Source: Patescibacteria group bacterium
Lineage (GTDB): Bacteria; Patescibacteriota; Minisyncoccia; RBG-13-40-8-A
Reading direction: 5' to 3'
Assembly: GCA_043807255.1 (NCBI GenBank)
Contig: JAZDGD010000004.1
Coordinates: 14,057 to 78,056 of the forward strand
Length of the DNA stretch: 64,000 nucleotides
Numbering within the stretch: position 1 is the first letter of the stretch; each line of letters starts with the position of its first letter. The notes beneath the pieces are model-generated. The model was not told where the DNA came from, did not search any database, and saw nothing but the letters and a program-made list of their open reading frames with translations. Shown piece after piece: positions 1 through 64,000 of the stretch. Made by a program: the position numbers and the translations under genes.

Positions 1-62
1 AAATCGATTTAGCTGGCGTCCGCGAAGCAATTAAAAAGGCAGTTGAAGATAAAAAGGAATAA
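1..62 (+). CDS. 3' end of an upstream CDS (partial, product unknown; ...IDLAGVREAIKKAVEDKKE*)
   Basis: open frame running into the window start and ending with TAA at 60-62, followed by a hairpin terminator. Confidence 0.3.
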   Translation, partial: IDLAGVREAIKKAVEDKKE

Positions 63-65
63 TAC

Positions 66-105
66 AAAAAGAGCAGAGAAGTGAATTCTCTGCTCTTTAT
101 TTTTA
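66..105 (+). terminator. rho-independent terminator (aagagcagagaa...tctgctctt followed by a T-run)
   Basis: inverted repeat followed by tttatttttatttt. Confidence 0.5.
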
Positions 106-127
106 TTTTGAATATGTTAATATAAAA

Positions 128-203
128 CTATGCCCCGTAGTGAATTTTCCACTACTGCGGAGCAGTAAAATAAAATTAAGTGGAAAATCTACTACAGTGT
201 ATG
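128..203 (+). repeat. about 76-bp leader element; a near-identical copy lies upstream of murD (47021-47096, minus strand)
   Basis: tatgccccgtagtgaattttccactactgcggagcagtaaaataaaattaagtggaaaatctactacag is present in both copies, in the same orientation relative to the downstream gene. Confidence 0.85.
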
Positions 204-1550
204 GACAATTTAGAAGAAATACGAAAAGTTAGAATACAAAAATTAGAAAATTTGAAGAAAGCTGGAATAGATCCTTATCCAGCAAAGGTTTTGCGCACAC
301 ATACAAATACAGAGGCGTTGAATGGTTTTAAAAAAATGGCTGGTAAAACAAACAAAGAGGGAGTTGTTGTTAAGGGCAAGGCAATAACCTTAGTTGGTAG
401 GATTCGTTCAATTCGCGGTCATGGTGGTTCTACTTTTTGTCATATCGAAGATGGTTTTAGTCAAATTCAAATTTATCTAAGAAAAGATATTGTTGGAGAA
501 AAAGAATACGATCTATTTTTAAGTAATTTTGATATAGGAGATTTTATAGAGGTTTCGGGAAAATTATTTTTAACCCAGAAAGGAGAAAAGACATTACAAG
601 TTTTAAATTATAAAATTTTAACTAAATCGCTTTTACCTTTGCCGAGCGAATGGTATGGTTTGGAAAATATTGAAGAAAGATTTAGAAAAAGATACTTAGA
701 TTTAATTCAAAATAAAGAGATTAAAGATAAATTCATAAAACGTGCTGAAATAATCAAGCAAATAAGGCAATTCTTAGAAAAAGATGGCTTTTTGGAAGTA
801 GAAACGCCAATGCTTCAATCAATGGCTGGTGGAGCCAAGGCGAAACCGTTCAAAACACATTTAAATGCATTAGACATGGATTTATACTTAAGGATAGCCC
901 CGGAACTGTATTTAAAAAGATTATTGGTTGGAGGATTTGATAAAGTTTACGAATTGAATAGAAATTTTAGAAACGAAGGCATGGACAGGGAGCACAATCC
1001 AGAATTTACAATGCTAGAATTTTATGCTGCATATTGGAATTATGAAACAATGATGGATTTTACGGAAAAACTATTAAATTCTTTAGATAAAAAGATATTT
1101 AAAACTCCATTTAAACGCGTTGAATACGATAAAATTGTTAAAGGTGAAGATGAAAAAGAATTTTTCAGCAAGATTGTAGAACCGACGTTTGTGATTAATC
1201 ATCCGATTGAAATTTCGCCATTAGCTAAAAAATTAGAAGGTCAAAACCCCGCAGAGCGGGGCAAGGTTGCTCGATTTCAATTAATTGTTAATGGCATAGA
1301 ATTAGCTAACGCATTTTCTGAATTGAACGATCCCATTGACCAAGCGGAAAGGTTTAGGGCGCAAGAAATTGAAAGAAAGGGCGGGGATGAAGAAGCGCAC
1401 CAATATGATAAAGATTTTATTGAGGCATTAGAATATGGCATGCCTCCGGCATCGGGAATCGGTATTGGTATTGATAGGTTGGTGGCATTATTAACCGATT
1501 CTAAGACATTGCGAGAAATAATTTTATTTCCCACAATGAAACCCAAGTAA
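180..1550 (+). CDS. lysS: lysyl-tRNA synthetase, class II; the true start is probably ATG 201 (MDNLEEIRK...), because the GTG-MENLLQ prefix is encoded by the shared leader repeat
   Basis: class II aaRS motifs; anticodon-binding OB fold; ...FSELNDPIDQAERF... and GIGIDRL near the C-terminus. Confidence 0.9.
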   Translation: MENLLQCMDNLEEIRKVRIQKLENLKKAGIDPYPAKVLRTHTNTEALNGFKKMAGKTNKEGVVVKGKAITLVGRIRSIRGHGGSTFCHIEDGFSQIQIYLRKDIVGEKEYDLFLSNFDIGDFIEVSGKLFLTQKGEKTLQVLNYKILTKSLLPLPSEWYGLENIEERFRKRYLDLIQNKEIKDKFIKRAEIIKQIRQFLEKDGFLEVETPMLQSMAGGAKAKPFKTHLNALDMDLYLRIAPELYLKRLLVGGFDKVYELNRNFRNEGMDREHNPEFTMLEFYAAYWNYETMMDFTEKLLNSLDKKIFKTPFKRVEYDKIVKGEDEKEFFSKIVEPTFVINHPIEISPLAKKLEGQNPAERGKVARFQLIVNGIELANAFSELNDPIDQAERFRAQEIERKGGDEEAHQYDKDFIEALEYGMPPASGIGIGIDRLVALLTDSKTLREIILFPTMKPK

Positions 1551-1557
1551 AAATTTT

Positions 1558-2145
1558 ATGACTAGAGACGAAGCATTAAAATTGTTAAACGAAAAAGTTC
1601 AAAATAAAAACCTAATCAAACATTGTTTGGCGGTTGAGGCGTGCATGAAAGAATTTGCGGGACATTTTTCCCAAAACACTGAACAGTGGGGATTGGCGGG
1701 ATTACTTCACGACATTGATTACGAAACGACTAAAGACAAACCACAGGAACATTCAATTATTGGTGCGAAAATTTTGGAAGATGCAGGATTGGACAAAGAG
1801 ATTGTTGAGGCCGTAAGAACACACAATGAAGCACACGGATTAAAGCCAGAAAGTTTAATGGCAAAAACATTATTGCCGGTTGATCCATTAACTGGACTGA
1901 TTGTGGCATCAACATTAGTTTTGCCTGCCCGCCAAGGCAAGCCTGGCGTTGCAGGCGGGCCAAGTAAAAAAATTGCGGATTTGACTGTTGAGAATATTTT
2001 GAATCGATTTAAAGAAAAAGGATTTGCTAAGGGTGCAAATCGCGAAATTATTGCCAAATGTGTTGATGCTGGTTTAAGCCTAGAAGAATTTGTGAAAATT
2101 GGTTTAAGCGCAATGCAAAAAATAAATATTGAATTGGGACTATAA
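1558..2145 (+). CDS. HD-domain metal-dependent phosphohydrolase
   Basis: H...HD motif (KHCLAVEA...LLHDIDY); size typical of HDIG-type hydrolases. Confidence 0.6.
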   Translation: MTRDEALKLLNEKVQNKNLIKHCLAVEACMKEFAGHFSQNTEQWGLAGLLHDIDYETTKDKPQEHSIIGAKILEDAGLDKEIVEAVRTHNEAHGLKPESLMAKTLLPVDPLTGLIVASTLVLPARQGKPGVAGGPSKKIADLTVENILNRFKEKGFAKGANREIIAKCVDAGLSLEEFVKIGLSAMQKINIELGL

Positions 2146-2149
2146 ATAT

Positions 2150-3454
2150 ATGATCGATATAAAATTATTGAGAGAAAATCCAGAAGAATATAAACAAGCC
2201 GCCAAGAATAAGAATATCAACATAGATATTGATAGGTTGTTGGAATTAGATGAAAAGAAAAGAAAATTAATTACAGAAACAGAAAAGTTAAGAGCCGAAA
2301 GAAACGAAATTTCCTCAGAAACCAAAGGAACAAAGCCAAGCCAGGAAATGATTGATAAGAGTAAAGAAATTAAAGAAAAAATAATTCAATTAGAGAAAGA
2401 AGCGATTTCGGTTGAAGAAGAATATGACAATTTAATGATAAAGGCTCCAATAATTCCATCTGCGGACACGCCGATTTGTAAAGACGAAACAGGCAATGTT
2501 GTTGTTAAGCAATACGGCAAGCCTAAAGAGTTTAAATTTGAACCCAAAACTCACATCGAATTAGCCAAAAATTTAGATTGGATTGATTTTGAGCGAGGAG
2601 TAAAAGTGGCTGGTTATCGAGGATATTTTTTAAAAAATGATGCAACACGAATAGTAATGGCGATGATGATGCACGCAATAAACAAAATGACGGCAAAAGG
2701 TTATACGCCAATGATCGTTCCAACCATTGTTAAAGAATTTGCGCTTTTTGGAAGTGGTTATTTTAAGGGCAAAGAATATAACAGTGAAGTCGATGAAATT
2801 TATCAGATTGCTACATCCGACAAAGAGGCAGACGGAACACTAAGTAAAGAAAAGAAATTTTTAGTAGGTACAGCCGAACCATCGCTTTTGGCTTATTTTT
2901 CGGGAGAAGTTTTAAAAGAAGAAGACTTACCAATAAGAGTTTGCGGGTTTAGTCCTTGTTATCGTAGTGAAATTGGCGGATACGGTAAAGACACTAAAGG
3001 ACTTTATCGGGTACATGAATTTTTTAAAGTGGAACAGGTGATAATCAGTAAAGCAGATATTGAGGAATCGGATAAATTACAACAGGAAATGGTGGCGATT
3101 TCTCGTTCTATCCATGAAGACCTTGAATTTACCTATAGACAGGTTCAAATTTGCACTGGCGATATGTCGGCTGGAAAATATAAGCAATTTGATTTAGAAA
3201 CCTGGCTCCCGGGATCCAAAAGATGGGCTGAAACCGGTTCAGCAAGTAATTTTCTGGATTGGCAAGCAAGAAGATTAAATATCAAATATGTCACCAAGGA
3301 CGGTGAAAAAAAGTATGTTTATTTGTTAAACGATACCGCCTTACCATCACCGCGACCACTTATGGCAATTATGGAGAATTATCAACAAAAAGACGGGACA
3401 ATTAAGGTTCCCAAGATTCTTCAAAAATATATTGGAATTAAAAAAATAGGATAA
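2150..3454 (+). CDS. serS: seryl-tRNA synthetase (the ORF track starts at 2129; MIDIKLLREN at 2150 is the likely start)
   Basis: N-terminal coiled-coil arm, class II core, conserved C-terminal region. Confidence 0.9.
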   Translation: MIDIKLLRENPEEYKQAAKNKNINIDIDRLLELDEKKRKLITETEKLRAERNEISSETKGTKPSQEMIDKSKEIKEKIIQLEKEAISVEEEYDNLMIKAPIIPSADTPICKDETGNVVVKQYGKPKEFKFEPKTHIELAKNLDWIDFERGVKVAGYRGYFLKNDATRIVMAMMMHAINKMTAKGYTPMIVPTIVKEFALFGSGYFKGKEYNSEVDEIYQIATSDKEADGTLSKEKKFLVGTAEPSLLAYFSGEVLKEEDLPIRVCGFSPCYRSEIGGYGKDTKGLYRVHEFFKVEQVIISKADIEESDKLQQEMVAISRSIHEDLEFTYRQVQICTGDMSAGKYKQFDLETWLPGSKRWAETGSASNFLDWQARRLNIKYVTKDGEKKYVYLLNDTALPSPRPLMAIMENYQQKDGTIKVPKILQKYIGIKKIG

Positions 3455-3468
3455 GTTCATAAAATTTT

Positions 3469-4062
3469 ATGAAAAGAAAAACTGTTGATTTTAATCGATA
3501 TCAACATAGGTCCAATAATAAAAAAAGAAAGAAAATACTTTTAATTATTTTCTTTCTTTCTGTTTTGGGATTGATTTATGTTTTAATTCCCCATTTAGAT
3601 TTTAAAACTAACAGAGAGGAAGTGAAAAAATATGAACAAATCGGAATTTTTTGCAAACAAGATACGGCCGATTGTTTTTATATCGATAAACAGGGAATTG
3701 TTTTTGAAGCTGCGCCCAAAACAAGCGGAGGATTGATTGTGTTAATTAAAGATTATTCTAGTAGAAAAGTTAAATTATATGATAAGGTATTAGACTCTGG
3801 GCTTATTGATACAATTTTAGAAATAAAGGATTATTTACCATTAGAAATTGGTTTAAGTGTGGTTAGTTTTGATATAGACAATTATCCAACAGACAAATTA
3901 AGAGTTATAACCAACGAGAGTTGGTATGTTCTACTTGGTTTAAAACAAGAAATTAAAAAACAACTTTTATCGCTAAAAGTTGTTTTAGATGAAAAAATCG
4001 AGGACAGAATGAGCTTGCAGTATATTGATCTAAGAATCGAAAACAGAATATATTATAAATAG
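3469..4062 (+). CDS. membrane-anchored hypothetical protein (possibly FtsQ/DivIB POTRA-like)
   Basis: basic N-terminus, one TM helix, then a roughly 150-aa extracytoplasmic domain; the assignment is weak. Confidence 0.4.
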   Translation: MKRKTVDFNRYQHRSNNKKRKKILLIIFFLSVLGLIYVLIPHLDFKTNREEVKKYEQIGIFCKQDTADCFYIDKQGIVFEAAPKTSGGLIVLIKDYSSRKVKLYDKVLDSGLIDTILEIKDYLPLEIGLSVVSFDIDNYPTDKLRVITNESWYVLLGLKQEIKKQLLSLKVVLDEKIEDRMSLQYIDLRIENRIYYK

Positions 4063-4063
4063 A

Positions 4064-5896
4064 TTATGGAATATAATATACAAATATCGAATTTCCGATA
4101 ACTGTTACGGGTTCATATTGATTGAGCCAGAAATAAAAGTCAGTTTTCTGGGTCCATCCTTTTGTTTGCAGTGCCTGTCCTTGTTGTTTAAATGTTGCAG
4201 AAATTGCTATCCATTTTCCTTTTGCGTCCTTAGGATCATTGTTTCCTGACCATCCCTCAACCTTGTCGCCAAGATAATACTTAGGAATTCCACCCCCAAA
4301 ATAATCTACATAGATTTTGGGGATTTTATTCCCCGCAGACGCAGTTCCTGCTGGCGGGGTAAATTCTTCAACCCACTTCGTAAGTCGTTTTAAGTCTTGT
4401 CCCCAATCAAGATTGGAGTCCGTAACATATTTGTATCCATTTTTTCCTCCACCAGCCAATTCATTAAAATATGATAAATAATATGGGAAAGAAGAGAGCG
4501 AGGAAACCACATACCAACCCGTTAGGCCGATAATTATAATCCAGGAGATTGTAATTATTTTTTTATTGTGGATTTTTTCGAATAATTTTTTCATTTGTCC
4601 AGAAATTAAGACATAGACAAATGGAAAGGTTGGTAAAATATGTCTGACGCCAATATTGAGATTACTGGTTAAGCTTGCGCCCCAATAAATTGCTAAGAAA
4701 ATTAACATTGCAATTTCTGTAAAATACTTGTTTAGCCATTGAGCAAAACGCGAGGCTAAGCCTCGTAAGTTCAATTTCTTACGAGGCTTAGCCTCGTAAG
4801 ATTTAGATCGTTGTGTTAGTATCAATACCAACAATGCAATAATCGTAAAAATATGTAATGCCAATGGTTCTTTAATTGCATAGACAATTGGGAAGTAACT
4901 TTTCCATCCCTTATTTGTAACGTCGCCCAAAAAGAATGTTGTGTTCCCGCCAGTGGCCCTGATAAAGACCATGAACAGCCCCAATGTGTATTGAGCATAT
5001 GGCCTTAATATCGGTTGTTCTGACATCCATATCACAATGTCGCCGGCTGGTTTAAGTGGAAAAGTGGAAGCAAGAAATTTCGTATCAGAAAGTTGTTTTT
5101 CAACGGGATAATTTGCAGTATGAAACATATATACTGGATAGACGAGAATAAAACCAATAATCATGATTAGCACAAATTTCCAAAGATATTTGAGAAAATT
5201 TTTCCAGAATTTTTTGTCTTCTCGCCATTTAATGTAAATATAAATTAAAATTAGAATTCCAAAGTACGGAACCAGTAAAATTAAAGAAAATTTAATTAAT
5301 TGAGCAATGCCAAAAGCAATCCCTGCAAAAAGCAAGTTTTTTCCAGTTTGATCTTTGATCCACTTAATAAAAAAGTAAGAAGCAAAGAAAAATGCAAAAG
5401 CTGCACCGACGTCAGTTGTAACATATCTGCCGTGAGCTAAGAATGTTGGTGAAAAGGCAAATAAAATTGTTGCAAATAGGGCCGGAACTTTGCCATATAA
5501 TTTCTTTGTCCAGCGATAAATAAAAAATCCTAATAAGATTAGGAGTAATAACATTGGAATTCGAGACCAAAAAATAATTTTATCAGCATTATTTCCGGAA
5601 TTATATAAAAAATTAAAACCAAAGTCCCATTGACCATTAACATCAGTTGTCCAAGATTTTATGTTTTCGGGGAAATTAATACCTTTGATAAAAAGCAAGC
5701 CAATTGCCGAAAGATCTTTGAGTAGTGGCGGATGTTCTGGGTTGAGGCGCATATCGTTTTGCGTCATATAGGAATAACCAGCAGGGATATGTGCAACTTC
5801 ATCCATAATTGCCGATTCTTGTTTTTGACTTATTGTTGCCAAAACAAGCATTAATAAAACACAAACTATTGCTAAGATTGGTGCTAATTTCTTCAT
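4064..5896 (-). CDS. GT-C fold glycosyltransferase, family 39/83 (ArnT/PMT-like, lipid-linked sugar transferase)
   Basis: polytopic membrane protein with a first-loop DE motif (MDEVAHIPAGYSY...HPPL) and many TM helices across 610 aa. Confidence 0.7.
   Translation of the reverse strand: MKKLAPILAIVCVLLMLVLATISQKQESAIMDEVAHIPAGYSYMTQNDMRLNPEHPPLLKDLSAIGLLFIKGINFPENIKSWTTDVNGQWDFGFNFLYNSGNNADKIIFWSRIPMLLLLILLGFFIYRWTKKLYGKVPALFATILFAFSPTFLAHGRYVTTDVGAAFAFFFASYFFIKWIKDQTGKNLLFAGIAFGIAQLIKFSLILLVPYFGILILIYIYIKWREDKKFWKNFLKYLWKFVLIMIIGFILVYPVYMFHTANYPVEKQLSDTKFLASTFPLKPAGDIVIWMSEQPILRPYAQYTLGLFMVFIRATGGNTTFFLGDVTNKGWKSYFPIVYAIKEPLALHIFTIIALLVLILTQRSKSYEAKPRKKLNLRGLASRFAQWLNKYFTEIAMLIFLAIYWGASLTSNLNIGVRHILPTFPFVYVLISGQMKKLFEKIHNKKIITISWIIIIGLTGWYVVSSLSSFPYYLSYFNELAGGGKNGYKYVTDSNLDWGQDLKRLTKWVEEFTPPAGTASAGNKIPKIYVDYFGGGIPKYYLGDKVEGWSGNNDPKDAKGKWIAISATFKQQGQALQTKGWTQKTDFYFWLNQYEPVTVIGNSIFVYYIP
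4751..4803. repeat. tandem copies of the CTTACGAGGYYTARCCTCGTAAG palindromic element lying in frame inside the glycosyltransferase CDS
   Basis: cgaggctaagcctcgtaag...cttacgaggcttagcctcgtaag encodes ...SKSYEAKPRKKLNLRGLASRF...; the same element is intergenic at 36183-36208, 42942-42964 and 43931-43953. Confidence 0.75.
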
Positions 5897-5936
5897 ATGT
5901 TTTTATTATAACATATTTGTGATATAATTATATTAT

Positions 5937-6314
5937 ATGGAAGAAATACTTAAAAATTTCGAAAACAAAAAAATAGAAGTCCTCAAACAAATTGACAATA
6001 AAGAGGGCGAATTAAGCATGGAAAAGCAAAAAGAGATTTTAAGAGAAGCGGTTAATGAAAGAATTGCAACCGCCCAACCAATTTCAACTGGACAGCAACA
6101 AGCGATTGTCCAAACTGCTCAAAAACTAAAAGATGAGCCAAAGGAAAGGCAAATTCAATTATTAACCCAAATGGCAGTAGATAAGGGCGTGATTGAAGCA
6201 GTGAATATTGCTCGCAATCTCGATAATCCTTATTTGTTAGACGCGTTTCATGACGCCTTAATTGATCATTTTTATAATCAATTAATTGAAAAAGGGAAAT
6301 TAAAATCAATTTAA
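5937..6314 (+). CDS. hypothetical protein (125 aa, helical and acidic)
   Basis: ORF with no recognisable motif. Confidence 0.45.
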   Translation: MEEILKNFENKKIEVLKQIDNKEGELSMEKQKEILREAVNERIATAQPISTGQQQAIVQTAQKLKDEPKERQIQLLTQMAVDKGVIEAVNIARNLDNPYLLDAFHDALIDHFYNQLIEKGKLKSI

Positions 6315-6318
6315 AAAA

Positions 6319-8763
6319 ATGACCACAATACAGCTTGTTTATATTGTGTCGGGTTTTATCGCACTTCTTCTGGGAGGATTGTTTTTAGCTTTTATTGTTG
6401 AAAAATCAAGAGGCAGAAAAATGATAGTTAAAGCTCTAAATATGAGCTTATTTTTAATTAGAATTCCAAGGGATGCTAAGGAAGATTTATCAACCGAAGA
6501 AAAGAAAAATCGTATTGCGGTAATGGAGCAATTTTTATCAAGCTTAGGTGCTTTATATGAAAAAAAAGCAAGATATGGTCAACCATATATTGTTTTAGAA
6601 ATGGCGGTTCCTTTTTCTGGTTCAGAAATTTCTTTTTATGTTTCAGTGCCGAAAAAATACGAGAATTTCTTAGAAAAACAAATTTATGGATTTTACCCTA
6701 AAGCAATTGTGCAAAAAACAGAGGATTATAATATTTTTAATCCCGAAGGAGAGTCGTCTGGTGGATTTTTTAAATTGGACAAAAACAGTATTTTGCCAAT
6801 TAAGACCTATAAAGAACTAGAAATTGATCCATTGGAAAATCTTTCCACCGCTCTAAGCAAAATTGCAGAGACTGGCGATGGTGGGGCCGTGCAAATTGTA
6901 TTAAAATCAGCTGGCAAAAATTGGGCTAAGTTCGGTTTAAGTATAATCCAAAAAATAAACCAAGGACAAAGCTTTAAGGATGCGATTAAAAACAAGCCCA
7001 AGAAAAAACCCAAAAAAGACGAGCCCGTTGTGCAACAAAGAACGTCTCCTGTTGACGAAGAGATAATCAAAAGCTTACAATCTAAAATTTCTAAAACTGG
7101 GTTTGAAGTAAACATTCGTCTTTTGTTTTCCTCAAAAACAAAAGATAAGGCAGACGAATTATTGTCTCATCTAAGTGGTTCGTTTCAACAATTTGGATCA
7201 CCGAATTTAAATTCATTTAAATTGGAAAAAATGAAGAAAGGCAAATTAAAAAAACTTTTCTTTAGTTTTTCCTTTCGTTTGTTTGAACGCAAACAAAGAT
7301 TGGTTTTAAATAGTGAAGAAATTGCAAGCATTTTTCATTTTCCATTAACCAATCTAAGTTCACCAAAATTAAAATGGTTAAAATCAAAAGAATCAATTCC
7401 CCCGACAACCATGCCGAAAGAAGGCATTATTCTTGGTAAAAATATTTTTAGAGGAGAGGAGACAGAGATAAGAATGACAGACGACGATAGGCGCAGACAT
7501 TTTTATATTGTTGGGCAAACAGGTACAGGTAAAACAACTTTAGCATTAAACATGCTTCAACAGGATATTTTGGCTGGCAAGGGTGTTTGTTATATAGATC
7601 CCCATGGTCAAGACATTGAAATAATATTGGGTATGATTCCACCGGAACGAGCAGAAGATGTAATTTATTTTAATCCTGGCGATCTCGAAAGACCAATGGG
7701 TTTAAATATGCTTGAATATGATCCTAATTTTCCAGAGCAAAAAACGTTTCTTGTTAACGAGATGATTAGTATTTTTAGAAAAATATTTCCCGATTCAGGA
7801 GAAGCTTTGGGGCCGATGTTTCAACAATATATGCGAGGCGCGATGTTATTGGCGATGGATGACGTAGAATCGGGGGCAACACTTTTAGAGGTTCCTAAGG
7901 TTTTGGCCGATACGGCATTTAGAAAATATAAGCTTTCAAAAACAAACAATATCGTGGTTAAGGATTTTTGGGAAAAAGAAGCAGAAAAGGCTGGAGGGGA
8001 AGCTTCTTTGGCAAATTTTGTTCCATATATTACCTCTAAGGTCAATATCTTTTTAGCAAATGATATTATGCGACCGATTTTGTGTCAGCAAAAAAGCGCT
8101 TTCGACTTTAGAAAAATAATGGATGAAAAGAAAATATTTTTAGCCAATTTGTCAAAAGGACGACTGGGCGATTTAAATAGTTATTTGTTGGGACTCATTA
8201 TCGTCGGAAAATTTTTAATGGCAGCATTTTCAAGGGTTGATATAGGCACCAAAGAGTTAAATGATTTTTATCTTTACATTGATGAATTTCAAAATTTCAC
8301 TACAGATACTATTGCCACAATATTATCAGAAGCAAGAAAATTTAAATTAAATTTAATTTTAGCACACCAGTTTATTGGACAATTAGAAGACAAAATTAAA
8401 GATGCAGTTTTCGGAAACGTTGGGAGCATGGCGGTTTATAGGGTTGGGGCCGAAGATGCAGAATTTTTAGTTAAACAATTTGAACCAGTTTTTGATGCAC
8501 AGGACTTATTAAATATTGATAATTATAATGCTTATGTTAAATTATTAATAAATAATATGGTTAGTGTGCCGTTCAATATGAAGTGTAGTCCCAAGCCAAA
8601 GGCCAACGTAGAAATTGCAGCAAAGATCAAAGAGTTGTCTCGTCTAAAATACGGTAGAGAAAAATCAATTGTTGATAAAGAAATTTTTGAAAGATCAAAA
8701 ATCTCTAATAAAATTTCTTCTCCAGGGGCGGATACTCCGCCAGAGGATTTAAGTTTTAGATAA
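6319..8763 (+). CDS. membrane-anchored FtsK/HerA-superfamily P-loop ATPase, TraD/VirD4 (type IV coupling protein)-like
   Basis: N-terminal TM helix; Walker A GQTGTGKTT; Walker B LYIDEFQNF; arginine-finger/Q region ARKFKLNLILAHQ typical of the TraG/TraD and DUF87-HerA families. Confidence 0.55.
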   Translation: MTTIQLVYIVSGFIALLLGGLFLAFIVEKSRGRKMIVKALNMSLFLIRIPRDAKEDLSTEEKKNRIAVMEQFLSSLGALYEKKARYGQPYIVLEMAVPFSGSEISFYVSVPKKYENFLEKQIYGFYPKAIVQKTEDYNIFNPEGESSGGFFKLDKNSILPIKTYKELEIDPLENLSTALSKIAETGDGGAVQIVLKSAGKNWAKFGLSIIQKINQGQSFKDAIKNKPKKKPKKDEPVVQQRTSPVDEEIIKSLQSKISKTGFEVNIRLLFSSKTKDKADELLSHLSGSFQQFGSPNLNSFKLEKMKKGKLKKLFFSFSFRLFERKQRLVLNSEEIASIFHFPLTNLSSPKLKWLKSKESIPPTTMPKEGIILGKNIFRGEETEIRMTDDDRRRHFYIVGQTGTGKTTLALNMLQQDILAGKGVCYIDPHGQDIEIILGMIPPERAEDVIYFNPGDLERPMGLNMLEYDPNFPEQKTFLVNEMISIFRKIFPDSGEALGPMFQQYMRGAMLLAMDDVESGATLLEVPKVLADTAFRKYKLSKTNNIVVKDFWEKEAEKAGGEASLANFVPYITSKVNIFLANDIMRPILCQQKSAFDFRKIMDEKKIFLANLSKGRLGDLNSYLLGLIIVGKFLMAAFSRVDIGTKELNDFYLYIDEFQNFTTDTIATILSEARKFKLNLILAHQFIGQLEDKIKDAVFGNVGSMAVYRVGAEDAEFLVKQFEPVFDAQDLLNIDNYNAYVKLLINNMVSVPFNMKCSPKPKANVEIAAKIKELSRLKYGREKSIVDKEIFERSKISNKISSPGADTPPEDLSFR

Positions 8764-8764
8764 A

Positions 8765-8846
8765 AAAGTAATATCCGAATGATACGAATCTGTATCCGAA
8801 TCAACGAATTTGTAGATTCGCATAACAATTCGTAGATTCGAATAAT
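8765..8846 (+). promoter_or_regulatory. direct-repeat-rich intergenic region (ATCCGAAT x2; TTYGTAGATTCG x2)
   Basis: atccgaatgatacgaatctgtatccgaatcaacgaatttgtagattcgcataacaattcgtagattcgaataatg. Confidence 0.35.
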
Positions 8847-9476
8847 GTGATCATGAAGAAAAAAGATTTAGTTGTGGTTTTTATTTTAAGCGAAATTATT
8901 GCGGTGTTTTTGAGTTTTATTTTGACTGTTAATAAATTTGATCTTTTTCCGGCTTGGTTTTTGTTTATAATTGTTCCAATCTTAGCAATTATTGCTAATT
9001 TTATAGCTTCTTTTGTTGGTAAAAAAATTCCTATTATTTTTCAATTGGCAAGATATTTTACTGTTGGCATAGCGAATACAGTTGTTGACATAGGAATTTT
9101 AAGCTTATTAATGTTAATAAGTGGCATTGCCGAAGGAAATGCTTATTCTGTTTTTAAGGGAATTTCTTTTATAATTGCGGTTGTTCATAGTTATCTTTGG
9201 AATAGGTCTTGGACGTTTGGGGCAACAAGAACCAAAAAAACAAAACAGGAATTTTCTCAGTTTTTTATTATAAGCATAATAGTATTTATAATAAACGTTA
9301 GCATAGCTTCTTTAATAGTTAATATGATTGGGCCTCAATTTGGAGTTTCTAAAGAGCTTTGGGCAACTATTGGAGCTTGCATAGGAAGTGTTGTTAGTTT
9401 AGTTTGTAATTTTATGGGATATAAATTGATTGTATTTAAGGAAAAAAATGGAGAACAACCTAGCAATTTATCGTAA
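8847..9476 (+). CDS. GtrA-family membrane protein
   Basis: RYFTVGIANTVVDIGILSLL and LWNRSWTF motifs; four or more TM helices. Confidence 0.55.
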   Translation: MIMKKKDLVVVFILSEIIAVFLSFILTVNKFDLFPAWFLFIIVPILAIIANFIASFVGKKIPIIFQLARYFTVGIANTVVDIGILSLLMLISGIAEGNAYSVFKGISFIIAVVHSYLWNRSWTFGATRTKKTKQEFSQFFIISIIVFIINVSIASLIVNMIGPQFGVSKELWATIGACIGSVVSLVCNFMGYKLIVFKEKNGEQPSNLS

Positions 9477-10545
9477 ATATCGACCACAAAAATTTTCTGA
9501 CGTCGTTGGGCAAGAACACGTTGTGAAAACTTTAATCAACGCAATTAATAATAATAAAATTGCGCATGCTTATTTATTTGCGGGTCCACGAGGCACGGGC
9601 AAAACAACAATTGCTCGTCTTTTAGCGAAAGCAGTGAACTGCACCGACAAATCTAGTTATGAGCCTTGCAATAAATGCGAATCCTGTGTAGAAATAATGG
9701 AGAATCGGGCGATGGACTTGATTGAGATTGATGCTGCCTCAAATCGTGGGATTGATGAAATTAGGGAATTGCGCGAGAGGATTAGGTTTGCGCCAACACA
9801 TAGTAAATATAAGGTTTTTGTGATTGATGAAGCGCATCAATTGACTAAAGAGGCATTTAATGCGCTCCTGAAGACCCTAGAAGAGCCTCCAGCACACGCA
9901 ATCTTTATTTTGGCTACAACCGAAGCGCATAAGATGTTGCCGACGATTCTGTCACGTGTACAGAGATTTGATTTTAAAAAACTTTCATTGGCCGATGTAA
10001 TAAAAAAGTTAGAAATTGTCTCTAAAAAAGAACAAATTAAAATTAGCGACAAAGCATTAAGAATTATCGCTTTAAACTCGGAAGGATTTATGAGAGACGC
10101 AGAAAGCATGTTAGGACAGGTGATTGCGTTTAGTGGAGACAAAGAAATTACGATTGAAGACATCGAACATATTTTAGGAATTGTAGATATTAATTTGGCA
10201 ATTAAACTTGTAGAAATACTGGCAAAAAAAGATTCTAAAGAAGCATTGTCGTTTATTGATAAATTTGTAAATCAGGGTCTTGATTTGGTGCAATTTACAG
10301 AATCTTTAATAAATTATTTTAGAAAATTAATGCTTTTAAGGGTAAGTAATGATTTGTCAAAACTAATTAAGGAAGAATTAAGCGCCGAACAATTGGGTAC
10401 GGCGATTAAACAAGCAGAACAATTTTCTTTGCAGGAACTGTCCAAAACCATTGAAATTTTAATTCAGACGTTGTATGATATGAAACGTTCATCTTTCCAG
10501 CAAATAAACATGGAATTAGCGGTAGTAGAAATCTGTAACAGATAA
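9448..10545 (+). CDS. dnaX: DNA polymerase III subunit gamma/tau, short form (domains I-III only)
   Basis: MENNLAIYRKYRPQ...GPRGTGKTT Walker A, zinc module CNKCESC, DEAH box VIDEAHQL; 366 aa from the likely start. Confidence 0.85.
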   Translation: MENNLAIYRKYRPQKFSDVVGQEHVVKTLINAINNNKIAHAYLFAGPRGTGKTTIARLLAKAVNCTDKSSYEPCNKCESCVEIMENRAMDLIEIDAASNRGIDEIRELRERIRFAPTHSKYKVFVIDEAHQLTKEAFNALLKTLEEPPAHAIFILATTEAHKMLPTILSRVQRFDFKKLSLADVIKKLEIVSKKEQIKISDKALRIIALNSEGFMRDAESMLGQVIAFSGDKEITIEDIEHILGIVDINLAIKLVEILAKKDSKEALSFIDKFVNQGLDLVQFTESLINYFRKLMLLRVSNDLSKLIKEELSAEQLGTAIKQAEQFSLQELSKTIEILIQTLYDMKRSSFQQINMELAVVEICNR

Positions 10546-10547
10546 AT

Positions 10548-10572
10548 GTTCGGAGGTGGAACCTCCGAATAT
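10548..10572. terminator. ttcggaggtggaacctccgaa hairpin (a second copy is at 49318-49341)
   Basis: perfect inverted repeat immediately after the dnaX stop. Confidence 0.5.
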
Positions 10573-10618
10573 TATAAATTAGAAGATTATTTTAACAATT
10601 AATTGTTGAGTTTAGTCC

Positions 10619-10689
10619 TGCGGGATCGTCTAATGGTAGGACAATTCCCTTTGAAGGAATCGATTTTGGTTCGAATCCAAATCCCGCAG
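10619..10689 (+). tRNA. tRNA-Gln (anticodon UUG); CCA is not encoded
   Basis: hand-folded cloverleaf: acceptor tgcggga/tcccgca, anticodon loop ctTTGaa, T-arm tttgg-ttcgaat-ccaaa; flanked by a perfect 11-bp extension gagtttagtcc/ggactaaactc. Confidence 0.75.
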
Positions 10690-10803
10690 GACTAAACTCG
10701 AACGAAGCTATTAATTTAGGTCCGAATCCTAGCCCCGGAACAAGTTAATGCATTAAAAATTCGGTTGCGATTATTCGCACCGATTTTTTTATTGATTTTA
10801 TGA

Positions 10804-10840
10804 AGAAATACCCGAGGTCTGACCTCGGGTATTTCTTCGA
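10804..10840. repeat. 37-bp perfect palindrome gaagaaatacccgaggtctgacctcgggtatttcttc (CCGAGGTCNGACCTCGG family)
   Basis: the same core atacccgaggtcagacctcgggtat recurs at 49397-49421; the core alone is at 32135-32155, 32876-32896 and 36159-36177. Confidence 0.8.
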
Positions 10841-10908
10841 TACCGCAAAACAAAAGCAAGTGAAAAAAGAGCCACCTTGCAGCAAACCTGCAAAGTGGCT
10901 AGATGTTT

Positions 10909-11469
10909 CTAATTTAGAACGATAAGTTCTTCTTGTGGGTTGACTCTGATAACCCCATCAAAGCCATCGGAATCAATTTGTGACGCGTATTTATGGAAAA
11001 CTTCATAATCGTGAGCAGGGTCATTTTCCGAAAAAAATGTAAGTCCTTTTTCTCGTCGCGTTTTCATTTCTTTTATTTTTGCGATTTCGGGCTTTTTCCA
11101 AAACCATAAATTTACGGTCTCGAGTGGCGTTATAAAGTAAAGAGCTATAATGTGAGTGGCACCATACTGCCTCAGCTTGCTAATGAAAAGTTTTCGTTCT
11201 TTACTTTCGACTGTCCAGGAGTCAAGAATCAACTTAAGTCCTGTTTGCGTTGATAGTTTGCGTCTCAACAGGCGATACATGATTTCTTGGGCAAAGTACA
11301 GCATTCCAGTATGGGGGTCTGTATCAATCGCACCAAATAAACGTAAAAGGATTTCATCGCGACTTACCGCAGACAGTCCGGGTTGATTTTCGATAATACG
11401 TTTGGCATAATAACTTTTACCAGATCCCCGTTGGCCAATTAGTAAATAAACGGTGTTATCTTTTTTCAC
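10909..11469 (-). CDS. P-loop kinase (AAA_33 / zeta-toxin / polynucleotide-kinase-like)
   Basis: Walker A GQRGSGKS near the N-terminus, Walker B-like ILDSW; 186 aa. Confidence 0.5.
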   Translation of the reverse strand: MKKDNTVYLLIGQRGSGKSYYAKRIIENQPGLSAVSRDEILLRLFGAIDTDPHTGMLYFAQEIMYRLLRRKLSTQTGLKLILDSWTVESKERKLFISKLRQYGATHIIALYFITPLETVNLWFWKKPEIAKIKEMKTRREKGLTFFSENDPAHDYEVFHKYASQIDSDGFDGVIRVNPQEELIVLN

Positions 11470-11601
11470 AAAAACCTCCTCTTTTGCAATGTAATGAACT
11501 AGTTCGCATGATAGCTGTTATTTAAAGATTAGTCAAACATTTAAAAAACTCGGTTGCGATTAATCGCGCCGGTTTTTATTTTAATTTTTAAAACTTGACA
11601 A

Positions 11602-11632
11602 AATATATAGATATGCTATAATTATAATGTAG
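11602..11632 (+). promoter_or_regulatory. consensus sigma70-type promoter TTGACA-16-TGCTATAAT
   Basis: cttgacaaaatatatagatatgctataat lies upstream of the 11675 gene. Confidence 0.55.
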
Positions 11633-11674
11633 GACAACGGTGTTCTATAATTTCAAGAAAGGAGACCCATACGA

Positions 11675-12106
11675 ATGGGCGTACTGTCGGAACAACTTTT
11701 TAGGGTGGGACTGCTTTCAAAGCAACAACTTTGTAAGCAGCAGGCAGAGGAAATGTTGGTAGAAGAGCAAAACCAACAGACCAAATTTGCTCAATTTGCC
11801 CAAAAAGGTGCGAAAGGCGGATTCACGGAACTGGATCAGACCACGAGCATGCATGAATTCAAACTCGTCGCCAAACAGCTTTTGCTGAAGAATCCGTCCG
11901 AGATCCAGGTCATCATTCAAAAAGCACATCGCTTTAAGAATGCCGACCAGGGCAAGAAGTTCGTTTGGTTCTTTTATCAGGTACGGGACATTCTGAAGAG
12001 ATTGTCCGCTGAAAAACGCGAACAATTTCTAAACAGGGCATTCCGTCGATCGGGATCGACATTGGAAATCCCTAACGAGATTTCCGAAGAAGATTCCGAG
12101 GGCTAG
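11675..12106 (+). CDS. hypothetical protein (143 aa), GC-elevated, with a strong SD (aaaggaga)
   Basis: ORF with RBS; GC visibly higher than its surroundings; followed by a 7-codon mini-ORF with its own RBS and a terminator. Confidence 0.5.
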   Translation: MGVLSEQLFRVGLLSKQQLCKQQAEEMLVEEQNQQTKFAQFAQKGAKGGFTELDQTTSMHEFKLVAKQLLLKNPSEIQVIIQKAHRFKNADQGKKFVWFFYQVRDILKRLSAEKREQFLNRAFRRSGSTLEIPNEISEEDSEG

Positions 12107-12271
12107 GGCAATCTCTTTCATTGAAAAGGAGGAAAACAATGAAAATGAGAAAGGTCCGGTGAAGCGCTTCGCTAAATAGTGGAGCGCTTACTTTTTTTAT
12201 TTTGATTTAATTAGGATTTTTGGTATAATAAAATTACAGGTTAAAACATAACAATTAATTAAAATAAATTT

Positions 12272-13036
12272 ATGCCATTTCTATTATTTATTGTAATTTT
12301 GGTAGTTTTAGTTATATTGAGCTCGATTAAGCAAATTAATCAATATGAAAAAGGAATTAGGTTTACGATTGGAAAATATACTGGAATGATGAATCCGGGT
12401 TGGCGTTTAATCTTTCCAGTTTTTCAGTCATATCAGAAAGTTGATTTAAGAGTAAAGGCGGTTGACGTGCCAAATCAGGAAGCAATCACTAAAGATAATA
12501 TTTCTGTTAGCGTTAATGCGGTTATTTATTATAAAGTTCAAGATGCTTCCAAGGCAATTTTGGAAGTTGAAAATTTTTATTATGCGATTTCTCAATTAGC
12601 ACAAACAACAATGCGAAATGTTGTTGGTCAGGTTGATTTAGATGAATTGCTTTCCAAAAGAGATAAAATTTCAGAAAACATCAGAAGTATTATTGACTTA
12701 GCAACTGATCCGTGGGGAATTAAGGTTGATAATGTTGAATTAAAAGATATTGTTCTTCCAGAGGAAATGAAAAGAGTGATTGGTAAACAAGCAGAAGCAG
12801 AGAGAGAAAAGAGGGCAATTATTATTAAAGCAGAGGGAGAGGTTTTGGCAGCGGACAATATGGCGAAAGCAGCACAAACATTATCGGGTGCCAGTGGTGC
12901 ATTGCACTTACGAACACTGCAATCAATTAACGATATTAGTTCTGATCAATCCAATACAATTGTTTTTGCGGTGCCATTGGAAGTTTTACGAGCTTTTGAA
13001 AAAATAGGCCAAAAACCAGAAGACAAAAAAGAATAA
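12272..13036 (+). CDS. SPFH/band-7 (stomatin-like) membrane protein
   Basis: N-terminal TM helix followed by an SPFH domain (…VDLRVKAVDVPNQEAITKDNISVSVNAVIYYKV…). Confidence 0.85.
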   Translation: MPFLLFIVILVVLVILSSIKQINQYEKGIRFTIGKYTGMMNPGWRLIFPVFQSYQKVDLRVKAVDVPNQEAITKDNISVSVNAVIYYKVQDASKAILEVENFYYAISQLAQTTMRNVVGQVDLDELLSKRDKISENIRSIIDLATDPWGIKVDNVELKDIVLPEEMKRVIGKQAEAEREKRAIIIKAEGEVLAADNMAKAAQTLSGASGALHLRTLQSINDISSDQSNTIVFAVPLEVLRAFEKIGQKPEDKKE

Positions 13037-13044
13037 ATAAAACC

Positions 13045-14253
13045 ATGCACATCTTAGACGATTTAAAATTTAGAGGACTATTAAATCAATCGACTGATAT
13101 TGATGTTTTGAGTAAGCGACTGGAAAAGCCGTGTGTTTTGTATTGCGGATTTGATGTAACAGCTGATAGTTTGCAATTGGGTAATCTTTTACCTTTGCTT
13201 ACGCTAAAAAGATTTCAATCTTTCGGTCATCAGCCAATCGCGCTTTTGGGCAACGGCACAAGTTTGATTGGCGATCCCAGTGGAAAAAAATCCGAAAGAA
13301 TTTTAAATACCAAAAAAACAGTAGACACTTGGTCCAAAGACATTAAAAAGCAAATAGAAAAAATCGTTTCTATTAACGGAAGAGGAAAAGCAAGGGTTGT
13401 TAGCAATATTGATTGGTTGGGAAAAATCAAAATGATTGATTTCATTCGCGATATTGGCAAACACTTTTCTGTGGGCATGATGCTTGCCAAAGAATCAGTT
13501 AAATCGCGTATTGAGGCGGGGATTTCTTTTACAGAATTCAGCTATATGTTACTTCAATCGTATGATTTTTTACGTTTGCATCAAGATTATAATTGTGAAC
13601 TTCAAATTGGTGGTAGTGATCAATGGGGGAATATTACGGCGGGCGTAGATTTAATTAGAAAAATATCTCAAAAAGAGGTTTATGCTTTAACTATTCCATT
13701 GATTACCAAGTCTGATGGTTCGAAGTTTGGTAAAACCGAAACTGGCGCAATATGGCTCGACGCCAAGAAAACCAGTCCTTATCAATTTTATCAGTTTTGG
13801 ATTAATATTGAAGATAAAGACGTAATTAATTTTTTGAAATATTTTACATTTTTATCACATGAAGAAATTTTGAGATTAGAGACCGAAGAAGTTACAAAAA
13901 ATCCTCAAAATAGAGTTGCACAAAAAGTTTTAGCCAGGGAAGTAACAAAAATGATTCATGGAGAAAAAGAATTAAAAAAAGCAGAGGAGATTACCTGTGC
14001 TTTGTTCGGGGGAGACATTAAAAAGTTTTCAGAAAAAGACATTGAAAATGCCTTTAAGGATATGCCTTATTTCGAAACAGAAAAAAAAGAACCAATTGAT
14101 ATGATTAATCTTTTGGTTGATGCAAAAATTTCCGAATCAAGAAGACAGGCGAAAGAAGATATTGAAAATCATGCTATTTCTACCTATGAATTTAATAAAT
14201 GTATGATTGTCCGCAGAGGTAAAAAAAATTACTTCCTGGTTAAGTGGAAGTAA
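13045..14253 (+). CDS. tyrS: tyrosyl-tRNA synthetase
   Basis: class I motifs (GFDVTADSLQLGNL ~ HIGH region; KFGKTE ~ KMSKS) and a C-terminal S4-like domain. Confidence 0.9.
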   Translation: MHILDDLKFRGLLNQSTDIDVLSKRLEKPCVLYCGFDVTADSLQLGNLLPLLTLKRFQSFGHQPIALLGNGTSLIGDPSGKKSERILNTKKTVDTWSKDIKKQIEKIVSINGRGKARVVSNIDWLGKIKMIDFIRDIGKHFSVGMMLAKESVKSRIEAGISFTEFSYMLLQSYDFLRLHQDYNCELQIGGSDQWGNITAGVDLIRKISQKEVYALTIPLITKSDGSKFGKTETGAIWLDAKKTSPYQFYQFWINIEDKDVINFLKYFTFLSHEEILRLETEEVTKNPQNRVAQKVLAREVTKMIHGEKELKKAEEITCALFGGDIKKFSEKDIENAFKDMPYFETEKKEPIDMINLLVDAKISESRRQAKEDIENHAISTYEFNKCMIVRRGKKNYFLVKWK

Positions 14254-14274
14254 TAAAAAATACTAATTTTAAAA

Positions 14275-14609
14275 AAATAAAGGGTTTCTTCTGCCGACCG
14301 GCAGGAGAAACCCTTTTTCTGTCTCTTTTCTAAGGTCACGTGGACCTTGTTTGAGGGGCGTATCTCCTCGTTGACGATTCCCGAAGGAATCATTTTGGGT
14401 GATAAGCCGAGGGTCCTAAGACCCGTTCCTCTTTTGCCCTTACCTTAGGGCGAGATCCTAGAATGTACATCTACGCAAGCAAACAGTACCCTCCTCTCTT
14501 CCTTTGACGGGGCAGTGGGACTTTACCGAGTGCCTCAGATTTTGACAATCAAATTGTCGTTACCCTCCTTTCGGTGGGATGAGATGTTTGATCACCTCCT
14601 CTCAACGCT
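14275..14609 (-). ncRNA. GC-rich structured ncRNA candidate (about 330 nt) of unassigned family; it has rnpB-like short motifs (GGUAAAGUCC, GGUAAGGGCAAAAGAGG, CGGCUUAUC) but is too short for a canonical RNase P RNA
   Basis: roughly 50% GC in a roughly 35% GC genome; extended -10 promoter TTGACT-16-TGCTACAAT on the minus strand (plus coordinates 14616-14643); ends at the bidirectional terminator; no ORF; three GGAGG motifs in the transcript. Confidence 0.45.
14281..14320. terminator. bidirectional terminator aaagggtttctcctgccggtcggcagaagaaaccctttt, with an A-run and a T-run on the two sides
   Basis: perfect long hairpin flanked by A/T runs; it ends tyrS on the plus strand and the antisense ncRNA on the minus strand. 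Confidence 0.7.
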
Positions 14610-14699
14610 ATTTAAATTGTAGCAAAATTTATGTAAAAGTCAAATAGAATCTGGGGATAACTTATTGATTAAGCATTTAAGTTGTGATAAGATATTTTT

Positions 14700-15860
14700 A
14701 TGGAGAGGAAGCGAACAACTTTCTTTATTTTAATAGCCGTGCTAATCGGCGTAGTTATTGGTATATTCGCGTGGAGAATCCTATCACCAAAATTGGGCGT
14801 GGGGATTTTTTATTACAGAATCGATAAAGATAAGGCCAATATATTTTTATTAAATGGACAAGGAGAGGGCGAAAAAGTTGTTTCAATTAATGGCGAAGAG
14901 GTTGAATTGGGAAAATATAGAGCACCACGACATTCTTTTGTGTCTTCAGATAATCGACAATTAGTTTATTTTAAAAAGACCAGAACGGAAGCGATTCAAA
15001 ATATTGGTAACGATTTAGTTGCAAGCAGAATTTTTTATGAACCAATTTTAATTAATTTAAAAACTGGCACAGAAAAGAAAATAAATCAAACCATTGATTC
15101 TGCGTCTTTGCTTTTTTCTCCAGACAGCAACAGTATTGCTTGGACGAAAGAGGTTCAGGGTTCAACTTATCAAGAAATAGAAACAAGTAATCAAAAACGA
15201 GAATTATGGATAAGTCGTGCCGATGGAGAAAATGCCCAATTATTAATTAGTTTCGATGAAAATGTTGTGTTGTTGAAGCGTTGGTATGATAATTATATAT
15301 ATTTTCAAGGAATTTTTGATGTAAATACAAAAAGCTTGGGCAGGGTAAATATTGAAACAAAACAAATCGAATATATAACCCCTCAGGGTTGTGGCGAGAA
15401 TTTGACTAATTGTCAGAACTTTAGTTTTTCTTTGACGGGGAACCTATATCTCTATGAAATTTATAGCAAAAAAAATGACAAAGAAATTACAGAATTATAT
15501 TTAGGAAGCTTTGATACTAAGGAATATAAGCCAATTTTAACCACAGATAGAATTAGTGACAAGATTTGGTCTGATAATGAAAAAGAGTTTTTTTATACCG
15601 AACAAGAAACAATCGATAACCAAAACGTGAAAGAAACCATTCATTTGGTTGATTTATATAAAGAAACAGATAAAAAGTTGTATTCAGGAAGCTATATTAG
15701 TCAATTAGGATATGAAGATTCTAGTAATTATTTATATTTTCTTGAAAAAGCAGAAAGCGATGTAATAAATACATTTGAAATTATTAGACTAAACATTAAA
15801 AGTCAAAAAGCTGAAACGGTTTTAACGGACAATTACAATAACATTTTGATTATACAATGA
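14700..15860 (+). CDS. hypothetical membrane-anchored protein (386 aa)
   Basis: N-terminal TM helix; Tyr/Asn-rich repeats suggestive of a beta-propeller; no catalytic motif recognised. Confidence 0.45.
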   Translation: MERKRTTFFILIAVLIGVVIGIFAWRILSPKLGVGIFYYRIDKDKANIFLLNGQGEGEKVVSINGEEVELGKYRAPRHSFVSSDNRQLVYFKKTRTEAIQNIGNDLVASRIFYEPILINLKTGTEKKINQTIDSASLLFSPDSNSIAWTKEVQGSTYQEIETSNQKRELWISRADGENAQLLISFDENVVLLKRWYDNYIYFQGIFDVNTKSLGRVNIETKQIEYITPQGCGENLTNCQNFSFSLTGNLYLYEIYSKKNDKEITELYLGSFDTKEYKPILTTDRISDKIWSDNEKEFFYTEQETIDNQNVKETIHLVDLYKETDKKLYSGSYISQLGYEDSSNYLYFLEKAESDVINTFEIIRLNIKSQKAETVLTDNYNNILIIQ

Positions 15861-16999
15861 TGTTAAAATTTCCTGATAAATTTTATTGGGGCACAGCAAC
15901 ATCGTCATATCAAGTTGAAGGAGGAATAAAAAATGATTGGTCCCGCCTCTCCGGCGGGCAAGCTGTTGCAGGCAAGAATTATGACGCAGGTTTGGCTTGC
16001 GACCATTATAATCGGTTTGAAGAAGATTTCGACTTAGCAAAATCAATGAATAATAACGCCCATAGATTTTCAATCGAATGGGCTCGAGTTGAACCAGAAC
16101 AAGGCAAATTTGACCAACAAGAGATTGAGCATTATAGAAAAGTTATTTTAGCCCTGAAACAACGTGGGTTAGAACCGTTTGTAACTTTGTATCATTGGAC
16201 TTTGCCAATTTGGTTTGTAGAAAAAGGTGGATGGTTAAATAAAGATGCGCCCAAATATTTTGAAGAATTTGTTGGAAAAGTCGTATCAGAATATAGGGAT
16301 TTGGTTAAATTTTGGATTACCTTGAATGAGCCGAATATTTATGCGTCACATGCCTATTTGCAAGGTAATTGGCCGCCATTTAAAAGGGGCTTAAATAATT
16401 TTAATAAGGCGATGTTTCAATTGGTTGAGGCGCACAAGCTTGCTTTTAACAAAATTCACGAAATTTCTAATCATGCACGGGTCGGTATCGCATCAAACAA
16501 TATTTGGTATAGGGGAATTATAAAATTATTTTTAGATTATAGGTGGAATTATTGGTTTTTTGACAAAATAAAAAATTGTCAGGATTTTGTGGGAGTAAAT
16601 TATTATTTTAGCAATTCTTTATCAGATTATATTTTTAGTCGACCCAAAATTACAGATTTGGGTTGGAAGATTGTTCCCGAAGGGGTTTATCGCGTTTTGG
16701 TGGGCGTGAAAAAATACAACAAACCGGTTTACGTTTTTGAAAATGGTTTAGCCGACAAAAATGACACGAAACGAGAAAAATTTATTATCGATCATTTAAA
16801 ATGGATACACAAAGCAATAGAAGACGGGGTTGATGTTAAAGGATATTTTCATTGGTCTTTAATTGATAATTTTGAATGGGATAAAGGTTTTGGTCCAAGA
16901 TTTGGCTTGATTGGTATTGACTATGAGGATAATTTAAAGAGAATTCCTCGCCCAAGTAGCAAGATTTACTCTGAAATTTGTAAAAATAACGCAATATGA
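15860..16999 (+). CDS. glycoside hydrolase family 1 (beta-glucosidase-like), short form
   Basis: FYWGTATSSYQVEGG, the TLNEPN acid/base motif and the VFENGLA nucleophile motif. Confidence 0.8.
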   Translation: MLKFPDKFYWGTATSSYQVEGGIKNDWSRLSGGQAVAGKNYDAGLACDHYNRFEEDFDLAKSMNNNAHRFSIEWARVEPEQGKFDQQEIEHYRKVILALKQRGLEPFVTLYHWTLPIWFVEKGGWLNKDAPKYFEEFVGKVVSEYRDLVKFWITLNEPNIYASHAYLQGNWPPFKRGLNNFNKAMFQLVEAHKLAFNKIHEISNHARVGIASNNIWYRGIIKLFLDYRWNYWFFDKIKNCQDFVGVNYYFSNSLSDYIFSRPKITDLGWKIVPEGVYRVLVGVKKYNKPVYVFENGLADKNDTKREKFIIDHLKWIHKAIEDGVDVKGYFHWSLIDNFEWDKGFGPRFGLIGIDYEDNLKRIPRPSSKIYSEICKNNAI

Positions 17000-17889
17000 T
17001 TACTTGGATTTTAATTTTAATTTTAGCTCATTTTTTTTATAGCTTGGTTTTTTTATTAGATAAATATATTCTTTCTGCACCTAAATCTAATCCAATTACA
17101 TACTCTTTTTATGTTGGAGTAATGGGAATAGTAATTTTGGTTTTAATTCCTTTCGGATTTATAATGCCAAATCGCACAGAAATTTTTTGGAGTTTAGTTG
17201 CTGGCATTTCTCAAATTGCAGCATTTATATTTTTTTATAAGGCATTAAACAGTGGCGAAGGAGAGGTTTCTAGAATTGTTCCTTATGTTGGTGCAATCAC
17301 TTCGGTTTTTGTTTTATTTTTTAGCTCTCTAATTATAAAAGAATTTTTAACAAATCAACAAATAATAGCTTTTGTTTTATTGGTTTTGGGGAGCTTAGTT
17401 ATAAGTTTTAAAAAGAATAAAGTTTTTGGAAATAAAATTTGGTGGATGGCAAGTTTTGCTGCTTTATTTTTTGCGTTGTTTTGGGTAACCACTAAATATT
17501 TATTTTTAGGCACCAATTTTATTAGTGGTTTAATTTGGGTTAGGGTCGGGGTGGCAATAATTGCGCTTACATTGTTGCTTTCAAAAAAGAATAGAAAAAT
17601 AATCTTCTCAGAAACTAAACAATCTAAACCAAAAACAACAGGGTTTTTTATGTTGGGTAGGATTTTAAATGTTGCAGGAAGCTTGTTTATATATTGGGCT
17701 GTGTTTTTGGGAAGTGTTTCAATTGTTAACGCCTTACAAGGGCTTCAATATTTGTTTGTGTTTGTTTTAGCGTTATTATTATTTAAAAAAATACCAAGCA
17801 TGAAAGAACAATTTGGCAAAGAATTTCTTGTTCAGAAAATTATTGCTATTGTTCTAATTTGCACTGGACTTGGTCTTTTGGTAATATAA
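16996..17889 (+). CDS. DMT/EamA-like transporter
   Basis: about 10 predicted TM helices in two repeated halves. Confidence 0.5.
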   Translation: MITWILILILAHFFYSLVFLLDKYILSAPKSNPITYSFYVGVMGIVILVLIPFGFIMPNRTEIFWSLVAGISQIAAFIFFYKALNSGEGEVSRIVPYVGAITSVFVLFFSSLIIKEFLTNQQIIAFVLLVLGSLVISFKKNKVFGNKIWWMASFAALFFALFWVTTKYLFLGTNFISGLIWVRVGVAIIALTLLLSKKNRKIIFSETKQSKPKTTGFFMLGRILNVAGSLFIYWAVFLGSVSIVNALQGLQYLFVFVLALLLFKKIPSMKEQFGKEFLVQKIIAIVLICTGLGLLVI

Positions 17890-17893
17890 AATT

Positions 17894-19084
17894 ATGAATA
17901 AAAGAATTTATTTAGATTATGCAGCCACAACTCCGCTCGATGCATCTGTTTTAAAGAAGATGATGCCGTATTTAGAAAATAAATATGGAAATCCATCATC
18001 TATTCATAGGTTTGGGCAAGAGGCGAGTGAGGCAATTGATGATGCCAGAGAAAAAGTGGCTAAATTTTTAAATTGCAGACCAACAGAAATAGTTTTTACT
18101 GGCTCTGCATCGGAAAGCGATAATTTAGCGATTAGGGGCGTAATTAAGGCCATCAGACGCAAAAAACAAGCAGGCGACAGAATACACGTAATAACCACAA
18201 AAATAGAGCATAAGGCAGTTTTAGAGGCATTTAAAGACATAGAAAAAGAGGGCGTGAGAGTTGTTTATTTGCCAGTTGGACCGGACGGGCTTATTAATTT
18301 AGATGATTTAAAAGCAGAAATTGTCCCAGAAACAGATTTAATCTCGATTATGTATGCAAACAATGAAGTTGGTTCAATCCAGTCGATAAAAAAGATTGGC
18401 AAAATGGTAGCAGAAATAAACAAAGCCGAAGAACGTCCAATCTATTTTCATACTGACGCAGTTCAAGCGGCAAATTGGTTAGACTTAAATGTTAATGATT
18501 TGGGAGTCCATTTGCTTACTTTGTCCGGGCACAAGATTTATGGACCAAAGGGGGTTGGTGTTTTATATATTAAAGAAGGAACGCCAATAATGCCCTTGAT
18601 TTCTGGCGGAGATCAAGAATGGAAATTAAGAGCAGGCACTGAAAATGTTGCAGGAATAGTTGGTATGGGCGTAGCAGTTTCTCAAATTAAACATACAAAA
18701 ACAGAAATTTCCGAAATGTTAAAATTGAAAGATAGATTGGTTAAGGGAGTATTAAATAATGTTCAGGGGAGTAAGTTAAATGGTTCCAGAAAACAAGAAG
18801 AGCAATTGCCGAATATTGCGAATTTCAGTTTTTTGGGAGTTGAAGGGGAAAGTTTGGTGATTACTTTAGATCAAGAGGGAATTGCTGTTTCGACTGGTTC
18901 TGCCTGCACTTCGAGTGCGCTTCTGCCATCACACGTTTTGATTGCCATGGGGTTGATTGAACTGGATGCGCATTCAAGTTTAAGAATAAGTTTAGGAAAA
19001 TATACAACGATAGCAGAAATAGATCAATTTATAAAGGTATTACCAAAAGTTATTGAAAAATTAAGAAGAATATCGGGTAGATAA
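17894..19084 (+). CDS. iscS: cysteine desulfurase (class V aminotransferase)
   Basis: DYAATTP..., PLP lysine region SGHKIYGPKGVG, C-terminal catalytic Cys region. Confidence 0.85.
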   Translation: MNKRIYLDYAATTPLDASVLKKMMPYLENKYGNPSSIHRFGQEASEAIDDAREKVAKFLNCRPTEIVFTGSASESDNLAIRGVIKAIRRKKQAGDRIHVITTKIEHKAVLEAFKDIEKEGVRVVYLPVGPDGLINLDDLKAEIVPETDLISIMYANNEVGSIQSIKKIGKMVAEINKAEERPIYFHTDAVQAANWLDLNVNDLGVHLLTLSGHKIYGPKGVGVLYIKEGTPIMPLISGGDQEWKLRAGTENVAGIVGMGVAVSQIKHTKTEISEMLKLKDRLVKGVLNNVQGSKLNGSRKQEEQLPNIANFSFLGVEGESLVITLDQEGIAVSTGSACTSSALLPSHVLIAMGLIELDAHSSLRISLGKYTTIAEIDQFIKVLPKVIEKLRRISGR

Positions 19085-19088
19085 ATTT

Positions 19089-19460
19089 ATGGCGATATAT
19101 AATAAAAAAATAATGGATCACTTTACAAATCCTAAATATTTTGGAAGAATTGATGATCCAGATGTAACTGGCAAGGCAGGGAATCCGCGTTGTGGAGATT
19201 TATTGACTTTATATATAAAATTTGATAAAAAAACCAAAAAAATAAAAGAAATTAAATTCGAAACACTGGGCTGTGCTTCGGCCATCGCCTCTTCGGATAT
19301 GATTTGTCAATTAGCAAAAGGCAAAACAATGGAACAAGCATTAAGCATAGGTTTTCAGGATGTCTCAACTAAATTGGGGACATTGCCTCCACTCAAAATT
19401 CATTGTGCCCAGTTAGTCACTGAGGCATTAAAAGATGCGATTAATAAAATAATTAAGTAA
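19089..19460 (+). CDS. iscU: Fe-S cluster scaffold IscU/NifU-like
   Basis: GNPRCGD...GCASAIASSDM...HCAQL, the three conserved Cys. Confidence 0.85.
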   Translation: MAIYNKKIMDHFTNPKYFGRIDDPDVTGKAGNPRCGDLLTLYIKFDKKTKKIKEIKFETLGCASAIASSDMICQLAKGKTMEQALSIGFQDVSTKLGTLPPLKIHCAQLVTEALKDAINKIIK

Positions 19461-19496
19461 GATCCGCCGTCGCTAAAGCTATGGCGGGACAAGGTT

Positions 19497-20444
19497 ATGG
19501 AAAAAATTAAAAAGTTTATAGTGCCAGTAATTATTGTGATAGTTTTGTTGGGAATTGCGGCCGGACTTTATTATTTAAAAGGGAATACAATTTCTAAAGA
19601 CAAAGCAAGCACAATTGCGATTGATTTTATTAATACCAACTTATCGCAAGGGCAAGCAACAGCAACGGTCAAAGAGATAACTAGCCAGAGTGGTGTTTAT
19701 AGGGTTAAAATCGATGTTCAGGGACAAGAATATTCCGCATACATTACTAAGGATGGAAAAATTTTATTTCCACAAGGAGCAGAAATAACTCCAACAATAG
19801 CAGACACGGTTGATAACGGCAATTCAACAGCCGACATTCCAAAGGCAGAAAAATCAGCAGCAATGTTGTTTGTAATGAGTTTTTGCCCTTATGGAAATCA
19901 AGCAGAAGACGCAATGTTGCCGGTTGTAAATTTATTGAAAGACAAGGCAGATGTTCAATTGCACTACGTAATTTATAGTAATTACAATGGCGGTGGGCCG
20001 AACTATTGTTTAGATGCAGAAAACAAGTATTGTTCAATGCACGGAATTCAAGAATTAAATCAGGGAGTTAGAGAATTGTGCGTTCAAAAATATCAACCAG
20101 ACAAACTTTGGGGTTTTGTTTCACAAGTGAATGTTGCCTGTACTGCACAAGACGCAGATACCTGTTGGCAGGAAGTTGCCACAAAAGCGGGTGTTGATGT
20201 GAACAAGATCAAAACCTGTCAGGCGAATGAGGCCACAACGTTATTGGCAGGCGAATTAGCATTAAATGAAAAGTATGGAGTGCAAGGATCGCCAATGCTT
20301 TTGATTAATGAAAAAGAATTTACCGGAGCAAGAAGCGCAGAAGGATATAAATCAGGAATTTGTGCAGGATTTACAACCGAACCAGCAGAATGTTCACAAT
20401 CATTGAGTTCAACCACTAACGCGGCTGATGGCAGTTGTGAATAA
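19497..20444 (+). CDS. membrane-anchored thioredoxin-fold (DsbA-like) protein with an atypical CPYG motif
   Basis: N-terminal TM helix, FCPYG in place of CxxC, Cys-rich; DsbA-like GSPMLLINEKEF. Confidence 0.4.
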   Translation: MEKIKKFIVPVIIVIVLLGIAAGLYYLKGNTISKDKASTIAIDFINTNLSQGQATATVKEITSQSGVYRVKIDVQGQEYSAYITKDGKILFPQGAEITPTIADTVDNGNSTADIPKAEKSAAMLFVMSFCPYGNQAEDAMLPVVNLLKDKADVQLHYVIYSNYNGGGPNYCLDAENKYCSMHGIQELNQGVRELCVQKYQPDKLWGFVSQVNVACTAQDADTCWQEVATKAGVDVNKIKTCQANEATTLLAGELALNEKYGVQGSPMLLINEKEFTGARSAEGYKSGICAGFTTEPAECSQSLSSTTNAADGSCE

Positions 20445-20508
20445 AATATAGATTAATTTATTAATTTAAAAAGAGGAGACGTTGTTCTCCTCTTTTTGTC
20501 TGTATATA

Positions 20509-20537
20509 GATATCCAGAGGACAGTCCTCTGGATATC
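20509..20537. terminator. perfect palindrome agatatccagaggacagtcctctggatatct (GAGG-loop-CCTC family)
   Basis: inverted repeat after the 19497 gene; a second hairpin aaaagaggagacgttgttctcctcttttt lies at 20471-20499. Confidence 0.5.
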
Positions 20538-20609
20538 TGAAATTTGTTAGTTCGGGGGCATTGGTTTTATCTTTTTGTGTTTTGGATTATTATGATATAA
20601 TGAAAACAT

Positions 20610-21035
20610 ATGAAAAAAGCAATTATTTTTATAGTTTTGGTTGGTTTTTTTATAACCGCAAATAATGTATTAGCCGTGTTTTCTGATGATTTATTGGGAC
20701 CCAAAATTAGTCCAGACAGTAAATTATATTTTTTGAAAGTTTGGTGGGAAAAAATTGTATTAGCATTTACGTTTAATCCGGAGAAAAAGGCCGAAGCATA
20801 CAAGGCGTTTGCCGAAAAAAAAGCAATTGAGGCCAAACAAATGATTCTTGTGGGCAAACCAGCGATTGCAGAAAAATTGAACGCTGTTTACAAAAGTTAT
20901 TTAAATAAAGCGAAAGATATATTAAATAAAGAGATTCAAAAAGCAGTAGACAAGGGCAAAGAAACCCTAAAACAACAACTTGAAAAAATGGTCGATGATA
21001 TAATGAACAAAATTAAAGAAGGTATAAAAATATGA
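20610..21035 (+). CDS. secreted hypothetical protein (signal peptide, Lys/Ala-rich)
   Basis: MKKAIIFIVLVGFFITANNVLA signal-like N-terminus. Confidence 0.45.
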   Translation: MKKAIIFIVLVGFFITANNVLAVFSDDLLGPKISPDSKLYFLKVWWEKIVLAFTFNPEKKAEAYKAFAEKKAIEAKQMILVGKPAIAEKLNAVYKSYLNKAKDILNKEIQKAVDKGKETLKQQLEKMVDDIMNKIKEGIKI

Positions 21036-21280
21036 CAGAACAAAAATTAAAAGTGCGCATATTTTCAACGCCAACGTGTCCATATTGTGTTGCGCTCAAG
21101 GGGCACTTAAAAGATCATAATGTTGAATTTGAAGACATTGATGTTTCGCAGGATTTAGTTGCACAAAAAGAAATGATTGAAAGGTCTGGCCAATATGGTG
21201 TGCCAGTGGCAGATATTAATGGTGAAATTATTATTGGCTTTAATCAAGACAGAATAAACCAATTATTAAATATAAAATAA
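21032..21280 (+). CDS. glutaredoxin-like protein (NrdH/Grx family)
   Basis: CPYC active site within 82 aa. Confidence 0.75.
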   Translation: MTEQKLKVRIFSTPTCPYCVALKGHLKDHNVEFEDIDVSQDLVAQKEMIERSGQYGVPVADINGEIIIGFNQDRINQLLNIK

Positions 21281-21283
21281 TTT

Positions 21284-22195
21284 ATGATTTATGATGTAAT
21301 AATTATTGGTGGTGGGCCAGCTGGAATTACGGCTGGAATTTATGCTGCCAGAAAAAAATTAAAAACACTTTTGATTACCAATGAGTGGGGTGGTCAAATT
21401 ACAAAAGCCGTTGATATTGAAAATTGGCCAGGAACAAAAAAAATTTCTGGAATGGATTTAATGAAACAGATGACTGAACATTTGAAAAATTTTGAATTGG
21501 AAATTAAACAAAACAAAGAAGTTATCGATTTGGATAAAAAGAGCGAGAATTTTATTATCAGGGACAATGATCAAGAATACGAATCAAAATCAGTCATTGT
21601 TGCCACTGGCAAAGTTCCACGATTATTGAATATTCCAGGAGAGAGTGAATTTAAGGGGAAGGGAGTGAGCATTTGTTCAACCTGTGACGCGCCGATGTTT
21701 AAAGATAAAGACGTTGCAGTTGTTGGCGGTGGCAATGCTGGATTTAATGTGGCGTTAGACATGATTAAGTACGCCAAAAAGGTTTATATTTTAGATTTTT
21801 TTGAAGAAATGAAAGGGGATCCAATCACCAAAGATAAATTAGCTCAAAGTGGAATTGTAGAATTTATTACAAATGTTTCGGTCAAAGAAATCAAAGGAAC
21901 TAAATTTGTTGAGAGCTTAGTTTATGAAGACAGAAAAACAAGCAAAGACACGGAAATTGATGTTAAGGGAGTGTTTATTTCTGTTGGCATGGAAGCCAAA
22001 GTTGGTTTTGCAGAAAAGTTGGTTGAATTAAACAGTGTTGGCGAAATTGTAATTGATAAAGATAACAATACAAAAACACCAGGATTGTTTGCTGCAGGAG
22101 ATATTACCGACATTAAATATGAACAAATTGTAATTGCTTGTGGCGAAGGCGCAAAAGCAGTTTTAGCGGCTACGGATTATTTGAAAACGAAATAA
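21284..22195 (+). CDS. trxB: thioredoxin reductase
   Basis: FAD motif GGGPAG, redox CSTCD, NAD(P) motif GGGNAG. Confidence 0.85.
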   Translation: MIYDVIIIGGGPAGITAGIYAARKKLKTLLITNEWGGQITKAVDIENWPGTKKISGMDLMKQMTEHLKNFELEIKQNKEVIDLDKKSENFIIRDNDQEYESKSVIVATGKVPRLLNIPGESEFKGKGVSICSTCDAPMFKDKDVAVVGGGNAGFNVALDMIKYAKKVYILDFFEEMKGDPITKDKLAQSGIVEFITNVSVKEIKGTKFVESLVYEDRKTSKDTEIDVKGVFISVGMEAKVGFAEKLVELNSVGEIVIDKDNNTKTPGLFAAGDITDIKYEQIVIACGEGAKAVLAATDYLKTK

Positions 22196-22377
22196 TTTTA
22201 AAAGAATTGTTTACAAAAAGTCACGTGTCAATTTTGTTGAAACAAAATTGCACTCTATCTCAACCGACTGCGGTCGGTCTCCGATGCGGACTTTTATATA
22301 AACAATTCTTTTTTATTATTGACGGGATTTTATTTAAAAGTTATGCTTTAAGTGTCAAATTTAACAGGAGGTGTACT

Positions 22378-22854
22378 TTGTCTAGAAAAAGTTGGGACGA
22401 ATATTTTGTTGGTTTGTTAGAAGAGATTTCTGGTAGGGCAACCTGTGACAGGGGCAAAAATGCGGCAATTATTACCAAAGATAATCACATTTTAACGACA
22501 GGTTATGTCGGCGCCCCCAGTGGTTCGCCGCACTGTGATGAGGTTGGTCATCTTATGCGTAGGGTCGTGAACGAAGACGATACAATTTCTCAGCACTGTG
22601 TTCGAACCATTCATGCCGAGGAAAACGCAATTCTTCAGGCTGCAAGATTTGGTCCTCCGATAGAAGGAGCTACAATTTATATTAAAATGTCTCCGTGCTA
22701 TCACTGTGCTCTCGTGATAATTCAATCTGGCATTAAAAGAATTGTCGCCGCCAAAAAATATCACGCAGATAAATTATCGAGAGAGTTATTGGAAAAAGCA
22801 GGAATTGAGCTTGTGGTCCTAAGCGAAGAAGTAGTTCGATATAAGAATCAGTAA
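22378..22854 (+). CDS. dCMP (cytidine/deoxycytidylate) deaminase, with a TTG start after aggagg
   Basis: HAEENAI...PCYHCA zinc-binding motifs; the ORF-track N-terminal extension from 22138 is unlikely because it lacks an RBS, while a strong SD sits 7 nt before TTG 22378. Confidence 0.8.
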   Translation: MSRKSWDEYFVGLLEEISGRATCDRGKNAAIITKDNHILTTGYVGAPSGSPHCDEVGHLMRRVVNEDDTISQHCVRTIHAEENAILQAARFGPPIEGATIYIKMSPCYHCALVIIQSGIKRIVAAKKYHADKLSRELLEKAGIELVVLSEEVVRYKNQ

Positions 22855-22949
22855 ATAGCGACCCCGCCCGCGCGGGGTCATTTTTTTATTGCAAAAATTT
22901 TAAATAAAACATATAATAAAATCAGTTCAATTAAAAGGAGGACTGTACC

Positions 22950-23582
22950 ATGGAAAGAAACAAATATCCTGGAAAATTTATTGTCTTTGAAGGATTGGAC
23001 GGCTCTGGGCAATCAACCCAAGCCAAACTTTTACAGAGCCTTGTAAAGAATTGGCCCGCTAATGTTGTGCTCACAAAAGAACCAACGCCCGATTCTGACG
23101 CAGGTAAATTGATCAAAGAAATACTTAGGGGTAAGCAAAAAATGTCTCCGCGAAAATTCCAAAAATTATTTGCGAGAGACAGAGAGATTCATCTGGCGGA
23201 AGTAATTATTCCGCACCTACAACATGGAGATGTTGTCATTTCGGACAGATATTTTTTATCTTCTTTGGCTTTTGGCGCTACGGACGGAGTGGATCTAAAT
23301 TTCCTGATTGATCTAAACGAAAATAAATTAAATCCGGAGCTAATTAAGCCCGATTTGATGTTTTTCTTAGACGTGCGTCCCGAAATAGCAATTTCTAGAA
23401 TCGAGGCCAGAAACAAAGGGAAAGAACATTTCGAAAAACTGGAGAAATTGACGACTGCTCTATCGCACTATAAGTGTTTGATCAGAGATAGATATAATGA
23501 AACCCATGTTGTTGATGGAGAAAAATCAATTCCGGATATTTCTAAGGAAATTCAACATATCGTCGCAGATATGTTGAAATGA
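22950..23582 (+). CDS. tmk: thymidylate kinase
   Basis: FIVFEGLDGSGQST P-loop, DRY motif, lid region. Confidence 0.85.
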   Translation: MERNKYPGKFIVFEGLDGSGQSTQAKLLQSLVKNWPANVVLTKEPTPDSDAGKLIKEILRGKQKMSPRKFQKLFARDREIHLAEVIIPHLQHGDVVISDRYFLSSLAFGATDGVDLNFLIDLNENKLNPELIKPDLMFFLDVRPEIAISRIEARNKGKEHFEKLEKLTTALSHYKCLIRDRYNETHVVDGEKSIPDISKEIQHIVADMLK

Positions 23583-23647
23583 TGTCCTCGGGGCCCCTTC
23601 GTATAAGGGGTCTTTTTTTTATTGATAAAAGGTGATAGTATAAAATT

Positions 23648-25096
23648 ATGGCGAATAAATATGAACCGACAATTGGACTAGAAATCCACGTGGAGTTAAA
23701 GACCAAAACAAAAATGTTTTGTTCTTGTTTGAACGTCCCGACTGCGGTCGGGATCCTCGACACCAACAGTGTCGGGAACCCCAATGTTAATATTTGCCCG
23801 GTCTGTACTGCACAGCCTGGTTCAATGCCGGTAATTAATGAAGAAGCAGTTCACGACGTGATTAAGGCGGGGTTGGCTTTGAATTGTAGAATTAACGAGA
23901 AAACCTGGTTTGAAAGAAAGAATTATTTTTATCCTGATTTGCCAAAAGGATATCAAATTACACAATTTGAATCCCCTCTGTGTTTTGAGGGAAAATTAGA
24001 CAATATTCGGATTAGAAGGATTCATTTAGAGGAGGACGTTGGTAAATCGATTCATGATAGAGGCGACTATTCTTTGGTTGATTATAATCGTGCGGGAGTG
24101 CCTTTAATGGAATTAGTTACTGAACCAGATATTCGTAATGCCCAACAGGCTAAAAAATTTGCCCAAGATCTACAATTAGTTTTTAGATATTTAGGAATTT
24201 CTGATGCTGATATGGAAAAAGGACAAATGCGCGTAGAAGCAAATATTTCTTTAAATATGGGAACAAAAGTTGAAGTGAAAAATCTCAATTCTTTTAGGTC
24301 AGCAGAGAAGGCAATCGAATACGAAATTATTAGGCAACAAGCGGTTTTGGAAGAAGACGGGAAAGTTATTCACGAGACAAGGGGATGGAATGACGCAAAA
24401 GGAGAAACTTTTTCTCAAAGAATCAAAGAAACATCTGACGATTATCGATATTTTCCTGAACCAGACCTACCTCCATTAAATTTTAGCAAAGACGATATTG
24501 AAAAATTAAAACAAGAAATTCCTGAATTACCGTTTGCGAGAAAAGAAAGACTAATAAAAGAATATAAATTATCAGAACAGAGCGTTGATGTTTTGGTTGG
24601 ATTTAAGTATTTATCAGATTTCTTTGAGCAAACAATAGGCGAATTAAAGGGTTGGCTGGAAAGCGGGAAAATTAAAACTGACATTGATCGATTGATTGTA
24701 TTGAGTGCAAATTATATCATTACTGAATTTCCTAAATTTGTACCCACAACTGGAGAAATTAAAATCACCCCAGAAAATTTTGCAGAACTTATCTATATGA
24801 CTTTTATTGGTGATATTTCTTCGAGTGGAGCACAAGAAGTTTTAAAAGAAATGTTTCGAACTGGTGGCGATCCATCACAAATCGTTGAATCAAAAAATCT
24901 AAAACAAATGACTGATACAGGAGAAATGGATGCGATTATTGATAAAATAATAAAAAATAATCCTCAACCGGTTGAGGATTACAAGAAAGGCAAGGGGGCT
25001 GCGTTACAATTTTTAATTGGTTTGGCAATGAAAGAATCAAAAGGCAAGGCCAATCCAAATATCGTAGAGGAGATTGTCAAAAATAAATTAGGATAA
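23648..25096 (+). CDS. gatB: Asp/Glu-tRNA amidotransferase subunit B
   Basis: IGLEIHVEL...ICPVC...NRAGVPLMELVTEPD and a C-terminal GatB/YqeY domain. Confidence 0.9.
   Translation: MANKYEPTIGLEIHVELKTKTKMFCSCLNVPTAVGILDTNSVGNPNVNICPVCTAQPGSMPVINEEAVHDVIKAGLALNCRINEKTWFERKNYFYPDLPKGYQITQFESPLCFEGKLDNIRIRRIHLEEDVGKSIHDRGDYSLVDYNRAGVPLMELVTEPDIRNAQQAKKFAQDLQLVFRYLGISDADMEKGQMRVEANISLNMGTKVEVKNLNSFRSAEKAIEYEIIRQQAVLEEDGKVIHETRGWNDAKGETFSQRIKETSDDYRYFPEPDLPPLNFSKDDIEKLKQEIPELPFARKERLIKEYKLSEQSVDVLVGFKYLSDFFEQTIGELKGWLESGKIKTDIDRLIVLSANYIITEFPKFVPTTGEIKITPENFAELIYMTFIGDISSSGAQEVLKEMFRTGGDPSQIVESKNLKQMTDTGEMDAIIDKIIKNNPQPVEDYKKGKGAALQFLIGLAMKESKGKANPNIVEEIVKNKLG
23737..23779 (+). repeat. palindromic element cccgactgcggtcgggatcctcgacaccaacagtgtcgggaac inside the gatB N-terminus; a near-copy is intergenic at 63124-63166
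   Basis: two overlapping hairpins (gtcgRggatcctcgac and cgacacc..ggtgtcg); encodes VPTAVGILDTNSVGN between the conserved FCSC and PNVNICPVC blocks. Confidence 0.75.
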
Positions 25097-25103
25097 ACCC
25101 CGC

Positions 25104-27080
25104 TTAGCGGGGTAAAAATCGCTTTATTAATTTTTCGGCCCGAACTAGGTTCTTAACCCAGTTTATTTTTTTGCCTGGATATTTATTAAACCAAGTCATT
25201 TGGCGTTTGGCAAAGTTGATAATTTGTTGCTCTAGTTGTTCGATCATTTGTTCTTTGGTTAAGATTCCCTGCAAGTAACGTGCCACATAGCGATACTCTA
25301 GACCAAAATCATCTAAACGTTTCCAGGTTACGCCTTGTTTGTGTAATTTTTTTATTTCTTCAATCATTCCCGCATTAATGCGTTTAATTAGGCGTGTGTG
25401 AATTAATTTTTTTAATTCGGAAATTGATTTCTTAATTCCAACATATAGAACATTGAAATTAGATTCTGTTGAATTTAATTCTGGCACAGGTTTTCCGGTT
25501 TTGATAACAATTTCTAACGCCCTGATTAATCTTCGGCGATTTTTGGCATCAATATTACTTGCTCGATTTGGATCGAGTTTTTTTAGTTGTTCAAATAATT
25601 TTTCGGTTGTTTTCTTTTCCAGTTCTTTTCTTAGTTTCCAATCCGGCGCTACTTCGGGAATATTTATATTTTCAGTTATTGCTTGAATATAAAATCCTGT
25701 TCCCCCGCAAATAATTGGAGTTTTTTCTTTTTTTAAAATTTTATTTATTGCTTCAAGTGCCAATTTTTTGTATTCGGCAACACTAAATTGTTTTTTTGGA
25801 TTTGCAATATCTAATAAATAATGCGGAACTCCTTGCATTTCTTTTTTCGTGATTTTGCCCGTGCCGATATTCATTCCTTTGTAGATTTGTCGAGAGTCGG
25901 CAGAAACTATCTCGGCTTGCCCTGCTTGCCCCGCTCCTGCGGTGGAGCATGGTCGAAGGGCAATTTGTACGGCTAAATCGGACTTGCCAGAGGCAGTAGG
26001 ACCAAGAACCACAATCAATTTAGACTTCTGGTTTACTAATTTTTCTAAAATCTCCCATCGACGCTTTTTCTCGGCAAGTGGAACATTGTCCTCGAATTTT
26101 GCCGCAACCGTGCCTTGGCGAGTTGAATATTTATTGATATATGCCAAATCGAAATTTACTTCTTTAAATAATTTAATCGTATTTTCAAATTGTTTTTTTG
26201 TTTCTCCCGGGAAACCAACAATAATATCGGTTGTAAATTTCGCTTCGGGGATTTTATTTTTTATTTTTTTAATTAAATTGATATAGTGTTCGCGTGTATA
26301 TTTACGATTCATTTTTTCAAGAATTTTATTATCACCACTTTGTACTGGCAAGTGAATTTCTTTACTGATTTTGGAAGAATTTGCAATTACATCAATTAAT
26401 TCATCAGAAAAATCTTTAGGATGCGAGGTTAAGAATTTGATTGTAAAATTCCCAGGAATATTGTTTATCGTTTTAAGGAGTACAGGAAAAGTAGCCGGAG
26501 AACAGTTCTCCGTAATTACGGAGAACTGTTCTCCGTAGTAACTATTTACGTTCTGTCCGAGCAATACGATTTCTTTATAGCCATCTTTAATTAGTTTCCT
26601 AATTTCTTTTATTATATTTTTTGCTGGTCTCGAGGTCTCTCTTCCGCGAGTATGGGGAACAACACAATAGGTACAAAAATTATTGCACCCAGTCATTATT
26701 GGTACATAAGCGGATTTATGATTGGCCTGTCCGCCGGTGAGGTGGGAATGTTTTGGTTGTAATTCTAAATAGTTTTTCCCCAATAATTCATCTATCGATA
26801 ATACTTCATCAAAGAATTTTAAGAACTTAAGTTTATCGGCCTTAATCACGCATCCAGTTAATATTTTTTTGGCTTTTAGTTTTTTAAATTTTCTGTTTAG
26901 TCCAAAAACCCTATCAATTGCTGATTGTCTTACAGAGCAGGCGACAATCACTATCAAATCAGCCCCTTCTATTGTGGGGGCTGATTTAAATCCAGATTGC
27001 TCTAGATAACTACTTATTCTTTCGGAATCAGATATATTCATCTGACATCCGAAAACTTTTAGATAATACCTTTTCCCCAT
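25104..27080 (-). CDS. miaB-miaA: MiaB-MiaA fusion: tRNA-i6A37 methylthiotransferase (MTTase-N plus radical SAM, no TRAM domain) fused to tRNA dimethylallyltransferase
   Basis: N-terminal half has the MTTase Cys triad and radical-SAM CNNFCTYC; C-terminal half has GPTASGKS P-loop ...SADSRQIYKGMNIGT typical of MiaA; a continuous 658-aa ORF. Confidence 0.75.
   Translation of the reverse strand: MGKRYYLKVFGCQMNISDSERISSYLEQSGFKSAPTIEGADLIVIVACSVRQSAIDRVFGLNRKFKKLKAKKILTGCVIKADKLKFLKFFDEVLSIDELLGKNYLELQPKHSHLTGGQANHKSAYVPIMTGCNNFCTYCVVPHTRGRETSRPAKNIIKEIRKLIKDGYKEIVLLGQNVNSYYGEQFSVITENCSPATFPVLLKTINNIPGNFTIKFLTSHPKDFSDELIDVIANSSKISKEIHLPVQSGDNKILEKMNRKYTREHYINLIKKIKNKIPEAKFTTDIIVGFPGETKKQFENTIKLFKEVNFDLAYINKYSTRQGTVAAKFEDNVPLAEKKRRWEILEKLVNQKSKLIVVLGPTASGKSDLAVQIALRPCSTAGAGQAGQAEIVSADSRQIYKGMNIGTGKITKKEMQGVPHYLLDIANPKKQFSVAEYKKLALEAINKILKKEKTPIICGGTGFYIQAITENINIPEVAPDWKLRKELEKKTTEKLFEQLKKLDPNRASNIDAKNRRRLIRALEIVIKTGKPVPELNSTESNFNVLYVGIKKSISELKKLIHTRLIKRINAGMIEEIKKLHKQGVTWKRLDDFGLEYRYVARYLQGILTKEQMIEQLEQQIINFAKRQMTWFNKYPGKKINWVKNLVRAEKLIKRFLPR
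26506..26545. repeat. 40-bp perfect palindrome cggagaacagttctccgtaattacggagaactgttctccg inside the miaB portion
   Basis: encodes YYGEQFSVITENCSP; 21-23-bp cores (g)tacggagaacagttctccgta(c) are intergenic at 32171-32193, 32912-32934 and 33379-33399. Confidence 0.8.
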
Positions 27081-27118
27081 TTTTCATTCTTGCCCCGTAG
27101 TGAGCGCGTAGCGCCCTA

Positions 27119-28885
27119 CTATGGGGTTAACTCTGTTTTTATTTTTTCGATAAATTTATCAATATCGATATTTTCGATTTCTTTTTTGCCTCGAGATCGA
27201 ATCGCCAATTCATTAGAATTCATTTCTTTGTCTCCAACAACAATAATATAGGGGATTTTTTGCATTTCTGCCTCACGAATTTTCTTGCCCACGGTATCAT
27301 CAGAATCATCAACCTCAACTCTAAAATCATGATCACTGAATTGCTTCTTAATTTTTTGAGCAAATTCTTTGTGAGTTTTAGCAACCGGCAAGATTATAAT
27401 TTGTACTGGTGCCAACCAAAACGGAAACGCTCCAGCATAATGTTCAATTAATGTTCCCACAAATCTTTCCATCGAACCAAGTAGGGTTCTGTGGAGCATA
27501 ATTGGAATATGTTCTTTGCCGTCGGGGCCAATGTAGGTCATGCCAAATCTAGTTGGTAAATTCATATCTAGCTGGATGGTTGTACCTTGCCACTCGCGAC
27601 CCATTGAATCAACCGCCTTAAGATCTATCGATGGTCCATAGAATTTTGCTCCGCCAATATCTTTTTTGTATTCAATCTTTCTGTTTTTTAGAATTTCTTC
27701 AAGAGTTTGTTCGGCGAATTTCCAAATTTTTTCATTTTTAATATATTTTGCTTCTTTGTTTTTAACATCGCGAACAGACAAATAAACATTTAATTTATCA
27801 AATCCGAATGCTTTATTAATTTCAATTGCGAAATCAAAAATCTTATTTACTTCGTCGACAAACTGGTCTTCGGTGCAAATTATGTGCGCATCGTCCTGTG
27901 TAAATCCTCTTACTCTAAGCATGCCGTGTAAGACCCCAGATTCTTCATATCTATAAACGCTTCCCAGTTCGCACCATCTTATTGGTAATTCTTTATAGCT
28001 TCTCGGTTTAGATTTGTAAATTCTGATATGAAACGGACAATTCATTGGTTTTGCGTAATATGCCGCATTCTCAGTTTTGTCTTTTAAAGACATTTGCATT
28101 GGGGGATACATCATTTCTTTAAAGTTTTCTAAATGTCCTGATTTTTCCCACAAATTTGAAAGTCCAACATGTGGAGTATATACGTATTGATATCCATTTT
28201 TTCTGTGCTGTTTTCTCCAGTATAACTCTATTTCTTCTCTAACAATAGAAAGTTTTGGATGCCACAACACAAGTCCCGGTCCAACATAATCATCAATTGA
28301 GAATAAGTCTAAATCCCTGCCAAGTTTGCGATGATCTCGTTTTTCTGCTTCTTCAATTTGTTTTAAATAATTTTCTAATTCTTGTTTTGATTCGAAGGCG
28401 ACTCCATAAATTCTTTGTAACATTTTATTTTTTTCGCTTCCTTTCCAATATGCTCCGGCAATTTTTGTGAGTTTGAATGCTTCGGGATCAATTTCTTTGC
28501 TTGATTTAATGTGTGGGCCCTTGCAAAGATCCGTGAATTCTCCGCTTTTATAAATAGTCACATTTTTGCCATCAAGATCTTTTATAAGTTCAAGCTTATA
28601 GGGTTGGTCTTTAAAAAGTTTCCTTGCTTCTGCCTTAGAAATTAGTTTCTTTTTGAATTCAATGTTTTGTTTAATTATTTCTTTCATTCGAGTTTCAATT
28701 CTTGGTAGATCAGCTTCACTGATCGCAGAGACACGCTGATTATTTGCAAAATCAAAATCATAATAAAACCCATTATCAATTATTGGCCCAATACCAAATT
28801 TAATCTTTTCTCCAAAAAGATCTTTTACTGCATGTGCCATAATATGGCTCAACGAGTGTCGTATTAATTCAATTTGTTTTTCCAT
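27119..28885 (-). CDS. thrS: threonyl-tRNA synthetase; the start is taken at MEKQIELIR..., not the Arg-rich extension listed in the ORF track
   Basis: TGS/second additional domain, class II core, C-terminal anticodon-binding domain. Confidence 0.9.
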   Translation of the reverse strand: MEKQIELIRHSLSHIMAHAVKDLFGEKIKFGIGPIIDNGFYYDFDFANNQRVSAISEADLPRIETRMKEIIKQNIEFKKKLISKAEARKLFKDQPYKLELIKDLDGKNVTIYKSGEFTDLCKGPHIKSSKEIDPEAFKLTKIAGAYWKGSEKNKMLQRIYGVAFESKQELENYLKQIEEAEKRDHRKLGRDLDLFSIDDYVGPGLVLWHPKLSIVREEIELYWRKQHRKNGYQYVYTPHVGLSNLWEKSGHLENFKEMMYPPMQMSLKDKTENAAYYAKPMNCPFHIRIYKSKPRSYKELPIRWCELGSVYRYEESGVLHGMLRVRGFTQDDAHIICTEDQFVDEVNKIFDFAIEINKAFGFDKLNVYLSVRDVKNKEAKYIKNEKIWKFAEQTLEEILKNRKIEYKKDIGGAKFYGPSIDLKAVDSMGREWQGTTIQLDMNLPTRFGMTYIGPDGKEHIPIMLHRTLLGSMERFVGTLIEHYAGAFPFWLAPVQIIILPVAKTHKEFAQKIKKQFSDHDFRVEVDDSDDTVGKKIREAEMQKIPYIIVVGDKEMNSNELAIRSRGKKEIENIDIDKFIEKIKTELTP

Positions 28886-28890
28886 AAATT

Positions 28891-31800
28891 TTATCTTTGA
28901 CTTATTAATTCTTCTGCGTCGTCGCAGAGGATTTTTAATTGATCGTCTTTGTCGGTGAGGCGACCAGTAAGCATGATAATTTTTCCTTCTTGCCAAATTG
29001 TCGGATTTTTTTCTAAGATTGTAGCAAAAACCAATATTTCTACTGTTGCAGTTAAGTCCTCAATTTCCACGAATAACATTGGTTTTCCAGACTTTGTAAT
29101 AAATTTAGTAATTTTTATAATTACTCCCGCAACTTTCACTTTACTATCTTTTTTCTCTTTTATCAAGTCCTTGATCTGAACTGTGCGATGTTTTAAGAAT
29201 TCCTTGTGGTCATTTAGAGGATGATCTGAAATATACATTCCTAAAAGCTCTTTTTCCCACTGAATTTCTTCTTGAAGTAATTTCCTTTTTTCTCCATTAC
29301 TGGTTGCAAAAAGTAATTGATTTTTTTGCGAAATCGGTGCCTCGCCGAATAAACTGGTTTGTCCAAGATTTTTAGTTTTTTTTGATTCCTTAGAAAATTC
29401 TAATAAGTCCTCAATTTTATCAAGCAAATCTTTGCGTGGAGCTAAGGCATCGAATGCACCAGCACGGATTAAACTTTCTAAAGATTTTTTGTTTACAATT
29501 GTTGATTGACCTGCCTTCGGAGATAATCTGGTAAGAAAATCAGCCATTGTCTTGTATGTTCCATTTAATTTTCTTTCTGCAACGATTTCTGCAACTACGT
29601 TGTGTCCAACATTTTTAACCGCTGCCATGCCAAAGCGTATGGCGGATGGAGGAACGAGCGTAAAATTATCAAAGCTTTCATTAACGTCTGGTGGCAAAAC
29701 CTGAATTTTCATTTTTTTGGCCTCATCAACCAAAATATTAATTCGGTCTAAATCTTTTTGGTCCGCCTGCATCAATGCGGTTACAAATTCTGCTGGATAG
29801 TTCGCTTTTAAATATGCGGTTTGATAGGCGATTAAAGCATAACAAGTTGCATGTGAACGATTAAATCCGTATTGAGCAAATGGCTCAATCGAATCCCATA
29901 TTTTTTGCGCGATTGCTTTGTCAATTCCATTTTTAATCATTCCTTCAATCATTCTGTCCGCTTGTTGTTCAAGCAATTTTCTAATTTTCTTTCCCACCGC
30001 CTTTCTTAAAACATCTGCTTCGGACATTGAAAATCCAGCCAAGTCTTTGGCAATCTGCATTAATTGTTCTTGATAAATTGTAATGCCGTAAGTATTTTTT
30101 AAAATTGGTTCAAGCATTGGATGATCGTATCTGATTACTTTTTCACCGTTTTTTCTCGCAACATATTCTGGGATAAGATCCATTGGACCTGGACGATATA
30201 GTGCAACCATGGCAATAATATCTTCTAATTCACTGGGTTTTAATTTCTGTAGATATTTTCTCATTCCCGATGATTCAAGCTGAAAGACCCCGATGGTGTC
30301 TGCTTTTCTCAAAAGGTCAAATGTTTTTTTGTCGTCTAAGGGAATATTTTCAATGTTGATTTTAATTCCTCGTAATTTTTCAATAAGATTTAGGGCCGTT
30401 TCAATTGTGGTTAGGTTTTTAAGTCCCAGAAAATCCATTTTTAAAAGCCCCAATGCTTCGATGGCATGCATTTCATATTGCGAGACAATTGAGTTTTCAT
30501 TTTGTGGCGCAAATTGACGAGGAGTATAAAAGTCCAATGAATTTTTTGTGATCACAATTCCGCAAGCATGAGTTGATGCGTGTCTGGCAACACCTTCAAG
30601 CTTTTTCGCAATATCAAGTAATTTTTTGGCTTGATCGTCTGAATCGTATGCCTGTGAAAGTTCGGGCACTTTTTCTATTGCGTCTTTTAAAGAAAACCCA
30701 AAGGGAATCATTTTTGAAAGTTGGTCACAAAAAGCATAGGGATAACCTAGCGCCCTGCCAGCGTCACGAATTGCAGCACGCGCAGCCATTGTTCCAAAGG
30801 TTATAATTTGAGCAACGTGGTCGGCTCCGTATTTTTTCGTTACATAGGCAACAACCTCATCACGTCGGACATCAGCAAAGTCCAAATCAATATCAGGCAT
30901 ACTAATTCTTTCGGGATTTAAAAATCTTTCAAAAAGTAATTTGTATTTTAATGGGTCAACATTAGTAATGTTTAACAGATAAGAAACAATTGAACCAGCT
31001 GCTGAACCACGACCCGGACCAACAACAATGCCATTATTTTTTGCCCAATTAACAACATCTTGAACAATTAAAAAATAGGAAGCAAAACCAGTTTTTTTAA
31101 TTACACCTAATTCGTAGTTCAATTGTTTTTTTGCCTGTTCAGAATTTTCCCCAAAGTCTCTTTTGGTCATTCCTTGTTCGCATAATTCTTTTAAATATCC
31201 ATCAGCGGTTTGGTCGTCGGGAAGAGGGAAGTGGGGAAGTTCGGTTTTGTCGAGTTCCAATTTCACGTCGCACATATCTGCAATTTTTTGAGTATTGGTA
31301 ATTGCTTCAGGAACATTTCTGAATGCTCGAATCATTTCATCGGGCGATTTTAAAGAATAATCTTCATTCATCATATTCATTCTATCTTTTTCATCAACAG
31401 TTCTCACTGTTTGTACGCAAAGTAAAACATCATGAACTTCTGCATCTTCTTTGTTTAAATAATGAGTATCGTTTGTAGCAACTAATGGTAAGTTTGTTTC
31501 TTTGGCTAATTGAATTAATTTCTCGTTTATTCTTACTTGTTCTAAGTCGTTGGGATGATCCATAATTTCCAAATAAAAATGATCTTTACCAAAAAGTTTA
31601 GAATATTCCAGGGCGATTTTTTTTGCTTTTGCTAAATCATCGGAAGCTAACGCAGAAGGAACCTCGCCTTGTGGACAGGCACTTAAAGCAATCAATCCTT
31701 CGTGATATTCTCTTAAAACCTCCCAATCAATACGCGGTTTATAATAAAATCCTTCAAGGTATGATTTGGTTACCAATTTAATTAAATTATGATAGCCGGT

Positions 31801-32091
31801 TTTATTTCTTGCCAATAAAATTAAATGGTGTCGGACATCGCCTTTGCCCATGGTTTTATCGTGTCTGCTTCCGGGAGTAATATAAGTTTCAACACCAATA
31901 ATTGGTTTAATCCCAGCTGCAGTTGCTTTTTTATAAAACTCAACAATACCATACATTGCGCCATGGTCAGTAATAGCCAAGGAATCCATTCCGGTTGCCT
32001 TGGCCTTTTCTACTAATTCATCAATTTTTGCCAGTCCATCCAGCAAAGAATAATGACTGTGTACGTGTAGGTGAGTAAATTTTTGCTCCAT
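28891..32091 (-). CDS. dnaE: DNA polymerase III alpha subunit
   Basis: N-terminal PHP domain HVHSHYSLLDG, polymerase core, OB fold; 1066 aa. Confidence 0.9.
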   Translation of the reverse strand: MEQKFTHLHVHSHYSLLDGLAKIDELVEKAKATGMDSLAITDHGAMYGIVEFYKKATAAGIKPIIGVETYITPGSRHDKTMGKGDVRHHLILLARNKTGYHNLIKLVTKSYLEGFYYKPRIDWEVLREYHEGLIALSACPQGEVPSALASDDLAKAKKIALEYSKLFGKDHFYLEIMDHPNDLEQVRINEKLIQLAKETNLPLVATNDTHYLNKEDAEVHDVLLCVQTVRTVDEKDRMNMMNEDYSLKSPDEMIRAFRNVPEAITNTQKIADMCDVKLELDKTELPHFPLPDDQTADGYLKELCEQGMTKRDFGENSEQAKKQLNYELGVIKKTGFASYFLIVQDVVNWAKNNGIVVGPGRGSAAGSIVSYLLNITNVDPLKYKLLFERFLNPERISMPDIDLDFADVRRDEVVAYVTKKYGADHVAQIITFGTMAARAAIRDAGRALGYPYAFCDQLSKMIPFGFSLKDAIEKVPELSQAYDSDDQAKKLLDIAKKLEGVARHASTHACGIVITKNSLDFYTPRQFAPQNENSIVSQYEMHAIEALGLLKMDFLGLKNLTTIETALNLIEKLRGIKINIENIPLDDKKTFDLLRKADTIGVFQLESSGMRKYLQKLKPSELEDIIAMVALYRPGPMDLIPEYVARKNGEKVIRYDHPMLEPILKNTYGITIYQEQLMQIAKDLAGFSMSEADVLRKAVGKKIRKLLEQQADRMIEGMIKNGIDKAIAQKIWDSIEPFAQYGFNRSHATCYALIAYQTAYLKANYPAEFVTALMQADQKDLDRINILVDEAKKMKIQVLPPDVNESFDNFTLVPPSAIRFGMAAVKNVGHNVVAEIVAERKLNGTYKTMADFLTRLSPKAGQSTIVNKKSLESLIRAGAFDALAPRKDLLDKIEDLLEFSKESKKTKNLGQTSLFGEAPISQKNQLLFATSNGEKRKLLQEEIQWEKELLGMYISDHPLNDHKEFLKHRTVQIKDLIKEKKDSKVKVAGVIIKITKFITKSGKPMLFVEIEDLTATVEILVFATILEKNPTIWQEGKIIMLTGRLTDKDDQLKILCDDAEELISQR

Positions 32092-32125
32092 GTAATGATT
32101 TTAGCATTTTTAAAAAAGAAATGAA

Positions 32126-32235
32126 AACACGAAAATTACCGAGGTCAGACCTCGGACATAATATAATATGTACGGAGAACAGTTCTCCGTACATCTATAT
32201 TGTCTCCATTTTCGTACGGCCGTGAAAAAAGGGAG
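32126..32235 (+). repeat. intergenic module R1 (CCGAGGTCAGACCTCGG hairpin, TACGGAGAACAGTTCTCCGTA hairpin and a GTACGGCCGTG hairpin); a 110-bp identical copy is at 32867-32976
   Basis: direct repeat read by eye. Confidence 0.85.
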
Positions 32236-32258
32236 ACACGGGAAAACAAAAAAAGTAC

Positions 32259-32287
32259 TTGATTAATAATTTTTATAAGTGTATATT
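32259..32287 (+). promoter_or_regulatory. promoter TTGATT-17-TATATT for the small-gene pair
   Basis: spacing and hexamers read by eye. Confidence 0.45.
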
Positions 32288-32331
32288 GTAATTGAATTCG
32301 AGAATCGAATTTTAAAAAAGAGGAGGAAACG

Positions 32332-32604
32332 ATGGAAAACAAAAAAGTTAACGCATGGAAAGTTCCTTTTAAGGCCGTTGGTGTCGCATTGAGAGTAACG
32401 TGGATTTTGCCAGCCTTCTCGCTGTGTTTAATGTTTTACATGATATGTCTGTATCCACAAGAATTTCGTGACGGCGTCAAACACAAAGATGGTTTAATGT
32501 GGTTCTTATCTTACATTATAATCTGTATTGCCTGGATTATTTTTGCAGTGATTCATAAATACAGAAATCGGCGAAACAAGAAGAAATTTCAAAAAATTAA
32601 TTAA
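32332..32604 (+). CDS. small membrane protein (90 aa, 2 TM helices, basic tail), strong SD
   Basis: aaaagaggaggaaacgATG; hydrophobic helices. Confidence 0.5.
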   Translation: MENKKVNAWKVPFKAVGVALRVTWILPAFSLCLMFYMICLYPQEFRDGVKHKDGLMWFLSYIIICIAWIIFAVIHKYRNRRNKKKFQKIN

Positions 32605-32615
32605 GGAGGTACGAA

Positions 32616-32804
32616 ATGATAGTGATTGTGTACTTTATGGAAGGATCGTTACTTAAAAGGATTGAAGGCACTTTTAAGGACAACTTAGAAGCGGCGGATT
32701 ATTTGGTAAAATGTGGGTGGCATCGGTCTCAAGTTAATCGATGGGAGTCCGGGGGCGATAACCATCATGCACGCATTATTCATGTGGATCCGCCTCGTCA
32801 GTAA
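32616..32804 (+). CDS. small hypothetical protein (62 aa), strong SD
   Basis: ttaaggaggtacgaaATG; followed by a terminator at 32806-32866. Confidence 0.45.
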   Translation: MIVIVYFMEGSLLKRIEGTFKDNLEAADYLVKCGWHRSQVNRWESGGDNHHARIIHVDPPRQ

Positions 32805-32866
32805 AAAGGAGGGCGTTTGCACGTGGGTCGGTAACCATCCCGGCCCTTTTTTATTTTTTTTACACA

Positions 32867-33030
32867 AACACGAAAATTACCGAGGTCAGACCTCGGACAT
32901 AATATAATATGTACGGAGAACAGTTCTCCGTACATCTATATTGTCTCCATTTTCGTACGGCCGTGAAAAAAGGGAAACACAAAAAACAACCCAAAAAAAC
33001 TTGACAGGATTTGTGGACGTGCTATAATGG
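32867..33030 (+). repeat. intergenic module R2 (copy of R1 plus the promoter block)
   Basis: 32867-32976 matches 32126-32235; 32940-33030 matches 33400-33490. Confidence 0.85.
33001..33029 (+). promoter_or_regulatory. consensus promoter TTGACA-17-TGCTATAAT
   Basis: ttgacaggatttgtggacgtgctataat. Confidence 0.6.
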
Positions 33031-33034
33031 TAGC

Positions 33035-33320
33035 ATACGAGAAGGTGGGGGGTGCCAAGCAAAAATTGCCCTTTGGCTGCAACACCCCCTTGTTCTTTCC
33101 TTAAGACAACGAACAAATTTTATAGATATGCTATACTGTGGGGAGAGTTATTAATACTGGAGACGGCGAACCGTCAAAAGGCGAGATACTCTCTCCACCC
33201 CAATCTGATCCTTATGTCTTTATGAAATAGGGGACACATAAACGGACGCCAAAAGTGGCTTCTAGTATTCCGTCCCCGCCCCGGCGAGAACTACATTATA
33301 CCCTCGCCGGTATTTTTTTG
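33035..33320 (+). ncRNA. candidate sRNA/leader transcript of unknown family, ending in a terminator
   Basis: driven by the consensus promoter; no RBS-bearing ORF; internal hairpins (GGGGGGTG/CACCCCC; GGGGAGAG/CUCUCCCC); terminator ccggcgag...ctcgccgg plus T-run at 33283-33320. Confidence 0.3.
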
Positions 33321-33376
33321 TTTTAAATTTACCCCATAGCAATTTTGTTAAAAATTTGATATGGAGTTTGCATTAG

Positions 33377-33490
33377 ACATACGGAGAACTGTTCTCCGTA
33401 TGTCTCTCTTTTTGTACGGCCGTGAAAAAAGGGAAACACAAAAAACAACCCAAAAAAACTCAGACAGGATTTGTGGACGTGCTATAATGA
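33377..33490 (+). repeat. intergenic module R3 (partial copy, including the promoter block)
   Basis: shares tacggagaactgttctccgta, gtacggccgtgaaaaaagggaaacacaaaaaacaacccaaaaaaac and ggatttgtggacgtgctataatg. Confidence 0.8.
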
Positions 33491-33494
33491 TAAA

Positions 33495-33722
33495 CATTAA
33501 GAGAATCGATCTTTAATTTTGACTCAATTGAAACGATGGGAAGACTTATGCCTCCTTTGGGCCAGACAAACGAATGAGACCTGACGGTCCGTTTGTACCC
33601 ATTGTTTCTAGTTGATAGAGTTTGTGCGAAGCAGGCCCAATCCGGCGCAAAGGAATGCGCTTCTGTTCGCTAGACTCGACGGGACATTCGAAAGGATGTC
33701 CCGTTTATTTTTTTAAAATTTG
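33495..33722 (+). ncRNA. candidate sRNA or r-protein leader of unknown family, ending in a terminator just upstream of rpmF
   Basis: promoter (C)AGACA-17-TGCTATAAT at 33461-33489; no credible ORF; hairpins; terminator gggacattcgaaaggatgtccc plus T-run at 33689-33722. Confidence 0.3.
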
Positions 33723-33757
33723 CATTAATTTATTTTTTCTGATATCATAAAACCAAT

Positions 33758-34063
33758 ATGCCAATACCAAAACAAAGACACACTAAATCGAGAAGAAACA
33801 GACGAAGATCTCATCTTAAATTGAAGAAGAGAACTCTTTCGAATTGCCCGAAATGTGGAGAAACGATTCTGCCGCACCATGTTTGTGCTTTTTGTGGTTT
33901 CTATAATGGAAAAGAAGAAATTGATGTTCTTGCCAAATTAGAGAAAAAAGACAAAAAGAAAAAAGAAAAAGAATTAAAAGAACATGAACACGACGCTAAA
34001 GAAGACAAAGCCCTGCCTACCGGCAGGCAGGCATTAGATTTAGAGAAAATGTCTAAAAAGTAA
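33758..34063 (+). CDS. rpmF: 50S ribosomal protein L32 with a Lys/Glu-rich C-terminal extension
   Basis: MPIPKQRHTKSRRNRRRSH...CPKCGE...HHVCAFCG. Confidence 0.85.
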   Translation: MPIPKQRHTKSRRNRRRSHLKLKKRTLSNCPKCGETILPHHVCAFCGFYNGKEEIDVLAKLEKKDKKKKEKELKEHEHDAKEDKALPTGRQALDLEKMSKK

Positions 34064-34066
34064 TTT

Positions 34067-34504
34067 ATGTCATCAAGACACATTGCAAGATCAATAGTTT
34101 TACAGTCTCTTTACGAGATAGATTTTAACAAAGAAAAAAAAGAGATTAATATTGATGAAGCATTAAAAAGAAATGCTGAAGAGTTTGGTTCGGGCGTTAA
34201 TGAAGATGCTTTTATTGATGATTTGGCGCACGGGGTTTTAAAACACCAGGCACAAATTGATGAAATTATTATTAAATCAGCGCCAGAATGGCCGTTAGCT
34301 CAAATTACAATTGTTGATAGAAACGTTTTAAGAATTGGAATTTACGAATTATTATTCGGAGATAAACAACAAGTTCCGCCAAAAGTTGCAATCAACGAAG
34401 CAATTGAACTAGCCAAGGGTTATGGTGGAGAAAGTTCGGGTAGGTTTGTAAATGGCGTTTTGGGAACAATTTTTAGAGAAATGGAGAAAACCGAAAACCA
34501 ATGA
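34067..34504 (+). CDS. nusB: transcription antitermination factor NusB
   Basis: [17 protein letters not shown] and the all-alpha NusB fold signature. Confidence 0.8.
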
Positions 34505-35199
34505 TAAATAAAGATTTCGAAAAATTAGAAAAAAATCTTAAAATAAAATTTAAGAATAAGAAATTATTAGAGCAGGCATTCGTGCACCGCTCTTATTTGA
34601 ATGAAAATCCGGGCTGTAAATTAGAGCAAAACGAAAGATTGGAATTTTTGGGTGATGCGGTAATGGAGTTGGTTGTGACGAATTATCTTTTTAATAAATA
34701 TCCGAAAAATCCAGAAGGGGATTTAACTTCTTGGAGAGCGGCACTGGTAAATTCAAAAATGCTTTCCGAGGTTGCGTTTAGATTGGGGTTTAATGATTAT
34801 TTGATTTTATCAAAAGGGGAGTCGCAAGATAATGGTCGTGCAAGACAATTTATTTTAGCAAACACATTAGAGGCGATAATTGGGGCAATTTATTTAGACA
34901 AGGGATACAACAAAGCAGAAGATTTTATTGAGAAAAACATAATCTGTGAATTAAAAAGAGTTTTAGAGGAAAAACTTTATGTTGACCCAAAAAGTTATTT
35001 TCAAGAACAAGCACAGGGAAAAATGGGAGTTACTCCGAGTTACAAAGTAAGAAGCGAAGAGGGTCCCGATCATTGCAAGAAATTTGTTGTTGGGGTTTAT
35101 TTGGGAGACAGTTTAATTGCTGAAGGCGATGGTCCTTCAAAGCAAGTAGCACAAGAAGACGCAGCAAGAAAGGCATTAAAGAAAAAGTGTTGGGAGTAG
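34501..35199 (+). CDS. rnc: ribonuclease III
   Basis: [20 protein letters not shown] signature and a C-terminal dsRBD. Confidence 0.9.
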
Positions 35200-35232
35200 A
35201 CAAAAAAATTATTCTTTGATATATTTAAATTC

Positions 35233-35661
35233 ATGTTAAAAATACGATTACAAAAAGTTGGAAAAAAGAATAGCCCGTCGTTTCGGGTTGTTTTGGTTGA
35301 GCACACATTTAGACCACAAGGAAAGTTTCTTGAATTATTGGGTTCGTATAATAAAATTCAAAAACAAAAAAGTTTAAATAAAGAAAGAATCTTACATTGG
35401 ATTTCAAAAGGCGCACAATGTTCAGATACGATGCACAATATGTTGGTTGATGAAAAAATTATCGATAAACCAAAAGTGAAAGCATGGAAGCCGAAGAAAA
35501 AACCCGCCGGAGAAACAGAAAAACCCGTTAAGAAAATAGATGCATCTATAGATGCATCGACCGAAAAAGTTGAAGAAACCACGAAAGTTCCCAAGGAGGA
35601 ACTCAAAGTGGCTCCGACGCTCGAAGAGGTCGGAGTTGACACGGAAACAAAAACGTCATAA
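35233..35661 (+). CDS. rpsP: 30S ribosomal protein S16 with a C-terminal extension
   Basis: MLKIRLQKVGKKNSPSFRVV. Confidence 0.85.
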   Translation: MLKIRLQKVGKKNSPSFRVVLVEHTFRPQGKFLELLGSYNKIQKQKSLNKERILHWISKGAQCSDTMHNMLVDEKIIDKPKVKAWKPKKKPAGETEKPVKKIDASIDASTEKVEETTKVPKEELKVAPTLEEVGVDTETKTS

Positions 35662-35726
35662 AATTGTAATATAGTTAGTAAAAGGTCGGTTGTTAGAAAA
35701 GCAGTAATCAGATAATATTCAAAAAC

Positions 35727-36047
35727 ATGTCAAAGCCAAAAGATCAGGAATTTCTTGAATCAATAGTCGATGGAATTGTTAACAATCCTAAAGACGTTAA
35801 GATTGAAAGAAATGTTGATGAAATGGGCGTACTCTTGACCTTGAAAGTTAACCCAGAAGATATGGGAGCTTTAATCGGTCGTGGAGGTTCAACCGCAAGA
35901 GCTATTCGAACTTTATTGAGAATAGTTGGCGCCAAGAACAATGCTCGTGTCAACCTTAAAATCGAAGAACCAGAAGGTGGCAGAAGAATCGTAGAACCCG
36001 CCACAGTCAGAGATGTTGACAGCGTAGTCGACGATTTAAAGATTTAA
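35727..36047 (+). CDS. KH-domain RNA-binding protein (YlqC-like)
   Basis: [20 protein letters not shown] motif; conserved position after rpsP. Confidence 0.75.
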
Positions 36048-36060
36048 TATTATAGTCGAA

Positions 36061-36212
36061 CCCCGCAGTAGCGGGGCAATGCTTGTCAAAAACCGCGCTA
36101 TTTATAGCGCGGTTTTTAGTTTACCCCGCCTTTTAGCGGGGTTTGCCCTAGGCAATGTGCCGAGGTCAGACCTCGGACATCTCAATCTTACGAGGTCGAA
36201 CCTCGTAAGATT
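36061..36212. repeat. cluster of five consecutive hairpins (two CCCCGC..GCGGGG, one ACCGCGCTAT..ATAGCGCGGT, one CCGAGGTCAGACCTCGG, one CTTACGAGGTCGAACCTCGTAAG)
   Basis: read directly; lies between the KH-protein gene and trmD. Confidence 0.8.
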
Positions 36213-36258
36213 CGCAAGATATCTTGTTCTCTGGGTTAATTTGTGGCATGATGTATTT

Positions 36259-36954
36259 ATGAAGTTCAACATAATCACAATCTTTCCAGATATATTTCAA
36301 AGCTATTTTAACGAGAGCATTATTAAGCGTGCGCAGGAAACCCTAGTCCGACCGGACGGGTCTAGGAAGAAATTGGTGAATATTAAAATTCATAATTTAA
36401 GAGATTATACGGACGATAAAAGAAATACCGTTGATGACCATCCTTACGGTGGTGGGCCGGGAATGGTAATGATGGTGGAACCAATATTTAAAGCAATTAA
36501 AAAGTTGTCCCGCGTAGCGGGATCCCGCTCTGCGGGAAAGAATACCAAGATTATTCTCTTTTCCACTCGTGGGAAAAAGTTTGACCAGGCGATGGCGAAA
36601 AGATTTTCAAAATTAGATAATTTAATTATGATTTGTGGACGATACGAAGGAGTCGACGAAAGAGTGGCAAAGTATATTGCTGATGAAGAAGTTTCAATCG
36701 GGGACTATGTTTTAACTGGCGGAGAAATTCCGGCAATGATTGTCGTGGACGCGGTGAGTCGCCTGATTCCTGGCGTTTTAGGAAAACACGAATCACTCGA
36801 AGAAATTAAAGGTAGTTATCCTGTTTACACCCGCCCGCACAAATTTTCTCCAAAGAGAAAATTCAAGCGGGTAAATCCCGAAACCTGGAGGGTCCCAGAA
36901 GTTTTGTTGTCCGGCGATCACAAAAAAATAAACGAGTGGAGAAAGGGAAAATAA
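36259..36954 (+). CDS. trmD: tRNA (guanine37-N1)-methyltransferase (the ORF-track start at 36079 spans the hairpin cluster; [13 protein letters not shown] at 36259 is the likely start)
   Basis: [10 protein letters not shown], ...[12 protein letters not shown]..., C-terminal HKKINEWR; contains two GC-rich in-frame hairpin segments (36331-36357 and 36511-36545). Confidence 0.85.
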
Positions 36955-36956
36955 AT
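36916..36956 (+). repeat. junction repeat gatcacaaaaaaataaaYgagtggagRRgggaaaataaat (copy 1, the native trmD 3' end)
   Basis: further copies at 38407-38444 (3' end of ddl) and a partial one at 39645-39670. Confidence 0.8.
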
Positions 36957-36972
36957 GTTATAATACATATAT

Positions 36973-37359
36973 ATGGAATCCATAGAAAAAAGTAAGAGAA
37001 AAATACAGAAGAACGAAAATAATCCCGCTCCGTGTATTGAAAAAAAGTGTTCTGCTTGTTGCGATCCGGTAAAGGTAGACAGATTTTTTCAGGATGATGA
37101 AATACCCGTCGACGAAAATGGTAATAAAATTTGGAAGGAATGGCCAGAACTATTAATTCCAGAAGACGAAATCGATATAACAAAACTAAAATCTTACGAC
37201 TGTTTAAAATTAGATAAATCAACGGGAAAATGCCGAGATTACGAAAAAAGACCACCTATTTGTAAAAGATGTAGTTGTATTAAAAAAGATTCGAAAGAAA
37301 GCATTGACGAACAACACAAAAAATTAGCAAAGAAAAAATTTATAGTTATTAAAACATAA
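36973..37359 (+). CDS. Cys-rich hypothetical protein (C-x4-C-x2-CC, YkgJ/UPF0153-like putative Fe-S or Zn binding)
   Basis: CIEKKCSACCD plus additional C-terminal Cys. Confidence 0.4.
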   Translation: MESIEKSKRKIQKNENNPAPCIEKKCSACCDPVKVDRFFQDDEIPVDENGNKIWKEWPELLIPEDEIDITKLKSYDCLKLDKSTGKCRDYEKRPPICKRCSCIKKDSKESIDEQHKKLAKKKFIVIKT

Positions 37360-37360
37360 T

Positions 37361-38422
37361 ATGGAAAAAATAAATGTTGGAATTTTTTTCGGCGGGAAAT
37401 CAGTAGAGCATGAAATATCGCTTATTTCAGCGAAAAATATTATAAATGTCATTGATAAAAATAAATACAATATAATTCCTATTGGCATAAATAAAAATGG
37501 CGAATTTCTTTTTTACGACGGAGAAGGTTTTATTTTAAATGAAGATGATCCTAAAAAAGTACATCTAAATTCAAATGGCGTGCCTATAACTTTTTCTTTT
37601 GGGTCAAAACAAGAACTCGTTGGAGTTGCAGATAAAAATTTAAAAATAAAAATAGACGTTGCGTTCCCTGTTCTGCATGGCAGTTTTGGAGAAGACGGAA
37701 CAATCCAAGGTCTTTTCGAAATGGCAAGCATTCCCTATGTTGGCACTGGAGTTTTGGGGTCTTCAATCGGGATGAACAAAGACATCGCCAAAAGATTATT
37801 AGAAAATTCGGGAGTCAAAACAGCAAAATTTTTAGTTTTCGATGTATCGGAAAAAGAAAAAATTGATTTTTCTGACATTGTTTCTCGATTAAAATTGCCG
37901 TTTTTCATTAAACCAACCAACCTTGGTTCGTCAGTGGGCGTTCATAAAATAGAAAATGAAAAAGATTTTCATGAAAAAATAAATGAAGTTTTTAAATTGT
38001 GCGACAGAATTATGTGCGAAGAGATGATCATTGGCAGAGAAATTGAATGTTCGGTTTTGGGTGTTGAAAATCCAATTGCCTCTTTGTCGGGAGAAATTAT
38101 AGTAAGTCGAGGATTTTATTCTTATGAGGCAAAATATTTAGACGAAAATAATGCACAATTAAAAGCTCCAGCAGACTTATCTAAAGAAATAGTGCAAAAA
38201 GTTCAAGAAACAGCAATCAAGATTTTTAAATTATTAGAATGCAGAGGAATGGCACGGGTGGACGGATTTGTTAAAGAAAACGGAGATTATATTTTTAATG
38301 AAATTAATACCATCCCTGGTTTTACAAAGATTAGTATGTATCCCAAACTTTGGGAAATAAGCAAGATTCCCCAAACAGAATTAGTTGATAAACTGATTCA
38401 AATGGCGATCACAAAAAAATAA
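37361..38422 (+). CDS. ddl: D-alanine--D-alanine ligase
   Basis: ATP-grasp fold; GGKSVEHEISL near the N-terminus; ...EINTIPGFT... Confidence 0.9.
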   Translation: MEKINVGIFFGGKSVEHEISLISAKNIINVIDKNKYNIIPIGINKNGEFLFYDGEGFILNEDDPKKVHLNSNGVPITFSFGSKQELVGVADKNLKIKIDVAFPVLHGSFGEDGTIQGLFEMASIPYVGTGVLGSSIGMNKDIAKRLLENSGVKTAKFLVFDVSEKEKIDFSDIVSRLKLPFFIKPTNLGSSVGVHKIENEKDFHEKINEVFKLCDRIMCEEMIIGREIECSVLGVENPIASLSGEIIVSRGFYSYEAKYLDENNAQLKAPADLSKEIVQKVQETAIKIFKLLECRGMARVDGFVKENGDYIFNEINTIPGFTKISMYPKLWEISKIPQTELVDKLIQMAITKK

Positions 38423-38446
38423 ATGAGTGGAGGGGAAAATAAATTC

Positions 38447-39640
38447 ATGAATAGATTCGAAGAAATTCCACAACAGAAACCAGCGGAAGTAAACAAAAAA
38501 GAAAACGAAAATAAGGCAGATTTGAAATTGGAAAAATTAAAATCAGTTTGTGATGACCCAAAATTTCAAGAACTTTTACCAGAATACATAGAAAACGAAA
38601 AAGACAAAAAGTTGGAAGTAAACGAACCGTTGGTCCATGGCACAGGATCTTTTGCATTAAAAAGAATAATCGAACAAGGATTTGTTCCGCAAAGAGGCGG
38701 AGAATTATTGCATGGAGAAAAAGTTACTCACCACACTAATGCCGAAAAAGAAGAAGTTAATCCGATATCTCTTACAACCGAAGATGAAACTGGCGAAATG
38801 ATTGGCCATTGGTACGCTCTATTGGCAACAAAAGGATCACAACTTCAATTTAATTCCGATAAATTTCTAGATAAAAGATTGACTCGAATATTAAACGAAG
38901 TTTATGGAGGCACGGACACTGCTACGGAATTAAGGTTGAAGGGAGAAATTGATTTGTTAATTAAAACCAAGGAACCAAATTTAACTCAGGCCGTAGAGAT
39001 TTCTAAACAAGAATTAATTAAAGATTTCGAACAAAAATTAATCGATCGAAGCAGAGAGGGTGCAAATGTTTTTGATGTTGATTTTGTAAAAAATAAAATT
39101 GAAAAACTGAATCTATTGTTGGACCAAAAAATAAAAGACGCTGACCAAGTCGAAGAAATTTTAAGAGAAAATAATTTATTAGAAAGTTTTCGTCATTATT
39201 TTGCGCCGAGAGGGGAAAGGTTGCCAATATGTAAAACCAGAGAAATTACGCAAAGATTACTTGAAAATAGGCAAGAAGATTCTTGGGTTTACGATGAAAT
39301 TAGAAAAATAAGAGATATTTTACAGGGCAAGGTTGATAATTACAATAATCTTTCAGAACAAGAGCGCAAAGAAATCGATAATCAATTTCCTTGTTTTATA
39401 ACCATCGAAAGTGAAAAGCTTGAGTTAAAAGATAAGTCTGAGCGCATGCACGACAAAGTAAGAGAACTTGTAAGTGATAGCGTGATTGAAAAAGAAAGAA
39501 TAAAAGAAATTCAAGTTCCAAAATCAAAGATTGAAGAAGTGCAAAAATGGTTAAAAGAATTCAAATTAGAAAATGTTCGTATGATCCCTTTTGAGTATTA
39601 CGAAATGAGGCAAGTCATAGAACATTCTCCTGCTGAATAG
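38447..39640 (+). CDS. hypothetical acidic Lys/Glu-rich protein (about 398 aa from ATG 38447)
   Basis: strong SD gagtggaggggaaaataaattcATG; no recognisable motif. Confidence 0.45.
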   Translation: MNRFEEIPQQKPAEVNKKENENKADLKLEKLKSVCDDPKFQELLPEYIENEKDKKLEVNEPLVHGTGSFALKRIIEQGFVPQRGGELLHGEKVTHHTNAEKEEVNPISLTTEDETGEMIGHWYALLATKGSQLQFNSDKFLDKRLTRILNEVYGGTDTATELRLKGEIDLLIKTKEPNLTQAVEISKQELIKDFEQKLIDRSREGANVFDVDFVKNKIEKLNLLLDQKIKDADQVEEILRENNLLESFRHYFAPRGERLPICKTREITQRLLENRQEDSWVYDEIRKIRDILQGKVDNYNNLSEQERKEIDNQFPCFITIESEKLELKDKSERMHDKVRELVSDSVIEKERIKEIQVPKSKIEEVQKWLKEFKLENVRMIPFEYYEMRQVIEHSPAE

Positions 39641-39673
39641 CTATAATAAACGAGTGGAGGGGAAAATAGATTT

Positions 39674-40180
39674 ATGAAAATCAATACATTGATTTACGAT
39701 GTGACATATCCGTCAAATATTGGTGAGATTATACGTACATCGCATGTTCTCGGAGAAGGAACCAGCGATTTATATTTTTACGATCCAAGAAATATTTTAG
39801 ACAAAGAGAAAGATGAAATTGAAAATTTTTCTTGTAATATCGCAAGCCTGAAGGAATTTAAAATTTTGAATTCAGACATAAATGATTTTCTAAAAAAATA
39901 TAATGGCAGAAAAATAGCCACTCTAATATCTGACAAATCAACAAAATTAAAAGACTTTAATTTTGAAGAAAACGATTTGATATTATTTGGTAACGAAAGG
40001 ACTGGATTGCCCGATGAAATAATTGAACTTTGTGACGAGAAAATAATTATTCCGATGAAGGGATCTGTCTATAATAAAACAGATCATCATCTAGGAACGC
40101 CAATAAAGGGAATTGGAGAATATCCAACATTAAAAGTTTCAATTGCCCACGCTATCGTATTGTATGGGGCACTAGAATAA
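39674..40180 (+). CDS. SPOUT (SpoU/TrmH-like) RNA 2'-O-methyltransferase
   Basis: motif 1 NIGEIIRTSHVLG, motif 2 LFGNERTGL, motif 3 IIIPM...TLKVSIAHAIVLY. Confidence 0.65.
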   Translation: MKINTLIYDVTYPSNIGEIIRTSHVLGEGTSDLYFYDPRNILDKEKDEIENFSCNIASLKEFKILNSDINDFLKKYNGRKIATLISDKSTKLKDFNFEENDLILFGNERTGLPDEIIELCDEKIIIPMKGSVYNKTDHHLGTPIKGIGEYPTLKVSIAHAIVLYGALE

Positions 40181-40186
40181 AAACCC

Positions 40187-40214
40187 TTGACACCCGATTT
40201 AAATCGAGTATAAT
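40187..40214 (+). promoter_or_regulatory. rRNA promoter TTGACA-16-TATAAT
   Basis: cccttgacacccgatttaaatcgagtataatgg, about 270 nt upstream of the 16S. Confidence 0.55.
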
Positions 40215-40480
40215 GGATAGTACATAATCATTAATTAAATTTTTATGTAAAAGAGCGATAACAATAAGCGTACTTTAAAACAGAGTTTAGTTTTGGAACG
40301 TAGTTCAAAAATTGAGCTCTGTTTTTTAATCAGAAAAACATGTACACAATATTCTAATATGTTTTTATGTAATTTACAGTAGTTTGTGTGAGTTTGTTAG
40401 ATCAAATCGAATCTTTTATGGTTATCCTGATACAATCAGAAGTAGGCAGGCCGTTTCGGCCAATCTACTTCTGAATCTTT

Positions 40481-41940
40481 ATTGAGAGTTTGATCCTAGC
40501 TCAGGACGAACGCTGGCGGCGTGGATTAGGCATGCAAGTCGAATGGGTTTAGACCCATGGCGAACGAGTTAGTAAGACGTAGGTACATCCCTCTGACTCG
40601 GACATAACTTGCCGAAAGGCAAGATAATTTCCGATGGTCTCGAAAGAGTAAAGTCTTATCGCAAGATAAGATGGTGAGAGAGTGGCCTGCGCCCTATCAG
40701 CTAGTTGGTGAGGTAATGGCTCACCAAGGCTATGACGGGTAGGGGGCGTGAGAGCGTGTTCCCCAACGATGGCACTGAGATACGGGCCCTACTCCTACGG
40801 GAGGCTGCAGTCGAGAATCTTCCACAATGGACGAAAGTCTGATGGAGCGACGCCGCGTGAATGAAGAAGTCCTTCGGGATGTAAAGTTCTTTTCTAGAGG
40901 AGCAATTTTTGAGTGTACTCTAGGAATAAGGGGTTGCTAAACTCGTGCCAGCAGCAGCGGTAATACGAGTACCCCAAGCGTTGTCCGGAATTACTGGGCG
41001 TAAAGCGTCTGTAGGGTGTTTGATACGTCTTCTGTTAAATTTCGATGCTCAACATCGGAGCTGCAGGGGAAACGGTCAGACTAGAGAGTGTGAGAGGCTG
41101 ATGGAACTTAAGGAGTAGGGGTGAAATCCGTTGATACCTTAGGGAATACCAAAGGCGAAGGCATTTGGCTGGTGCATTTCTGACCCTGAGAGACGAAAGC
41201 GTGGGGAGCAAAAAGGATTAGATACCCTTGTAGTCCACGCCCTAAACTATGAATACTAGTTGTCTGAAGTATCGACCCTTCAGGTGACGAAGCTAACGCG
41301 TTAAGTATTCCGCCTGGGAAGTACGGTCGCAAGACTAAAACTCAAAGGAATAGACGGGAGCTTGCACAAGCGGTGGAGCGTCTGGTTTAATTCGACGGTA
41401 AGCGAAGAACCTTACCAGGGTTTGAAATTCTAGTGAAAACCTGATGAAAGTCGGGTCTTCTACAAGGACACTAGAACAGGTGCTGCATGGTTGTCGTCAG
41501 CTTGTGGCGTGAGTTGCTCCGTTAATTCGGGTAACAAGCGCAACCCCTGTCGTCTGTTATAAGTGTCAGACGAGACTGCCTCGTGATACGAGGAGGAAGG
41601 TAGGGATGACGCCAAATCAGCATGGCCCTTTGATACCCTGGGCAACACAGGCGCTACAATGGCCGAGACAATGGGTCGCCAAATCGTAAGATGGAGCCAA
41701 TCCCATCAAACTCGGTCCCAGTTCGGATTGGGGTCTGCAATTCGACCCCATGAAGTTGGAATCGCTAGTAATCGCAGATCAGCTACGCTGCGGTGAATAC
41801 GTTCTCAAGCTTTGTACTCACCGCCTGTCACACCAGAGAAGCCGGGAGTACCTGACGTGCCACGATTCGTGGTCCTAAGGTAAATTCGGTGACTAGGGTG
41901 AAGTCATAACAAGGCATCCGTAGGGGAACCTGTGGATGGA
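40481..41940 (+). rRNA. rrs: 16S rRNA (about 1460 nt); the gene ends ...GGGGAACCTGTGGATGGA and the canonical 3' tail GATCACCTCCTTA is not present
   Basis: AGAGTTTGATCCTAGCTCAG at the 5' end; universal blocks (GTGCCAGCAGCAGCGGTAATAC, GCATGGTTGTCGTCAGC, GTCATAACAAGG...); leader and trailer complementarity (TTATCCTG / CAGGATAA) brackets the mature gene. Confidence 0.9.
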
Positions 41941-42186
41941 CAATATTTTTACTTAGTTGATAAAATTTCTAGGTAAAGTCGATTATCTTGCATTGCAGGA
42001 TAAAGCAAAAAAGTTTTTTAATTGTTTGTACTAAACAAACAGTAAGTATCGGGAGAACCATAAAAGATTTGATAATAAAAAAACGAGATTTAATCTCGTT
42101 TTTTTATTATATGCTTGCGTTTATTATTATTTTAGCTGTATAATATAAATAGTATTTTGATAATAATTAATAGTGAATAAAATATT

Positions 42187-42372
42187 ATGGCGGATATAAT
42201 AACCGACAATCCTGTTGCTCAAATTGCTTATTGCGTTAAGTGTAGGGCAAAGCAAGAAATGAAAGACGCAAAAGAAGTTAGAATGAAAGGCAAGGGAGGT
42301 GAAAGGCGCGCCTTGAAAGGTGTTTGCCCAGTTTGTGGAACTGGAATGTTTAGAATTTTAGGTAAGGCATAA
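42187..42372 (+). CDS. small zinc-ribbon protein (61 aa, CxxC...CxxC)
   Basis: CVKCRAK...CPVCGTGM; lies in the 16S-tRNA spacer after the hairpin aaaaaaacgagatttaatctcgttttttt; no SD. Confidence 0.35.
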   Translation: MADIITDNPVAQIAYCVKCRAKQEMKDAKEVRMKGKGGERRALKGVCPVCGTGMFRILGKA

Positions 42373-42450
42373 TTTAGAATGAGGCCTATAACCCAATGAG
42401 ACAGAGTCTCATTTTGGGTTCGGCCCGACCCAAATTATTTTGGGTTTAGG

Positions 42451-42524
42451 GGGCGTATAGCTCAGTTGGCTAGAGCGCGTCACTGATAATGACGAGGTCC
42501 ATGGTTCGAGTCCATGTACGCCCA
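42451..42524 (+). tRNA. tRNA-Ile (anticodon GAU); CCA not encoded
   Basis: gggcgta...ctGATaa...ggttcgagtcc...tacgccca cloverleaf. Confidence 0.85.
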
Positions 42525-42532
42525 TTTTTATC

Positions 42533-42603
42533 GGGCCTGTAGCTTAGTGGTAGAGCTCCCGATTTGCATTCGGGGGACGGGAGTTCGATTCTCCCCAGGT
42601 CCA
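42533..42603 (+). tRNA. tRNA-Ala (anticodon UGC) with the G3:U70 identity pair; CCA not encoded
   Basis: gggcctg...ttTGCat...gagttcgattctc...caggtcca. Confidence 0.85.
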
Positions 42604-42626
42604 TTGTAATAATTAACAATAAAAAC

Positions 42627-42890
42627 ATGACACACGAATCAATAGAATTTTCAAAAGTTCCCGATTCTGAGAATGTTAGAAAATTTTTAGATCCATTTAA
42701 AATTGAAGAGGGTATGAAATCTGGCGCACTTAACGATGTAAAAATTAAACGATCTTCTGGAGAAATAGAAAGTGGGTGGGAAATTATTGATTTTGATTTT
42801 AAGTCTGGCGATGTTGTGGCGTGCAAAAAAGAAGGAGATGATTTGCTCCGCAAAAGAGTACAGCTACAAAATTTACGAGAGTGGAACTAA
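42627..42890 (+). CDS. hypothetical protein (88 aa); the ORF-track start at 42564 overlaps tRNA-Ala
   Basis: ATG 42627 lies downstream of the tRNA; no motif. Confidence 0.35.
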   Translation: MTHESIEFSKVPDSENVRKFLDPFKIEEGMKSGALNDVKIKRSSGEIESGWEIIDFDFKSGDVVACKKEGDDLLRKRVQLQNLREWN

Positions 42891-42936
42891 AATAGAATAT
42901 AAAAAAAGAGGCAAAGGCCTCTTTTTTTATGCTCAT

Positions 42937-43002
42937 AATCTTACGAGGTTTAACCTCGTAAGATTTCCTCTCCGATTTTATAAACATCTCCCGCGCTTTG
43001 GA
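42937..43002 (+). repeat. left 66-bp direct repeat, a degenerate duplicate of the murC 3' end plus the palindromic element (attL-like)
   Basis: aatcttacgaggtttaacctcgtaagatttcctctccgattttataaacatctcccgcgctttgga compared with 43926-43991 (about 8 mismatches); the reverse frame encodes QSAGDVYKIGEEILRG*, as does the murC C-terminus. Confidence 0.8.
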
Positions 43003-43003
43003 A

Positions 43004-43032
43004 AATATAAAAATCTGCATACGTTGACAGAT
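43004..43032 (+). promoter_or_regulatory. perfect consensus promoter TTGACA-17-TATAAT driving the inserted gene
   Basis: ttgacagattttttgtttaggcgtataat. Confidence 0.65.
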
Positions 43033-43196
43033 TTTTTGTTTAGGCGTATAATGTAATAAGATTAAATTGTTCTCTAAACAGATAAATAGATTCTACCTGC
43101 AAATATCCAATATGGCGAACCCACGCCTTTGGCGGGGCCACGCCGTATTGGTTCCGTGCCAGACATTTTTGTCTGAGCAAAGAGGAGGAACTGTCC

Positions 43197-43868
43197 ATGA
43201 AAAATCGTGGAACTGTCCGTCTCGCGACACCGGGTCAAATCAAGGATTTGATCTCGGCTCTGGCGCAGGCCATTCCCGCGAATCTGACCTTTACCCAGGC
43301 CAGTTACGGAATCGGCCACAAGAAAGAATTGGCGAAAAAAGTCGGAGAATTTTTCCGCAATTCTTTTATTGAAGCCGTGGAAGATGGGCGAGCGAGTCTT
43401 TTCCCGAGGTGGAAAACTATCGTCGTCGGCGCCTATCAGTCAACTGAAGTTTGGATTGAAGTTCTGTCTGGTGCCGGTTTCCGAATGGGCCTGGTAATCA
43501 GGGACCTCTTGAGTAAAACCAAGAAATTCCAAGACCGGTCCCTCGTAAGCTTTGCCAGGGCGACTGGAGCCGAACTGGGCTTTACGGAGTTGTTTGGGAC
43601 AACTGAACTTATCGCCCGAATCAGGGAGTTCGGTGGAGAACCCTGCAATTCAGATGATGCCCCGGCCCTACGCCAGGCTTATACCGAACAACCCGACGGA
43701 GAATGTCTTTATGTGGTTGTTGAGCCGATTTGCGGTTCGGACGGTCGTATCTGGATTTATGAATTGGTTAGCAGTATCGGCATGCTGTGTATTGACGGCA
43801 ACCATGCCGATCCTGGCATTTATTGGTCTCCCGACTATTCCTTCGTTTTTCGTATCTTCGGCAAGTAG
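43197..43868 (+). CDS. GC-rich (about 55%) hypothetical protein of 223 aa, the cargo of the cassette inserted at the murC 3' end
   Basis: strong SD aaagaggagga; compositional outlier (several overlapping open frames on both strands are typical of high GC); terminator gccccatacagattcgtctgtgtggggc plus T-run at 43876-43918. Confidence 0.6.
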   Translation: MKNRGTVRLATPGQIKDLISALAQAIPANLTFTQASYGIGHKKELAKKVGEFFRNSFIEAVEDGRASLFPRWKTIVVGAYQSTEVWIEVLSGAGFRMGLVIRDLLSKTKKFQDRSLVSFARATGAELGFTELFGTTELIARIREFGGEPCNSDDAPALRQAYTEQPDGECLYVVVEPICGSDGRIWIYELVSSIGMLCIDGNHADPGIYWSPDYSFVFRIFGK

Positions 43869-43925
43869 AATTTTTCGCCCCATACAGATTCGTCTGTGTG
43901 GGGCATCTTTATTTTTTTCATCATA

Positions 43926-43991
43926 AATCTTACGAGGTTTAGCCTCGTAAGATTTCTTCTCCGATTTTGTAAACATCTCCAGCGCCTTGGA
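43926..43991 (+). repeat. right 66-bp direct repeat (the functional murC 3' end; attR-like)
   Basis: see the left repeat. Confidence 0.8.
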
Positions 43992-45240
43992 GGAGGATGA
44001 TGTCGTCTTTTTTCGCCTTGAGTTCTAAATATTTTTTGATGTCATCGAAAGTACTTATATATTGAATGTTTTTTACTTGTCCGCCGAGGAGGCGGATTTT
44101 CTCAACCAGATCTTTGGCGTGAATTGTGTGATCGTCTTTTTCTCGCGAACCATAAATATCGGTGACAATCACTTCGTCTGCTAAATCAAAAGCGGTTGCA
44201 AAATCATTTAATAAAAGCTTTGTGCGCGAATATAGGTGTGGTTGGAAAATAACAAATAATTTATTATTTGGATATTGTTCTTTCGTTGCCTTTATGGTTG
44301 CTTTAATTTCTGTGGGATGATGACCATAATCATTATAAATTAGAGCACCTTTTTTGGTGTTTCCCATAAAATCAAATCTGCGCCAGGTACCAGTATAATC
44401 TTTCAGAATTTTTAAGGCAGTTTTTTCTTCAAGTCCAATTAATTTAGCCGCGCTTAGCGCGGCTTGCGCATTTTTAAAATTGTGTTCGCCGGGAACTGAC
44501 AATTTAATATTTGCGGTTTCTTGTAAATAATTGATTTTTTTGATCTTTGTATTAGAATTTTTTAAAACATCTAAAATGTTTTGATCGTCGCCATTGTAGA
44601 TAATATATCCGTCTTCAGGAACTTTTTCTACCATTTTTTTGAACGCAGTTTTTACATTTTCAATGGTGCCATAATAATCTAAATGATCATTATCAATATT
44701 TAAAATAATTAAAATATTGGGAGTTAAGTTTAAAAACGATTCTTTGTATTCGCAAGCTTCAACAATAAAATATTTACTACTTCCTAAAACAAAATTATCT
44801 TCTTGTTTTTGTAAAAGACCGCCAACAACAACTGTGGGGTCTAAATTTCCATAAATCATTAATTCGGCAATCATGCAGGTGGTGGTTGTTTTGCCGTGAG
44901 TTCCGGAAACCGCAATTGTAAACATATTTTTAGAAATCATTCCTAAAATTTCTGGATATGAATATGTGGGAATGTTTAATTCTTTAGCGTAAATCATCTC
45001 CGGATTGTCTTCGGTTATAGCGGGGGAGTAAACAACCATATCTGCGTCCTGTGGTAAATTTTCGCGTTTATGGCCAATAAAAATTTTGCCGTGGATGGTT
45101 TGAATTCTTTCGGCCATTTTATTCATCGAAACATCGGAGCCAGTAACTTTTATTCCTTTAAGTCGTGCCATTCTGGCAATCGCCGAAACTCCCACGCCCC
45201 CAACTCCAATAAAATGTATTTTTTTAACATGATCTAGCAT
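43939..45240 (-). CDS. murC: UDP-N-acetylmuramate--L-alanine ligase
   Basis: IHFIGVGGVGVSAIA Rossmann N-terminus; GTHGKTTTT P-loop; Mur ligase middle and C-terminal domains. Confidence 0.9.
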   Translation of the reverse strand: MLDHVKKIHFIGVGGVGVSAIARMARLKGIKVTGSDVSMNKMAERIQTIHGKIFIGHKRENLPQDADMVVYSPAITEDNPEMIYAKELNIPTYSYPEILGMISKNMFTIAVSGTHGKTTTTCMIAELMIYGNLDPTVVVGGLLQKQEDNFVLGSSKYFIVEACEYKESFLNLTPNILIILNIDNDHLDYYGTIENVKTAFKKMVEKVPEDGYIIYNGDDQNILDVLKNSNTKIKKINYLQETANIKLSVPGEHNFKNAQAALSAAKLIGLEEKTALKILKDYTGTWRRFDFMGNTKKGALIYNDYGHHPTEIKATIKATKEQYPNNKLFVIFQPHLYSRTKLLLNDFATAFDLADEVIVTDIYGSREKDDHTIHAKDLVEKIRLLGGQVKNIQYISTFDDIKKYLELKAKKDDIILLQGAGDVYKIGEEILRG

Positions 45241-45351
45241 GTTTAAATCTTATCATTTTAAATTAATAAAACAAAATTATTGACAACAATACAATTACTT
45301 GTTATCTTGTAACCAGAACCTTTAAGGTTACTTTTTGTAAGGAGGATGATT

Positions 45352-45585
45352 GTGAAATACAATTCACTAAAGGCAACGAGGGCGGTGACTGGGGTAGAAC
45401 TCGATTTTATTGGGCATGCTCAGGGCCTTCTTCCGATTTTACAGCAAGAGCTTGTTGAAATCAACGAACAAATTAAAAAATTAGGGAGAAGAGCAGGGAT
45501 CAAAAGACTTCTTCGAAGTCTTGCCATTGATGAACTAATCAAGGATCTCAAGGGGGCCATTAAACGGCACGGAGGGAAGGTCTGA
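45352..45585 (+). CDS. small hypothetical protein (about 77 aa), GC-elevated, strong SD, GTG start
   Basis: gtaaggaggatgattGTG; promoter TTGACA-17-TATCTT at 45289-45317; terminator ggacgggggccaaccctcgtccg plus T-run. Confidence 0.4.
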   Translation: MKYNSLKATRAVTGVELDFIGHAQGLLPILQQELVEINEQIKKLGRRAGIKRLLRSLAIDELIKDLKGAIKRHGGKV

Positions 45586-45685
45586 CGTGGAATACGAAAC
45601 GGACGGGGGCCAACCCTCGTCCGTATTTTTTTATTCTAAAATTGACTTGTTTCTCTTTTTGTACGGCCGCGTAAAAAGAGAAATA

Positions 45686-47023
45686 CTATTTCTTTACGTA
45701 TTTTACGAATTGATCACTGCGGTCGTATTCATTTTTGAAAACACCAAACGATGCTGCGCCGGGAGACAATAAAATAATGTCTCCTTTTTTTGTAAATTTT
45801 CTCGCTTCTTTAATCGCTAATTGCATTGAGTCAACGACAATATATTCGGGAAAATCTTTAGGCAAAACGCTTAAAATCTTATCAGTCGCTGTGCCTTTTA
45901 TGAATACAACATTTTTAGTTGTGTTTGTTGTGACTTCTAACATGTCGTTGAAGTTTAATTCTTTATTTGCCCCTCCACAAATTAAAACAATATTTTTCTT
46001 GTTTTTATATAAAGAATTTAGTGCGGCAATACAGGCGTCAGGAGTTGTGGCATTAGAATCGTTATAATAAGTAATTCCGTTCTTCTTTAAAATCATTTGT
46101 AATCGTCCAGGTTCGCCAGGATAGGTAGCAATTGCTTGTTTGATTTGTTTTTGATTTAATTTCATTAATTTTAAAACTTCAACAGCTAAGGCAATGTTTG
46201 TCTTGTTGTGTTCGCCAATTAATTTTGTTTTGAAATTTCTAATTGTATCTTCATTAACAACAATAATCTTGGGATTTATCCCGCCTTGGCGGGACCTCTT
46301 TTTTATTTGCACCATCGCTTGTTCACTGATAATTAAAAAATCATTTTCTGTTTGGTATTTAAAAATTTCCGCCTTGTCATCAAAATATCTTTGCATATCA
46401 TTTTTATAATAATTCATATGATCATTCATAAAGGTTGTGAAAACAGCAATGTGTGGACTGATTTTTGATTCACCAAAACCTTGTAATTGCCAAGAGTCGA
46501 GCTCCAAGACAACGACATCGTTATCCTTAACTTTTTCCAGCAAAGGAAGCGTGGCAAGTCCACGAATATTTCCACCCAAAAATACATTTCCTTTTTTATA
46601 ATATTTTTTTAAACCATGATAAATCATTTTTGTGACCGTTGATTTTCCGCGCGTGCCAGTGATGCCAATAATTTTAGCTTTAGTAAATTTGGTAAACAGA
46701 GAAGCATCCATTTCAATGGGAATGCTGTTTTTTCTTGCTTCTGCCAGATAAATAGAATCAAAGGGAACTCCTGCGGCTTTAATCAATGTGTCGGCCTGTT
46801 GAAAATCTTCAATGCGATGCTGGCCTAAAATATATTTTATGTTTTTAAATTTTTTGAGTTGTTTTAGAGAAGAAGCAAGTTGTTGTTCGGTTTTTAAATC
46901 AGTAATTAAAAGATTGGCATCGTGTTTGGCCAAAAATTTCGCAACATTAATTCCTCGGCCAAGTAGCCCAAGTCCCATGATGATGATTTTTTTGTTTTTG
47001 AAATATTCTTTGTAATTAAGCAT
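45686..47023 (-). CDS. murD: UDP-N-acetylmuramoylalanine--D-glutamate ligase; the start is probably ATG 47023 (MLNYKEYF...), because the MENLLQG prefix in the ORF track lies in the shared leader repeat
   Basis: IIIMGLGLLGRG, GITGTRGKSTVT P-loop, Mur ligase domains. Confidence 0.85.
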   Translation of the reverse strand: MLNYKEYFKNKKIIIMGLGLLGRGINVAKFLAKHDANLLITDLKTEQQLASSLKQLKKFKNIKYILGQHRIEDFQQADTLIKAAGVPFDSIYLAEARKNSIPIEMDASLFTKFTKAKIIGITGTRGKSTVTKMIYHGLKKYYKKGNVFLGGNIRGLATLPLLEKVKDNDVVVLELDSWQLQGFGESKISPHIAVFTTFMNDHMNYYKNDMQRYFDDKAEIFKYQTENDFLIISEQAMVQIKKRSRQGGINPKIIVVNEDTIRNFKTKLIGEHNKTNIALAVEVLKLMKLNQKQIKQAIATYPGEPGRLQMILKKNGITYYNDSNATTPDACIAALNSLYKNKKNIVLICGGANKELNFNDMLEVTTNTTKNVVFIKGTATDKILSVLPKDFPEYIVVDSMQLAIKEARKFTKKGDIILLSPGAASFGVFKNEYDRSDQFVKYVKK

Positions 47024-47096
47024 ACCCTGTAGTAGATTTTCCACTTATTTTTATTTTACTGCTCCGCAGTAGTGGAAAATTCACTACGGGGCATAT
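47021..47096 (-). repeat. leader element copy 2 (see 128-203)
   Basis: the reverse complement matches the lysS leader over about 76 bp. Confidence 0.85.
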
Positions 47097-47220
47097 TTAA
47101 TTCTATCATTATAATATTTTTTAGACAAAATCCCGATGTAGGGTCGGGATAAAAAAAAGAGGGGAGACGCAACAACGATTGTTCGTTGTTTTGTCTCCCC
47201 ACGCTCCGGCCGTTCGTTAT

Positions 47221-47469
47221 CTACTTGGCCAGTTGTTCGATGGCTTTGACGATATTGAGTCCGATACTAAAGATAAGCGTGATGATGGCCAGAAAAGAGC
47301 TAAAAAGTTGCCTGGAAAGATGCCCTTCGTTCCTGTTTTCCGCTGCGCCAATTACCACCAAAATAAAACTGATGACGACAGCCACGAGCATACTAGTAAA
47401 CATTTTATCCTCCAACGTACGAGATAGTGGGTCGATTCGCATCAACACCACGCTAACATATGTAATCAT
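47221..47469 (-). CDS. small membrane protein (82 aa), GC-elevated, apparently leaderless
   Basis: two TM helices; the minus-strand promoter TTGACA-16-TATGAT ends 5 nt before the ATG; terminator ggggagac...gtctcccc plus T-run at 47170-47215; overlapping plus-strand ORFs are judged artefacts. Confidence 0.4.
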   Translation of the reverse strand: MITYVSVVLMRIDPLSRTLEDKMFTSMLVAVVISFILVVIGAAENRNEGHLSRQLFSSFLAIITLIFSIGLNIVKAIEQLAK

Positions 47470-47512
47470 AGCATATACACAAAATTTGTCAAGTTTTTTC
47501 GGGTAAAATAAA

Positions 47513-47550
47513 AATACTGTAAATTGAACGATCGTTCAAAATACAGTATT
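47513..47550. promoter_or_regulatory. 38-bp near-perfect palindrome aatactgtaaattgaacgatcgttcaaaatacagtatt (operator-like); a related copy is at 56545-56580
   Basis: ATACTGTA-N6-ACGATCGT-N6-TACAGTAT architecture at both loci, each next to a strong promoter. Confidence 0.5.
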
Positions 47551-47601
47551 TTAGAAATTATTAATTTTATTCAATGTTTTTATTTTACAAAAAAATTAAT
47601 A

Positions 47602-48534
47602 ATGTATAGTATAAATTATATGTTAAAAGTGTTTTTGGATGCGTTGATTGATAGCGCGAAAATGATTCCGTTGCTTTTTGTGATTTATGTTGCGATTGAA
47701 TTGATTGAATATAAATTTGGAAACAAAATCAGAGAAAAAATGCAGAGCGCAGGAAAATCCGGTCCAGCGATTGGTTCAATTGTTGGTAGTTTTCCGCAGT
47801 GCGGTTTTTCAGTTATTGCTACTGCGCTATATAACCAGAGATTGGTTACAATTGGAACGTTGTTAGCGGTTTATCTCTCAACATCTGACGAAGCAATTCC
47901 TGTGATTTTGTCGCAACCAGAAAAAGCGAAAATGATTTTGCCATTAATTTTAATAAAAATTGTGATCGCTTTAATTGCCGGATATTTTGTTGATTTTATT
48001 TTTAAAAAAAACAAAAACAATGTTTTAACCCATATTGAAAACTATAAACACGGAACAGACGACAAAACCCATCACCATGAATCAGTAATTGAAGAAAAAT
48101 CTTGTTGTGGACATATGCCCAATTCTGTTTCTAAAAAATTTAATCCCAAAGAAATATTTTTTCATCCCTTAATCCATACATTAAAAATTTTCCTTTTTAT
48201 ATTTTGTGCTTCACTTTTAATCGGCATTTTTATTTTTTTGATAGGTGAAGAAACATTTTATAAATTCTTTTCGAATCAAAAATTTTTACAGCCATTTTTA
48301 GCAGCGATAATCGGATTAATTCCTAATTGTGCATCGTCAGTTTTGATTGCACAACTATATTTAAAAGACGTGATTACTTTCGGCTCAATGATTGCTGGGC
48401 TCTGTGCGGGTGGGGGATTGGGAATATTAATTTTATTTAAGGAAGAAAAAAACAAAAGAAATGCATTTAAAGTTTTGGCGTTGCTTTTGGGCATCAGTAT
48501 TTTTGTTGGTTTGACAATTCAATATGTGCTATAA
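47602..48534 (+). CDS. polytopic membrane protein with a central His/Cys-rich loop (HGTDDKTHHHESVIEEKSCCGH), possibly a metal transporter
   Basis: hydrophobic helices in two halves separated by the His-rich loop. Confidence 0.45.
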   Translation: MYSINYMLKVFLDALIDSAKMIPLLFVIYVAIELIEYKFGNKIREKMQSAGKSGPAIGSIVGSFPQCGFSVIATALYNQRLVTIGTLLAVYLSTSDEAIPVILSQPEKAKMILPLILIKIVIALIAGYFVDFIFKKNKNNVLTHIENYKHGTDDKTHHHESVIEEKSCCGHMPNSVSKKFNPKEIFFHPLIHTLKIFLFIFCASLLIGIFIFLIGEETFYKFFSNQKFLQPFLAAIIGLIPNCASSVLIAQLYLKDVITFGSMIAGLCAGGGLGILILFKEEKNKRNAFKVLALLLGISIFVGLTIQYVL

Positions 48535-48582
48535 TTTGTTTTGGAGGGGCTAATTAAATAATTTTATCCGCCTTGGGCGGAA

Positions 48583-49266
48583 ATGTTCAAAAAAAATATG
48601 ATCGAAATTTTATTGAGTTCGTTGAAAGAGGTTTGGGGGAGTTTTATTGGATTTCTTCCAACCCTTATCGCGGCGTTGATTGTTTTTATTGTTGGTTGGT
48701 TAATTGCCATTTTCGTTGGCAAATTAATCAATAAATTAGTAAAAGCAATAAAGTTAGATTCGCTTTTAGAAAAAATTGGTTTTGGAAAGGCATTGTCAAA
48801 AACAAAAATTAAATTAGATTCAGCCAAGTTTTTTGAAGAACTTGTAAAATGGTTTTTGATTATTGTGTTTTTGATGACCGCAGTTGATATTTTAGGACTT
48901 GAAGAATTAAGGTTCTTTTTGGGGAAAATTCTTGCTTTTATTCCCGTGGTAATAATTTCTGCGGTTGTTTTGTTGGTGACGGTTCTTATTGCAAGATTTA
49001 TGCACAAGATTATTAAGGCAAGCGCTGATGCCGCAGGATTGCATTCGTCTTCAGTAATTGCAGGAATTGCAAGATGGGCAATTTTGATTTTTGGTTTCGT
49101 GATTGCTTTAACGCAGTTAAGAATTACTACGAAGTTAATTGAAACAATTGTTTCTTGGATCATTATAATGTTGGCAATTGCCGGTGGATTGGCATTCGGT
49201 TTGGGTGGCAAGAATATGGCAGAAAAAACTCTTGAAAAACTGAAAGACGATTTAACGGAAAAATAA
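48583..49266 (+). CDS. TM-helix-repeat / MscS-related small membrane protein
   Basis: repeated amphipathic TM segments; the minus-strand ORF 48564-49211 is judged an artefact. Confidence 0.4.
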   Translation: MFKKNMIEILLSSLKEVWGSFIGFLPTLIAALIVFIVGWLIAIFVGKLINKLVKAIKLDSLLEKIGFGKALSKTKIKLDSAKFFEELVKWFLIIVFLMTAVDILGLEELRFFLGKILAFIPVVIISAVVLLVTVLIARFMHKIIKASADAAGLHSSSVIAGIARWAILIFGFVIALTQLRITTKLIETIVSWIIIMLAIAGGLAFGLGGKNMAEKTLEKLKDDLTEK

Positions 49267-49450
49267 CCCTTCGACCTGCCTGCCGGTAGGCAGGTAAAAA
49301 TTCAGGGTAAATAAAAATTCGGAGGTGGAACCTCCGAATATGGAGTAGATATCAAGGGGCCAGAAACATCCGTTTCTGGCCCCTTTGATTGGTCGCAAAG
49401 ACAGAGATACCCGAGGTCAGACCTCGGGTATTTTCTATTATCGGAAACGA

Positions 49451-49479
49451 TTGACACGACTATTTTACGAGAATATAAT
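49451..49479 (+). promoter_or_regulatory. perfect consensus promoter TTGACA-17-TATAAT
   Basis: ttgacacgactattttacgagaatataat; the ATG lies 8 nt downstream (leaderless). Confidence 0.55.
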
Positions 49480-49487
49480 TTGTCTAT

Positions 49488-49658
49488 ATGCGAGAAACAA
49501 AATGCGATTTATGCAAAAAGAAAATTTCTGAAGAACCGATAATCGCTGGTTTGGGATTTTTTCCAAAAGCCGAATTGTGCGAAAAGTGTGGTGCACCAAT
49601 TTTGAATTTTTTAAAGAAACATAAATTCATAAAAACCGAAAAGAAAAAGAAAAGATAA
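49488..49658 (+). CDS. small zinc-ribbon-like protein (56 aa; CDLC...CEKC), leaderless
   Basis: MRETKCDLCKK...ELCEKCGAPI; not in the ORF track because it is under 60 aa. Confidence 0.35.
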   Translation: MRETKCDLCKKKISEEPIIAGLGFFPKAELCEKCGAPILNFLKKHKFIKTEKKKKR

Positions 49659-49891
49659 CATAAAATAAATTAAAGGGCTTGACCCCTCACATGAAAACAA
49701 TATACTCAACCACTTGACACGCTATTTTTTTTCGCATAAACTAACAACATATAAGAACTATGAGAAAAAACCAAAAACAACTTATGAAAACAAGCGGTTG
49801 ATAAAACCTGGTATTTTCATACCTCGTATTACTCAGACCGCCAAAAGCGGTTTTTTTAAATCATAGAATCGGAAGACCTTAACAACCCCTA

Positions 49892-49987
49892 AATCTCGCA
49901 AGGCGAGATCGGGAGCCCGACCGAAAGGTGTAGGGCTCCCCAAGTATCGCAAAGCGAGATCGGGAGCCCGACCGAAAGGTGTAGGGC
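49892..49987 (+). repeat. tandem direct repeat (2 x about 45 bp) in the 23S leader, each unit with two hairpins
   Basis: atctcgcaaggcgagatcgggagcccgaccgaaaggtgtagggct appears twice. Confidence 0.8.
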
Positions 49988-50636
49988 TGAATATGTTTCG
50001 ACATCAAGTAAAAAAAACAATAAAAGAAAAAGCATTTTTTATCGAGTAAAAAAGGTTAAAAATAAAAGCAATTAAAGTCTAAGTAGTAATGTCTATAAAT
50101 TGCCAGCTAAATTAAGCAGGTTAGTAAGGGTATATGGTGGATGCCTTGACACTAGAAGGCGAAGAAGGACGTGGCGTAACTGCGATAAGTCTCGGGGAGG
50201 TGTGTAGCAACCTATGATCCGGGAATCTCCGAATGAGGAAACTCAATTCCAATAAACTGGAATTATCCCGATTGAAATCGGGAAGCGAACTCGGCGAAGT
50301 AAAACATTTCAGTAGCCGAAGGAATAGAAAACAAAAGTAATTCCCCAAGTAGTGGCGAGCGAAAAGGGAACAGCCCAAACCCGATCCTAGAACCGCTTTG
50401 CGGTTCGGATTTAGGGGGTAGTAAGATAATAACGTCGAGAGAAATCTCGGGAAAGTGGATACAAAACTAAGACTTCCTTAGTTGAAGGAACTGGAAAGTT
50501 CTACCAAAGAAGGTAATAGTCCTGTAAACGAAAAGCCTATTATACTACTATTATTGAATATTGAGTACCGCGATAACATATAATCTAGCGGGAATCATCC
50601 TGAACTATCTAGGAAAGGCTAAATACTTCTAGTGAT

Positions 50637-50675
<39 letters not shown>

Positions 50676-52732
50676 GCCCGATAAGGGCGTTGAAATAGTA
50701 CCTGAAATCATATACTTACAAAGAGTCGGAGTCCGACCCGCAAGGGGTTAGGATGACGGCGTGCTTTTTGCAGAACGAACCAACGAGTTTACCGCAGACT
50801 GTTGTCTAAGTCCGTATAGGACGGAGGCATAGGGAAACCGAGTGTTAATAGCGCGAAATTATAACAGTATGCGTAAGACCCGAAGCCAGGTGAGCTACCC
50901 ATGGCCAGGATGAACTCTGATGAAAATCAGAGGGAGGTCCGGACCCACCAGCCGTGCAATACTGGGGGATGAGTTGTGGGTTGGAGTGAAAAGCTAATCG
51001 AACCTGGTAATAGCTGGTTCTCCTCGAAATATGTTTAGGCATAGCCTCTTGTTTTTTCTCCTTAGGGGTAGAGCACTAAATTGGTTGAGGTGGCGCAAGC
51101 CTACTCACTAAATTAAACTCCGAATACTAAGGCAGATAGCAAGGGAGTAAGACTGTGGGGGCTAAGCTCCATGGTCAAAAGGGAAATAGCCCAGATCGTC
51201 GTCTAAGGTCCCAAAACTAAATTAAGTGGTAAAAGAAGTGTTTCGTCTTTGACAGATGGGATGTTGGCTTAGAAGTAGCCATCATTTAAAGAGTGTGTAA
51301 CAACTCACCATTCTATTCTCGATTTATCGAGAGCTATGACAAGACGCGCTGAAAATGTAACGGGGCTCAAATTTAGTACCGAAGACACGGATTTTCAAAT
51401 TAATTTTTGAAAGTGGTAGAGGAGCATTTTTTCAACAGTGAAGCTAATTCGTGAGAGTTGGTGGAGTTGAAAGAAGAGAGAATGTTGGTATGAGTAACCG
51501 CAAGTCCGATGAGAAATCGGACCATCGAAAGCCCGAGGTTTCCTTGGCAATGTAAATCAGCCAAGGGTTAGGCGGATCTAAGGCAATCCCGAAAGGGGTA
51601 GCTGATGTTCAATCGGTTAATATTCCGATCCTTCTGTATTTTTCTATGGAGTGACGGAGTTTAGTAGTTAGAGCAGATTATTGGATTTCTGTTTATATAT
51701 TAAGAAGCCAGATTAGGCAAATCCGGTCTGGAATACTTCAAGATACGTATAAAGGTTCAACTTCGGTTGGATTTATTCTAATGAGCAAGCTTCCAAGAAA
51801 AACTTCTATGGTTAGAAATATAGAATCCGTACTTAAACTGACACAGGTGGGCGAGGCGAGGAGCCTAAGATGAACGGGTTAACCTTCGTTAAGGAACTCG
51901 GCAAAACAACGGCCGTAAGTTCGCAATAAGGCCTTCCCCGACCCGCAAGGGATTAGGGGACGCAGCTAAAGATTCCTAGCGACTGTTTACTAAAAACACA
52001 GGTCCCTGCTAACTCGTAAGAGGATGTATAGGGGCTGACACTTGACCAGTGCTGGAAGGTTAATAGTGGGGGTGTATGTCTCGCTTTGCGAGATGTATGC
52101 TCACTGCTTGAAGCCCCAGTGAACGTCGGCGATAACTATAATCGTCCTAAGGTACCGAAATTCCTTGGCATGTAAGTTATGTCCTGCAGGAAAAGTGTAA
52201 CGACTGGGAAACTGTCTCAACGAAGAGCCCGGTGAAAATGCAATGTCAGTGAAGATGCTGACTACCCGCGACAAGACGAAAAGACCCCAGGAGCTTTACT
52301 ATATCTTGGTATTGTTTTAATGATTTTAATGCGTAGCGTAGACGGTAGGATTTGAAGGTTGCCTCTCGGGGCGACTGGATCCGACAATGAAACACCGTTC
52401 TTTGAAATTGTTAAAACTAACCCCTTCTATATGAAGAGGAACAGTGCCAGGTGGGTAGTTTTGGTGGGGCGCTAGCCTCCTAAAGAGTAACGGAGGCGTT
52501 TAAAGGTTGACTAGCTCCGGATGGAAATCGGAGCGATAGTGTAAGAGCAAAAGTCAGCTTTACTGCAAGACTGACAGGTCGCGCAGTTACGAAAGTAGAA
52601 TCTAGTGAACCGACCCTGGTTAATAGAATCGGGGGAGATCATCGGATAAAAGCTACCCTGGGGATAACAGGCTGGTAGACGCTAAGAGTCCATATCGACG
52701 CGTCTGTTCGGCACCTCGATGTCGGCTCATCT

Positions 52733-52763
<31 letters not shown>

Positions 52764-52784
52764 TGGCTGTTCGCCAATTAAAGA

Positions 52785-52824
<40 letters not shown>

Positions 52825-52872
52825 ACTCCTATCTGTCGTGGGCGTAGATACTTGAGAGACTTTGTCCCTAGT

Positions 52873-53637
52873 AAGAATATTGCTACTGTCCGAAGTAATT
52901 CGGACTGACAATGTGGCTTATAACGGTGAAGTCTTAATGATGTTTGGTCTGTTGATAACTATTATTGCATCGGTCCGATGATAATGGTACAATTTAATTG
53001 AGGACCAGATAATTATTAAGATAATACCGTGGGAAGTCGATCTAAAATTAATTACGCATATATTGCAGGATTTCTTGATGGTGATGGAAGTTTAATGTTT
53101 CAAATTAAAAAACGGAAAGATGGTAAGTCTAAAACAAGATTTATGCTGACAATCTGTTTTTATCAAGATTCGAGACACGCTAAGCCATTGTTCTGGATTC
53201 AAAAGGTTCTGAAAATAGGTTATATTTCAAAACGTAAAGATGGAATTACAGAATTAAGAATAAATGGTTATAAGCAAGTCAAAAATATTTTGAAAAATTT
53301 AATTCCATTCATCAAATTCAAGAAAATTCAAGCAAAAGCAATGTATGACGCCACAAATCTTTTATGTGCTGTGAAAAATATAAATTTGTCTAAAAGCAAT
53401 TTATATAAGTTAATTAATTATATTTTGACAATTCAAAATAATAATTATGCGACTAAACACAAAAAAACTAAAAAAGATTTGTTGAAAATTTTAGGTTTGA
53501 CCCCGTAACGACTTGGTTTGACTTCGGTCAGCCAGAGTTTAACAGCAATGTTAAGCTAACATGCCACCACCCTAATTCCGATATTATTGGAATGGGTGAA
53601 GATATAGTCTGCGCACATAGTGATATGTGATAACGTG
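52873..53637 (+). mobile_element. self-splicing (probably group I) intron in 23S carrying a homing-endonuclease ORF; the insertion lies within the sarcin-ricin loop sequence context
   Basis: exon 1 ends in U, the intron ends in G; flanking exon sequence reconstitutes CCUAGUACGAGAGGACC. Confidence 0.65.
53029..53508 (+). CDS. LAGLIDADG homing endonuclease (single-motif, homodimer type)
   Basis: YIAGFLDGDGSLMFQIKK motif; located inside the 23S intron. Confidence 0.8.
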   Translation: MGSRSKINYAYIAGFLDGDGSLMFQIKKRKDGKSKTRFMLTICFYQDSRHAKPLFWIQKVLKIGYISKRKDGITELRINGYKQVKNILKNLIPFIKFKKIQAKAMYDATNLLCAVKNINLSKSNLYKLINYILTIQNNNYATKHKKTKKDLLKILGLTP

Positions 53638-53949
53638 ACGAGAGGACCGGGATGAACAAACCTCTGGTGTACCAGCTGTCCTGCCAAGGGCACTGCTGGG
53701 TAGCTAAGTTTGGCAGGGATAAACGCTGAAAGCATATAAGCGTGAAACCCTTCTCGAGATTAGGTATCATAGATTGGTTGAAGATTACGACCTTGATAGG
53801 CTTCAGGTGTAAGTACCGAGAGGTATTGAGCCGAGAAGTACTAATAAATCATTTGCCTGTTTAATTAGGCTGGCAATTTGTGGACGTTATTTAGATTTAT
53901 TTATTTTAGTTGATATCGAAAAATTGTGATTCAAAATTATAACCATTAT

Positions 53950-54056
53950 AAGGGAGCTATACCTGGAGTGCTCCACCTGTTCCCATTCCGAACACAGAAG
54001 TGAAATCTTTCAGGGCCGATGATAGCGGATTACCGCAAAAGTAGGTGACCCTCCTA
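53950..54056 (+). rRNA. rrf: 5S rRNA
   Basis: CCACCTGTTCCCATTCCGAACACAGAAGT...GCCGATGATAGCGG; terminator gctccgcaactgcgggg plus T-run at 54081-54117. Confidence 0.8.
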
Positions 54057-54139
54057 TAATAATCACAATTAGCAAATAAGATGAAAGCTCCGCAACTGCG
54101 GGGTTTTTGTTTTTTTAAAAATTTGTTATACTATAATCA

Positions 54140-54937
54140 ATGAGTCATTATTCTAAAAAACAACTTAAAATCGGAATTGTGTATTTAGTAATCATTGCGA
54201 TTATTGTTGTTGGAATTTATTTTATTAATCGACCGACTGGACCAACTTGTTCTGATGGAATCAAAAATCAAAACGAAGAAGATATTGATTGTGGTGGATT
54301 GTGTGGACAATGCCAAAAAATTGACGATTTGCAAATTATTTTAGAAAAATTTATTTCCACAACAAACAGTAATTATGATTTGATTGTGAAAATTAAAAAT
54401 CCCAATATTGTTTGGGCAGTAGAATCAGCAGATTATCAAATTAATTTATACGATGCAAGCGACCAATTGATTGGCACCAAAACCAATAGAACCTATATTT
54501 TACCGCAAGAAACAAAATATATCGTTGAGCAAAAGTTTTTTTCAGAAAAACAAGTTGCCAAAATCGAAACCAAATTATCAAATATTATTTGGAAAAAATT
54601 ATCAGAGTTCAGCGATTTAGACATTAGAAACAGAAAAACAGAATATCAGATACTAGAAAACGGTTTTAGTTTGTTGGTAGGTTCGATTGAAAATAAAACC
54701 AGTTACGATTTAGATAAGATTGAAGTTGTGGGCGTTTTGTTTAATGGTCAAAATGAGATTATTGCGGTTGGCAAAACTTTAATGAATACGTTCTTAAGAA
54801 ATGAAAGCAGGGGATTTGAGATGATTTGGCCATATATTATTTCTGAAGAGGTAAAATCGTTTGATGTTAGACCATATACGAATATTTTCCTTGATGAAAA
54901 TTTTATCAAAACACAAGACGGTCAGAGCACATATTAA
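54140..54937 (+). CDS. membrane-anchored hypothetical protein (265 aa) upstream of ftsW
   Basis: N-terminal TM helix; extracytoplasmic domain with a CGGLCGQC motif. Confidence 0.45.
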   Translation: MSHYSKKQLKIGIVYLVIIAIIVVGIYFINRPTGPTCSDGIKNQNEEDIDCGGLCGQCQKIDDLQIILEKFISTTNSNYDLIVKIKNPNIVWAVESADYQINLYDASDQLIGTKTNRTYILPQETKYIVEQKFFSEKQVAKIETKLSNIIWKKLSEFSDLDIRNRKTEYQILENGFSLLVGSIENKTSYDLDKIEVVGVLFNGQNEIIAVGKTLMNTFLRNESRGFEMIWPYIISEEVKSFDVRPYTNIFLDENFIKTQDGQSTY

Positions 54938-54943
54938 ATTAAT

Positions 54944-56029
54944 ATGTTTTTATATTTCTTGAAAAAACTTGACTGGGTGCTGATTATATCGGTTTTGCTT
55001 TTGGCAACCATTGGATTGATGTCGATCTATAGTACCTCTTTCTATCACGAGAAAAGTTATTTTTATAAACAGGCCGGATTTATAATTCTTGGTCTTTTTT
55101 TAATGTTGATTCTTGCGTTCATTGATTATCGACTTTTTAGAAACCATCCCACATTACTTCTGATTTTTTATTTTATTAGCGTTTTTCTCCTGGTTGCGGT
55201 TTTATTTGTGGGCAAATCTAGGGGGGCCGCAAGTTGGTTTAGTTTGGGATTTATTAACATTGAACCAGTTGAAATTGCAAAACTTGTAATGATCTTAATT
55301 TTTGCGCAATATTTTTCTCTCCGACACATTGAATTGTATCGTTTGCGACACATTATTATTTCTGGAATCTATACCGCCCTAGTTGTGGGACTCATTTTTC
55401 TTCAACCGGACATGGGTTCAGCAATGGTGCTGATTTTTCTTTGGTTGGGAGTTATGGTAATTGCAGGAATTAAATTGAGACAGCTTTTGCTTTTGTTTTT
55501 AATTGGAGTTATTTTGCTTGGCGTTGCCTGGGTTGGAGTTTTAAGGCCATATCAAAAAGATAGAATTACTAGTTTTGTTAATCCCTACTTAGACCCACAA
55601 GGAAGTGGTTACCATCGCATTCAATCAATGATTGCAATTGGTTCGGGACAATTTTGGGGCAGAGGGCTTGGACACGGGCCACAATCACAATTGAATTTCT
55701 TGCCCGAACAACATACGGATTTTATTTTTGCATCTATCGGCGAAGAATGGGGATTTGTTGGCTTGATAATTGTTTTTATATTGTATCTTCTGTTGTTTTT
55801 TAGAATTATTAAAATTGCGATTAGGGCTGACAATAATTTTGCAAGATTGTTTTGTGTTGGCACGGCAATTGTTTTAGCTTTTCAGACATTTGTGAATATT
55901 GGTATGAATCTGGGAATTTTGCCAATCACAGGAATTCCTTTGCCATTTGTTTCTTATGGTGGAAGTAATTTATTGATTAATTTTGTAGCGCTGGGGATTA
56001 TTCAAAGTATTGCGATACGAGAAAAATAA
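54944..56029 (+). CDS. ftsW: SEDS-family peptidoglycan glycosyltransferase (FtsW/RodA)
   Basis: 10-TM SEDS architecture; conserved ...PDMGSAMV... and GGSN...motifs. Confidence 0.85.
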   Translation: MFLYFLKKLDWVLIISVLLLATIGLMSIYSTSFYHEKSYFYKQAGFIILGLFLMLILAFIDYRLFRNHPTLLLIFYFISVFLLVAVLFVGKSRGAASWFSLGFINIEPVEIAKLVMILIFAQYFSLRHIELYRLRHIIISGIYTALVVGLIFLQPDMGSAMVLIFLWLGVMVIAGIKLRQLLLLFLIGVILLGVAWVGVLRPYQKDRITSFVNPYLDPQGSGYHRIQSMIAIGSGQFWGRGLGHGPQSQLNFLPEQHTDFIFASIGEEWGFVGLIIVFILYLLLFFRIIKIAIRADNNFARLFCVGTAIVLAFQTFVNIGMNLGILPITGIPLPFVSYGGSNLLINFVALGIIQSIAIREK

Positions 56030-56115
56030 AATTTGCGCATAAACAAAAACCCCCCGAACCGATAGGTTATAGGGGGTATTTTTGTTTTTAAATCGTATAC
56101 AATTTAAAATGAGTG

Positions 56116-56379
56116 TTAGGAAAGGTGTTTTGAAACAAGTTTCGTCATTTCAAACATATCTACGGTTCCTTTTCCCTTGAAAACAGCTTTCAAGTTTGCA
56201 TCAGCAATAATGTTGCGTTTTGCCTTTGGATCTTGAAGATTGTTCTTCTTCATATATATCCAAAGCTTTTTAACAACTTCTGATCTTGGCAATGGACCCT
56301 TTCCGACGACCAATGCAAGTTCTTCGCTCACTTTTAATGGTTTCATGAAGGCTGCATTTGGTTTTCTTTTTGTCGCCAT
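56116..56379 (-). CDS. SWIB/MDM2-domain protein (87 aa from MATKRKP)
   Basis: ...PLKVSEELALVVGKGPLPRSEVVKKLWIYMKKNNLQDPKAKRNIIADANLKAVF... is a typical SWIB fold sequence. Confidence 0.65.
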   Translation of the reverse strand: MATKRKPNAAFMKPLKVSEELALVVGKGPLPRSEVVKKLWIYMKKNNLQDPKAKRNIIADANLKAVFKGKGTVDMFEMTKLVSKHLS

Positions 56380-56678
56380 AAAAATTGTTTTACTTATGCT
56401 TATTAAAAGACCTTTATGTACATAGTATAGCATAGATAAATAAATTGCAAAAGTTTATTTATCATGTCGACACGTTTTAGGCAAGGACATTTTGCCTGAC
56501 GAGAGGACAGTCTTTTAAGGGGCTTCGGCCCCTTTTTTATTCTTATACTGTATTTTGTACGATCGTTTTATTTACAGTATAAATTATTAATTTGTTTGAC
56601 TTTTTGTCTAGTCTTGCTACAATCTAACCAAGGAGGCACATAGCTCCTTAAATCTAAATAAAAAAAAGGAAGGAAGAG

Positions 56679-57071
56679 ATGTTTAAAGATTTGACGGAAG
56701 TGTTGAGCAAGCTAAATCAACTGGTCAAAAAGATCAAAGAAGACGCCATTGTTCAGGTCAAATTTGGCCCAACAATCATATTTGATCTAAACGAAAAATA
56801 CTACGTCAGTGTAAGCATTGAATTTCGAGGGATATCGGATTTTAGCATGAACCATCTTGTAGAAATGGCACAGTTCTATAAGGTCACAAGCACCACGGAT
56901 TGGGCGATATCGATTGATGGATCTGTGAGCATTTCGCTTTCAAGTGTTGTCACTGTTAGAGAAAATTATTTACGACTCTATATTTCGCGTACCAAGTATA
57001 TGGATTTTCTGAAGAAACACAATAAGTCGGATGTCGTGGCGACTTACACGGATGCGGAGCTTAGAATGTAG
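56679..57071 (+). CDS. hypothetical protein (130 aa) with its own promoter TTGACT-16-TGCTACAAT
   Basis: promoter at 56595-56624; SD ggaaggaagag; GC-elevated. Confidence 0.45.
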   Translation: MFKDLTEVLSKLNQLVKKIKEDAIVQVKFGPTIIFDLNEKYYVSVSIEFRGISDFSMNHLVEMAQFYKVTSTTDWAISIDGSVSISLSSVVTVRENYLRLYISRTKYMDFLKKHNKSDVVATYTDAELRM

Positions 57072-57192
57072 AACCCAAGCACTCTTTGTCCAAATGATCT
57101 CGGGCCCCCCGTGGGTCCCGTTTTTTATTTGGTATTGACTTTTTCCAAGGGACGTGCTATACTTACAACATAGTTCAAATAAGGAGGATGCG

Positions 57193-57342
57193 ATGAATAT
57201 CAAGTCATTGCTGGTCGGAGTCGTGTTGGTGGTGTTGAGTAAGTGGTTCGGCGGATTCTTTTTCGTCGCCGGTATCGCTCTCATCCTTTCCTCGGCGGGA
57301 AAGACAAGGTTCACCAGGAACAGTTCTTTGTCAAATTTCTGA
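57193..57342 (+). CDS. small membrane peptide (49 aa, one TM helix)
   Basis: promoter TTGACT-17-TATACT (ggacgtgctatact); SD aaggagga; hydrophobic core LLVGVVLVVL...FFFVAGIALIL. Confidence 0.45.
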   Translation: MNIKSLLVGVVLVVLSKWFGGFFFVAGIALILSSAGKTRFTRNSSLSNF

Positions 57343-57449
57343 AACCCAGAAACTTCGGCACATCATGGGGCTCGCTTCGCGAGCCTCTCTTTTTATTTTG
57401 AATTGACATTTCACCCCTTTTTGCTACAATCTAATCAGAGGAGAGAGAC

Positions 57450-57620
57450 ATGAAAAACTTGAACTTTGGCAAGTCGAACAAGCAAATCGGCAAAAGGAGG
57501 AACGTTCAGCCCAAGCCAACGGCAAAACAAGTCAAAAGAGCCAGAAGGCAAAAAGCCATTAAGGCAAAAGAAGTCAGATTCGGGAAGAGCAAAGACTATA
57601 GTTATTTGTTTGAATTTTAA
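57450..57620 (+). CDS. small highly basic peptide (56 aa, Lys/Arg-rich)
   Basis: promoter TTGACA-16-TGCTACAAT at 57404-57433; SD gaggagagaga; not in the ORF track because it is under 60 aa. Confidence 0.4.
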   Translation: MKNLNFGKSNKQIGKRRNVQPKPTAKQVKRARRQKAIKAKEVRFGKSKDYSYLFEF

Positions 57621-57634
57621 ACAAGGAGGAGAAG

Positions 57635-57880
57635 ATGAAAACTGGTGTTGCGTTTTTGTTTCGCGGTGAACGAGAAGAAACCGAGAAGGCGAAAAAACTC
57701 TTAGATGAGGCAAAAATTCCATACGAGGAAAAAGAACAAGGACCCGAAGACGGAGGACCGATACTCCATGTTCTTTGTAGGACAAGAGAATACTACGGGT
57801 TGGAGGAAATAGAAACCCTCATCCGCGGGTGGAAAGAATTCCAATCCGTTTCTACTCCCGATAACATGTACAACGAATAA
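57635..57880 (+). CDS. hypothetical protein (81 aa, acidic)
   Basis: SD acaaggaggagaag; terminator gggggcttcggcccc plus T-run at 57882-57905. Confidence 0.45.
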   Translation: MKTGVAFLFRGEREETEKAKKLLDEAKIPYEEKEQGPEDGGPILHVLCRTREYYGLEEIETLIRGWKEFQSVSTPDNMYNE

Positions 57881-57951
57881 CGGGGGCTTCGGCCCCTTTT
57901 TTATTTTTTTGGGTTGACCCCGCTGTTTTAAATTTATATAATAAAAGAGAG

Positions 57952-58512
57952 ATGAACGAACAAAATAAAACAATTTATATATTTATAGATGCATCAAATG
58001 TTTGGAATGCGGTTAAGTCGGTTAAAAAGTTTATTGAATACAAAACTCTTAAAGATTATTTTAGGAAAAATTTTAATGCAGACAAGGTTGAAATTTTTTA
58101 TTACGATGCCTATCCAAAAGCCGGAACAAGAGATTATGACTTGGATGGAAAGCATAAATTTTTTACTTATCTTAAGAAGGGGCTTGGTTTTACTGTGAGA
58201 AAAAAAGAGTTAAAAAGAATTTCCGTTATTGGCGAGAGTGGAGAATCTATCATAGAAAAAGGAAATATGGATGTGGAAATAACAATTGACGCGATGCATA
58301 ACATTGATAAATATAATATAGCCGTCTTTTTTAGCGGGGATGCTGATTTTCTTGCATTGGTGAATTATTTAAAAAATATTAGTAAAAAGGTCTATATTTT
58401 TTCGTCAAAAGATAATATTTCTCACGAACTAAAAACTGGCGGAGATGGTTATTTTGATTTAAAAGATATACATGAATTTTGGGGTAAAGATTTAAAACAT
58501 CGCACAAAATAA
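57952..58512 (+). CDS. NYN-domain (LabA-like, PIN-related) putative ribonuclease
   Basis: IFIDASNV...GNMDVEITIDAMH...FSGDADFLALV signature acidic residues. Confidence 0.65.
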   Translation: MNEQNKTIYIFIDASNVWNAVKSVKKFIEYKTLKDYFRKNFNADKVEIFYYDAYPKAGTRDYDLDGKHKFFTYLKKGLGFTVRKKELKRISVIGESGESIIEKGNMDVEITIDAMHNIDKYNIAVFFSGDADFLALVNYLKNISKKVYIFSSKDNISHELKTGGDGYFDLKDIHEFWGKDLKHRTK

Positions 58513-58664
58513 CAATATATAAACGAAAGTCACCCTCAATTAAGAGGGTGACCCTACGATGTATAACCCTAACGGTTCTATGGATAGAACCGAAAGACAT
58601 TATTAGTATAGATAAATTAATTAGGTAAGTCAATAGCGAGTTATCCACAGACAAAACAAATCTT

Positions 58665-58970
58665 ATGCGATACAATAAACTTGTCCGAGATAAAATACCG
58701 GAAATAATAAGAGGGAAGGGCGAGACGCTGATTACGCATATTGCTGACGATCAGGAATACGAGATTAAGCTAAAAGAAAAACTTCAAGAAGAAGTTGGGG
58801 AATTTTTAAAAGACAGTAATGCCGAAGAGTTGGCTGATATTTTAGAGGTTATTTATGCGCTTGGCGATAATATTGGAGTTGCCAAAGAAGAACTAGAAAA
58901 AATCCGTGCAGAAAAAGCTGAAAAACGTGGGGGATTTAAAGAAAAAATAATTTTAGATGAAACGAAATAA
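58665..58970 (+). CDS. MazG-like / PRA-PH-like all-alpha nucleoside-triphosphate pyrophosphohydrolase
   Basis: KLVRDKIPEII...EEVGEFL...EELADILEVIYAL...KRGGF pattern. Confidence 0.6.
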   Translation: MRYNKLVRDKIPEIIRGKGETLITHIADDQEYEIKLKEKLQEEVGEFLKDSNAEELADILEVIYALGDNIGVAKEELEKIRAEKAEKRGGFKEKIILDETK

Positions 58971-58972
58971 AT

Positions 58973-59578
58973 ATGAACTATAAAGACATAGAAGAATTAA
59001 TTCCGTTTTTATTTAAGATTCGAGAATTGCATCAAGTCTACAGGGCGACCCCTGAATTGGATGGAAGATTCGAAAATGACGCAGAACATACTTGGTCGGT
59101 CGCAATGACCGTTGCTTTGGCGTTGCCATACCTGGAGAAAGAATTAAATATAAAAATAGATCGGGAGAAAATTTTTATTATGTCTTTAATCCATGATTTG
59201 GCTGAAATTAAAACGGGGGACACAAAAACATGGGACGCAACCGCACGCATCAATAAAGAAGAGAAAGAAAGAGACGCAATGACAGAATTATTTAATTTAT
59301 TGCCCAACGAACATGCGGAAAAATTTAAGGCACTTTGGGAGGAATGTGAAAAACAAGAAACTCTCGAGGCCAAAATAGTTAAATCAATTGACCGCATGGA
59401 TCCCGTTATTCACAGAACCTCGACTAAATTGGGTTGGCACGATGTTGAAGATGGACACAATACAATCGATGCTCTAAATCAAAGACAATTACCAAGGCAT
59501 AATTTTTCCAAAAGTTTAACCGATTTATTTAAAAAAATAAGAGATATAGCAGAAAACGATAATTTATTTAAAAAATAA
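58973..59578 (+). CDS. HD-domain phosphohydrolase (YfbR-like 5'-deoxynucleotidase family)
   Basis: ENDAEHTWSVAM...LIHDLAEIKTGD; starts 3 nt after the MazG-like stop. Confidence 0.7.
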   Translation: MNYKDIEELIPFLFKIRELHQVYRATPELDGRFENDAEHTWSVAMTVALALPYLEKELNIKIDREKIFIMSLIHDLAEIKTGDTKTWDATARINKEEKERDAMTELFNLLPNEHAEKFKALWEECEKQETLEAKIVKSIDRMDPVIHRTSTKLGWHDVEDGHNTIDALNQRQLPRHNFSKSLTDLFKKIRDIAENDNLFKK

Positions 59579-59579
59579 C

Positions 59580-59840
59580 GTGCCACAAATAATATTTAAA
59601 ATTCAGAAAGCGGGGGAGAGAGGAAGATCTCCGATCGAAATAATTGTTAAAAATAATAATAAATCCTACAGTCAGATTACGGCGGAGACCGATAAATTGT
59701 TATTAACACTTGACAAGGTTTTAAAATCTGCTAAACTTAAAATAGAATTAGTTAAGGATATCAAAGTTATAAGTCATAAAGAAGCCGGGCTCACATCACA
59801 AAGAATTGTGAGAGCCATCAAACAAGCACTTGACTTCTAA
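59580..59840 (+). CDS. hypothetical protein (86 aa, GTG start overlapping the previous stop)
   Basis: ORF only. Confidence 0.35.
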   Translation: MPQIIFKIQKAGERGRSPIEIIVKNNNKSYSQITAETDKLLLTLDKVLKSAKLKIELVKDIKVISHKEAGLTSQRIVRAIKQALDF

Positions 59841-59939
59841 ATTTAATTAAATTAGTATAGAAAAAGCTGGAAAAGCCCTATTTTAGGGTCAGTTTCTATA
59901 TTTTAATATATTTTTAATCGGGTAAAAGCCTCCGTTATC

Positions 59940-62900
59940 ATGATTAAATATTTTTCGAACTATCCCAAAAAACAATATCCTCTTCCAAACTTAGTTGAGA
60001 TACAGCTCAACAGTTACAAATTATTTTTTGAAAAGGGGTTAAGAGAACTTTCTGATGAAATGTCTCCTATCGTCGATTACGGCGGTAAGGACCTTTCTTT
60101 GTATTTCAAAGAGTATTATTTAGATGAACCTAAGTGTGATGAACTCAAAGCGAAGAAGAATGGCTTATCATACGAAGCGCCACTTAAGGTTAAATTAAAA
60201 TTAGTCAACAAAAAAGCGAACGAGACAAAGGAACAGGAGATTTTTCTTACTGATATTCCTTTGATGACTCCCCGCGGAACATTTATTGTCAACGGAGTGG
60301 AAAGAGTAGTTATTTCCCAGTTGATTAGATCCGCGGGTGTTTTTTTTAAGACAGCATATATTAAGGGTAGAAAAGTTCATGGCGCAAAAATTATTCCAAA
60401 CAGAGGCGCTTGGTTAGAATTTGACACCGAAGCAAACAATACAATTGTTGTGAGAATTGACCGAAAAAGAAAAATTCCCGCAACCTCATTGTTAAGAATT
60501 TTTGGTTTAGAAACCGATGAACAAATTTTAAAAGAATTCAAAGATGCTGATAATGACCCAGAAATACAATTTATAAAAGAAACCTTGGACAAGGACCCAG
60601 CAAAAACGCCAGACGAGGCTTGGATCGAAATTTATAAAAGAATTAGACCAGGCGATTTAGCCGCAATTGATAATGCCAGACAATTGATTGAAAATATGTT
60701 TAAGAATTTTGAAAGATATGATTTGTCAGAGGTTGGAAGATATAAATTAAATCATCGAATGGGACTTAAAACCCCATTAGACCCAGAACATAGAATTTTG
60801 AGAAAAGAAGATATCGTTGCAACCCTGAAAGAAATTATTAAATTAAACAATAGTCCTGATATGGTTGGCGATGACATTGATCACTTAGGAAATAGGCGCG
60901 TAAGATCATTGGGCGAGCTTTTACAAAACAAATTTAGAGTAGGAATGGCGAGAACAATTAGGATTGTTAGAGACAGAATGAGTACGATGGATGCTTATAA
61001 TTTAGCTCCAGCACAACTTTTGAATGCGCGACCATTAATGGCAGCAGTCAAAGAATTTTTTACCTCATCGCAATTATCCCAATTTATGGACCAAGACAAT
61101 CCCTTGTCGGAACTGGAACACAAAAGAAGATTGTCAGCAATGGGTCCGGGCGGTTTAACTAAAGAAAGAGCTGGTTTTGAGGTTCGTGACGTGCATCCAT
61201 CTCACTATGGAAGAATTTGTCCAATTGAAACACCGGAAGGCCCAAACATTGGTTTGGTTGGCCATTTAGCAAGTTATGCCAAAATTAATGACTATGGATT
61301 TATTGAAACTCCATATAGAAAGGTTAAAGACGGAAAACTTACTAATGAAATTATTTATATGGATGCTTCGGAAGAAGAGAAATATAACATTGCTCATGCT
61401 GGAGTACACATTGAAGCCGATGGAAAGATTGGCGAAAAAAGGGTTGAAGCAAGAATTCATGGTGAACCAGGAATTGTTGACAGAAACGATGTTGATTATA
61501 TGGACGTTTCTCCTTATCAATGTATTTCTATTGCCACCGCTTTAATTCCATTTGTTGAGCATGATGATTCTAATCGTGCACTTATGGGTTCGAACATGCA
61601 GAAGCAGGCAGTGCCATTAGTTAATCCGCAAGCACCGCTTGTGGGAACTGGGATTGAAAGAAAGGCAGCCATGGATTCAGGACAAGTTATGTTGGCACCA
61701 AATGATGGGGTAATTAAAGAAGTTGATGCATCACATATTGTTATTTCTTCAAAAGGTACAATTAAAAATTATCCTTTAAATAATTATCTTCGTTCCAATG
61801 AATATACCTGTATTCATCAAAGACCAATAGTAAAACAGGGCCAGAAAATTAAAATGGGAGATGTTATTGCTGATAGTACTTCAACTCAAGGAGGAGAATT
61901 GGCATTGGGACAAAATTTATTGGTTGCGTTCTTGTCTTGGTCAGGAGCAAATTTTGAAGATGCAATTGTGCTTTCGGAAAAATTAGTTAAAGATGATAGG
62001 TTTAGTTCGATACACATTGAAGAACATGATTGCGATGTTCGTGATACAAAATTAGGACCAGAAATTACAACCCCCGATATTCCTAACGTTGGAGAAGATC
62101 GACTAAAAGATTTAGACGAAGAAGGAATTGTGAGAATTGGTGCAGAAGTTGGTCCAGACGATATTTTGGTAGGAAAAATATCACCAAAAGGTGAGACCGA
62201 TTTAACTGCAGAAGAAAGATTGTTAAGGGCTATTTTTGGCGATAAGGCCAGAGACATTAAAGATACATCATTGAGATTATCTCATGGAAAGCGTGGAAGA
62301 GTTGTGGGAGTTAAAATCTTTTCAAGAGACAAAGGAGATAAATTACAAACTGGCGTGATCAAATCAGTTAGAGTTGAAATTGCTCAATTTAGAAAGGTCT
62401 CCATTGGCGACAAGCTTGCTGGAAGACATGGAAACAAAGGCGTTATTTCAAAAGTATTACCAGAACAAGATATGCCATACTTAGAAGACGGTACACCAGT
62501 TGAAATTGTTTTAAATCCATTGGGCGTTGCTTCTCGTATGAATTTGGGACAGATTTTAGAAACTCATTTAGGATGGGCGGCAAAAAAATTAGGATACAGA
62601 ACATATAGCCCGCCATTTTCAGGCGTTACAGAAGAAGAAATTAAGGCAGAACTTAAAAAAGCAGGACTTCCAGAAAGCGGGAAGGTTACATTATATGACG
62701 GAAGAACTGGCGAACCATTTATCAATAAAGTTACAGTTGGTCAGATTTATATGTTGAAATTAAATCATTTAGTTGAAGACAAAATTCATATGCGTTCAAT
62801 TGGGCCATACTCATTGATTACACAGCAACCACTTGGTGGAAAAGCACAATTTGGAGGTCAGAGATTTGGAGAAATGGAGGTCTGGGCACTCGAAGGTTAT

Positions 62901-63134
62901 GGAGCTGCTCATACATTGCAAGAAATGTTAACCATAAAATCTGATGACGTTATCGGCCGTGCCAATGCTTACGATTCCATTATTAAAGGCAGACCAATAC
63001 AAAATCCACACTTACCATCATCGTTTAATGTTTTATTAAGTGAAATTAGATCGCTTGGATTTGCGATTAATACGGTGAACGAAGTTGATACAACAAAAAT
63101 CGATAATAAAAAAATTAAAAAATCCCGACCATAG
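59940..63134 (+). CDS. rpoB: DNA-directed RNA polymerase subunit beta (compact, 1064 aa)
   Basis: conserved rifampicin-cluster region, ...GRHGNKGV..., NADFDGDQM-equivalent blocks. Confidence 0.9.
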
Positions 63135-63166
63135 TCGAGGATCCTCGACACCAAAGGTGTCGGGAC
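63124..63166 (+). repeat. palindromic element cccgaccatagtcgaggatcctcgacaccaaaggtgtcgggac in the rpoB-rpoC spacer (a copy of the gatB-internal element)
   Basis: perfect gtcgaggatcctcgac and cgacaccaaaggtgtcg hairpins. Confidence 0.8.
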
Positions 63167-63173
63167 AATCATT

Positions 63174-64000
63174 ATGCATTTTGACGACGATCAAAAACAA
63201 GAAGAGTTTAATGGGCTTCAAATAAAGATTGCTGGACCAGAAGAAATTTTGGCCTGGTCTCATGGCGAAATTACAAAACCGGAAACCATTAACTATCGAA
63301 CTCAGCGAGCCGAGAAAGATGGTTTGTTTTGTGAGAAAATTTTTGGTCCAGAAAAAGATTGGGAATGTTATTGCGGAAAATACAGAAAGATTAGATACAA
63401 AGGAATTGTTTGTGATCGTTGTGGAGTAGAGGTAACTAGGTCGATTGTTAGACGTGAAAGAATGGGACACATCCATCTGGCCGTGCCCGTTTCTCATATT
63501 TGGTTTTTACGAGGCGTGCCATCAAGAATAGGTTTAATTTTAAATGTTTCAGTACAAAAACTTGAGAAAGTTGCTTATTTTGCTGCCTATATTATTACGA
63601 AAGTTGATGAAAAAGCAAAAGAAAAAGCATTTAATGATATTGAACGAGAATACAAGGCCAAATTAAAAACAGTTGACAGTAGAGACGCAAAGAAAGATTT
63701 GAAAATGGCAACAGATAGAGCAAAAGATGAACTTTCGAAAATCCAAAAATTAGAAATCATTTCCGAATTAGCATTCAGGCATTTATCACAAAAGTATAGT
63801 GAAGTTTTTTCGGCAGGGATTGGCGCAGAAGCATTAAGAGATATTTGTAAAGACATTGACTTAGAAAAATTAGCAGTAGAACTTGAAATAGAATTAAAAC
63901 AAGTCGAAGCAATGCAAAAACGAAAAGTAATGCATAGATTGAGATTGGTTAGAGGATTTCAAAGAGCAAGCATTAGACCAGAATGGATGTTTTTGGTGAA
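63174..64000 (+). CDS. rpoC: DNA-directed RNA polymerase subunit beta' (5' part; runs off the window)
   Basis: zinc-binding [23 protein letters not shown] and ...[18 protein letters not shown]. Confidence 0.85.

Follow-up and report, generated by a model that had tools for sequence, protein, structure and literature searches.

The 64,000-nucleotide stretch of Patescibacteria DNA analysed here (the window; G+C content 36%), part of a metagenome-assembled genome, carries lysS on its plus strand and murD on its minus strand, and the sequences immediately preceding the two genes are nearly the same. Positions 129 to 203 (plus) and 47095 to 47021 (minus) align without gaps over 75 bp with 73 identities, the two mismatches being the W and K positions of the consensus in the initial annotation. 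Its observation that a near-identical sequence of about 76 bp stands before both genes is thus borne out, with two copies in the window. With up to three mismatches allowed, a 33-mer and a 20-mer of the element have exactly two occurrences apiece in the window, where shuffled sequences give an expectation of 0.00 to 0.01, and a hidden Markov model (HMM) of the arms described below, run over the window, returned only the four arms of the two full copies at E<0.01. Specifically, what is repeated is a core of 67 bp with TATG on both sides, and in each copy the end coincides with the ATG of the host gene (Table 1). Furthermore, a 34-bp mini-palindrome elsewhere in the window shares a 13-nt exact match (TGCCCCGTAGTGA) with the elements and gives paired, weak, inverted arm-HMM hits; it has no flanking duplication and is a probable relic of the same family, internally deleted.

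The dominant predicted fold of the two window copies is a single long imperfect hairpin in which the 5′ arm pairs with the 3′ arm (−28.8 and −36.6 kcal/mol; folding z = −5.7 and −8.4). In the lysS copy, a GGG-to-GTG change in the right arm weakens the base of the stem (−24.8 versus −32.0 kcal/mol). The GTAGTG/CACTAC hairpin pointed out in the initial annotation does exist within the first 30 to 45 nt (−8 to −14 kcal/mol) and is a weaker, early fold of the 5′ arm. Of the two alternative pairings proposed there, the local hairpin does form when the leader is folded in silico, but the long arm-to-arm hairpin dominates. Both proteins had also been read as starting with MENLLQ from an upstream GTG. 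The open reading frames (ORFs) do read VENLLQ.M, but these GTG-started ORFs are artefacts because the reading runs into the repeat. Nor is the start codon part of a leader, as had been supposed: the ATG belongs to the flanking TATG duplication. No match to Rfam 15 was obtained at gathering thresholds for the window or for seven loci of the family, and at E≤10 nothing relevant appeared on positions 60 to 330.

Table 1. Coordinates of the two element copies and their surroundings in the window, and of the GIY-YIG units in other loci
Feature	Position	Strand	Remarks
Element copy 1, 67-bp core (CCCCGTAGTG...CTACTACAGTG)	133..199	+	Family member; missing at the same site in L009-L013
Left flank TATG, copy 1	129..132	+	Direct repeat of 200-203; ATG 130-132 is the probable transcript 5′ end
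Right flank TATG, copy 1	200..203	+	ATG 201-203 is the lysS start codon
Left arm, copy 1 (CCCCGTAGTGAATTTTCCACT), GTGA-type	133..153	+	Arm HMM E=2.9e-5; conserved across the family
Loop, copy 1, subfamily A	154..178	+	Hairpin ACTGC-GGA-GCAGT, then an A-rich stretch
Right arm, copy 1 (AGTGGAAAATCTACTACAGTG), AG-type	179..199	+	One G-to-T change (GGG to GTG)
12-codon upstream ORF (MPRSEFSTTAEQ*), copy 1	130..168	+	Opened by the duplicated ATG; lysS in another frame; stop 32 nt before ATG 201
Host extended −10 TGtTAATAT of lysS (inferred promoter)	115..123	+	6 nt before the first ATG; read from sequence
lysS CDS, 449 aa	201..1550	+	100% identical to P0121, lysine--tRNA ligase, same length
Element copy 2, 67-bp core	47025..47091	-	Missing at the same site in L001-L008
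Upstream flank TATG, copy 2 (ATG 47094-47092)	47092..47095	-	
Downstream flank TATG, copy 2	47021..47024	-	ATG 47023-47021 is the murD start codon
12-codon upstream ORF (MPRSEFSTTAEQ*), copy 2	47056..47094	-	
Host extended −10 TGaTAGAAT of murD	47100..47108	-	5 nt before the first ATG; kept in L001 and L002 with 6 nt
murD CDS, 445 aa	45686..47023	-	100% identical to P0001, same length
34-bp mini-palindrome CCCCGTAGTGAGCGCGTAGCGCCCTACTATGGGG	27093..27126		Outer 11-12 nt of both arms only; 12 nt upstream of ATG 27080
GIY-YIG unit	L038, 794-1109		Flank TTCT
GIY-YIG unit	L178, 1975-2289		Arms CCCAGTAGT..., flank TTTA
GIY-YIG unit	L185, 1387-1702		Arms CCCGGTAAGT..., flank TGG
Distant GIY-YIG ORF	L080		10-bp arms CCCTGCACCT/AGGTGCAGGG; TTGA flank on TTGACA-17-TAAATT

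The same sites were compared in relatives whose MurD is 82 to 92% identical (loci L001 to L008) or whose LysS is 81 to 88% identical (L009 to L013) to that of the window. The element is absent from all of them, so that its presence is polymorphic at both orthologous sites. At murD, the relatives carry TGaTAGAAT, TGATAGGAT or TGATAATAT, then 6 nt and the ATG; at lysS, they carry a −10 box, 5 to 8 nt and ATGGA, with TGaTAATAT followed by 6 nt and ATG. An extended −10 so placed is predicted to start transcription on the start codon itself, which is the leaderless layout of lysS and murD in the relatives. At the lysS site of L009, TATG occurs once, in place of the two that stand 67 bp apart in the window; the murD site of the window reads TGaTAGAAT, taaa, TATG, the 67 bp, TATG and CTT. 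Since the relatives appear leaderless and lack the element, the window lineage gained it twice, independently, each time on the TATG of a start codon. The apparent coupling of lysS with murD is an ordinary coincidence of insertion sites. One of the relatives (L002) also bears a diverged copy with TTGA on each side, beside TTGACA-16-TATAAT.

The family was collected with a degenerate arm pattern, CCCYGTAGTRRATTTTNNACT, derived from the four arms; the exact 22-mer GTAGTGAATTTTCCACTACTGC did not occur in the genome and metagenome collections. In species-representative genomes, the pattern was found at 44 loci. About 34 of these have paired arms, and all of the latter belong to Patescibacteria (Parcubacteria/Paceibacteria, Nealsonbacteria, Saccharibacteria, Wolfebacteria and Wildermuthbacteria). 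The remaining loci, about 10 unpaired single matches mostly outside Patescibacteria, are compatible with the number that chance would give for the information content of the pattern. Metagenomes contributed more than 120 loci among the matches listed, and viral contigs contained neither the arm pattern nor a relative of the GIY-YIG protein described below. The 166 arm pairs lying within 3.5 kb among the matches listed reduce to 138 unique elements on more than 120 contigs, three pairs being neighbouring elements. Their lengths range from 44 to 316 bp and cluster at 60 to 83 and 131 to 139 bp. The family is thus large and restricted to Patescibacteria. It is apparently undescribed, as no description of it was found in the literature searched on miniature inverted-repeat transposable elements (MITEs), Patescibacteria/CPR, leaderless genes and GIY-YIG proteins.

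The arms are 20 to 21 nt long, the left one reading CCCYGTAGTGAATTTTnnACT and the right one, read inward, CCCYGTAGTAGATTTTnnACT; in every element one arm carries GTAGTGAATTTT and the opposite arm GTAGTAGATTTT. Positions 1 to 3, 5 to 9, 12 to 16 and 19 to 20 of the arms are complementary in at least 130 of the 138 copies. Positions 17 and 18 are variable and yet complementary in 129 to 130 copies; a transposon would be expected to show such co-variation between its ends. Position 10 is a conserved G.T pair (130/138) and position 11 an A/C mismatch (132/138), and these mismatches are conserved because the two arm types always differ there. An exact 4-bp repeat flanks 97 of 137 elements (chance p about 1e-160), and many of the remaining elements have a 5-bp flank repeat such as TATGA or TCAAA. 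Terminal inverted repeats, a short target duplication, small, non-coding and dispersed copies, and empty orthologous sites are the features by which MITEs are recognised. We are therefore confident, on balance of all these features, that the "leader" is a MITE-like mobile element, non-autonomous and with a 4-bp target duplication, inserted independently at two start codons here.

When reverse complements are pooled, the commonest flanks are TTGA/TCAA (28 elements), TATG/CATA (27), CAAG/CTTG (11), TATA (9) and CAAA (5). In about 28 of 31 TATG/CATA-flanked copies, the insertion coincides with the start codon of a long ORF, against an expectation of 23.5% from non-coding TATG in the same loci (p=5e-15, or p=2e-10 on a conservative count of independent sites). 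Many of them have TATAAT 6 to 8 nt upstream, and the genes behind them encode L10, S12, ftsA-like, hrcA-like and phosphomannomutase-like products in addition to lysS and murD. The TTGA/TCAA flank is part of TTGAC in 25 of 28 copies and is followed by TAnnnT at 16 to 18 nt downstream in 24; the two occur together in 23 of 28 copies, whereas 8% is expected from intergenic TTGA sites (p=4e-21). Terminator loops harbour a few further copies (e.g., L057). Judged by these sequence contexts, the family inserts at the start codons of genes (TATG) and at the upstream edge of −35 boxes (TTGA). The initial annotation had held that many additional copies at random locations would indicate a generic repeat. 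Copies are indeed many, but their placement is non-random because they concentrate on the −35 hexamer and the +1/start codon. As this enrichment is measured against the occurrence of the sequences, it may reflect either target choice or the survival of tolerated insertions.

The loops of the elements divide them into subfamilies. Subfamily A, with a loop made of a small GC hairpin and an AT-rich stretch (AAGATAATTTTTAATT), comprises copies that are all on an ATG and in one orientation, flanked by TATG or occasionally by CATG on one or both sides, and that precede 17 or more genes unrelated to one another; its CCACT variant consists of the two window copies together with L119 and L144. The loop of subfamily B is terminator-like, a GC hairpin followed by a T-rich run; its TTGA flank lies on a −35 box, and at about 10 of 11 independent sites the loop points towards the promoter lying downstream of it. 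Both types occur on one 315-kb contig (L099 and L112), and therefore a single enzyme with a single preference does not explain the flank pattern. The subfamily-specific flank may be explained by inheritance of the flank, by selection on what the loop contains, or by a bias in survival.

How would LysS and MurD be made from genes interrupted in this way? The host −10 boxes are intact, 5 to 6 nt upstream of the first ATG at both genes, and since they are untouched, the first of the duplicated ATGs is probably still the start point of transcription. The mRNA would then have its 5′ end at this ATG and open with AUG CCC CGU..., a 12-codon ORF ending in the loop. The true AUG lies 71 nt downstream of the first, out of frame with it and at the foot of the hairpin. 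Ribosomes would load on the 5′-terminal AUG of the lysS or murD mRNA, translation of the mini-ORF would melt the hairpin, and the ribosomes would re-initiate at the second AUG. Among 51 crude gene calls, 17 have a −10-like box 4 to 9 nt before the ATG and only 5 appear to have a Shine-Dalgarno-like sequence. The 3′ end of the 16S rRNA reads GGATGGACAATATTTT and contains no CCTCC (the CCUCC anti-Shine-Dalgarno). For this reason, loading on the 5′-terminal AUG with re-initiation appears to be the likeliest way in which LysS and MurD are produced. The alternatives are a weak internal promoter or cutting of the hairpin by RNase III, the gene for which is present in relatives. A consensus promoter scan at lysS detected no full −35/−10 pair and no promoter-like site in positions 1 to 400. 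Two further ways of restoring a leaderless 5′ end were rejected. An outward promoter borne by the element is disfavored by inspection of its last hexamers, TCTACT and CTACTA, which lack the key A at position 2, and no family of self-cleaving ribozymes was matched.

The mini-ORF is a general property of subfamily A, whose copies create an MPRSEF... ORF with a stop inside the element, the exceptions being L119, L122 and L124. In L119, this ORF continues in frame into the host protein; in L122 and L124, it passes the host ATG out of frame, and the GGAGG box of L122 now serves the duplicated ATG. At L038, the element supplies a new start codon.

The sole protein found between the arms of the listed pairs is an 88-aa GIY-YIG ORF, carried by a coding unit of 316 bp (Table 1). 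In L038, L178 and L185, the ORF begins about 5 nt past the AG-type arm and ends on reaching the GTGA-type arm, and the arm variants of the GIY-YIG units change jointly at both ends. The ORF matches Pfam PF01541 (GIY-YIG) above the cut-off (E=1.3e-16 to 1.7e-17) and PDB 1ZG2 weakly (E=0.004). There are 973 homologues at E≤1e-5; the best 120 of these 973 are 72 to 90% identical, with conservation of at least 90 to 97% in the Y, Y.G.T, R, EHN and YYE columns. Two of five close homologues in the fetched loci have no recognisable arms. The 64-kb window has no GIY-YIG ORF, and a tblastn search with the ORF over the first set of loci returned only the ORF itself. The MITE loops are unlikely to be deletion products of this ORF, as global alignments revealed no internal homology and the arms alone are shared. 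No DDE transposase lies between the arms in the 166 pairs listed (about 0.85 Mb of element-bearing loci). A 3148-bp "element" (L048, L133 and L176), considered as a possible transposon, turned out to be two neighbouring small elements around the housekeeping genes pth and mfd.

GIY-YIG enzymes are hydrolytic nucleases, and we know of no member of the group that performs transposition or strand transfer with target duplications. Because it is the only protein ever found between such arms, we infer that the 88-aa nuclease would mobilise the element in trans, and its role as the mobilising enzyme seems to us somewhat more probable than the contrary. A wider proposal can be put forward tentatively, and we give it rather less than even weight: the family could represent a new class of prokaryotic transposon, whose autonomous form of about 316 bp encodes only an 88-residue GIY-YIG nuclease. 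It would be the smallest autonomous DNA transposon and the first to rely on a GIY-YIG enzyme for its movement, with derivatives that home on the −35 hexamer and the +1/start codon and subfamilies that carry their own 4-bp flank.

Other explanations for the sequence before lysS and murD need to be weighed against that of a mobile element. The initial annotation had favored a cis-regulatory leader or protein-binding site coupling the two genes. In its fuller form, this reading posits a shared riboswitch-like RNA or operator that co-regulates them through alternative pairing at the start codon. A strong, strand-plausible hairpin burying both AUGs, a weaker 5′-arm hairpin that could form first during transcription and the same placement before both genes would suit such a leader. 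However, it is missing from both leaders in all relatives examined, matches nothing in Rfam even at the loosest threshold, and recurs with flanking duplications in terminator loops, at −35 boxes and before genes that have nothing in common, and selection for an RNA helix does not predict the conserved non-Watson-Crick pairs at arm positions 10 and 11. We therefore regard a regulatory leader as extremely improbable. The other suggestion made there, a small mobile promoter cassette, fares better in its first half, since mobility is indicated by the inverted arms, the 4-bp duplications, the dispersal of more than 130 copies and the empty sites in relatives, but a promoter role is improbable. An extended version holds that the element is kept for its regulatory signals, an internal promoter in many copies of subfamily A and, in subfamily B, a loop resembling a terminator. 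TTGACT-17-TAATTT, aimed at the gene, is indeed present in the subfamily A copies with TGACT arms, and the GC hairpin with T-rich run of subfamily B does face the downstream promoter at nearly all independent sites. Against this, the window variant has TTCCAC in place of TTGACT and its best internal match, TTCCAC-18-TAAAAT, is weak; the host −10 boxes are still in place upstream, and the orthologous genes are expressed in relatives without the element. Such a cassette is thus an improbable, though not negligible, explanation.

The mobile element could also be moved by a machinery other than the GIY-YIG protein. Inverted arms with 4- to 5-bp target duplications are the hallmark of DDE cut-and-paste transposition, the MITE loops are unrelated to the GIY-YIG ORF, and strand transfer is not known for GIY-YIG enzymes; these would be ordinary MITEs moved by a DDE transposase encoded elsewhere (e.g., IS1380- or piggyBac-like), with the GIY-YIG ORF only a passenger, or one that invaded the loop secondarily. 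Yet no transposase lies in the 166 listed arm pairs, the 3148-bp pairs enclosing pth and mfd instead, and the GIY-YIG ORF is tightly bounded by arms in four independent contexts, in fixed orientation and with co-varying arms. We consider a DDE origin unlikely, while giving it more credit than any other rival. Single-strand hairpin elements of the REP/RAYT or IS200/IS605 kind, which insert next to a specific tetranucleotide, offer a different account of the flanks, in which the "duplication" is one target copy plus one element-borne copy of a tetranucleotide recognised by base pairing. It would explain why subfamilies keep their own flanking 4-mer and orientation, even on one contig (L099 versus L112), and the whole element is a single hairpin. 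On the other hand, a non-exhaustive reading of the loci found no Y1 (HUH) transposase or TnpB either beside the arms or between them, one end is the inverted repeat of the other and not a distinct subterminal hairpin, and the flanks are identical on both sides in most elements (97/137). This account is very unlikely. A MITE-like family, possibly mobilised by its GIY-YIG relative, is the reading that we prefer.

For annotation, a false lead is removed: lysS and murD do not form a regulon here, and the ORFs extended to a GTG are artefactual. Patescibacteria have tiny, tightly packed genomes that are thought to be poor in repetitive DNA. Here, a mobile family spread across the radiation persists by landing where insertion spares both promoter and reading frame. 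Its insertions give leaderless essential genes a structured leader of 70 nt and a 5′-terminal mini-ORF, and thereby provide a natural experiment on translation start without a Shine-Dalgarno interaction, the 16S rRNA showing no anti-Shine-Dalgarno. If the link to the GIY-YIG protein is true, transposition would gain a new class of enzyme, along with an insertion system of very small size that might be programmable.

The closest known systems are bacterial MITEs such as the Correia elements of Neisseria (CREE/NEMIS), RUP and ERIC. They resemble the present family in being non-coding, multicopy and about 60 to 150 bp long, in having terminal inverted repeats that give a long hairpin in the transcript and short target duplications, and in often adjoining genes whose 5′ untranslated regions they alter. 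Our family differs from them in its 4- to 5-bp duplication (TATG, TTGA, TATA or CAAG, where theirs is TA), in its confinement to Patescibacteria and its exact insertion at start codons and −35 boxes, and in that no IS-type transposase partner was found for it, a GIY-YIG nuclease being its only coding relative. Correia hairpins in mRNAs are substrates of RNase III. By analogy, cleavage by RNase III is a plausible fate for the hairpin of the Patescibacteria element. Bacterial MITEs of this sort are reviewed in PMC2229807.

The IS1380 family and the eukaryotic piggyBac transposons produce 4- to 5-bp or TTAA duplications and have ends that begin with CC or CCC. The present family resembles them in its 4- to 5-bp flank duplication, its ends beginning with CCC and a fixed short target word per lineage, but it has no DDE gene between the listed arm pairs, and its arm sequence has no known relation to their ends. 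The Rickettsia palindromic elements (RPEs) are small mobile elements that insert in frame inside coding regions. Our family likewise consists of small palindromic elements that live in reduced genomes and survive where they are transcribed, and at times also translated, together with host genes (in frame at L119, and through the start codon at L038). Unlike the RPEs, the typical Patescibacteria copy sits on the start codon and carries its own stop, and therefore the host protein is unchanged.

The 88-aa protein shares the GIY-YIG catalytic domain with stand-alone proteins of the UPF0213/YhbQ type (PDB 1ZG2, BH0048) and with homing endonucleases of the I-TevI type. Its high copy number and strong conservation across hosts suggest a selfish GIY-YIG gene. 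In contrast to the GIY-YIG homing endonucleases, it consists of the catalytic domain only, without a DNA-binding extension, and against the NCBIfam model grpIintron_endo it scores 17 bits, below the cut-off of 56. Furthermore, whereas homing endonuclease genes reside in group I introns or inteins, or stand free with an added DNA-binding domain, and spread by homing to a cognate allele, the GIY-YIG units lie outside introns and inteins, at unrelated sites with flanking repeats, and their inverted arms of about 21 bp together with the short flank repeats constitute the architecture of a transposon.

Subfamilies A (TATG-flanked, on start codons) and B (TTGA-flanked, on -35 boxes) of the mobile inverted-repeat element reside together in one genome on contig Ga0315284_10000011. 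At the TTGA sites, the loop, a hairpin followed by an AT-rich run, faces the promoter in about 10 of 11 independent sites. This loop-to-promoter direction is kept even with the arm asymmetry (one GTGA-type and one AG-type arm) flipped, as seen at loci L053, L146, and L149.

The element also meets coding sequence. At L038, where a GIY-YIG-bearing copy interrupts a 282-aa ORF some 10 codons from its start, an ATG within the element's end now opens the longest ORF; thus, the element supplies a new N-terminus. At L178, where pilin-like genes follow one another, arm-like sequences overlap their 5′ ends and translate as the prepilin leader (..KNLLLG|MTLVE and ..QKFTTG|FTLVE), as if coding sequence of these genes had been recruited from element arms. 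The more distant GIY-YIG ORFs of L141, L067, and L131 adjoin tRNA-gene-like sequences, and recognisable arms are absent there. These ORFs may represent a GIY-YIG insertion of another kind.

Features in the window and at other loci
Feature	Locus	Position	Remark
Subfamily B element	L099	5390-5465	TTGA on a -35 box
Subfamily A element	L112	1672-1742	TATG/CATG on a start codon
Arm-like sequences	L178	1449-1470, 1947-1969, 2268-2289	
GIY-YIG-bearing element	L038	794-1109	
Distant GIY-YIG ORF	L141	1059-1325	
Distant GIY-YIG ORF	L067	4879-5172	
Distant GIY-YIG ORF	L131	7750-8019	
Mini-palindrome CCCCGTAGTGAGCGCGTAGCGCCCTACTATGGGG	window	27093-27126	34 bp; both element arms represented by their outer 11-12 nt
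Palindromic repeat ACCCGAGGTCAGACCTCGGGT	window	10804, 32131, 32872, 36152, 49403	
Palindromic repeat CTTACGAGGTTTAACCTCGTAAG	window	4766, 36175, 42928, 43917	
Palindromic repeat TTCGGAGGTGGAACCTCCGAA	window	10542, 49311	
Palindromic repeat TGTCTCC..CGTACGGCCGTG..GGGAGACA	window	32201, 32942, 33401, 45648	
Direct repeat	window	32125, 32866	115 bp; copies 741 bp apart
16S rRNA gene	window	40478-41951	
Two tRNAs	window	42451-42603	
23S rRNA gene	window	50114-52868	
ORF between 23S and 5S genes	window	53029-53508	reads ...YIAGFLDGDGSL...

Within the window, the mini-palindrome is probably an internally deleted relic of the element. It overlaps the end of gene 27119-28996, and the ATG (27080) of the minus-strand gene 25104-27080 lies 12 nt downstream; flank duplication is absent around it. 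Several other families of short palindromic repeats recur in intergenic positions, and these short repeats may be terminators or additional repeat families.

The 3′ end of 16S rRNA (GGGGAACCTGTGGATGGACAATATTTT, window 41920-41951) lacks the CCTCC anti-Shine-Dalgarno sequence. GGAGG-like boxes nonetheless precede a few genes of the window, e.g., upstream of 22950 and 43197, and the majority of its promoter-proximal genes look leaderless. The rRNA genes are unlinked (region 40478-54057), with about 7.5 kb of protein genes, murD among them, separating the 16S gene and two tRNAs from the 23S gene; the murD neighbour in this gap has a Mur ligase as its counterpart in relatives. Against a model of 2925 nt, the 23S match is only 2755 nt long. 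In the ORF flanked by the 23S and 5S genes, YIAGFLDGDGSL is a candidate LAGLIDADG-like motif of the kind seen in homing endonucleases.

Follow-up and report, generated by a model that had tools for sequence, protein, structure and literature searches.

A folded non-coding RNA gene carrying Shine–Dalgarno look-alikes beside tyrS in a Portnoybacteria-like member of the Patescibacteria

The gap beside tyrS and its minus-strand transcript

The window analyzed here, a stretch of 64,000 nucleotides from a Patescibacteria group bacterium, contains a gap that begins after the tyrS stop codon (gene at 13045-14253, Pfam tRNA-synt_1b) and extends to the start of a gene for a 386-aa protein (14700-15860) for which no Pfam match was found. 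Within this gap, the GC content of 14321-14610 is 0.49, compared with ~0.30–0.33 in the flanks and 0.36 in the whole window. As stated in a first-pass annotation made from the letters alone, this GC-rich stretch has no credible reading frame: neither the ORF list nor the relatives gave a conserved ORF on either strand of 14271-14643, the sole minus-strand ORF of at least 40 aa (14229-14393, 54 aa) crosses the terminator and is not conserved in the relatives, and the only frame that recurs in the family has three codons (UUG CUU GNN stop). A small protein gene or type I toxin mRNA was rejected for the same reasons. We read the segment 14271-14643 as a gene of its own, predicted to be transcribed from the minus strand up to a hairpin shared with tyrS and to yield a folded non-coding RNA ~290–340 nt long. 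Its parts, numbered by position in the window, are as follows.

14616-14643, minus strand: sigma-70 promoter TTGACT-16-(TGC)TACAAT with a TG extension, matching 10/12 consensus positions in a promoter scan
14271-14609, minus strand: predicted primary transcript of ~340 nt including the terminator, delimited by the promoter and terminator positions, with the 5' end placed from the promoter spacing
14588-14605, minus strand: 5' hairpin UUGA-[GAGGAGGUGA]-UCAA whose loop displays the Shine–Dalgarno (SD)-like GGAGGUGA, to which the plus-strand GATCACCTCC is complementary
14563-14578, minus strand: hairpin CCCACC-GAAA-GGAGGG with the second A-rich GGAGG, an A.A mismatch and a GNRA loop, read from the sequences
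14544-14558, minus strand: hairpin GACAAU-UUG-AUUGUC, predicted by both the MFE and the centroid fold; L087 and L090 have it unchanged and L085 has a similar one
14471-14495, minus strand: the third GGAGG followed by the conserved UUUGCUUG, together AGGAGGGUACUGUUUGCUUGCGUAG; an alternative reading is the mini-frame UUG CUU GCG UAG
14436-14451, minus strand: hairpin H1, GCCCU-AAGGUA-AGGGC, from the group A alignment (A5), in which its 5 pairs are 100% paired and one varies via G.U
14353-14431, minus strand: three-way-junction core, closed by the stem GAGG/CCUC and containing a long arm and H2 (GGGUC-UUAG-GACCC), from the A5 alignment and MFE folds
14332-14348, minus strand: hairpin AAGGUC-CACGU-GACCUU directly before the terminator, from the MFE fold, with counterparts GGUCCACGCGACC in L088 and GGUCUGAUCGACC in L085
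14271-14316, both strands: hairpin terminator common to the RNA and the convergent tyrS, with U-runs on both strands and a 17-pair stem at 14279-14316 when scanned on the plus strand

Both the extended -10 promoter and the bidirectional terminator had been proposed in the first-pass annotation, the promoter at the position at which we also find it and the terminator at 14281-14320. A promoter of a TTGAC(A/T)-16/17-TAnAAT-like form lies at the same place in all ten full-length versions of the element described below. The window holds 13 near-consensus promoters, whereas shuffles predict 0.62, and we therefore regard them as real features of this genome. Read on the minus strand, the terminator stem contains a single C.A mismatch, with UUUAUUUUUUU after it, and a terminator is present at the corresponding position in every relative. 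The homologous transcripts in the relatives are 184–459 nt long. No plus-strand promoter for the element was found, and on that strand the region sits behind the 17-pair terminator.

Relatives, compensatory changes and the strand of the RNA

By the TyrRS and the 386-aa protein, the closest named relatives of this organism are Candidatus Portnoybacteria (Patescibacteria). In the relatives the order tyrS, gap, 385-aa protein, GH1, EamA and aminotransferase is conserved and the gap between tyrS and the 385-aa gene ranges from 10–20 nt up to 565 nt. Ten distinct full versions of the element were found (the window, L085, L087, L088, L089, L090, which equals L224, L091, L097, L098 and L099), and every one of them is flanked on one side by the tyrS terminator and on the other by the divergently oriented promoter of the gene for the 385-aa TolB-like membrane protein; all versions agree in position and orientation and have the promoter and the terminator in common. 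Four further loci (L081, L082, L084 and L233) carry a stub that keeps the -35 box, the GAAGGAGGUGAUCUUC hairpin and the terminator, with a weaker remnant -10 (TGCAAT) in L081. At the same syntenic site the element is absent from L086, L092-095, L223, L226-232 and L234-238. Because the stub (185-nt gap) and a clean deletion (120-nt gap) coexist in contigs that encode an identical 385-aa protein, loss of the element is ongoing within one population. The RNA is thus dispensable at this locus, where it has been lost repeatedly and where close relatives do without it.

A second copy was found neither in the window nor in ~2.9 Mb of the relatives' loci, and no homologue was detected at 80 loci obtained from a TyrRS scan of reference genomes, the two closest contigs of which end inside tyrS. 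Two specific motif patterns gave no matches in viral contigs, and the matches of a loose SD+UUUGCUUG pattern there look like chance. The RNA family is so far confined to Portnoybacteria-like Patescibacteria and has no match in Rfam 15.

All-vs-all blastn divided the full versions into group A (the window, L087, L090, L097, L088 and, weakly, L085), group B (L091, L098 and L099) and the loner L089; across these divisions the bodies are not significantly similar. The window nevertheless shares the stretch AACGGGUCUU[AGGACCC]UCGGCU(U)AUCACCCA with L099 of group B (local score 37 vs 19.3 +/- 2.8 in shuffled sequences, reached by 0/300), while its overall closer relatives differ in sequence at this stretch. 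The homology of the element is a mosaic, and the bodies turn over fast.

The first-pass annotation had named comparative alignment with a search for covariation as a check on the RNA, and we made this comparison. Because MAFFT with RNAalifold misaligned the variable stems of group A and returned a poor consensus, we used manual, N-padded alignments of three to five related sequences each, fitted to the structures; one alignment that included the L081 stub was dropped, as MAFFT had shifted the stub. In the group A core (alignment A5 of four sequences, including H1), 36 pairs are paired in 100% of the cells and 10 of them are changed on both sides, against 2.6 in shuffles, none of which (0/500) reached 10; like the other shuffle counts given here, this is an indication rather than a probability, because the alignments are small, hold related sequences and were fitted to structures. 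When the alignment was slid as a control, only 37–58% of the cells were paired. When each is folded independently by MFE, the cores of group A agree on H1, the junction closed by GAGG/CCUC, H2 and the long arm, which is capped by a C(UUCG)G hairpin at 14374-14393, and the H1 hairpin occurs in L088 too. The compensatory base changes in these aligned sequences thus support the three-way-junction core predicted for the RNA.

Group B gave a similar picture in its 3' half, with 26 pairs, 98.6% of cells paired and 6 pairs changed on both sides (a number reached by 1/500 shuffles), and RNAalifold on the MAFFT alignment of this group reported 12 compensated pairs. For the 5' hairpin, 5 pairs are 100% paired in five sequences and 2 are changed on both sides, whereas slid controls were 0–50% paired; here 16/500 shuffles reached the covariation score and 55/500 had at least as many pairs with both sides changed. 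The stem of this hairpin takes the covarying forms UUGA/UCAA, UUGGA/UCCAA, UGAGA/UCUCA and UGGA/UCUG, and the 5'-most GGAGGU(G/A)A stands in its loop of 8–10 nt in the window, L087, L090, L097 and L085. A counterpart of the next hairpin, of the form CCCA...(A)AAAGGAGG(G), was seen in most of the ten family members, and no covariation was found in it because both of its sides are conserved. The third motif recurs as AGGAGG-N4-9-UUUGCUUG in the window, L087, L090, L085, L091, L098 and L099.

The fold of the single sequence was only modestly more stable than those of shuffled sequences, and this on both strands (z = -2.1 for the minus and -1.9 for the plus strand), so that it is the comparison with the relatives, and not folding energy, that speaks for structure. 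The same comparison points to the strand. Group A and group B alignments together contain 12 G.U cells and no A.C cells, and the UUCG and GAAA tetraloops appear in the minus-strand reading only, from which we infer that the functional RNA is the minus-strand one. Taking promoter, terminator and pairing together, we are confident that a real, independent, structured RNA is made from the minus strand.

Comparison with catalogued RNA families

The first-pass annotation had left the RNA unassigned to a family, and our searches agree with it. Rfam 15 at gathering thresholds returned only rRNAs and tRNAs in the whole window and nothing over the element; at E<=10 on 14150-14750 (601 nt) all that matched was the terminator hairpin, by chance, with no match to RNase P, 6S, tmRNA, SRP or T-box RNAs; and at E<=1 nothing covered the element at nine homologous loci. 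Individual candidates were rejected as follows. For tmRNA, ARAGORN found none in the window and Rfam gave none. The folds are a string of hairpins with a three-way junction and not the rod of 6S RNA, of which no Rfam match was seen. SRP RNA had zero Rfam matches in the window, in 14150-14750 and at the nine homologous loci. A T-box leader had no Rfam match either, and the RNA lies downstream of tyrS in convergent orientation, not upstream of it in sense.

It was tempting to read the element as a minimal or unusual RNase P RNA. It resembles RNase P RNA (RF00010/RF00011) in its length, comparable to that of the smallest RNase P RNAs of bacteria, in being GC-rich in an AT-rich genome and in its strong promoter. 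In addition, strings like CR-I, CR-II and CR-V, which the first-pass annotation had pointed out, do occur in the correct order (GGUAAAGUCC at 14518-14527, GGUAAGGGCAAAAGAGG at 14428-14444 and CGGCUUAUC at 14401-14409). However, no RNase P model matched the 601-nt segment at E<=10 or the nine relatives at E<=1, and the strings themselves behave unlike conserved regions. The CR-V-like CGGCUUAUC is the 5' strand of the long, covarying arm of the junction and pairs locally with GAGAUACGCC rather than in a long-range P4. L087, L090 and L097 carry GGAC...GUCC/GGAU in place of CGGCUUAUC with the pairing kept; the CR-I-like AAAGUCC reads AAAAUCC in L087 and L090; and in L099 a related string, CGGCUAUC, precedes the AAAGUC string instead of following it. 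The element is also deleted at this locus in close relatives and reduced to a stub in L081. An RNase P RNA at this site is therefore effectively refuted.

Among regulatory RNAs, the closest likeness is to CsrB, RsmY and RsmZ, which are also non-essential, stand as genes on their own between a strong promoter and an intrinsic terminator, and whose sequence and length vary between taxa so that only a repeated GGA-containing purine motif on hairpins is conserved. The likeness is not one of sequence, as zero sequence or covariance-model matches to these RNAs were obtained (Rfam at E<=10 for the window and at E<=1 for nine relatives). In addition, the RNAs studied here carry 2–4 motifs each, far below CsrB, their motif is the full SD-like AAAGGAGG and not A(N)GGA, and most copies are predicted to be paired and not in loops as in CsrB and RsmZ. 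A second likeness is to the STAB-SD of Bacillus cryIIIA-type leaders, a 5' stabilizer that pairs with the anti-SD of the 16S rRNA. Here too an SD-like sequence lies near the 5' end with no real gene after it, and a recurrent motif, GAAAGGAGG, is what we take to be the same string as the published STAB-SD sequence. The difference is that the present RNA stands alone and is not an mRNA leader, in an organism whose 16S has no anti-SD. RsaE/RoxS and RNAIII, finally, belong to a type of small RNA of the Firmicutes that uses C/U-rich seeds to mask SD sequences. They share with our RNA a hairpin-rich, trans-encoded form and a short conserved motif tied to SD/anti-SD pairing, but the polarity is reversed: our RNA carries the SD side (GGAGG) and would thus be their target or a decoy.

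GGAGG motifs and what the RNA may do

The minus strand of the element contains three GGAGG, the number given in the first-pass annotation, and zero CCUCC. Across the family, in which each RNA has 2–4 copies, we counted 25 GGAGG against 6.2 in dinucleotide shuffles (maximum 16), a ~4-fold enrichment that in part reflects one inherited feature because it was counted over related sequences; CCUCC occurs only twice. An A-rich GGAGG, that is, an SD look-alike, is the sole sequence feature common to group A, group B and the loner. In thermodynamic folds most copies are paired, with an unpaired probability of 0.0–0.4.

The 16S rRNA of this organism lacks the tail with which such motifs would pair. 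Its 3' end reads GACAAUAUUUUUA where the model has GAUcACCUCCUUu, without CCUCC, confirming the missing anti-SD tail noted in the first pass, and no other CACCTCC-type tail was found on the rRNA strand of the window. About half of Parcubacteria have no anti-SD (PMC9297842), and the absence of the tail here agrees with this known loss in the clade. An SD is missing from most genes of the window, and many genes appear to be leaderless, their -10 box standing 6–8 nt upstream of the ATG. About ten genes, judged by eye, have a textbook SD (SD-carrying genes lie at 22378, 22950, 32332, 32616, 43197, 57193 and 57635) at a spacing of 5–8 nt, and starts preceded by an SD-like motif of any of the three variants number 23, against 2 in a reversed-sequence control.

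The first-pass annotation had further drawn attention to a plus-strand string, GATCACCTCCTC, that resembles a 16S 3' tail. The string exists but lies at 14590-14601, 13 nt away from the coordinates 14603-14616 given for it. By itself it is not significant, because ~1.6 10-mers of the 16S-tail type are expected by chance per window when one mismatch is allowed; what gives it meaning is conservation in the relatives. On the minus strand, the corresponding GGAGGUGAUC in the 5' hairpin matches the canonical 16S tail GAUCACCUCC by complementarity over 10 nt without a mismatch.

One possible interpretation is that the plus strand itself is functional, as a 3' UTR of tyrS or as a 16S 3' tail supplied in trans. 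The plus strand does carry CCUCC-type runs (GAUCACCUCCUC and two more CCUCCU) in a genome whose 16S is without exactly such a tail, and the folding energy is alike on both strands. On this strand, however, the 12 G.U pairs of the minus strand would become A.C mismatches, the tetraloops do not read correctly, and the region has no promoter and lies behind a strong terminator. The supposed displaced tail, GATCACCTCC, is simply the complement of a minus-strand hairpin loop; the GAUCACCUCC string is missing from half of the family (L088, L089, L091, L098 and L099), and loss of the anti-SD is a trait of the whole clade (PMC9297842). We consider a plus-strand function extremely improbable. Another interpretation takes the minus-strand loop at face value, as an SD-like 5' stabilizer or ribosome binder in which GGAGGUGAUC, located within ~20 nt of the predicted 5' end, pairs with the 16S 3' end and either protects the RNA or titrates 30S subunits. 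The perfect complementarity speaks for it, but the organism's own 16S offers no CCUCC, the window holds no substitute tail, and the extended complement, UGAUC, is missing from L088, L089 and group B. Because the ribosome cannot pair with GGAGG, a STAB-SD-like stabilizer or 30S decoy is very unlikely.

The RNA might instead have a local role in cis, with the divergent transcription or the RNA controlling the adjacent TolB-like gene, or with the element insulating or terminating convergent tyrS transcription. In all ten versions it lies directly upstream of that gene in divergent orientation, whichever type of tyrS stands opposite, and the back-to-back promoters flank a conserved DnaA-box-like TTATCC(A/C)CA. 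On the other hand, L094 and L095 have no RNA and their TolB-like gene still has the promoter and the box, in other relatives this gene is fused into an upstream operon, and a covarying structure of 200–450 nt is not needed for such a role, which we therefore think quite unlikely. The main rival is a functionless or decaying transcript, either an orphaned leader (promoter, SD and start codon) that has lost its gene or the remnant of a mobile or foreign insertion. It fits the presence and absence of the element among close relatives, including the stub and the clean deletion beside identical 385-aa proteins, and the mosaic bodies with their quick turnover; the AGGAGG-N5-7-UUG with a stop after three codons resembles a truncated translation start, and the GC content is 49% in a 36% window. 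It does not fit the compensatory changes, which maintain helices across diverged versions as neutral decay would not, nor a promoter that has stayed near consensus in 10/10 full versions. As for a mobile remnant, we saw no conserved ORF, repeat or inverted terminal repeat, no second copy in ~2.9 Mb and no specific match in viral contigs. Decay thus explains the repeated loss and leaves the compensation unexplained, and we judge it unlikely, though deserving of serious consideration.

The first-pass annotation had offered three alternatives, a minimal or unusual RNase P RNA, a horizontally acquired structured RNA and a novel regulatory RNA, and it is the last that survives, whether or not the RNA was acquired horizontally. 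We propose that the RNA may act in trans via its A-rich GGAGG elements held in hairpins, one displayed in the 5' hairpin loop and one in the CCCACC-GAAA-GGAGGG hairpin, with the rest of the body serving as a stabilizing scaffold of exchangeable hairpins. The partner would be a factor that recognizes SD-like sequences, such as a CsrA-type protein or a CU-rich small RNA. As a decoy for this factor, the RNA would tune those genes, a minority in this genome, that have SD-like sites. With the anti-SD missing from the 16S of this organism, the partner is likely to be a reader other than the ribosome, and the pattern of the family, in which the bodies vary while a purine motif is conserved, fits a decoy and is characteristic of CsrB/Rsm RNAs. 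A decoy or regulatory role through the GGAGG motifs, which we draw by analogy with these systems, is a tentative suggestion and stays on the doubtful side, whereas the statement as a whole, a structured lineage-specific RNA gene with a trans-acting GGAGG decoy, we hold as plausible with somewhat less than even confidence.

Such partners were sought within reach of the present data. The csrA gene is reported to be one of those that ultra-small prokaryotes of groundwater express at a high level (PMC9938205). In the window and the relatives' loci, which make up a small fraction of the genomes, tblastn with E. coli and B. subtilis CsrA detected no csrA, the best E being 0.28. Duplex prediction between the RNA and a CU-rich RNA at 33.5 kb gave a full-length duplex no better than those of shuffles (12/40). 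A bolder version of the proposal is that, with the anti-SD gone, GGAGG survives as a regulatory code on a minority of genes and the RNA, displaying the same elements on its hairpins, decoys the reader of that code, be it a protein of the CsrA type or a CU-rich RNA like the one at 33.5 kb; this is speculative, and we think it improbable.

Our search of the literature on small regulatory RNAs in the Candidate Phyla Radiation found nothing, and an uncatalogued RNA family that is supported by covariation and defined from promoter to terminator offers a tangible place to start in a phylum that has been little studied. The analysis also removes a tempting annotation as a minimal RNase P RNA. SD look-alikes in a clade without an anti-SD, together with the ~10 genes that have a textbook SD, make the role of SD-like sequences testable in these organisms, and the interest of the RNA would rise further if it does prove to be an SD-look-alike decoy in a lineage without an anti-SD.

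The 16S rRNA 3' end and Shine-Dalgarno-led genes

The 16S rRNA gene of the window ends with GACAAUAUUUUUA in place of GAUCACCUCCUUU and is therefore without an anti-Shine-Dalgarno (anti-SD) sequence, and no CACCTCC-type tail was found near its 3' end on the same strand. The absence of the anti-SD is already known for about half of the Parcubacteria (PMC9297842).

Position of the 16S rRNA gene
40478-41951, 16S rRNA gene
41939-41951, its 3' end

Despite the missing anti-SD, a textbook Shine-Dalgarno (SD) sequence, (A)AGGAGG, lies 5-8 nt ahead of the start codon in about 10 genes of the window, among them those for dCMP deaminase and thymidylate kinase and several small ORFs downstream of strong promoters. 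When all three variants of the motif were counted, an SD-like motif preceded 23 starts in the window versus 2 in the reversed-sequence control. The SD is absent from most other genes of the window, and many of these, in which the -10 box lies 6-8 nt upstream of the ATG, appear to be leaderless.

Starts with a textbook SD
11469 (minus strand), 22378, 22950, 32332, 32616, 43197, 45352, 47403 (minus strand), 57193, 57635

The interval 56596-56680 also contains a promoter, TTGACTTTTTGTCTAGTCTTGCTACAAT, that is near-identical to the promoter of the RNA (14616-14643). The leader driven by it begins with an AAGGAG...CUCCUU hairpin, in which an SD is paired to an anti-SD-like run, and a 130-aa ORF lies downstream.

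Repeated elements and GC-rich stretches

A repeat of about 130 nt is present in three copies within 32120-33730, starting near 32127, 32870 and 33370. The hairpin GTACGGAGAAC-AGTTCTCCGTAC is part of every copy, and a promoter follows each of them. After copy 1 come two small SD-led ORFs, and after copies 2 and 3 GC-rich non-coding stretches that fold much better than their shuffles and have no match in Rfam; the second stretch contains an anti-SD-like run, UGCCUCCUUUGGG.

GC-rich non-coding stretches
33035-33320, plus strand, after repeat copy 2, fold versus shuffles z = -4.2
33495-33722, plus strand, after repeat copy 3, fold versus shuffles z = -6.6

Separately, the 45-nt sequence tgcggagcagtaaaataaaa(t)taagtggaaaatctactacag occurs in near-identical form at 156-200 and 47024-47068, upstream of the ORFs 201-1550 (plus strand) and 45686-47023 (minus strand), respectively; an insertion-sequence end present twice in the window, or a shared regulatory element, may account for the pair.

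The 23S rRNA region

The tRNA-Ala and 23S genes are about 7.5 kb apart (42604-50113), and this interval contains protein-coding genes and two strong promoters, at 49451 and 49714. Between the 23S match and the 5S gene lies a 137-aa ORF (53095-53508) with a LAGLIDADG-like GFLDGDGS upstream in the same frame, which suggests that a homing endonuclease has inserted close to the 3' end of 23S.

The RNA locus in relatives

Between the promoters of the RNA and the divergent 385-aa gene is a DnaA-box-like TTATCC(A/C)CA (14652-14660). It occupies the same place in the relatives' loci L085, L087, L089-L091 and L097-L099 (full versions of the RNA) and L081 (a stub), and is also retained in relatives without the RNA (L094, L095); many relatives have the perfect DnaA-box-like TTATCCACA.

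In L090 and in L224, which has the L090 version of the RNA, tyrS was swapped in place (about 2000-2040 and 2425-2455, respectively). An S4-domain type TyrRS (394 aa), different from the window type, now takes the tyrS position, a remnant of the window-type tyrS 3' end (...KNYFLIKWK stop) lies just downstream, and the old tyrS terminator and the RNA gene were kept.

The locus is also a frequent assembly break point. In L083, an N run between duplicated sequences (5268-5365) lies immediately 3' of the tyrS terminator, and the two closest reference-genome contigs (L001, L008) end inside tyrS. These breaks are consistent with an intergenic element that varies in length between strains.

What the first reader, a model, noticed from the sequence alone, without database searches (positions are those of the whole stretch)
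25104..27080. MiaB-MiaA fusion protein with MiaA replacing the TRAM domain
A single 658-aa ORF carries the MiaB MTTase N-domain and radical-SAM core (CNNFCTYC). At about residue 350, where the RNA-binding TRAM domain should begin, it switches into a complete MiaA (GPTASGKS P-loop, ...SADSRQIYKGMNIGT...). Both enzymes act successively on A37 of the same tRNAs (i6A, then ms2i6A). A fusion would channel the substrate, with MiaA providing tRNA binding. The MiaA part also contains a 13-aa Ala/Gly/Gln insertion (PCSTAGAGQAGQA) encoded by a GC-rich CCCCGC-type hairpin segment (25916-25946).
Basis: partly seen in the sequence, partly recalled or inferred. Interest (0 to 1): 0.6.

Follow-up and report, generated by a model that had tools for sequence, protein, structure and literature searches.

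The report
Fused MiaB–MiaA tRNA enzyme lacking TRAM
One gene in this small-genome (Patescibacteria) bacterium really does encode two consecutive tRNA-A37 modification enzymes joined head to tail, with MiaB's usual RNA-binding tail missing; this is a common but undescribed arrangement in that group, and loss of the tail and the fusion turn out to be separate evolutionary events.

Summary
Window 25104-27080 (-) is one uninterrupted 658-aa ORF. Residues 1-~350 are a MiaB methylthiotransferase (UPF0004 + radical-SAM, six cluster cysteines; above NCBIfam's MiaB cut-off) without the C-terminal TRAM domain. A 3-residue linker joins it to a complete MiaA.

It is not an assembly artefact. All 120 best database hits (53-100% identity, independent Patescibacteria assemblies) have the same single ORF, and five loci examined share the convergent gatB neighbour.

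"MiaA replaces TRAM" is only partly supported. Relatives show all four states: separate +TRAM, fused +TRAM, separate TRAM-less and fused TRAM-less. Four TRAM-less miaB genes have no miaA within 3 kb. The states interleave on a rough tree, and linker length varies by 17 residues. TRAM loss and fusion therefore look like independent, recurrent events. The fusion most simply arose by stop-codon loss between translationally coupled genes.

The Ala/Gly/Gln insert is real. It is one of many in-frame inserts in this genome's housekeeping genes, most of them GC-rich and hairpin-forming. It is a disordered loop at a family-wide variable site and is not specific to MiaA.

No paper describing the fusion was found. 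Verdict: new variant of known enzymes, moderate interest.

The parts
25104..27080 (-). Whole miaB(ΔTRAM)-miaA fusion ORF, 658 aa plus stop
   Evidence: ORF; domains; 100% identical to NCBI protein P0001, which is annotated only as 'MiaB', from a Patescibacteria MAG.
26805..27071 (-). MiaB N-terminal MTTase (UPF0004) domain, aa 4-92, with auxiliary-cluster cysteines C12, C48, C77
   Evidence: PF00919, 1.4e-18. C48 and C77 invariant. C12 lies in 'FGCQMN' and is missing only from 5'-truncated gene calls.
26169..26705 (-). Radical-SAM core, aa 126-304. The CxxxCxxC motif (C132/C136/C139) lies at 26664-26687.
   Evidence: PF04055, 4.6e-30; the three cysteines are invariant in 70 sequences. Foldseek match to MiaB 7MJZ, E 1.5e-30, TMt 0.69.
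26025..26078 (-). Last MiaB helix (aa 335-349, EKKRRWEILEKLVN) plus 3-residue linker. This is the junction, where TRAM would start.
   Evidence: helix 335-349, strand 353-359, pLDDT about 89. TRAM block inserted here in P0053/P0057; split relatives place the miaB stop codon here.
25107..26024 (-). Complete MiaA (tRNA dimethylallyltransferase), aa 353-658. P-loop GPTASGKS at 25980-26003; D395 aligns with E. coli D42.
   Evidence: TIGR00174, 241.8 bits, profile 1-283/288; alignments to 2QGN, 3D3Q, 2ZM5. TMt 0.81-0.82 to tRNA-bound E. coli MiaA 3FOZ.
25914..25958 (-). Insert c: 'RPCSTAGAGQAGQA', a GC-rich (0.70) hairpin-forming in-frame insertion between MiaA helix α1 and strand β2
   Evidence: pLDDT <50 at aa 379-386. 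Family-wide variable site: window 15 residues against a median of 5.
26490..26535 (-). Insert b: 'GEQFSVITENCSPAT', containing a perfect 40-nt palindrome (26496-26535) made of two inverted copies of the 17-nt unit CGGAGAACNGTTCTCCG
   Evidence: I7, 100% complementary; fold -35 kcal/mol; 6 copies of the unit in the window, 0 expected; a compensatory variant at the same codon site in L081. pLDDT <50 at aa 187-193.
26718..26744 (-). Insert a: 'LTGGQAN', a GC-rich (0.62) in-frame insertion in the MTTase/radical-SAM connector
   Evidence: pLDDT <50 at aa 113-120. P0022 has a different insert at the same site.
25097..25113 (.). CCCCGC-TTA-GCGGGG hairpin between the convergent gatB and miaBA genes. 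It overlaps the miaBA stop codon and last two codons (…PR*) and is a likely bidirectional terminator.
   Evidence: sequence; CCCGCNNNGCGGG: 4 copies against 0.02 expected. The terminator role is inferred.
27087..27128 (.). GC-rich hairpin element in the thrS-miaBA spacer. In relative L082 thrS and miaBA overlap by ATGA with no spacer.
   Evidence: window sequence; L082: thrS 6259-8004, miaBA 8001-9905.

Best explanation
The ORF encodes a bifunctional tRNA-A37 modification enzyme. Its C-terminal MiaA half transfers the dimethylallyl group from DMAPP to N6 of A37 in tRNAs that read UNN codons, giving i6A37. Its N-terminal MiaB half, a radical-SAM methylthiotransferase with two [4Fe-4S] clusters, then methylthiolates C2 to give ms2i6A37. 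The gene descends from a miaB-miaA operon that is conserved in Patescibacteria at the thrS…gatB locus and whose two genes are typically translationally coupled (ATGA-type overlaps). Loss of the miaB stop codon fused them. Loss of MiaB's C-terminal TRAM domain is a separate, recurrent reduction in these small genomes; it is found with and without fusion and with and without an adjacent miaA. The fusion guarantees 1:1 co-expression and co-localisation of two enzymes acting on the same nucleotide. It may ease hand-over of the tRNA, but the evidence does not show that MiaA is required to substitute for TRAM. The three lineage-specific inserts, including PCSTAGAGQAGQA, are tolerated surface loops derived from short hairpin repeats that pepper this genome. 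Shown here: the ORF, the domain content, residue conservation, recurrence, synteny and the four architectures. Inferred: both activities, the order of events, and any kinetic benefit.
For: Single ORF and domains. Catalytic residues invariant over 70 fused proteins. Recurrence: all 120 best hits carry Radical_SAM + IPPT in one protein, 119 of them also UPF0004; they come from NCBI, JGI, ENA and Logan. Synteny: dnaE-thrS-miaBA followed by convergent gatB in L082/L083; gatB also convergent in L081, L084 and L007. Split precursors with stop/start overlap or a short spacer: L003, L007, L001, L002, L004, L006, L092, and Coriobacteriia L067/L078. In the TRAM-less split forms the miaB stop sits at the fusion junction. 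Fusions that keep TRAM: P0053, P0057, P0121, P0123-P0127, P0130, P0131. At least 11 clusters (50% identity) of standalone TRAM-less MiaB end right after the same helix. The architectures interleave on an NJ tree of the MiaB core. AF2: pLDDT 84.4, pTM 0.68, short confident junction; three of the five pLDDT<50 segments are the inserts, the others being the cluster-binding Cys loop (133-142) and residues 536-538. The MiaB half scores above the MiaB equivalog cut-off and far below the MtaB and RimO cut-offs. Anton et al. [quoted passage not shown]
Against: There is no biochemical evidence for either activity in any Patescibacterium. No UNN-reading tRNA lies in the window, so the A36-A37 substrate context could not be checked. 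Whether these organisms make DMAPP was not examined. The tree is NJ without bootstrap, so the number and direction of fusion, fission and TRAM-loss events is only roughly indicated. Raw reads were not available. A TRAM-less MiaB has never been shown to be active, to my knowledge.
Confidence: 0.8

Rival explanations
1. MiaA has functionally taken over the role of TRAM. The MiaA anticodon-arm clamp holds the tRNA for both reactions, so A37 is prenylated and then methylthiolated in one binding event (obligate channelling), and the MiaB half cannot work without it.
For: MiaA starts exactly at the TRAM position with a 3-residue, confidently modelled linker. Most TRAM-less miaB genes examined are fused to miaA or lie in the same operon: all of architecture D plus L001, L002, L004, L006, L092 and L093. 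TRAM is thought to be a generic RNA clamp, hence replaceable (PMC2952846). pTM of 0.68 hints at a preferred mutual orientation.
Against: Four TRAM-less miaB genes have no miaA within 3 kb (L086, L088, L090, L091). Many fusions keep TRAM. Linker length varies by 17 residues across the family. Both enzymes need the same flipped-out A37 in their own active site, so MiaA cannot keep its normal grip while MiaB acts; this point is an inference from the published MiaA-tRNA and MiaB-RNA structures, recalled from my own knowledge.
Confidence: 0.25
2. Artefact: there are really two adjacent genes, a TRAM-less miaB and miaA, merged by a sequencing or assembly indel at the junction.
For: Split versions whose miaB stop lies at exactly this position exist in related genomes, so a single-base error could create such an ORF. 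Reads were not available.
Against: The same in-frame junction is found in all 120 best hits, from different samples, assemblers and databases, including relatives at 78-83% identity. The junction DNA (…CAG AAG TCT AAA TTG ATT GTG…) has no homopolymer run, no stop remnant and no ATG for MiaA.
Confidence: 0.02
3. One half is a decayed or repurposed pseudo-enzyme. For example, the TRAM-less MiaB half may no longer act on tRNA, or may act on another substrate, leaving the protein effectively just MiaA (or just MiaB).
For: TRAM, a defining MTTase domain, is absent. The fusion protein is less conserved than its neighbours when compared with L082: 77.5% identity against 86-93%. It also carries three inserts.
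Against: All cluster ligands and the MiaB and MiaA signature motifs are invariant across 70 sequences down to about 56% identity. Both halves exceed the curated equivalog cut-offs. The inserts sit in predicted disordered loops at family-wide variable sites. Part of the identity deficit comes from the inserts themselves.
Confidence: 0.06

Closest known systems
MiaB, tRNA-2-methylthio-N6-dimethylallyladenosine synthase (NCBIfam TIGR01574; B. uniformis structures 7MJV-7MJZ)
   Same: N-terminal UPF0004 domain with three cysteines, radical-SAM CxxxCxxC core, and a score above the MiaB equivalog cut-off. Sequence aligns to 7MJV residues 18-386 and the fold matches at TMt 0.69.
   Different: It lacks the C-terminal TRAM domain entirely (profile positions 372-437), has a shortened connector after the UPF0004 domain, and carries MiaA at its C-terminus.
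MiaA, tRNA dimethylallyltransferase (TIGR00174 / PF01715; E. coli 2ZM5/3FOZ, B. halodurans 2QGN/3EXA)
   Same: Full-length match, with the P-loop, the catalytic Asp (D395 = E. coli D42) and the GGT, RALE and AKRQxTW motifs. TMt is 0.81-0.82 to the tRNA-bound form.
   Different: It has no start codon of its own and is fused behind MiaB. It has a 10-residue Ala/Gly/Gln loop insertion between α1 and β2.
Split miaB-miaA operons in Patescibacteria (L003 Nealsonbacteria, L007, L001, L002, L004, L006, L092) and Coriobacteriia (L067, L078)
   Same: Same gene order. In the Patescibacteria loci L007 and L092 the thrS and/or gatB neighbours are also seen. Genes overlap (ATGA type) or have short spacers. 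In the TRAM-less cases the miaB stop lies at the position of the fusion junction.
   Different: They encode two polypeptides. The Coriobacteriia and some Patescibacteria versions keep TRAM.
TRAM-containing MiaB-MiaA fusions (P0053, P0057, P0121, P0123-P0127, P0130, P0131; 713-753 aa)
   Same: A single ORF with the same domain order, and the same convergent gatB neighbour in L084.
   Different: They retain an approximately 60-80-aa TRAM between the two enzymes.
Other two-step tRNA-modification fusions, e.g. bifunctional MnmC (recalled from my own knowledge, not tested here)
   Same: Two consecutive enzymes acting on the same tRNA nucleotide are joined in one polypeptide, and they occur as separate proteins in other lineages.
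   Different: Different chemistry and a different nucleotide (U34). There is no loss of an RNA-binding domain at the junction.
Rickettsia palindromic elements and REP-type repeats (recalled from my own knowledge; relevant to the inserts only)
   Same: Short, dispersed palindromic repeats that can sit in frame inside conserved protein-coding genes without destroying them.
   Different: The elements here are much shorter (14-40 nt) and most are GC-rich in an AT-rich genome. No associated transposase was looked for.

Membership tests
MiaB / MTTase (TIGR01574, TIGR00089) | N-terminal UPF0004 domain with three conserved Cys ligating the auxiliary [4Fe-4S] cluster | tested here: met
   PF00919 at aa 4-92, 1.4e-18. 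C12, C48 and C77 are present. C48 and C77 are invariant in 70 sequences.
MiaB / MTTase (TIGR01574, TIGR00089) | Radical-SAM core with CxxxCxxC | tested here: met
   PF04055 at aa 126-304. C132, C136 and C139 are invariant.
MiaB / MTTase (TIGR01574, TIGR00089) | C-terminal TRAM RNA-binding domain | tested here: not met
   No PF01938 hit. The MiaB profile is covered only over positions 1-371 of 437. The 7MJV alignment stops at residue 386 of 457. There is a 3-residue linker to MiaA.
MiaB / MTTase (TIGR01574, TIGR00089) | Belongs to the MiaB subfamily rather than MtaB or RimO, judged by curated equivalog scores | tested here: met
   MiaB 371.4 bits against a cut-off of 355.3. MtaB 262.8 against 357. 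RimO 218.3 against 357.
MiaB / MTTase (TIGR01574, TIGR00089) | Converts i6A37 to ms2i6A37 in tRNA | not testable with these tools
   Requires anaerobic reconstitution and LC-MS of tRNA nucleosides.
MiaA (TIGR00174, PF01715) | P-loop GPTxxGK[ST] and catalytic Asp in the S-x-DS-x-x-x-Y motif | tested here: met
   GPTASGKS at 360-367. D395 aligns with E. coli D42. G360, K366, S393, D395, S396, Q398 and Y400 are invariant.
MiaA (TIGR00174, PF01715) | Full-length core plus the helical insertion domain that clamps the anticodon arm | tested here: met
   Profile positions 1-283 of 288 at 241.8 bits against a cut-off of 148.65. TMt 0.81-0.82 to 3FOZ.
MiaA (TIGR00174, PF01715) | Transfers dimethylallyl from DMAPP to A37 | not testable with these tools
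   Needs an enzyme assay or complementation of a miaA mutant.
Substrate-channelling bifunctional fusion | Single conserved polypeptide across many taxa | tested here: met
   All 120 best hits, and several 50%-identity clusters.
Substrate-channelling bifunctional fusion | Fixed inter-domain geometry or direct hand-over of the intermediate | tested here: inconclusive
   pTM is 0.68 with a short confident junction in this protein, but the linker varies from 13 to 30 residues across the family.
In-frame palindromic repeat elements (RPE/REP-like), for the inserts | Dispersed identical or near-identical copies in one genome | tested here: met
   CGGAGAACNGTTCTCCG occurs 6 times, CCTGCCTGCCGGTAGGCAGG twice and CCGACTGCGGTCGG twice; about 0 is expected for each. 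No repeated copy was found for the PCSTAGAGQAGQA segment itself.
In-frame palindromic repeat elements (RPE/REP-like), for the inserts | Presence/absence polymorphism between close relatives inside conserved genes, with the reading frame preserved | tested here: met
   Against L082 there are 9 window-specific inserts of at least 3 aa, in gatB, miaBA (three), thrS and four other sites. Seven of them have GC 0.62-0.76.
In-frame palindromic repeat elements (RPE/REP-like), for the inserts | A mobilising enzyme or a demonstrated transposition mechanism | not tested
   No search for RAYT or TnpA was made. Template-switch mutation is an alternative origin.

The most novel reading that the evidence does not exclude
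In Patescibacteria, MiaB and MiaA work as an obligate unit, covalent in this organism and non-covalent in the split relatives. The anticodon-arm clamp of MiaA has taken over the RNA-holding job of the lost TRAM domain, so A37 is prenylated and methylthiolated during a single tRNA-binding event. That would be a natural example of one RNA-binding module being swapped for a whole partner enzyme in a radical-SAM methylthiotransferase.
Probability: 0.25. Interest if true: 0.6.

Novelty: new variant of a known kind. Interest (0 to 1): 0.4.

Why it matters
There are three reasons.

1. Annotation. PGAP names this exact protein only "MiaB", and names its relatives only "MiaA" or only "MiaB". Metabolic or tRNA-modification reconstructions of candidate-phyla-radiation genomes will therefore wrongly score one of the two enzymes as missing.

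2. Enzymology. TRAM is treated as a defining third domain of all methylthiotransferases. Here is a large natural family of MiaBs without it, both fused and free. This provides ready-made material for asking what TRAM actually contributes, and whether a partner enzyme can replace it.

3. Evolution. The locus preserves all four intermediate states (split or fused, with or without TRAM) in related genomes. It is a clean natural series for studying gene fusion and fission at translationally coupled gene boundaries in reduced genomes.

The chemistry and pathway themselves are well known, so this is an interesting variant and not a new kind of system.

Tried and rejected
1. An independent fusion in Coriobacteriia. 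L067 and L078 matched the query over residues 1 to about 645, but ORF listing shows two genes in different frames, overlapping or 6 nt apart. A 750-aa cluster member on a contig of the same length as L067 (7,838 bp) proved to be a lysine-rich CPR-type protein, so the matching length was a coincidence.

2. Frameshift artefact as the explanation for the split forms. This was rejected after reading the junctions: L001 has a ~135-nt non-coding spacer, L006 a ~20-nt spacer, and L002 and L004 have clean stop/start overlaps.

3. The genome-contig scan. It gave only 7 relevant Patescibacteria loci and cannot be used for frequencies.

4. Literature. Five searches relevant to the fusion found no description of a MiaB-MiaA fusion or of a TRAM-less MiaB, and one search found nothing on in-frame palindromes in CPR genomes. 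The MiaB-RNA structure paper (Esakova et al. 2021, PMC9107155) is not held, so statements about TRAM-RNA contacts rest on my own knowledge and on Anton et al. 2010.

5. tRNA substrates. Only tRNA-Gln, tRNA-Ile and tRNA-Ala are in the window, so the A36-A37 context could not be examined.

6. Rfam at gathering thresholds found only rRNAs and tRNAs. Nothing overlaps the fusion gene or the repeat modules.

7. The 7.5-kb gap between tRNA-Ala and the 23S rRNA was suspected of holding an insertion element. It contains ordinary genes: two Mur ligases, a permease and an MS channel.

8. Model coordinates are not exposed, so the distance between the two active sites and the placement of MiaA relative to the TRAM position in 7MJV could not be measured.
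Full report
**1. Observation**

The window is AT-rich (36% GC). On the minus strand, 25104..27080 is a single ATG-initiated ORF of 658 aa with no internal stop.

- Pfam finds UPF0004 (aa 4-92), Radical_SAM (126-304) and IPPT (398-633), and no TRAM.
- NCBIfam's MiaB equivalog TIGR01574 scores 371.4 bits, above its 355.3 cut-off, but aligns only to profile positions 1-371 of 437.
- The MiaA equivalog TIGR00174 scores 241.8 bits (cut-off 148.65) over aa 355-642, profile positions 1-283 of 288.
- The MtaB and RimO models score far below their cut-offs.
- Against solved structures, aa 3-351 align to B. uniformis MiaB (7MJV) residues 18-386 of 457, and aa 352-642 align to full-length bacterial MiaAs.

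The description is accurate.

**2. Is it a real fusion?**

The exact protein is in NCBI from a Patescibacteria MAG, where it is named only "MiaB" (P0001). All 120 best hits, at 53-100% identity from NCBI, JGI, ENA and Logan assemblies, carry Radical_SAM + IPPT in one protein (119 of them also UPF0004). Where named, they come from Patescibacteria, Nealsonbacteria or Pacebacteria.

Gene order is conserved. dnaE-thrS-miaBA followed by a convergent gatB is seen in L082/L083 (78% identity relative), and gatB is also convergent in L081, L084 and L007.

Across 70 fused sequences the following are invariant: cluster ligands C48, C77, C132, C136, C139, the P-loop G360/K366, and the S393-D395-S396-Q398-Y400 motif. 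D395 aligns with E. coli MiaA D42.

An AlphaFold2 model built on that alignment has pLDDT 84.4 and pTM 0.68. The last MiaB helix (335-349) is followed by three residues and then MiaA strand 353-359, all at pLDDT about 89. Foldseek matches the N-terminal half to MiaB (7MJZ, TMt 0.69) and the C-terminal half to tRNA-bound E. coli MiaA (3FOZ, TMt 0.81-0.82). No solved chain spans both.

A sequencing artefact is therefore very unlikely, although reads could not be inspected.

**3. What the relatives show**

Four architectures coexist in related genomes.

| Architecture | Description | Examples |
|---|---|---|
| A | Separate miaB (+TRAM) followed by miaA | L007 (380-nt gap), L003 Nealsonbacteria (ATGA overlap), Coriobacteriia L067 and L078 |
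| B | Fused, TRAM retained (713-753 aa) | P0053, P0057, P0121, P0123-P0127, P0130, P0131 |
| C | Separate TRAM-less miaB | L001, L002, L004, L006, L092 and others |
| D | Fused, TRAM-less | This window, its large 50%-identity cluster, P0122 and P0133 |

In architecture C, L001 ends …EKKQRWKILDDLINKK-stop and has a ~135-nt spacer before MSNKLIVILGPTASG. L002 and L004 have stop/start overlaps, L006 has a ~20-nt spacer, and L092 overlaps. In each case miaB stops exactly where the junction lies in the window protein.

At least 11 clusters (50% identity) of standalone MiaB end right after the same helix, so TRAM-less MiaB is a genuine and widespread form.

Where the neighbourhood of unfused TRAM-less miaB could be read:
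- five have miaA immediately downstream;
- one has miaA one gene away (L093);
- four have no miaA within 3 kb (L086, L088, L090, L091).

On a rough NJ tree of the MiaB core the architectures interleave. The window's clade is sister to split L001, fused P0099 pairs with split L004, P0116 with L002, and P0133 with L006. The tree has no bootstrap support, so only these shallow pairings should be trusted.

Linker length between fixed anchors ranges from 13 to 30 residues over the 70 fused proteins. The window protein is in the shortest class.

**4. Mechanism**

From established knowledge of the pathway, MiaA prenylates N6 of A37 in UNN-reading tRNAs and MiaB then methylthiolates C2. Both halves here look catalytically competent, so the most likely product is ms2i6A37 made by one polypeptide.

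The fusion is most simply explained by loss of the stop codon between two translationally coupled genes. TRAM loss is a separate event, because it occurs with and without fusion and with and without an adjacent miaA.

Anton et al. 2010 (PMC2952846) showed that i6A/t6A discrimination lies outside TRAM, and suggested that TRAM may be a non-specific RNA clamp. That is compatible with the domain being dispensable or replaceable.

Most TRAM-less miaB genes seen are linked to miaA, and MiaA sits precisely at the TRAM position. It is not required by the data, however, and it is weakened by the unlinked TRAM-less genes, by the TRAM-retaining fusions and by the variable linker. I rate it at about 0.25.

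**5. The inserts**

Relative to close relatives, the protein has three in-frame inserts:
- LTGGQAN (DNA 26718-26744);
- GEQFSVITENCSPAT (26490-26535);
- PCSTAGAGQAGQA (about 25914-25958).

Three of the five segments with pLDDT below 50 coincide with these inserts. The other two are the cluster-binding Cys loop (133-142) and a 3-residue stretch at 536-538. All three insert sites vary in length across the family. PCSTAGAGQA is absent from the three solved bacterial MiaAs whose alignments were examined.

The inserts are not peculiar to this gene. Comparing orthologues between the window and L082 (neighbouring proteins 86-93% identical) gives 9 window-specific inserts of at least 3 aa. Seven have GC 0.62-0.76, and most of the larger ones form hairpins. 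The seven GC-rich ones lie in gatB, miaBA (two), thrS, a gene at 34010 and two sites near 36340-36543. L082 has its own GC-rich insert in the MiaA half.

Some of these elements are dispersed repeats:
- CCTGCCTGCCGGTAGGCAGG at 34012 and 49275;
- CCGACTGCGGTCGG at 22264 and 23738;
- the 17-nt unit CGGAGAACNGTTCTCCG six times, against 0 expected.

The 40-nt perfect palindrome in the MiaB half consists of two inverted copies of that 17-nt unit. The P0009 gene (67% protein identity) has a hairpin at the same codon position with paired compensatory changes, while closer relatives lack it.

**6. Comparison with what is known, and novelty**

Each half is a clear member of its family by curated scores and motifs, except that the MiaB half fails the TRAM criterion. 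The combination exists in public databases under automated single-function names, and one JGI entry names both functions. I found no paper describing the fusion or a TRAM-less MiaB in five relevant searches.

I classify it as a new variant of a known kind. The chemistry and pathway are textbook, but the domain architecture departs from the canonical three-domain methylthiotransferase and has not been characterised.

**7. Verdict**

Interest is 0.4. It has practical value for annotation, it is a good natural system for asking what TRAM does, and it offers a tidy fusion/fission series. It is not a new kind of biology.

Noticed in passing
window 23750-23776 (gatB), 28724-28738 (thrS), 34010-34030 (L32 gene), 36340-36366, 36529-36543; L082 9525-9539: Short (15-30 nt) in-frame insertions distinguish housekeeping genes of this genome from those of a relative whose proteins are about 90% identical. 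Most are GC-rich (0.62-0.76 against a 0.36 genome background) and form hairpins (36529-36543 is 0.47 GC but also forms a hairpin). The relative L082 has its own such insert. They resemble miniature in-frame palindromic elements.
   Followed up: partly
window 20515-20531, 26496-26535, 32173-32189, 32914-32930, 33382-33398; L081 642-681: The 17-nt palindromic unit CGGAGAACNGTTCTCCG (one copy as the variant CAGAGGACAGTCCTCTG) occurs six times in the window, against 0 expected. Two inverted copies form a perfect 40-nt palindrome inside miaB. A gene at 67% protein identity (L081) has the hairpin at the same codon position with paired compensatory changes, yet closer relatives lack it.
   Followed up: partly
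window 32092-33757: The dnaE-rpmF (L32) spacer is about 1.65 kb here but only about 80 nt in relative L082. It holds three copies of a roughly 110-nt module (32131-32240, 32872-33010, 33368-33490). Each module has two hairpins and, in the second and third copies, a consensus TTGACA-17-TATAAT promoter. There are also two small ORFs (32332-32604, 32616-32804) and GC-rich structured stretches (33255-33294, 33624-33660) that might be unannotated small RNAs. Rfam found nothing there.
   Followed up: partly
window 34012-34031 and 49275-49294; 22264-22277 and 23738-23751: Exact dispersed copies of two other short palindromes, CCTGCCTGCCGGTAGGCAGG and CCGACTGCGGTCGG. Two of the copies (34012 and 23738) lie inside coding sequence (the L32 gene and gatB). 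The coding status of the other two was not checked.
   Followed up: partly
window 130-202 and 47014-47102; 27087-27128: An imperfect inverted-repeat element (…CCCCGTAGTGAATTTTCCACT … AGTGGAAAATCTACTAC…) is present twice. A related CCCCGTAGTGA… hairpin fills the thrS-miaBA spacer, where the relative L082 has an ATGA overlap. It resembles REP elements in having a GTAG head, but this was not analysed.
   Followed up: no
window 40478-54057: The rRNA genes are unlinked. The order is 16S (40478-41951), tRNA-Ile and tRNA-Ala (42451-42603), about 7.5 kb of ordinary genes (two Mur ligases, an ArsP_2-type permease, an MS channel), then 23S (50114-52868, about 2.75 kb against a 2.9-kb model) and 5S (53949-54057).
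   Followed up: yes
L086/L087, L088/L089, L090, L091: Standalone TRAM-less miaB genes with no miaA within 3 kb. Their neighbours are the ribosomal protein L25 gene, thrS, mgsA or mutS. Whether these genomes have miaA elsewhere, or at all, is unknown. If miaA were absent, the substrate of these MiaBs would be an open question.
   Followed up: partly
L093 1140-4667: In one relative a 467-aa GATase_7 (asparagine-synthase-like amidotransferase) gene sits between the TRAM-less miaB and miaA, in the same orientation.
   Followed up: no
L005 927-2874: A TRAM-containing miaB-miaA fusion in a GTDB genome is split by a frame change inside the MiaB part (ORFs 927-1763 and 1567-2874). This is either an assembly error or a pseudogene.
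   Followed up: no
window 27119-28996: The mechanical thrS ORF starts at a TTG and adds an arginine-rich extension of about 40 aa that overlaps the 3' end of dnaE. The orthologue in L082 is 581 aa, so the true start is probably the internal Met (MEKQIELIRHS…).
   Followed up: no
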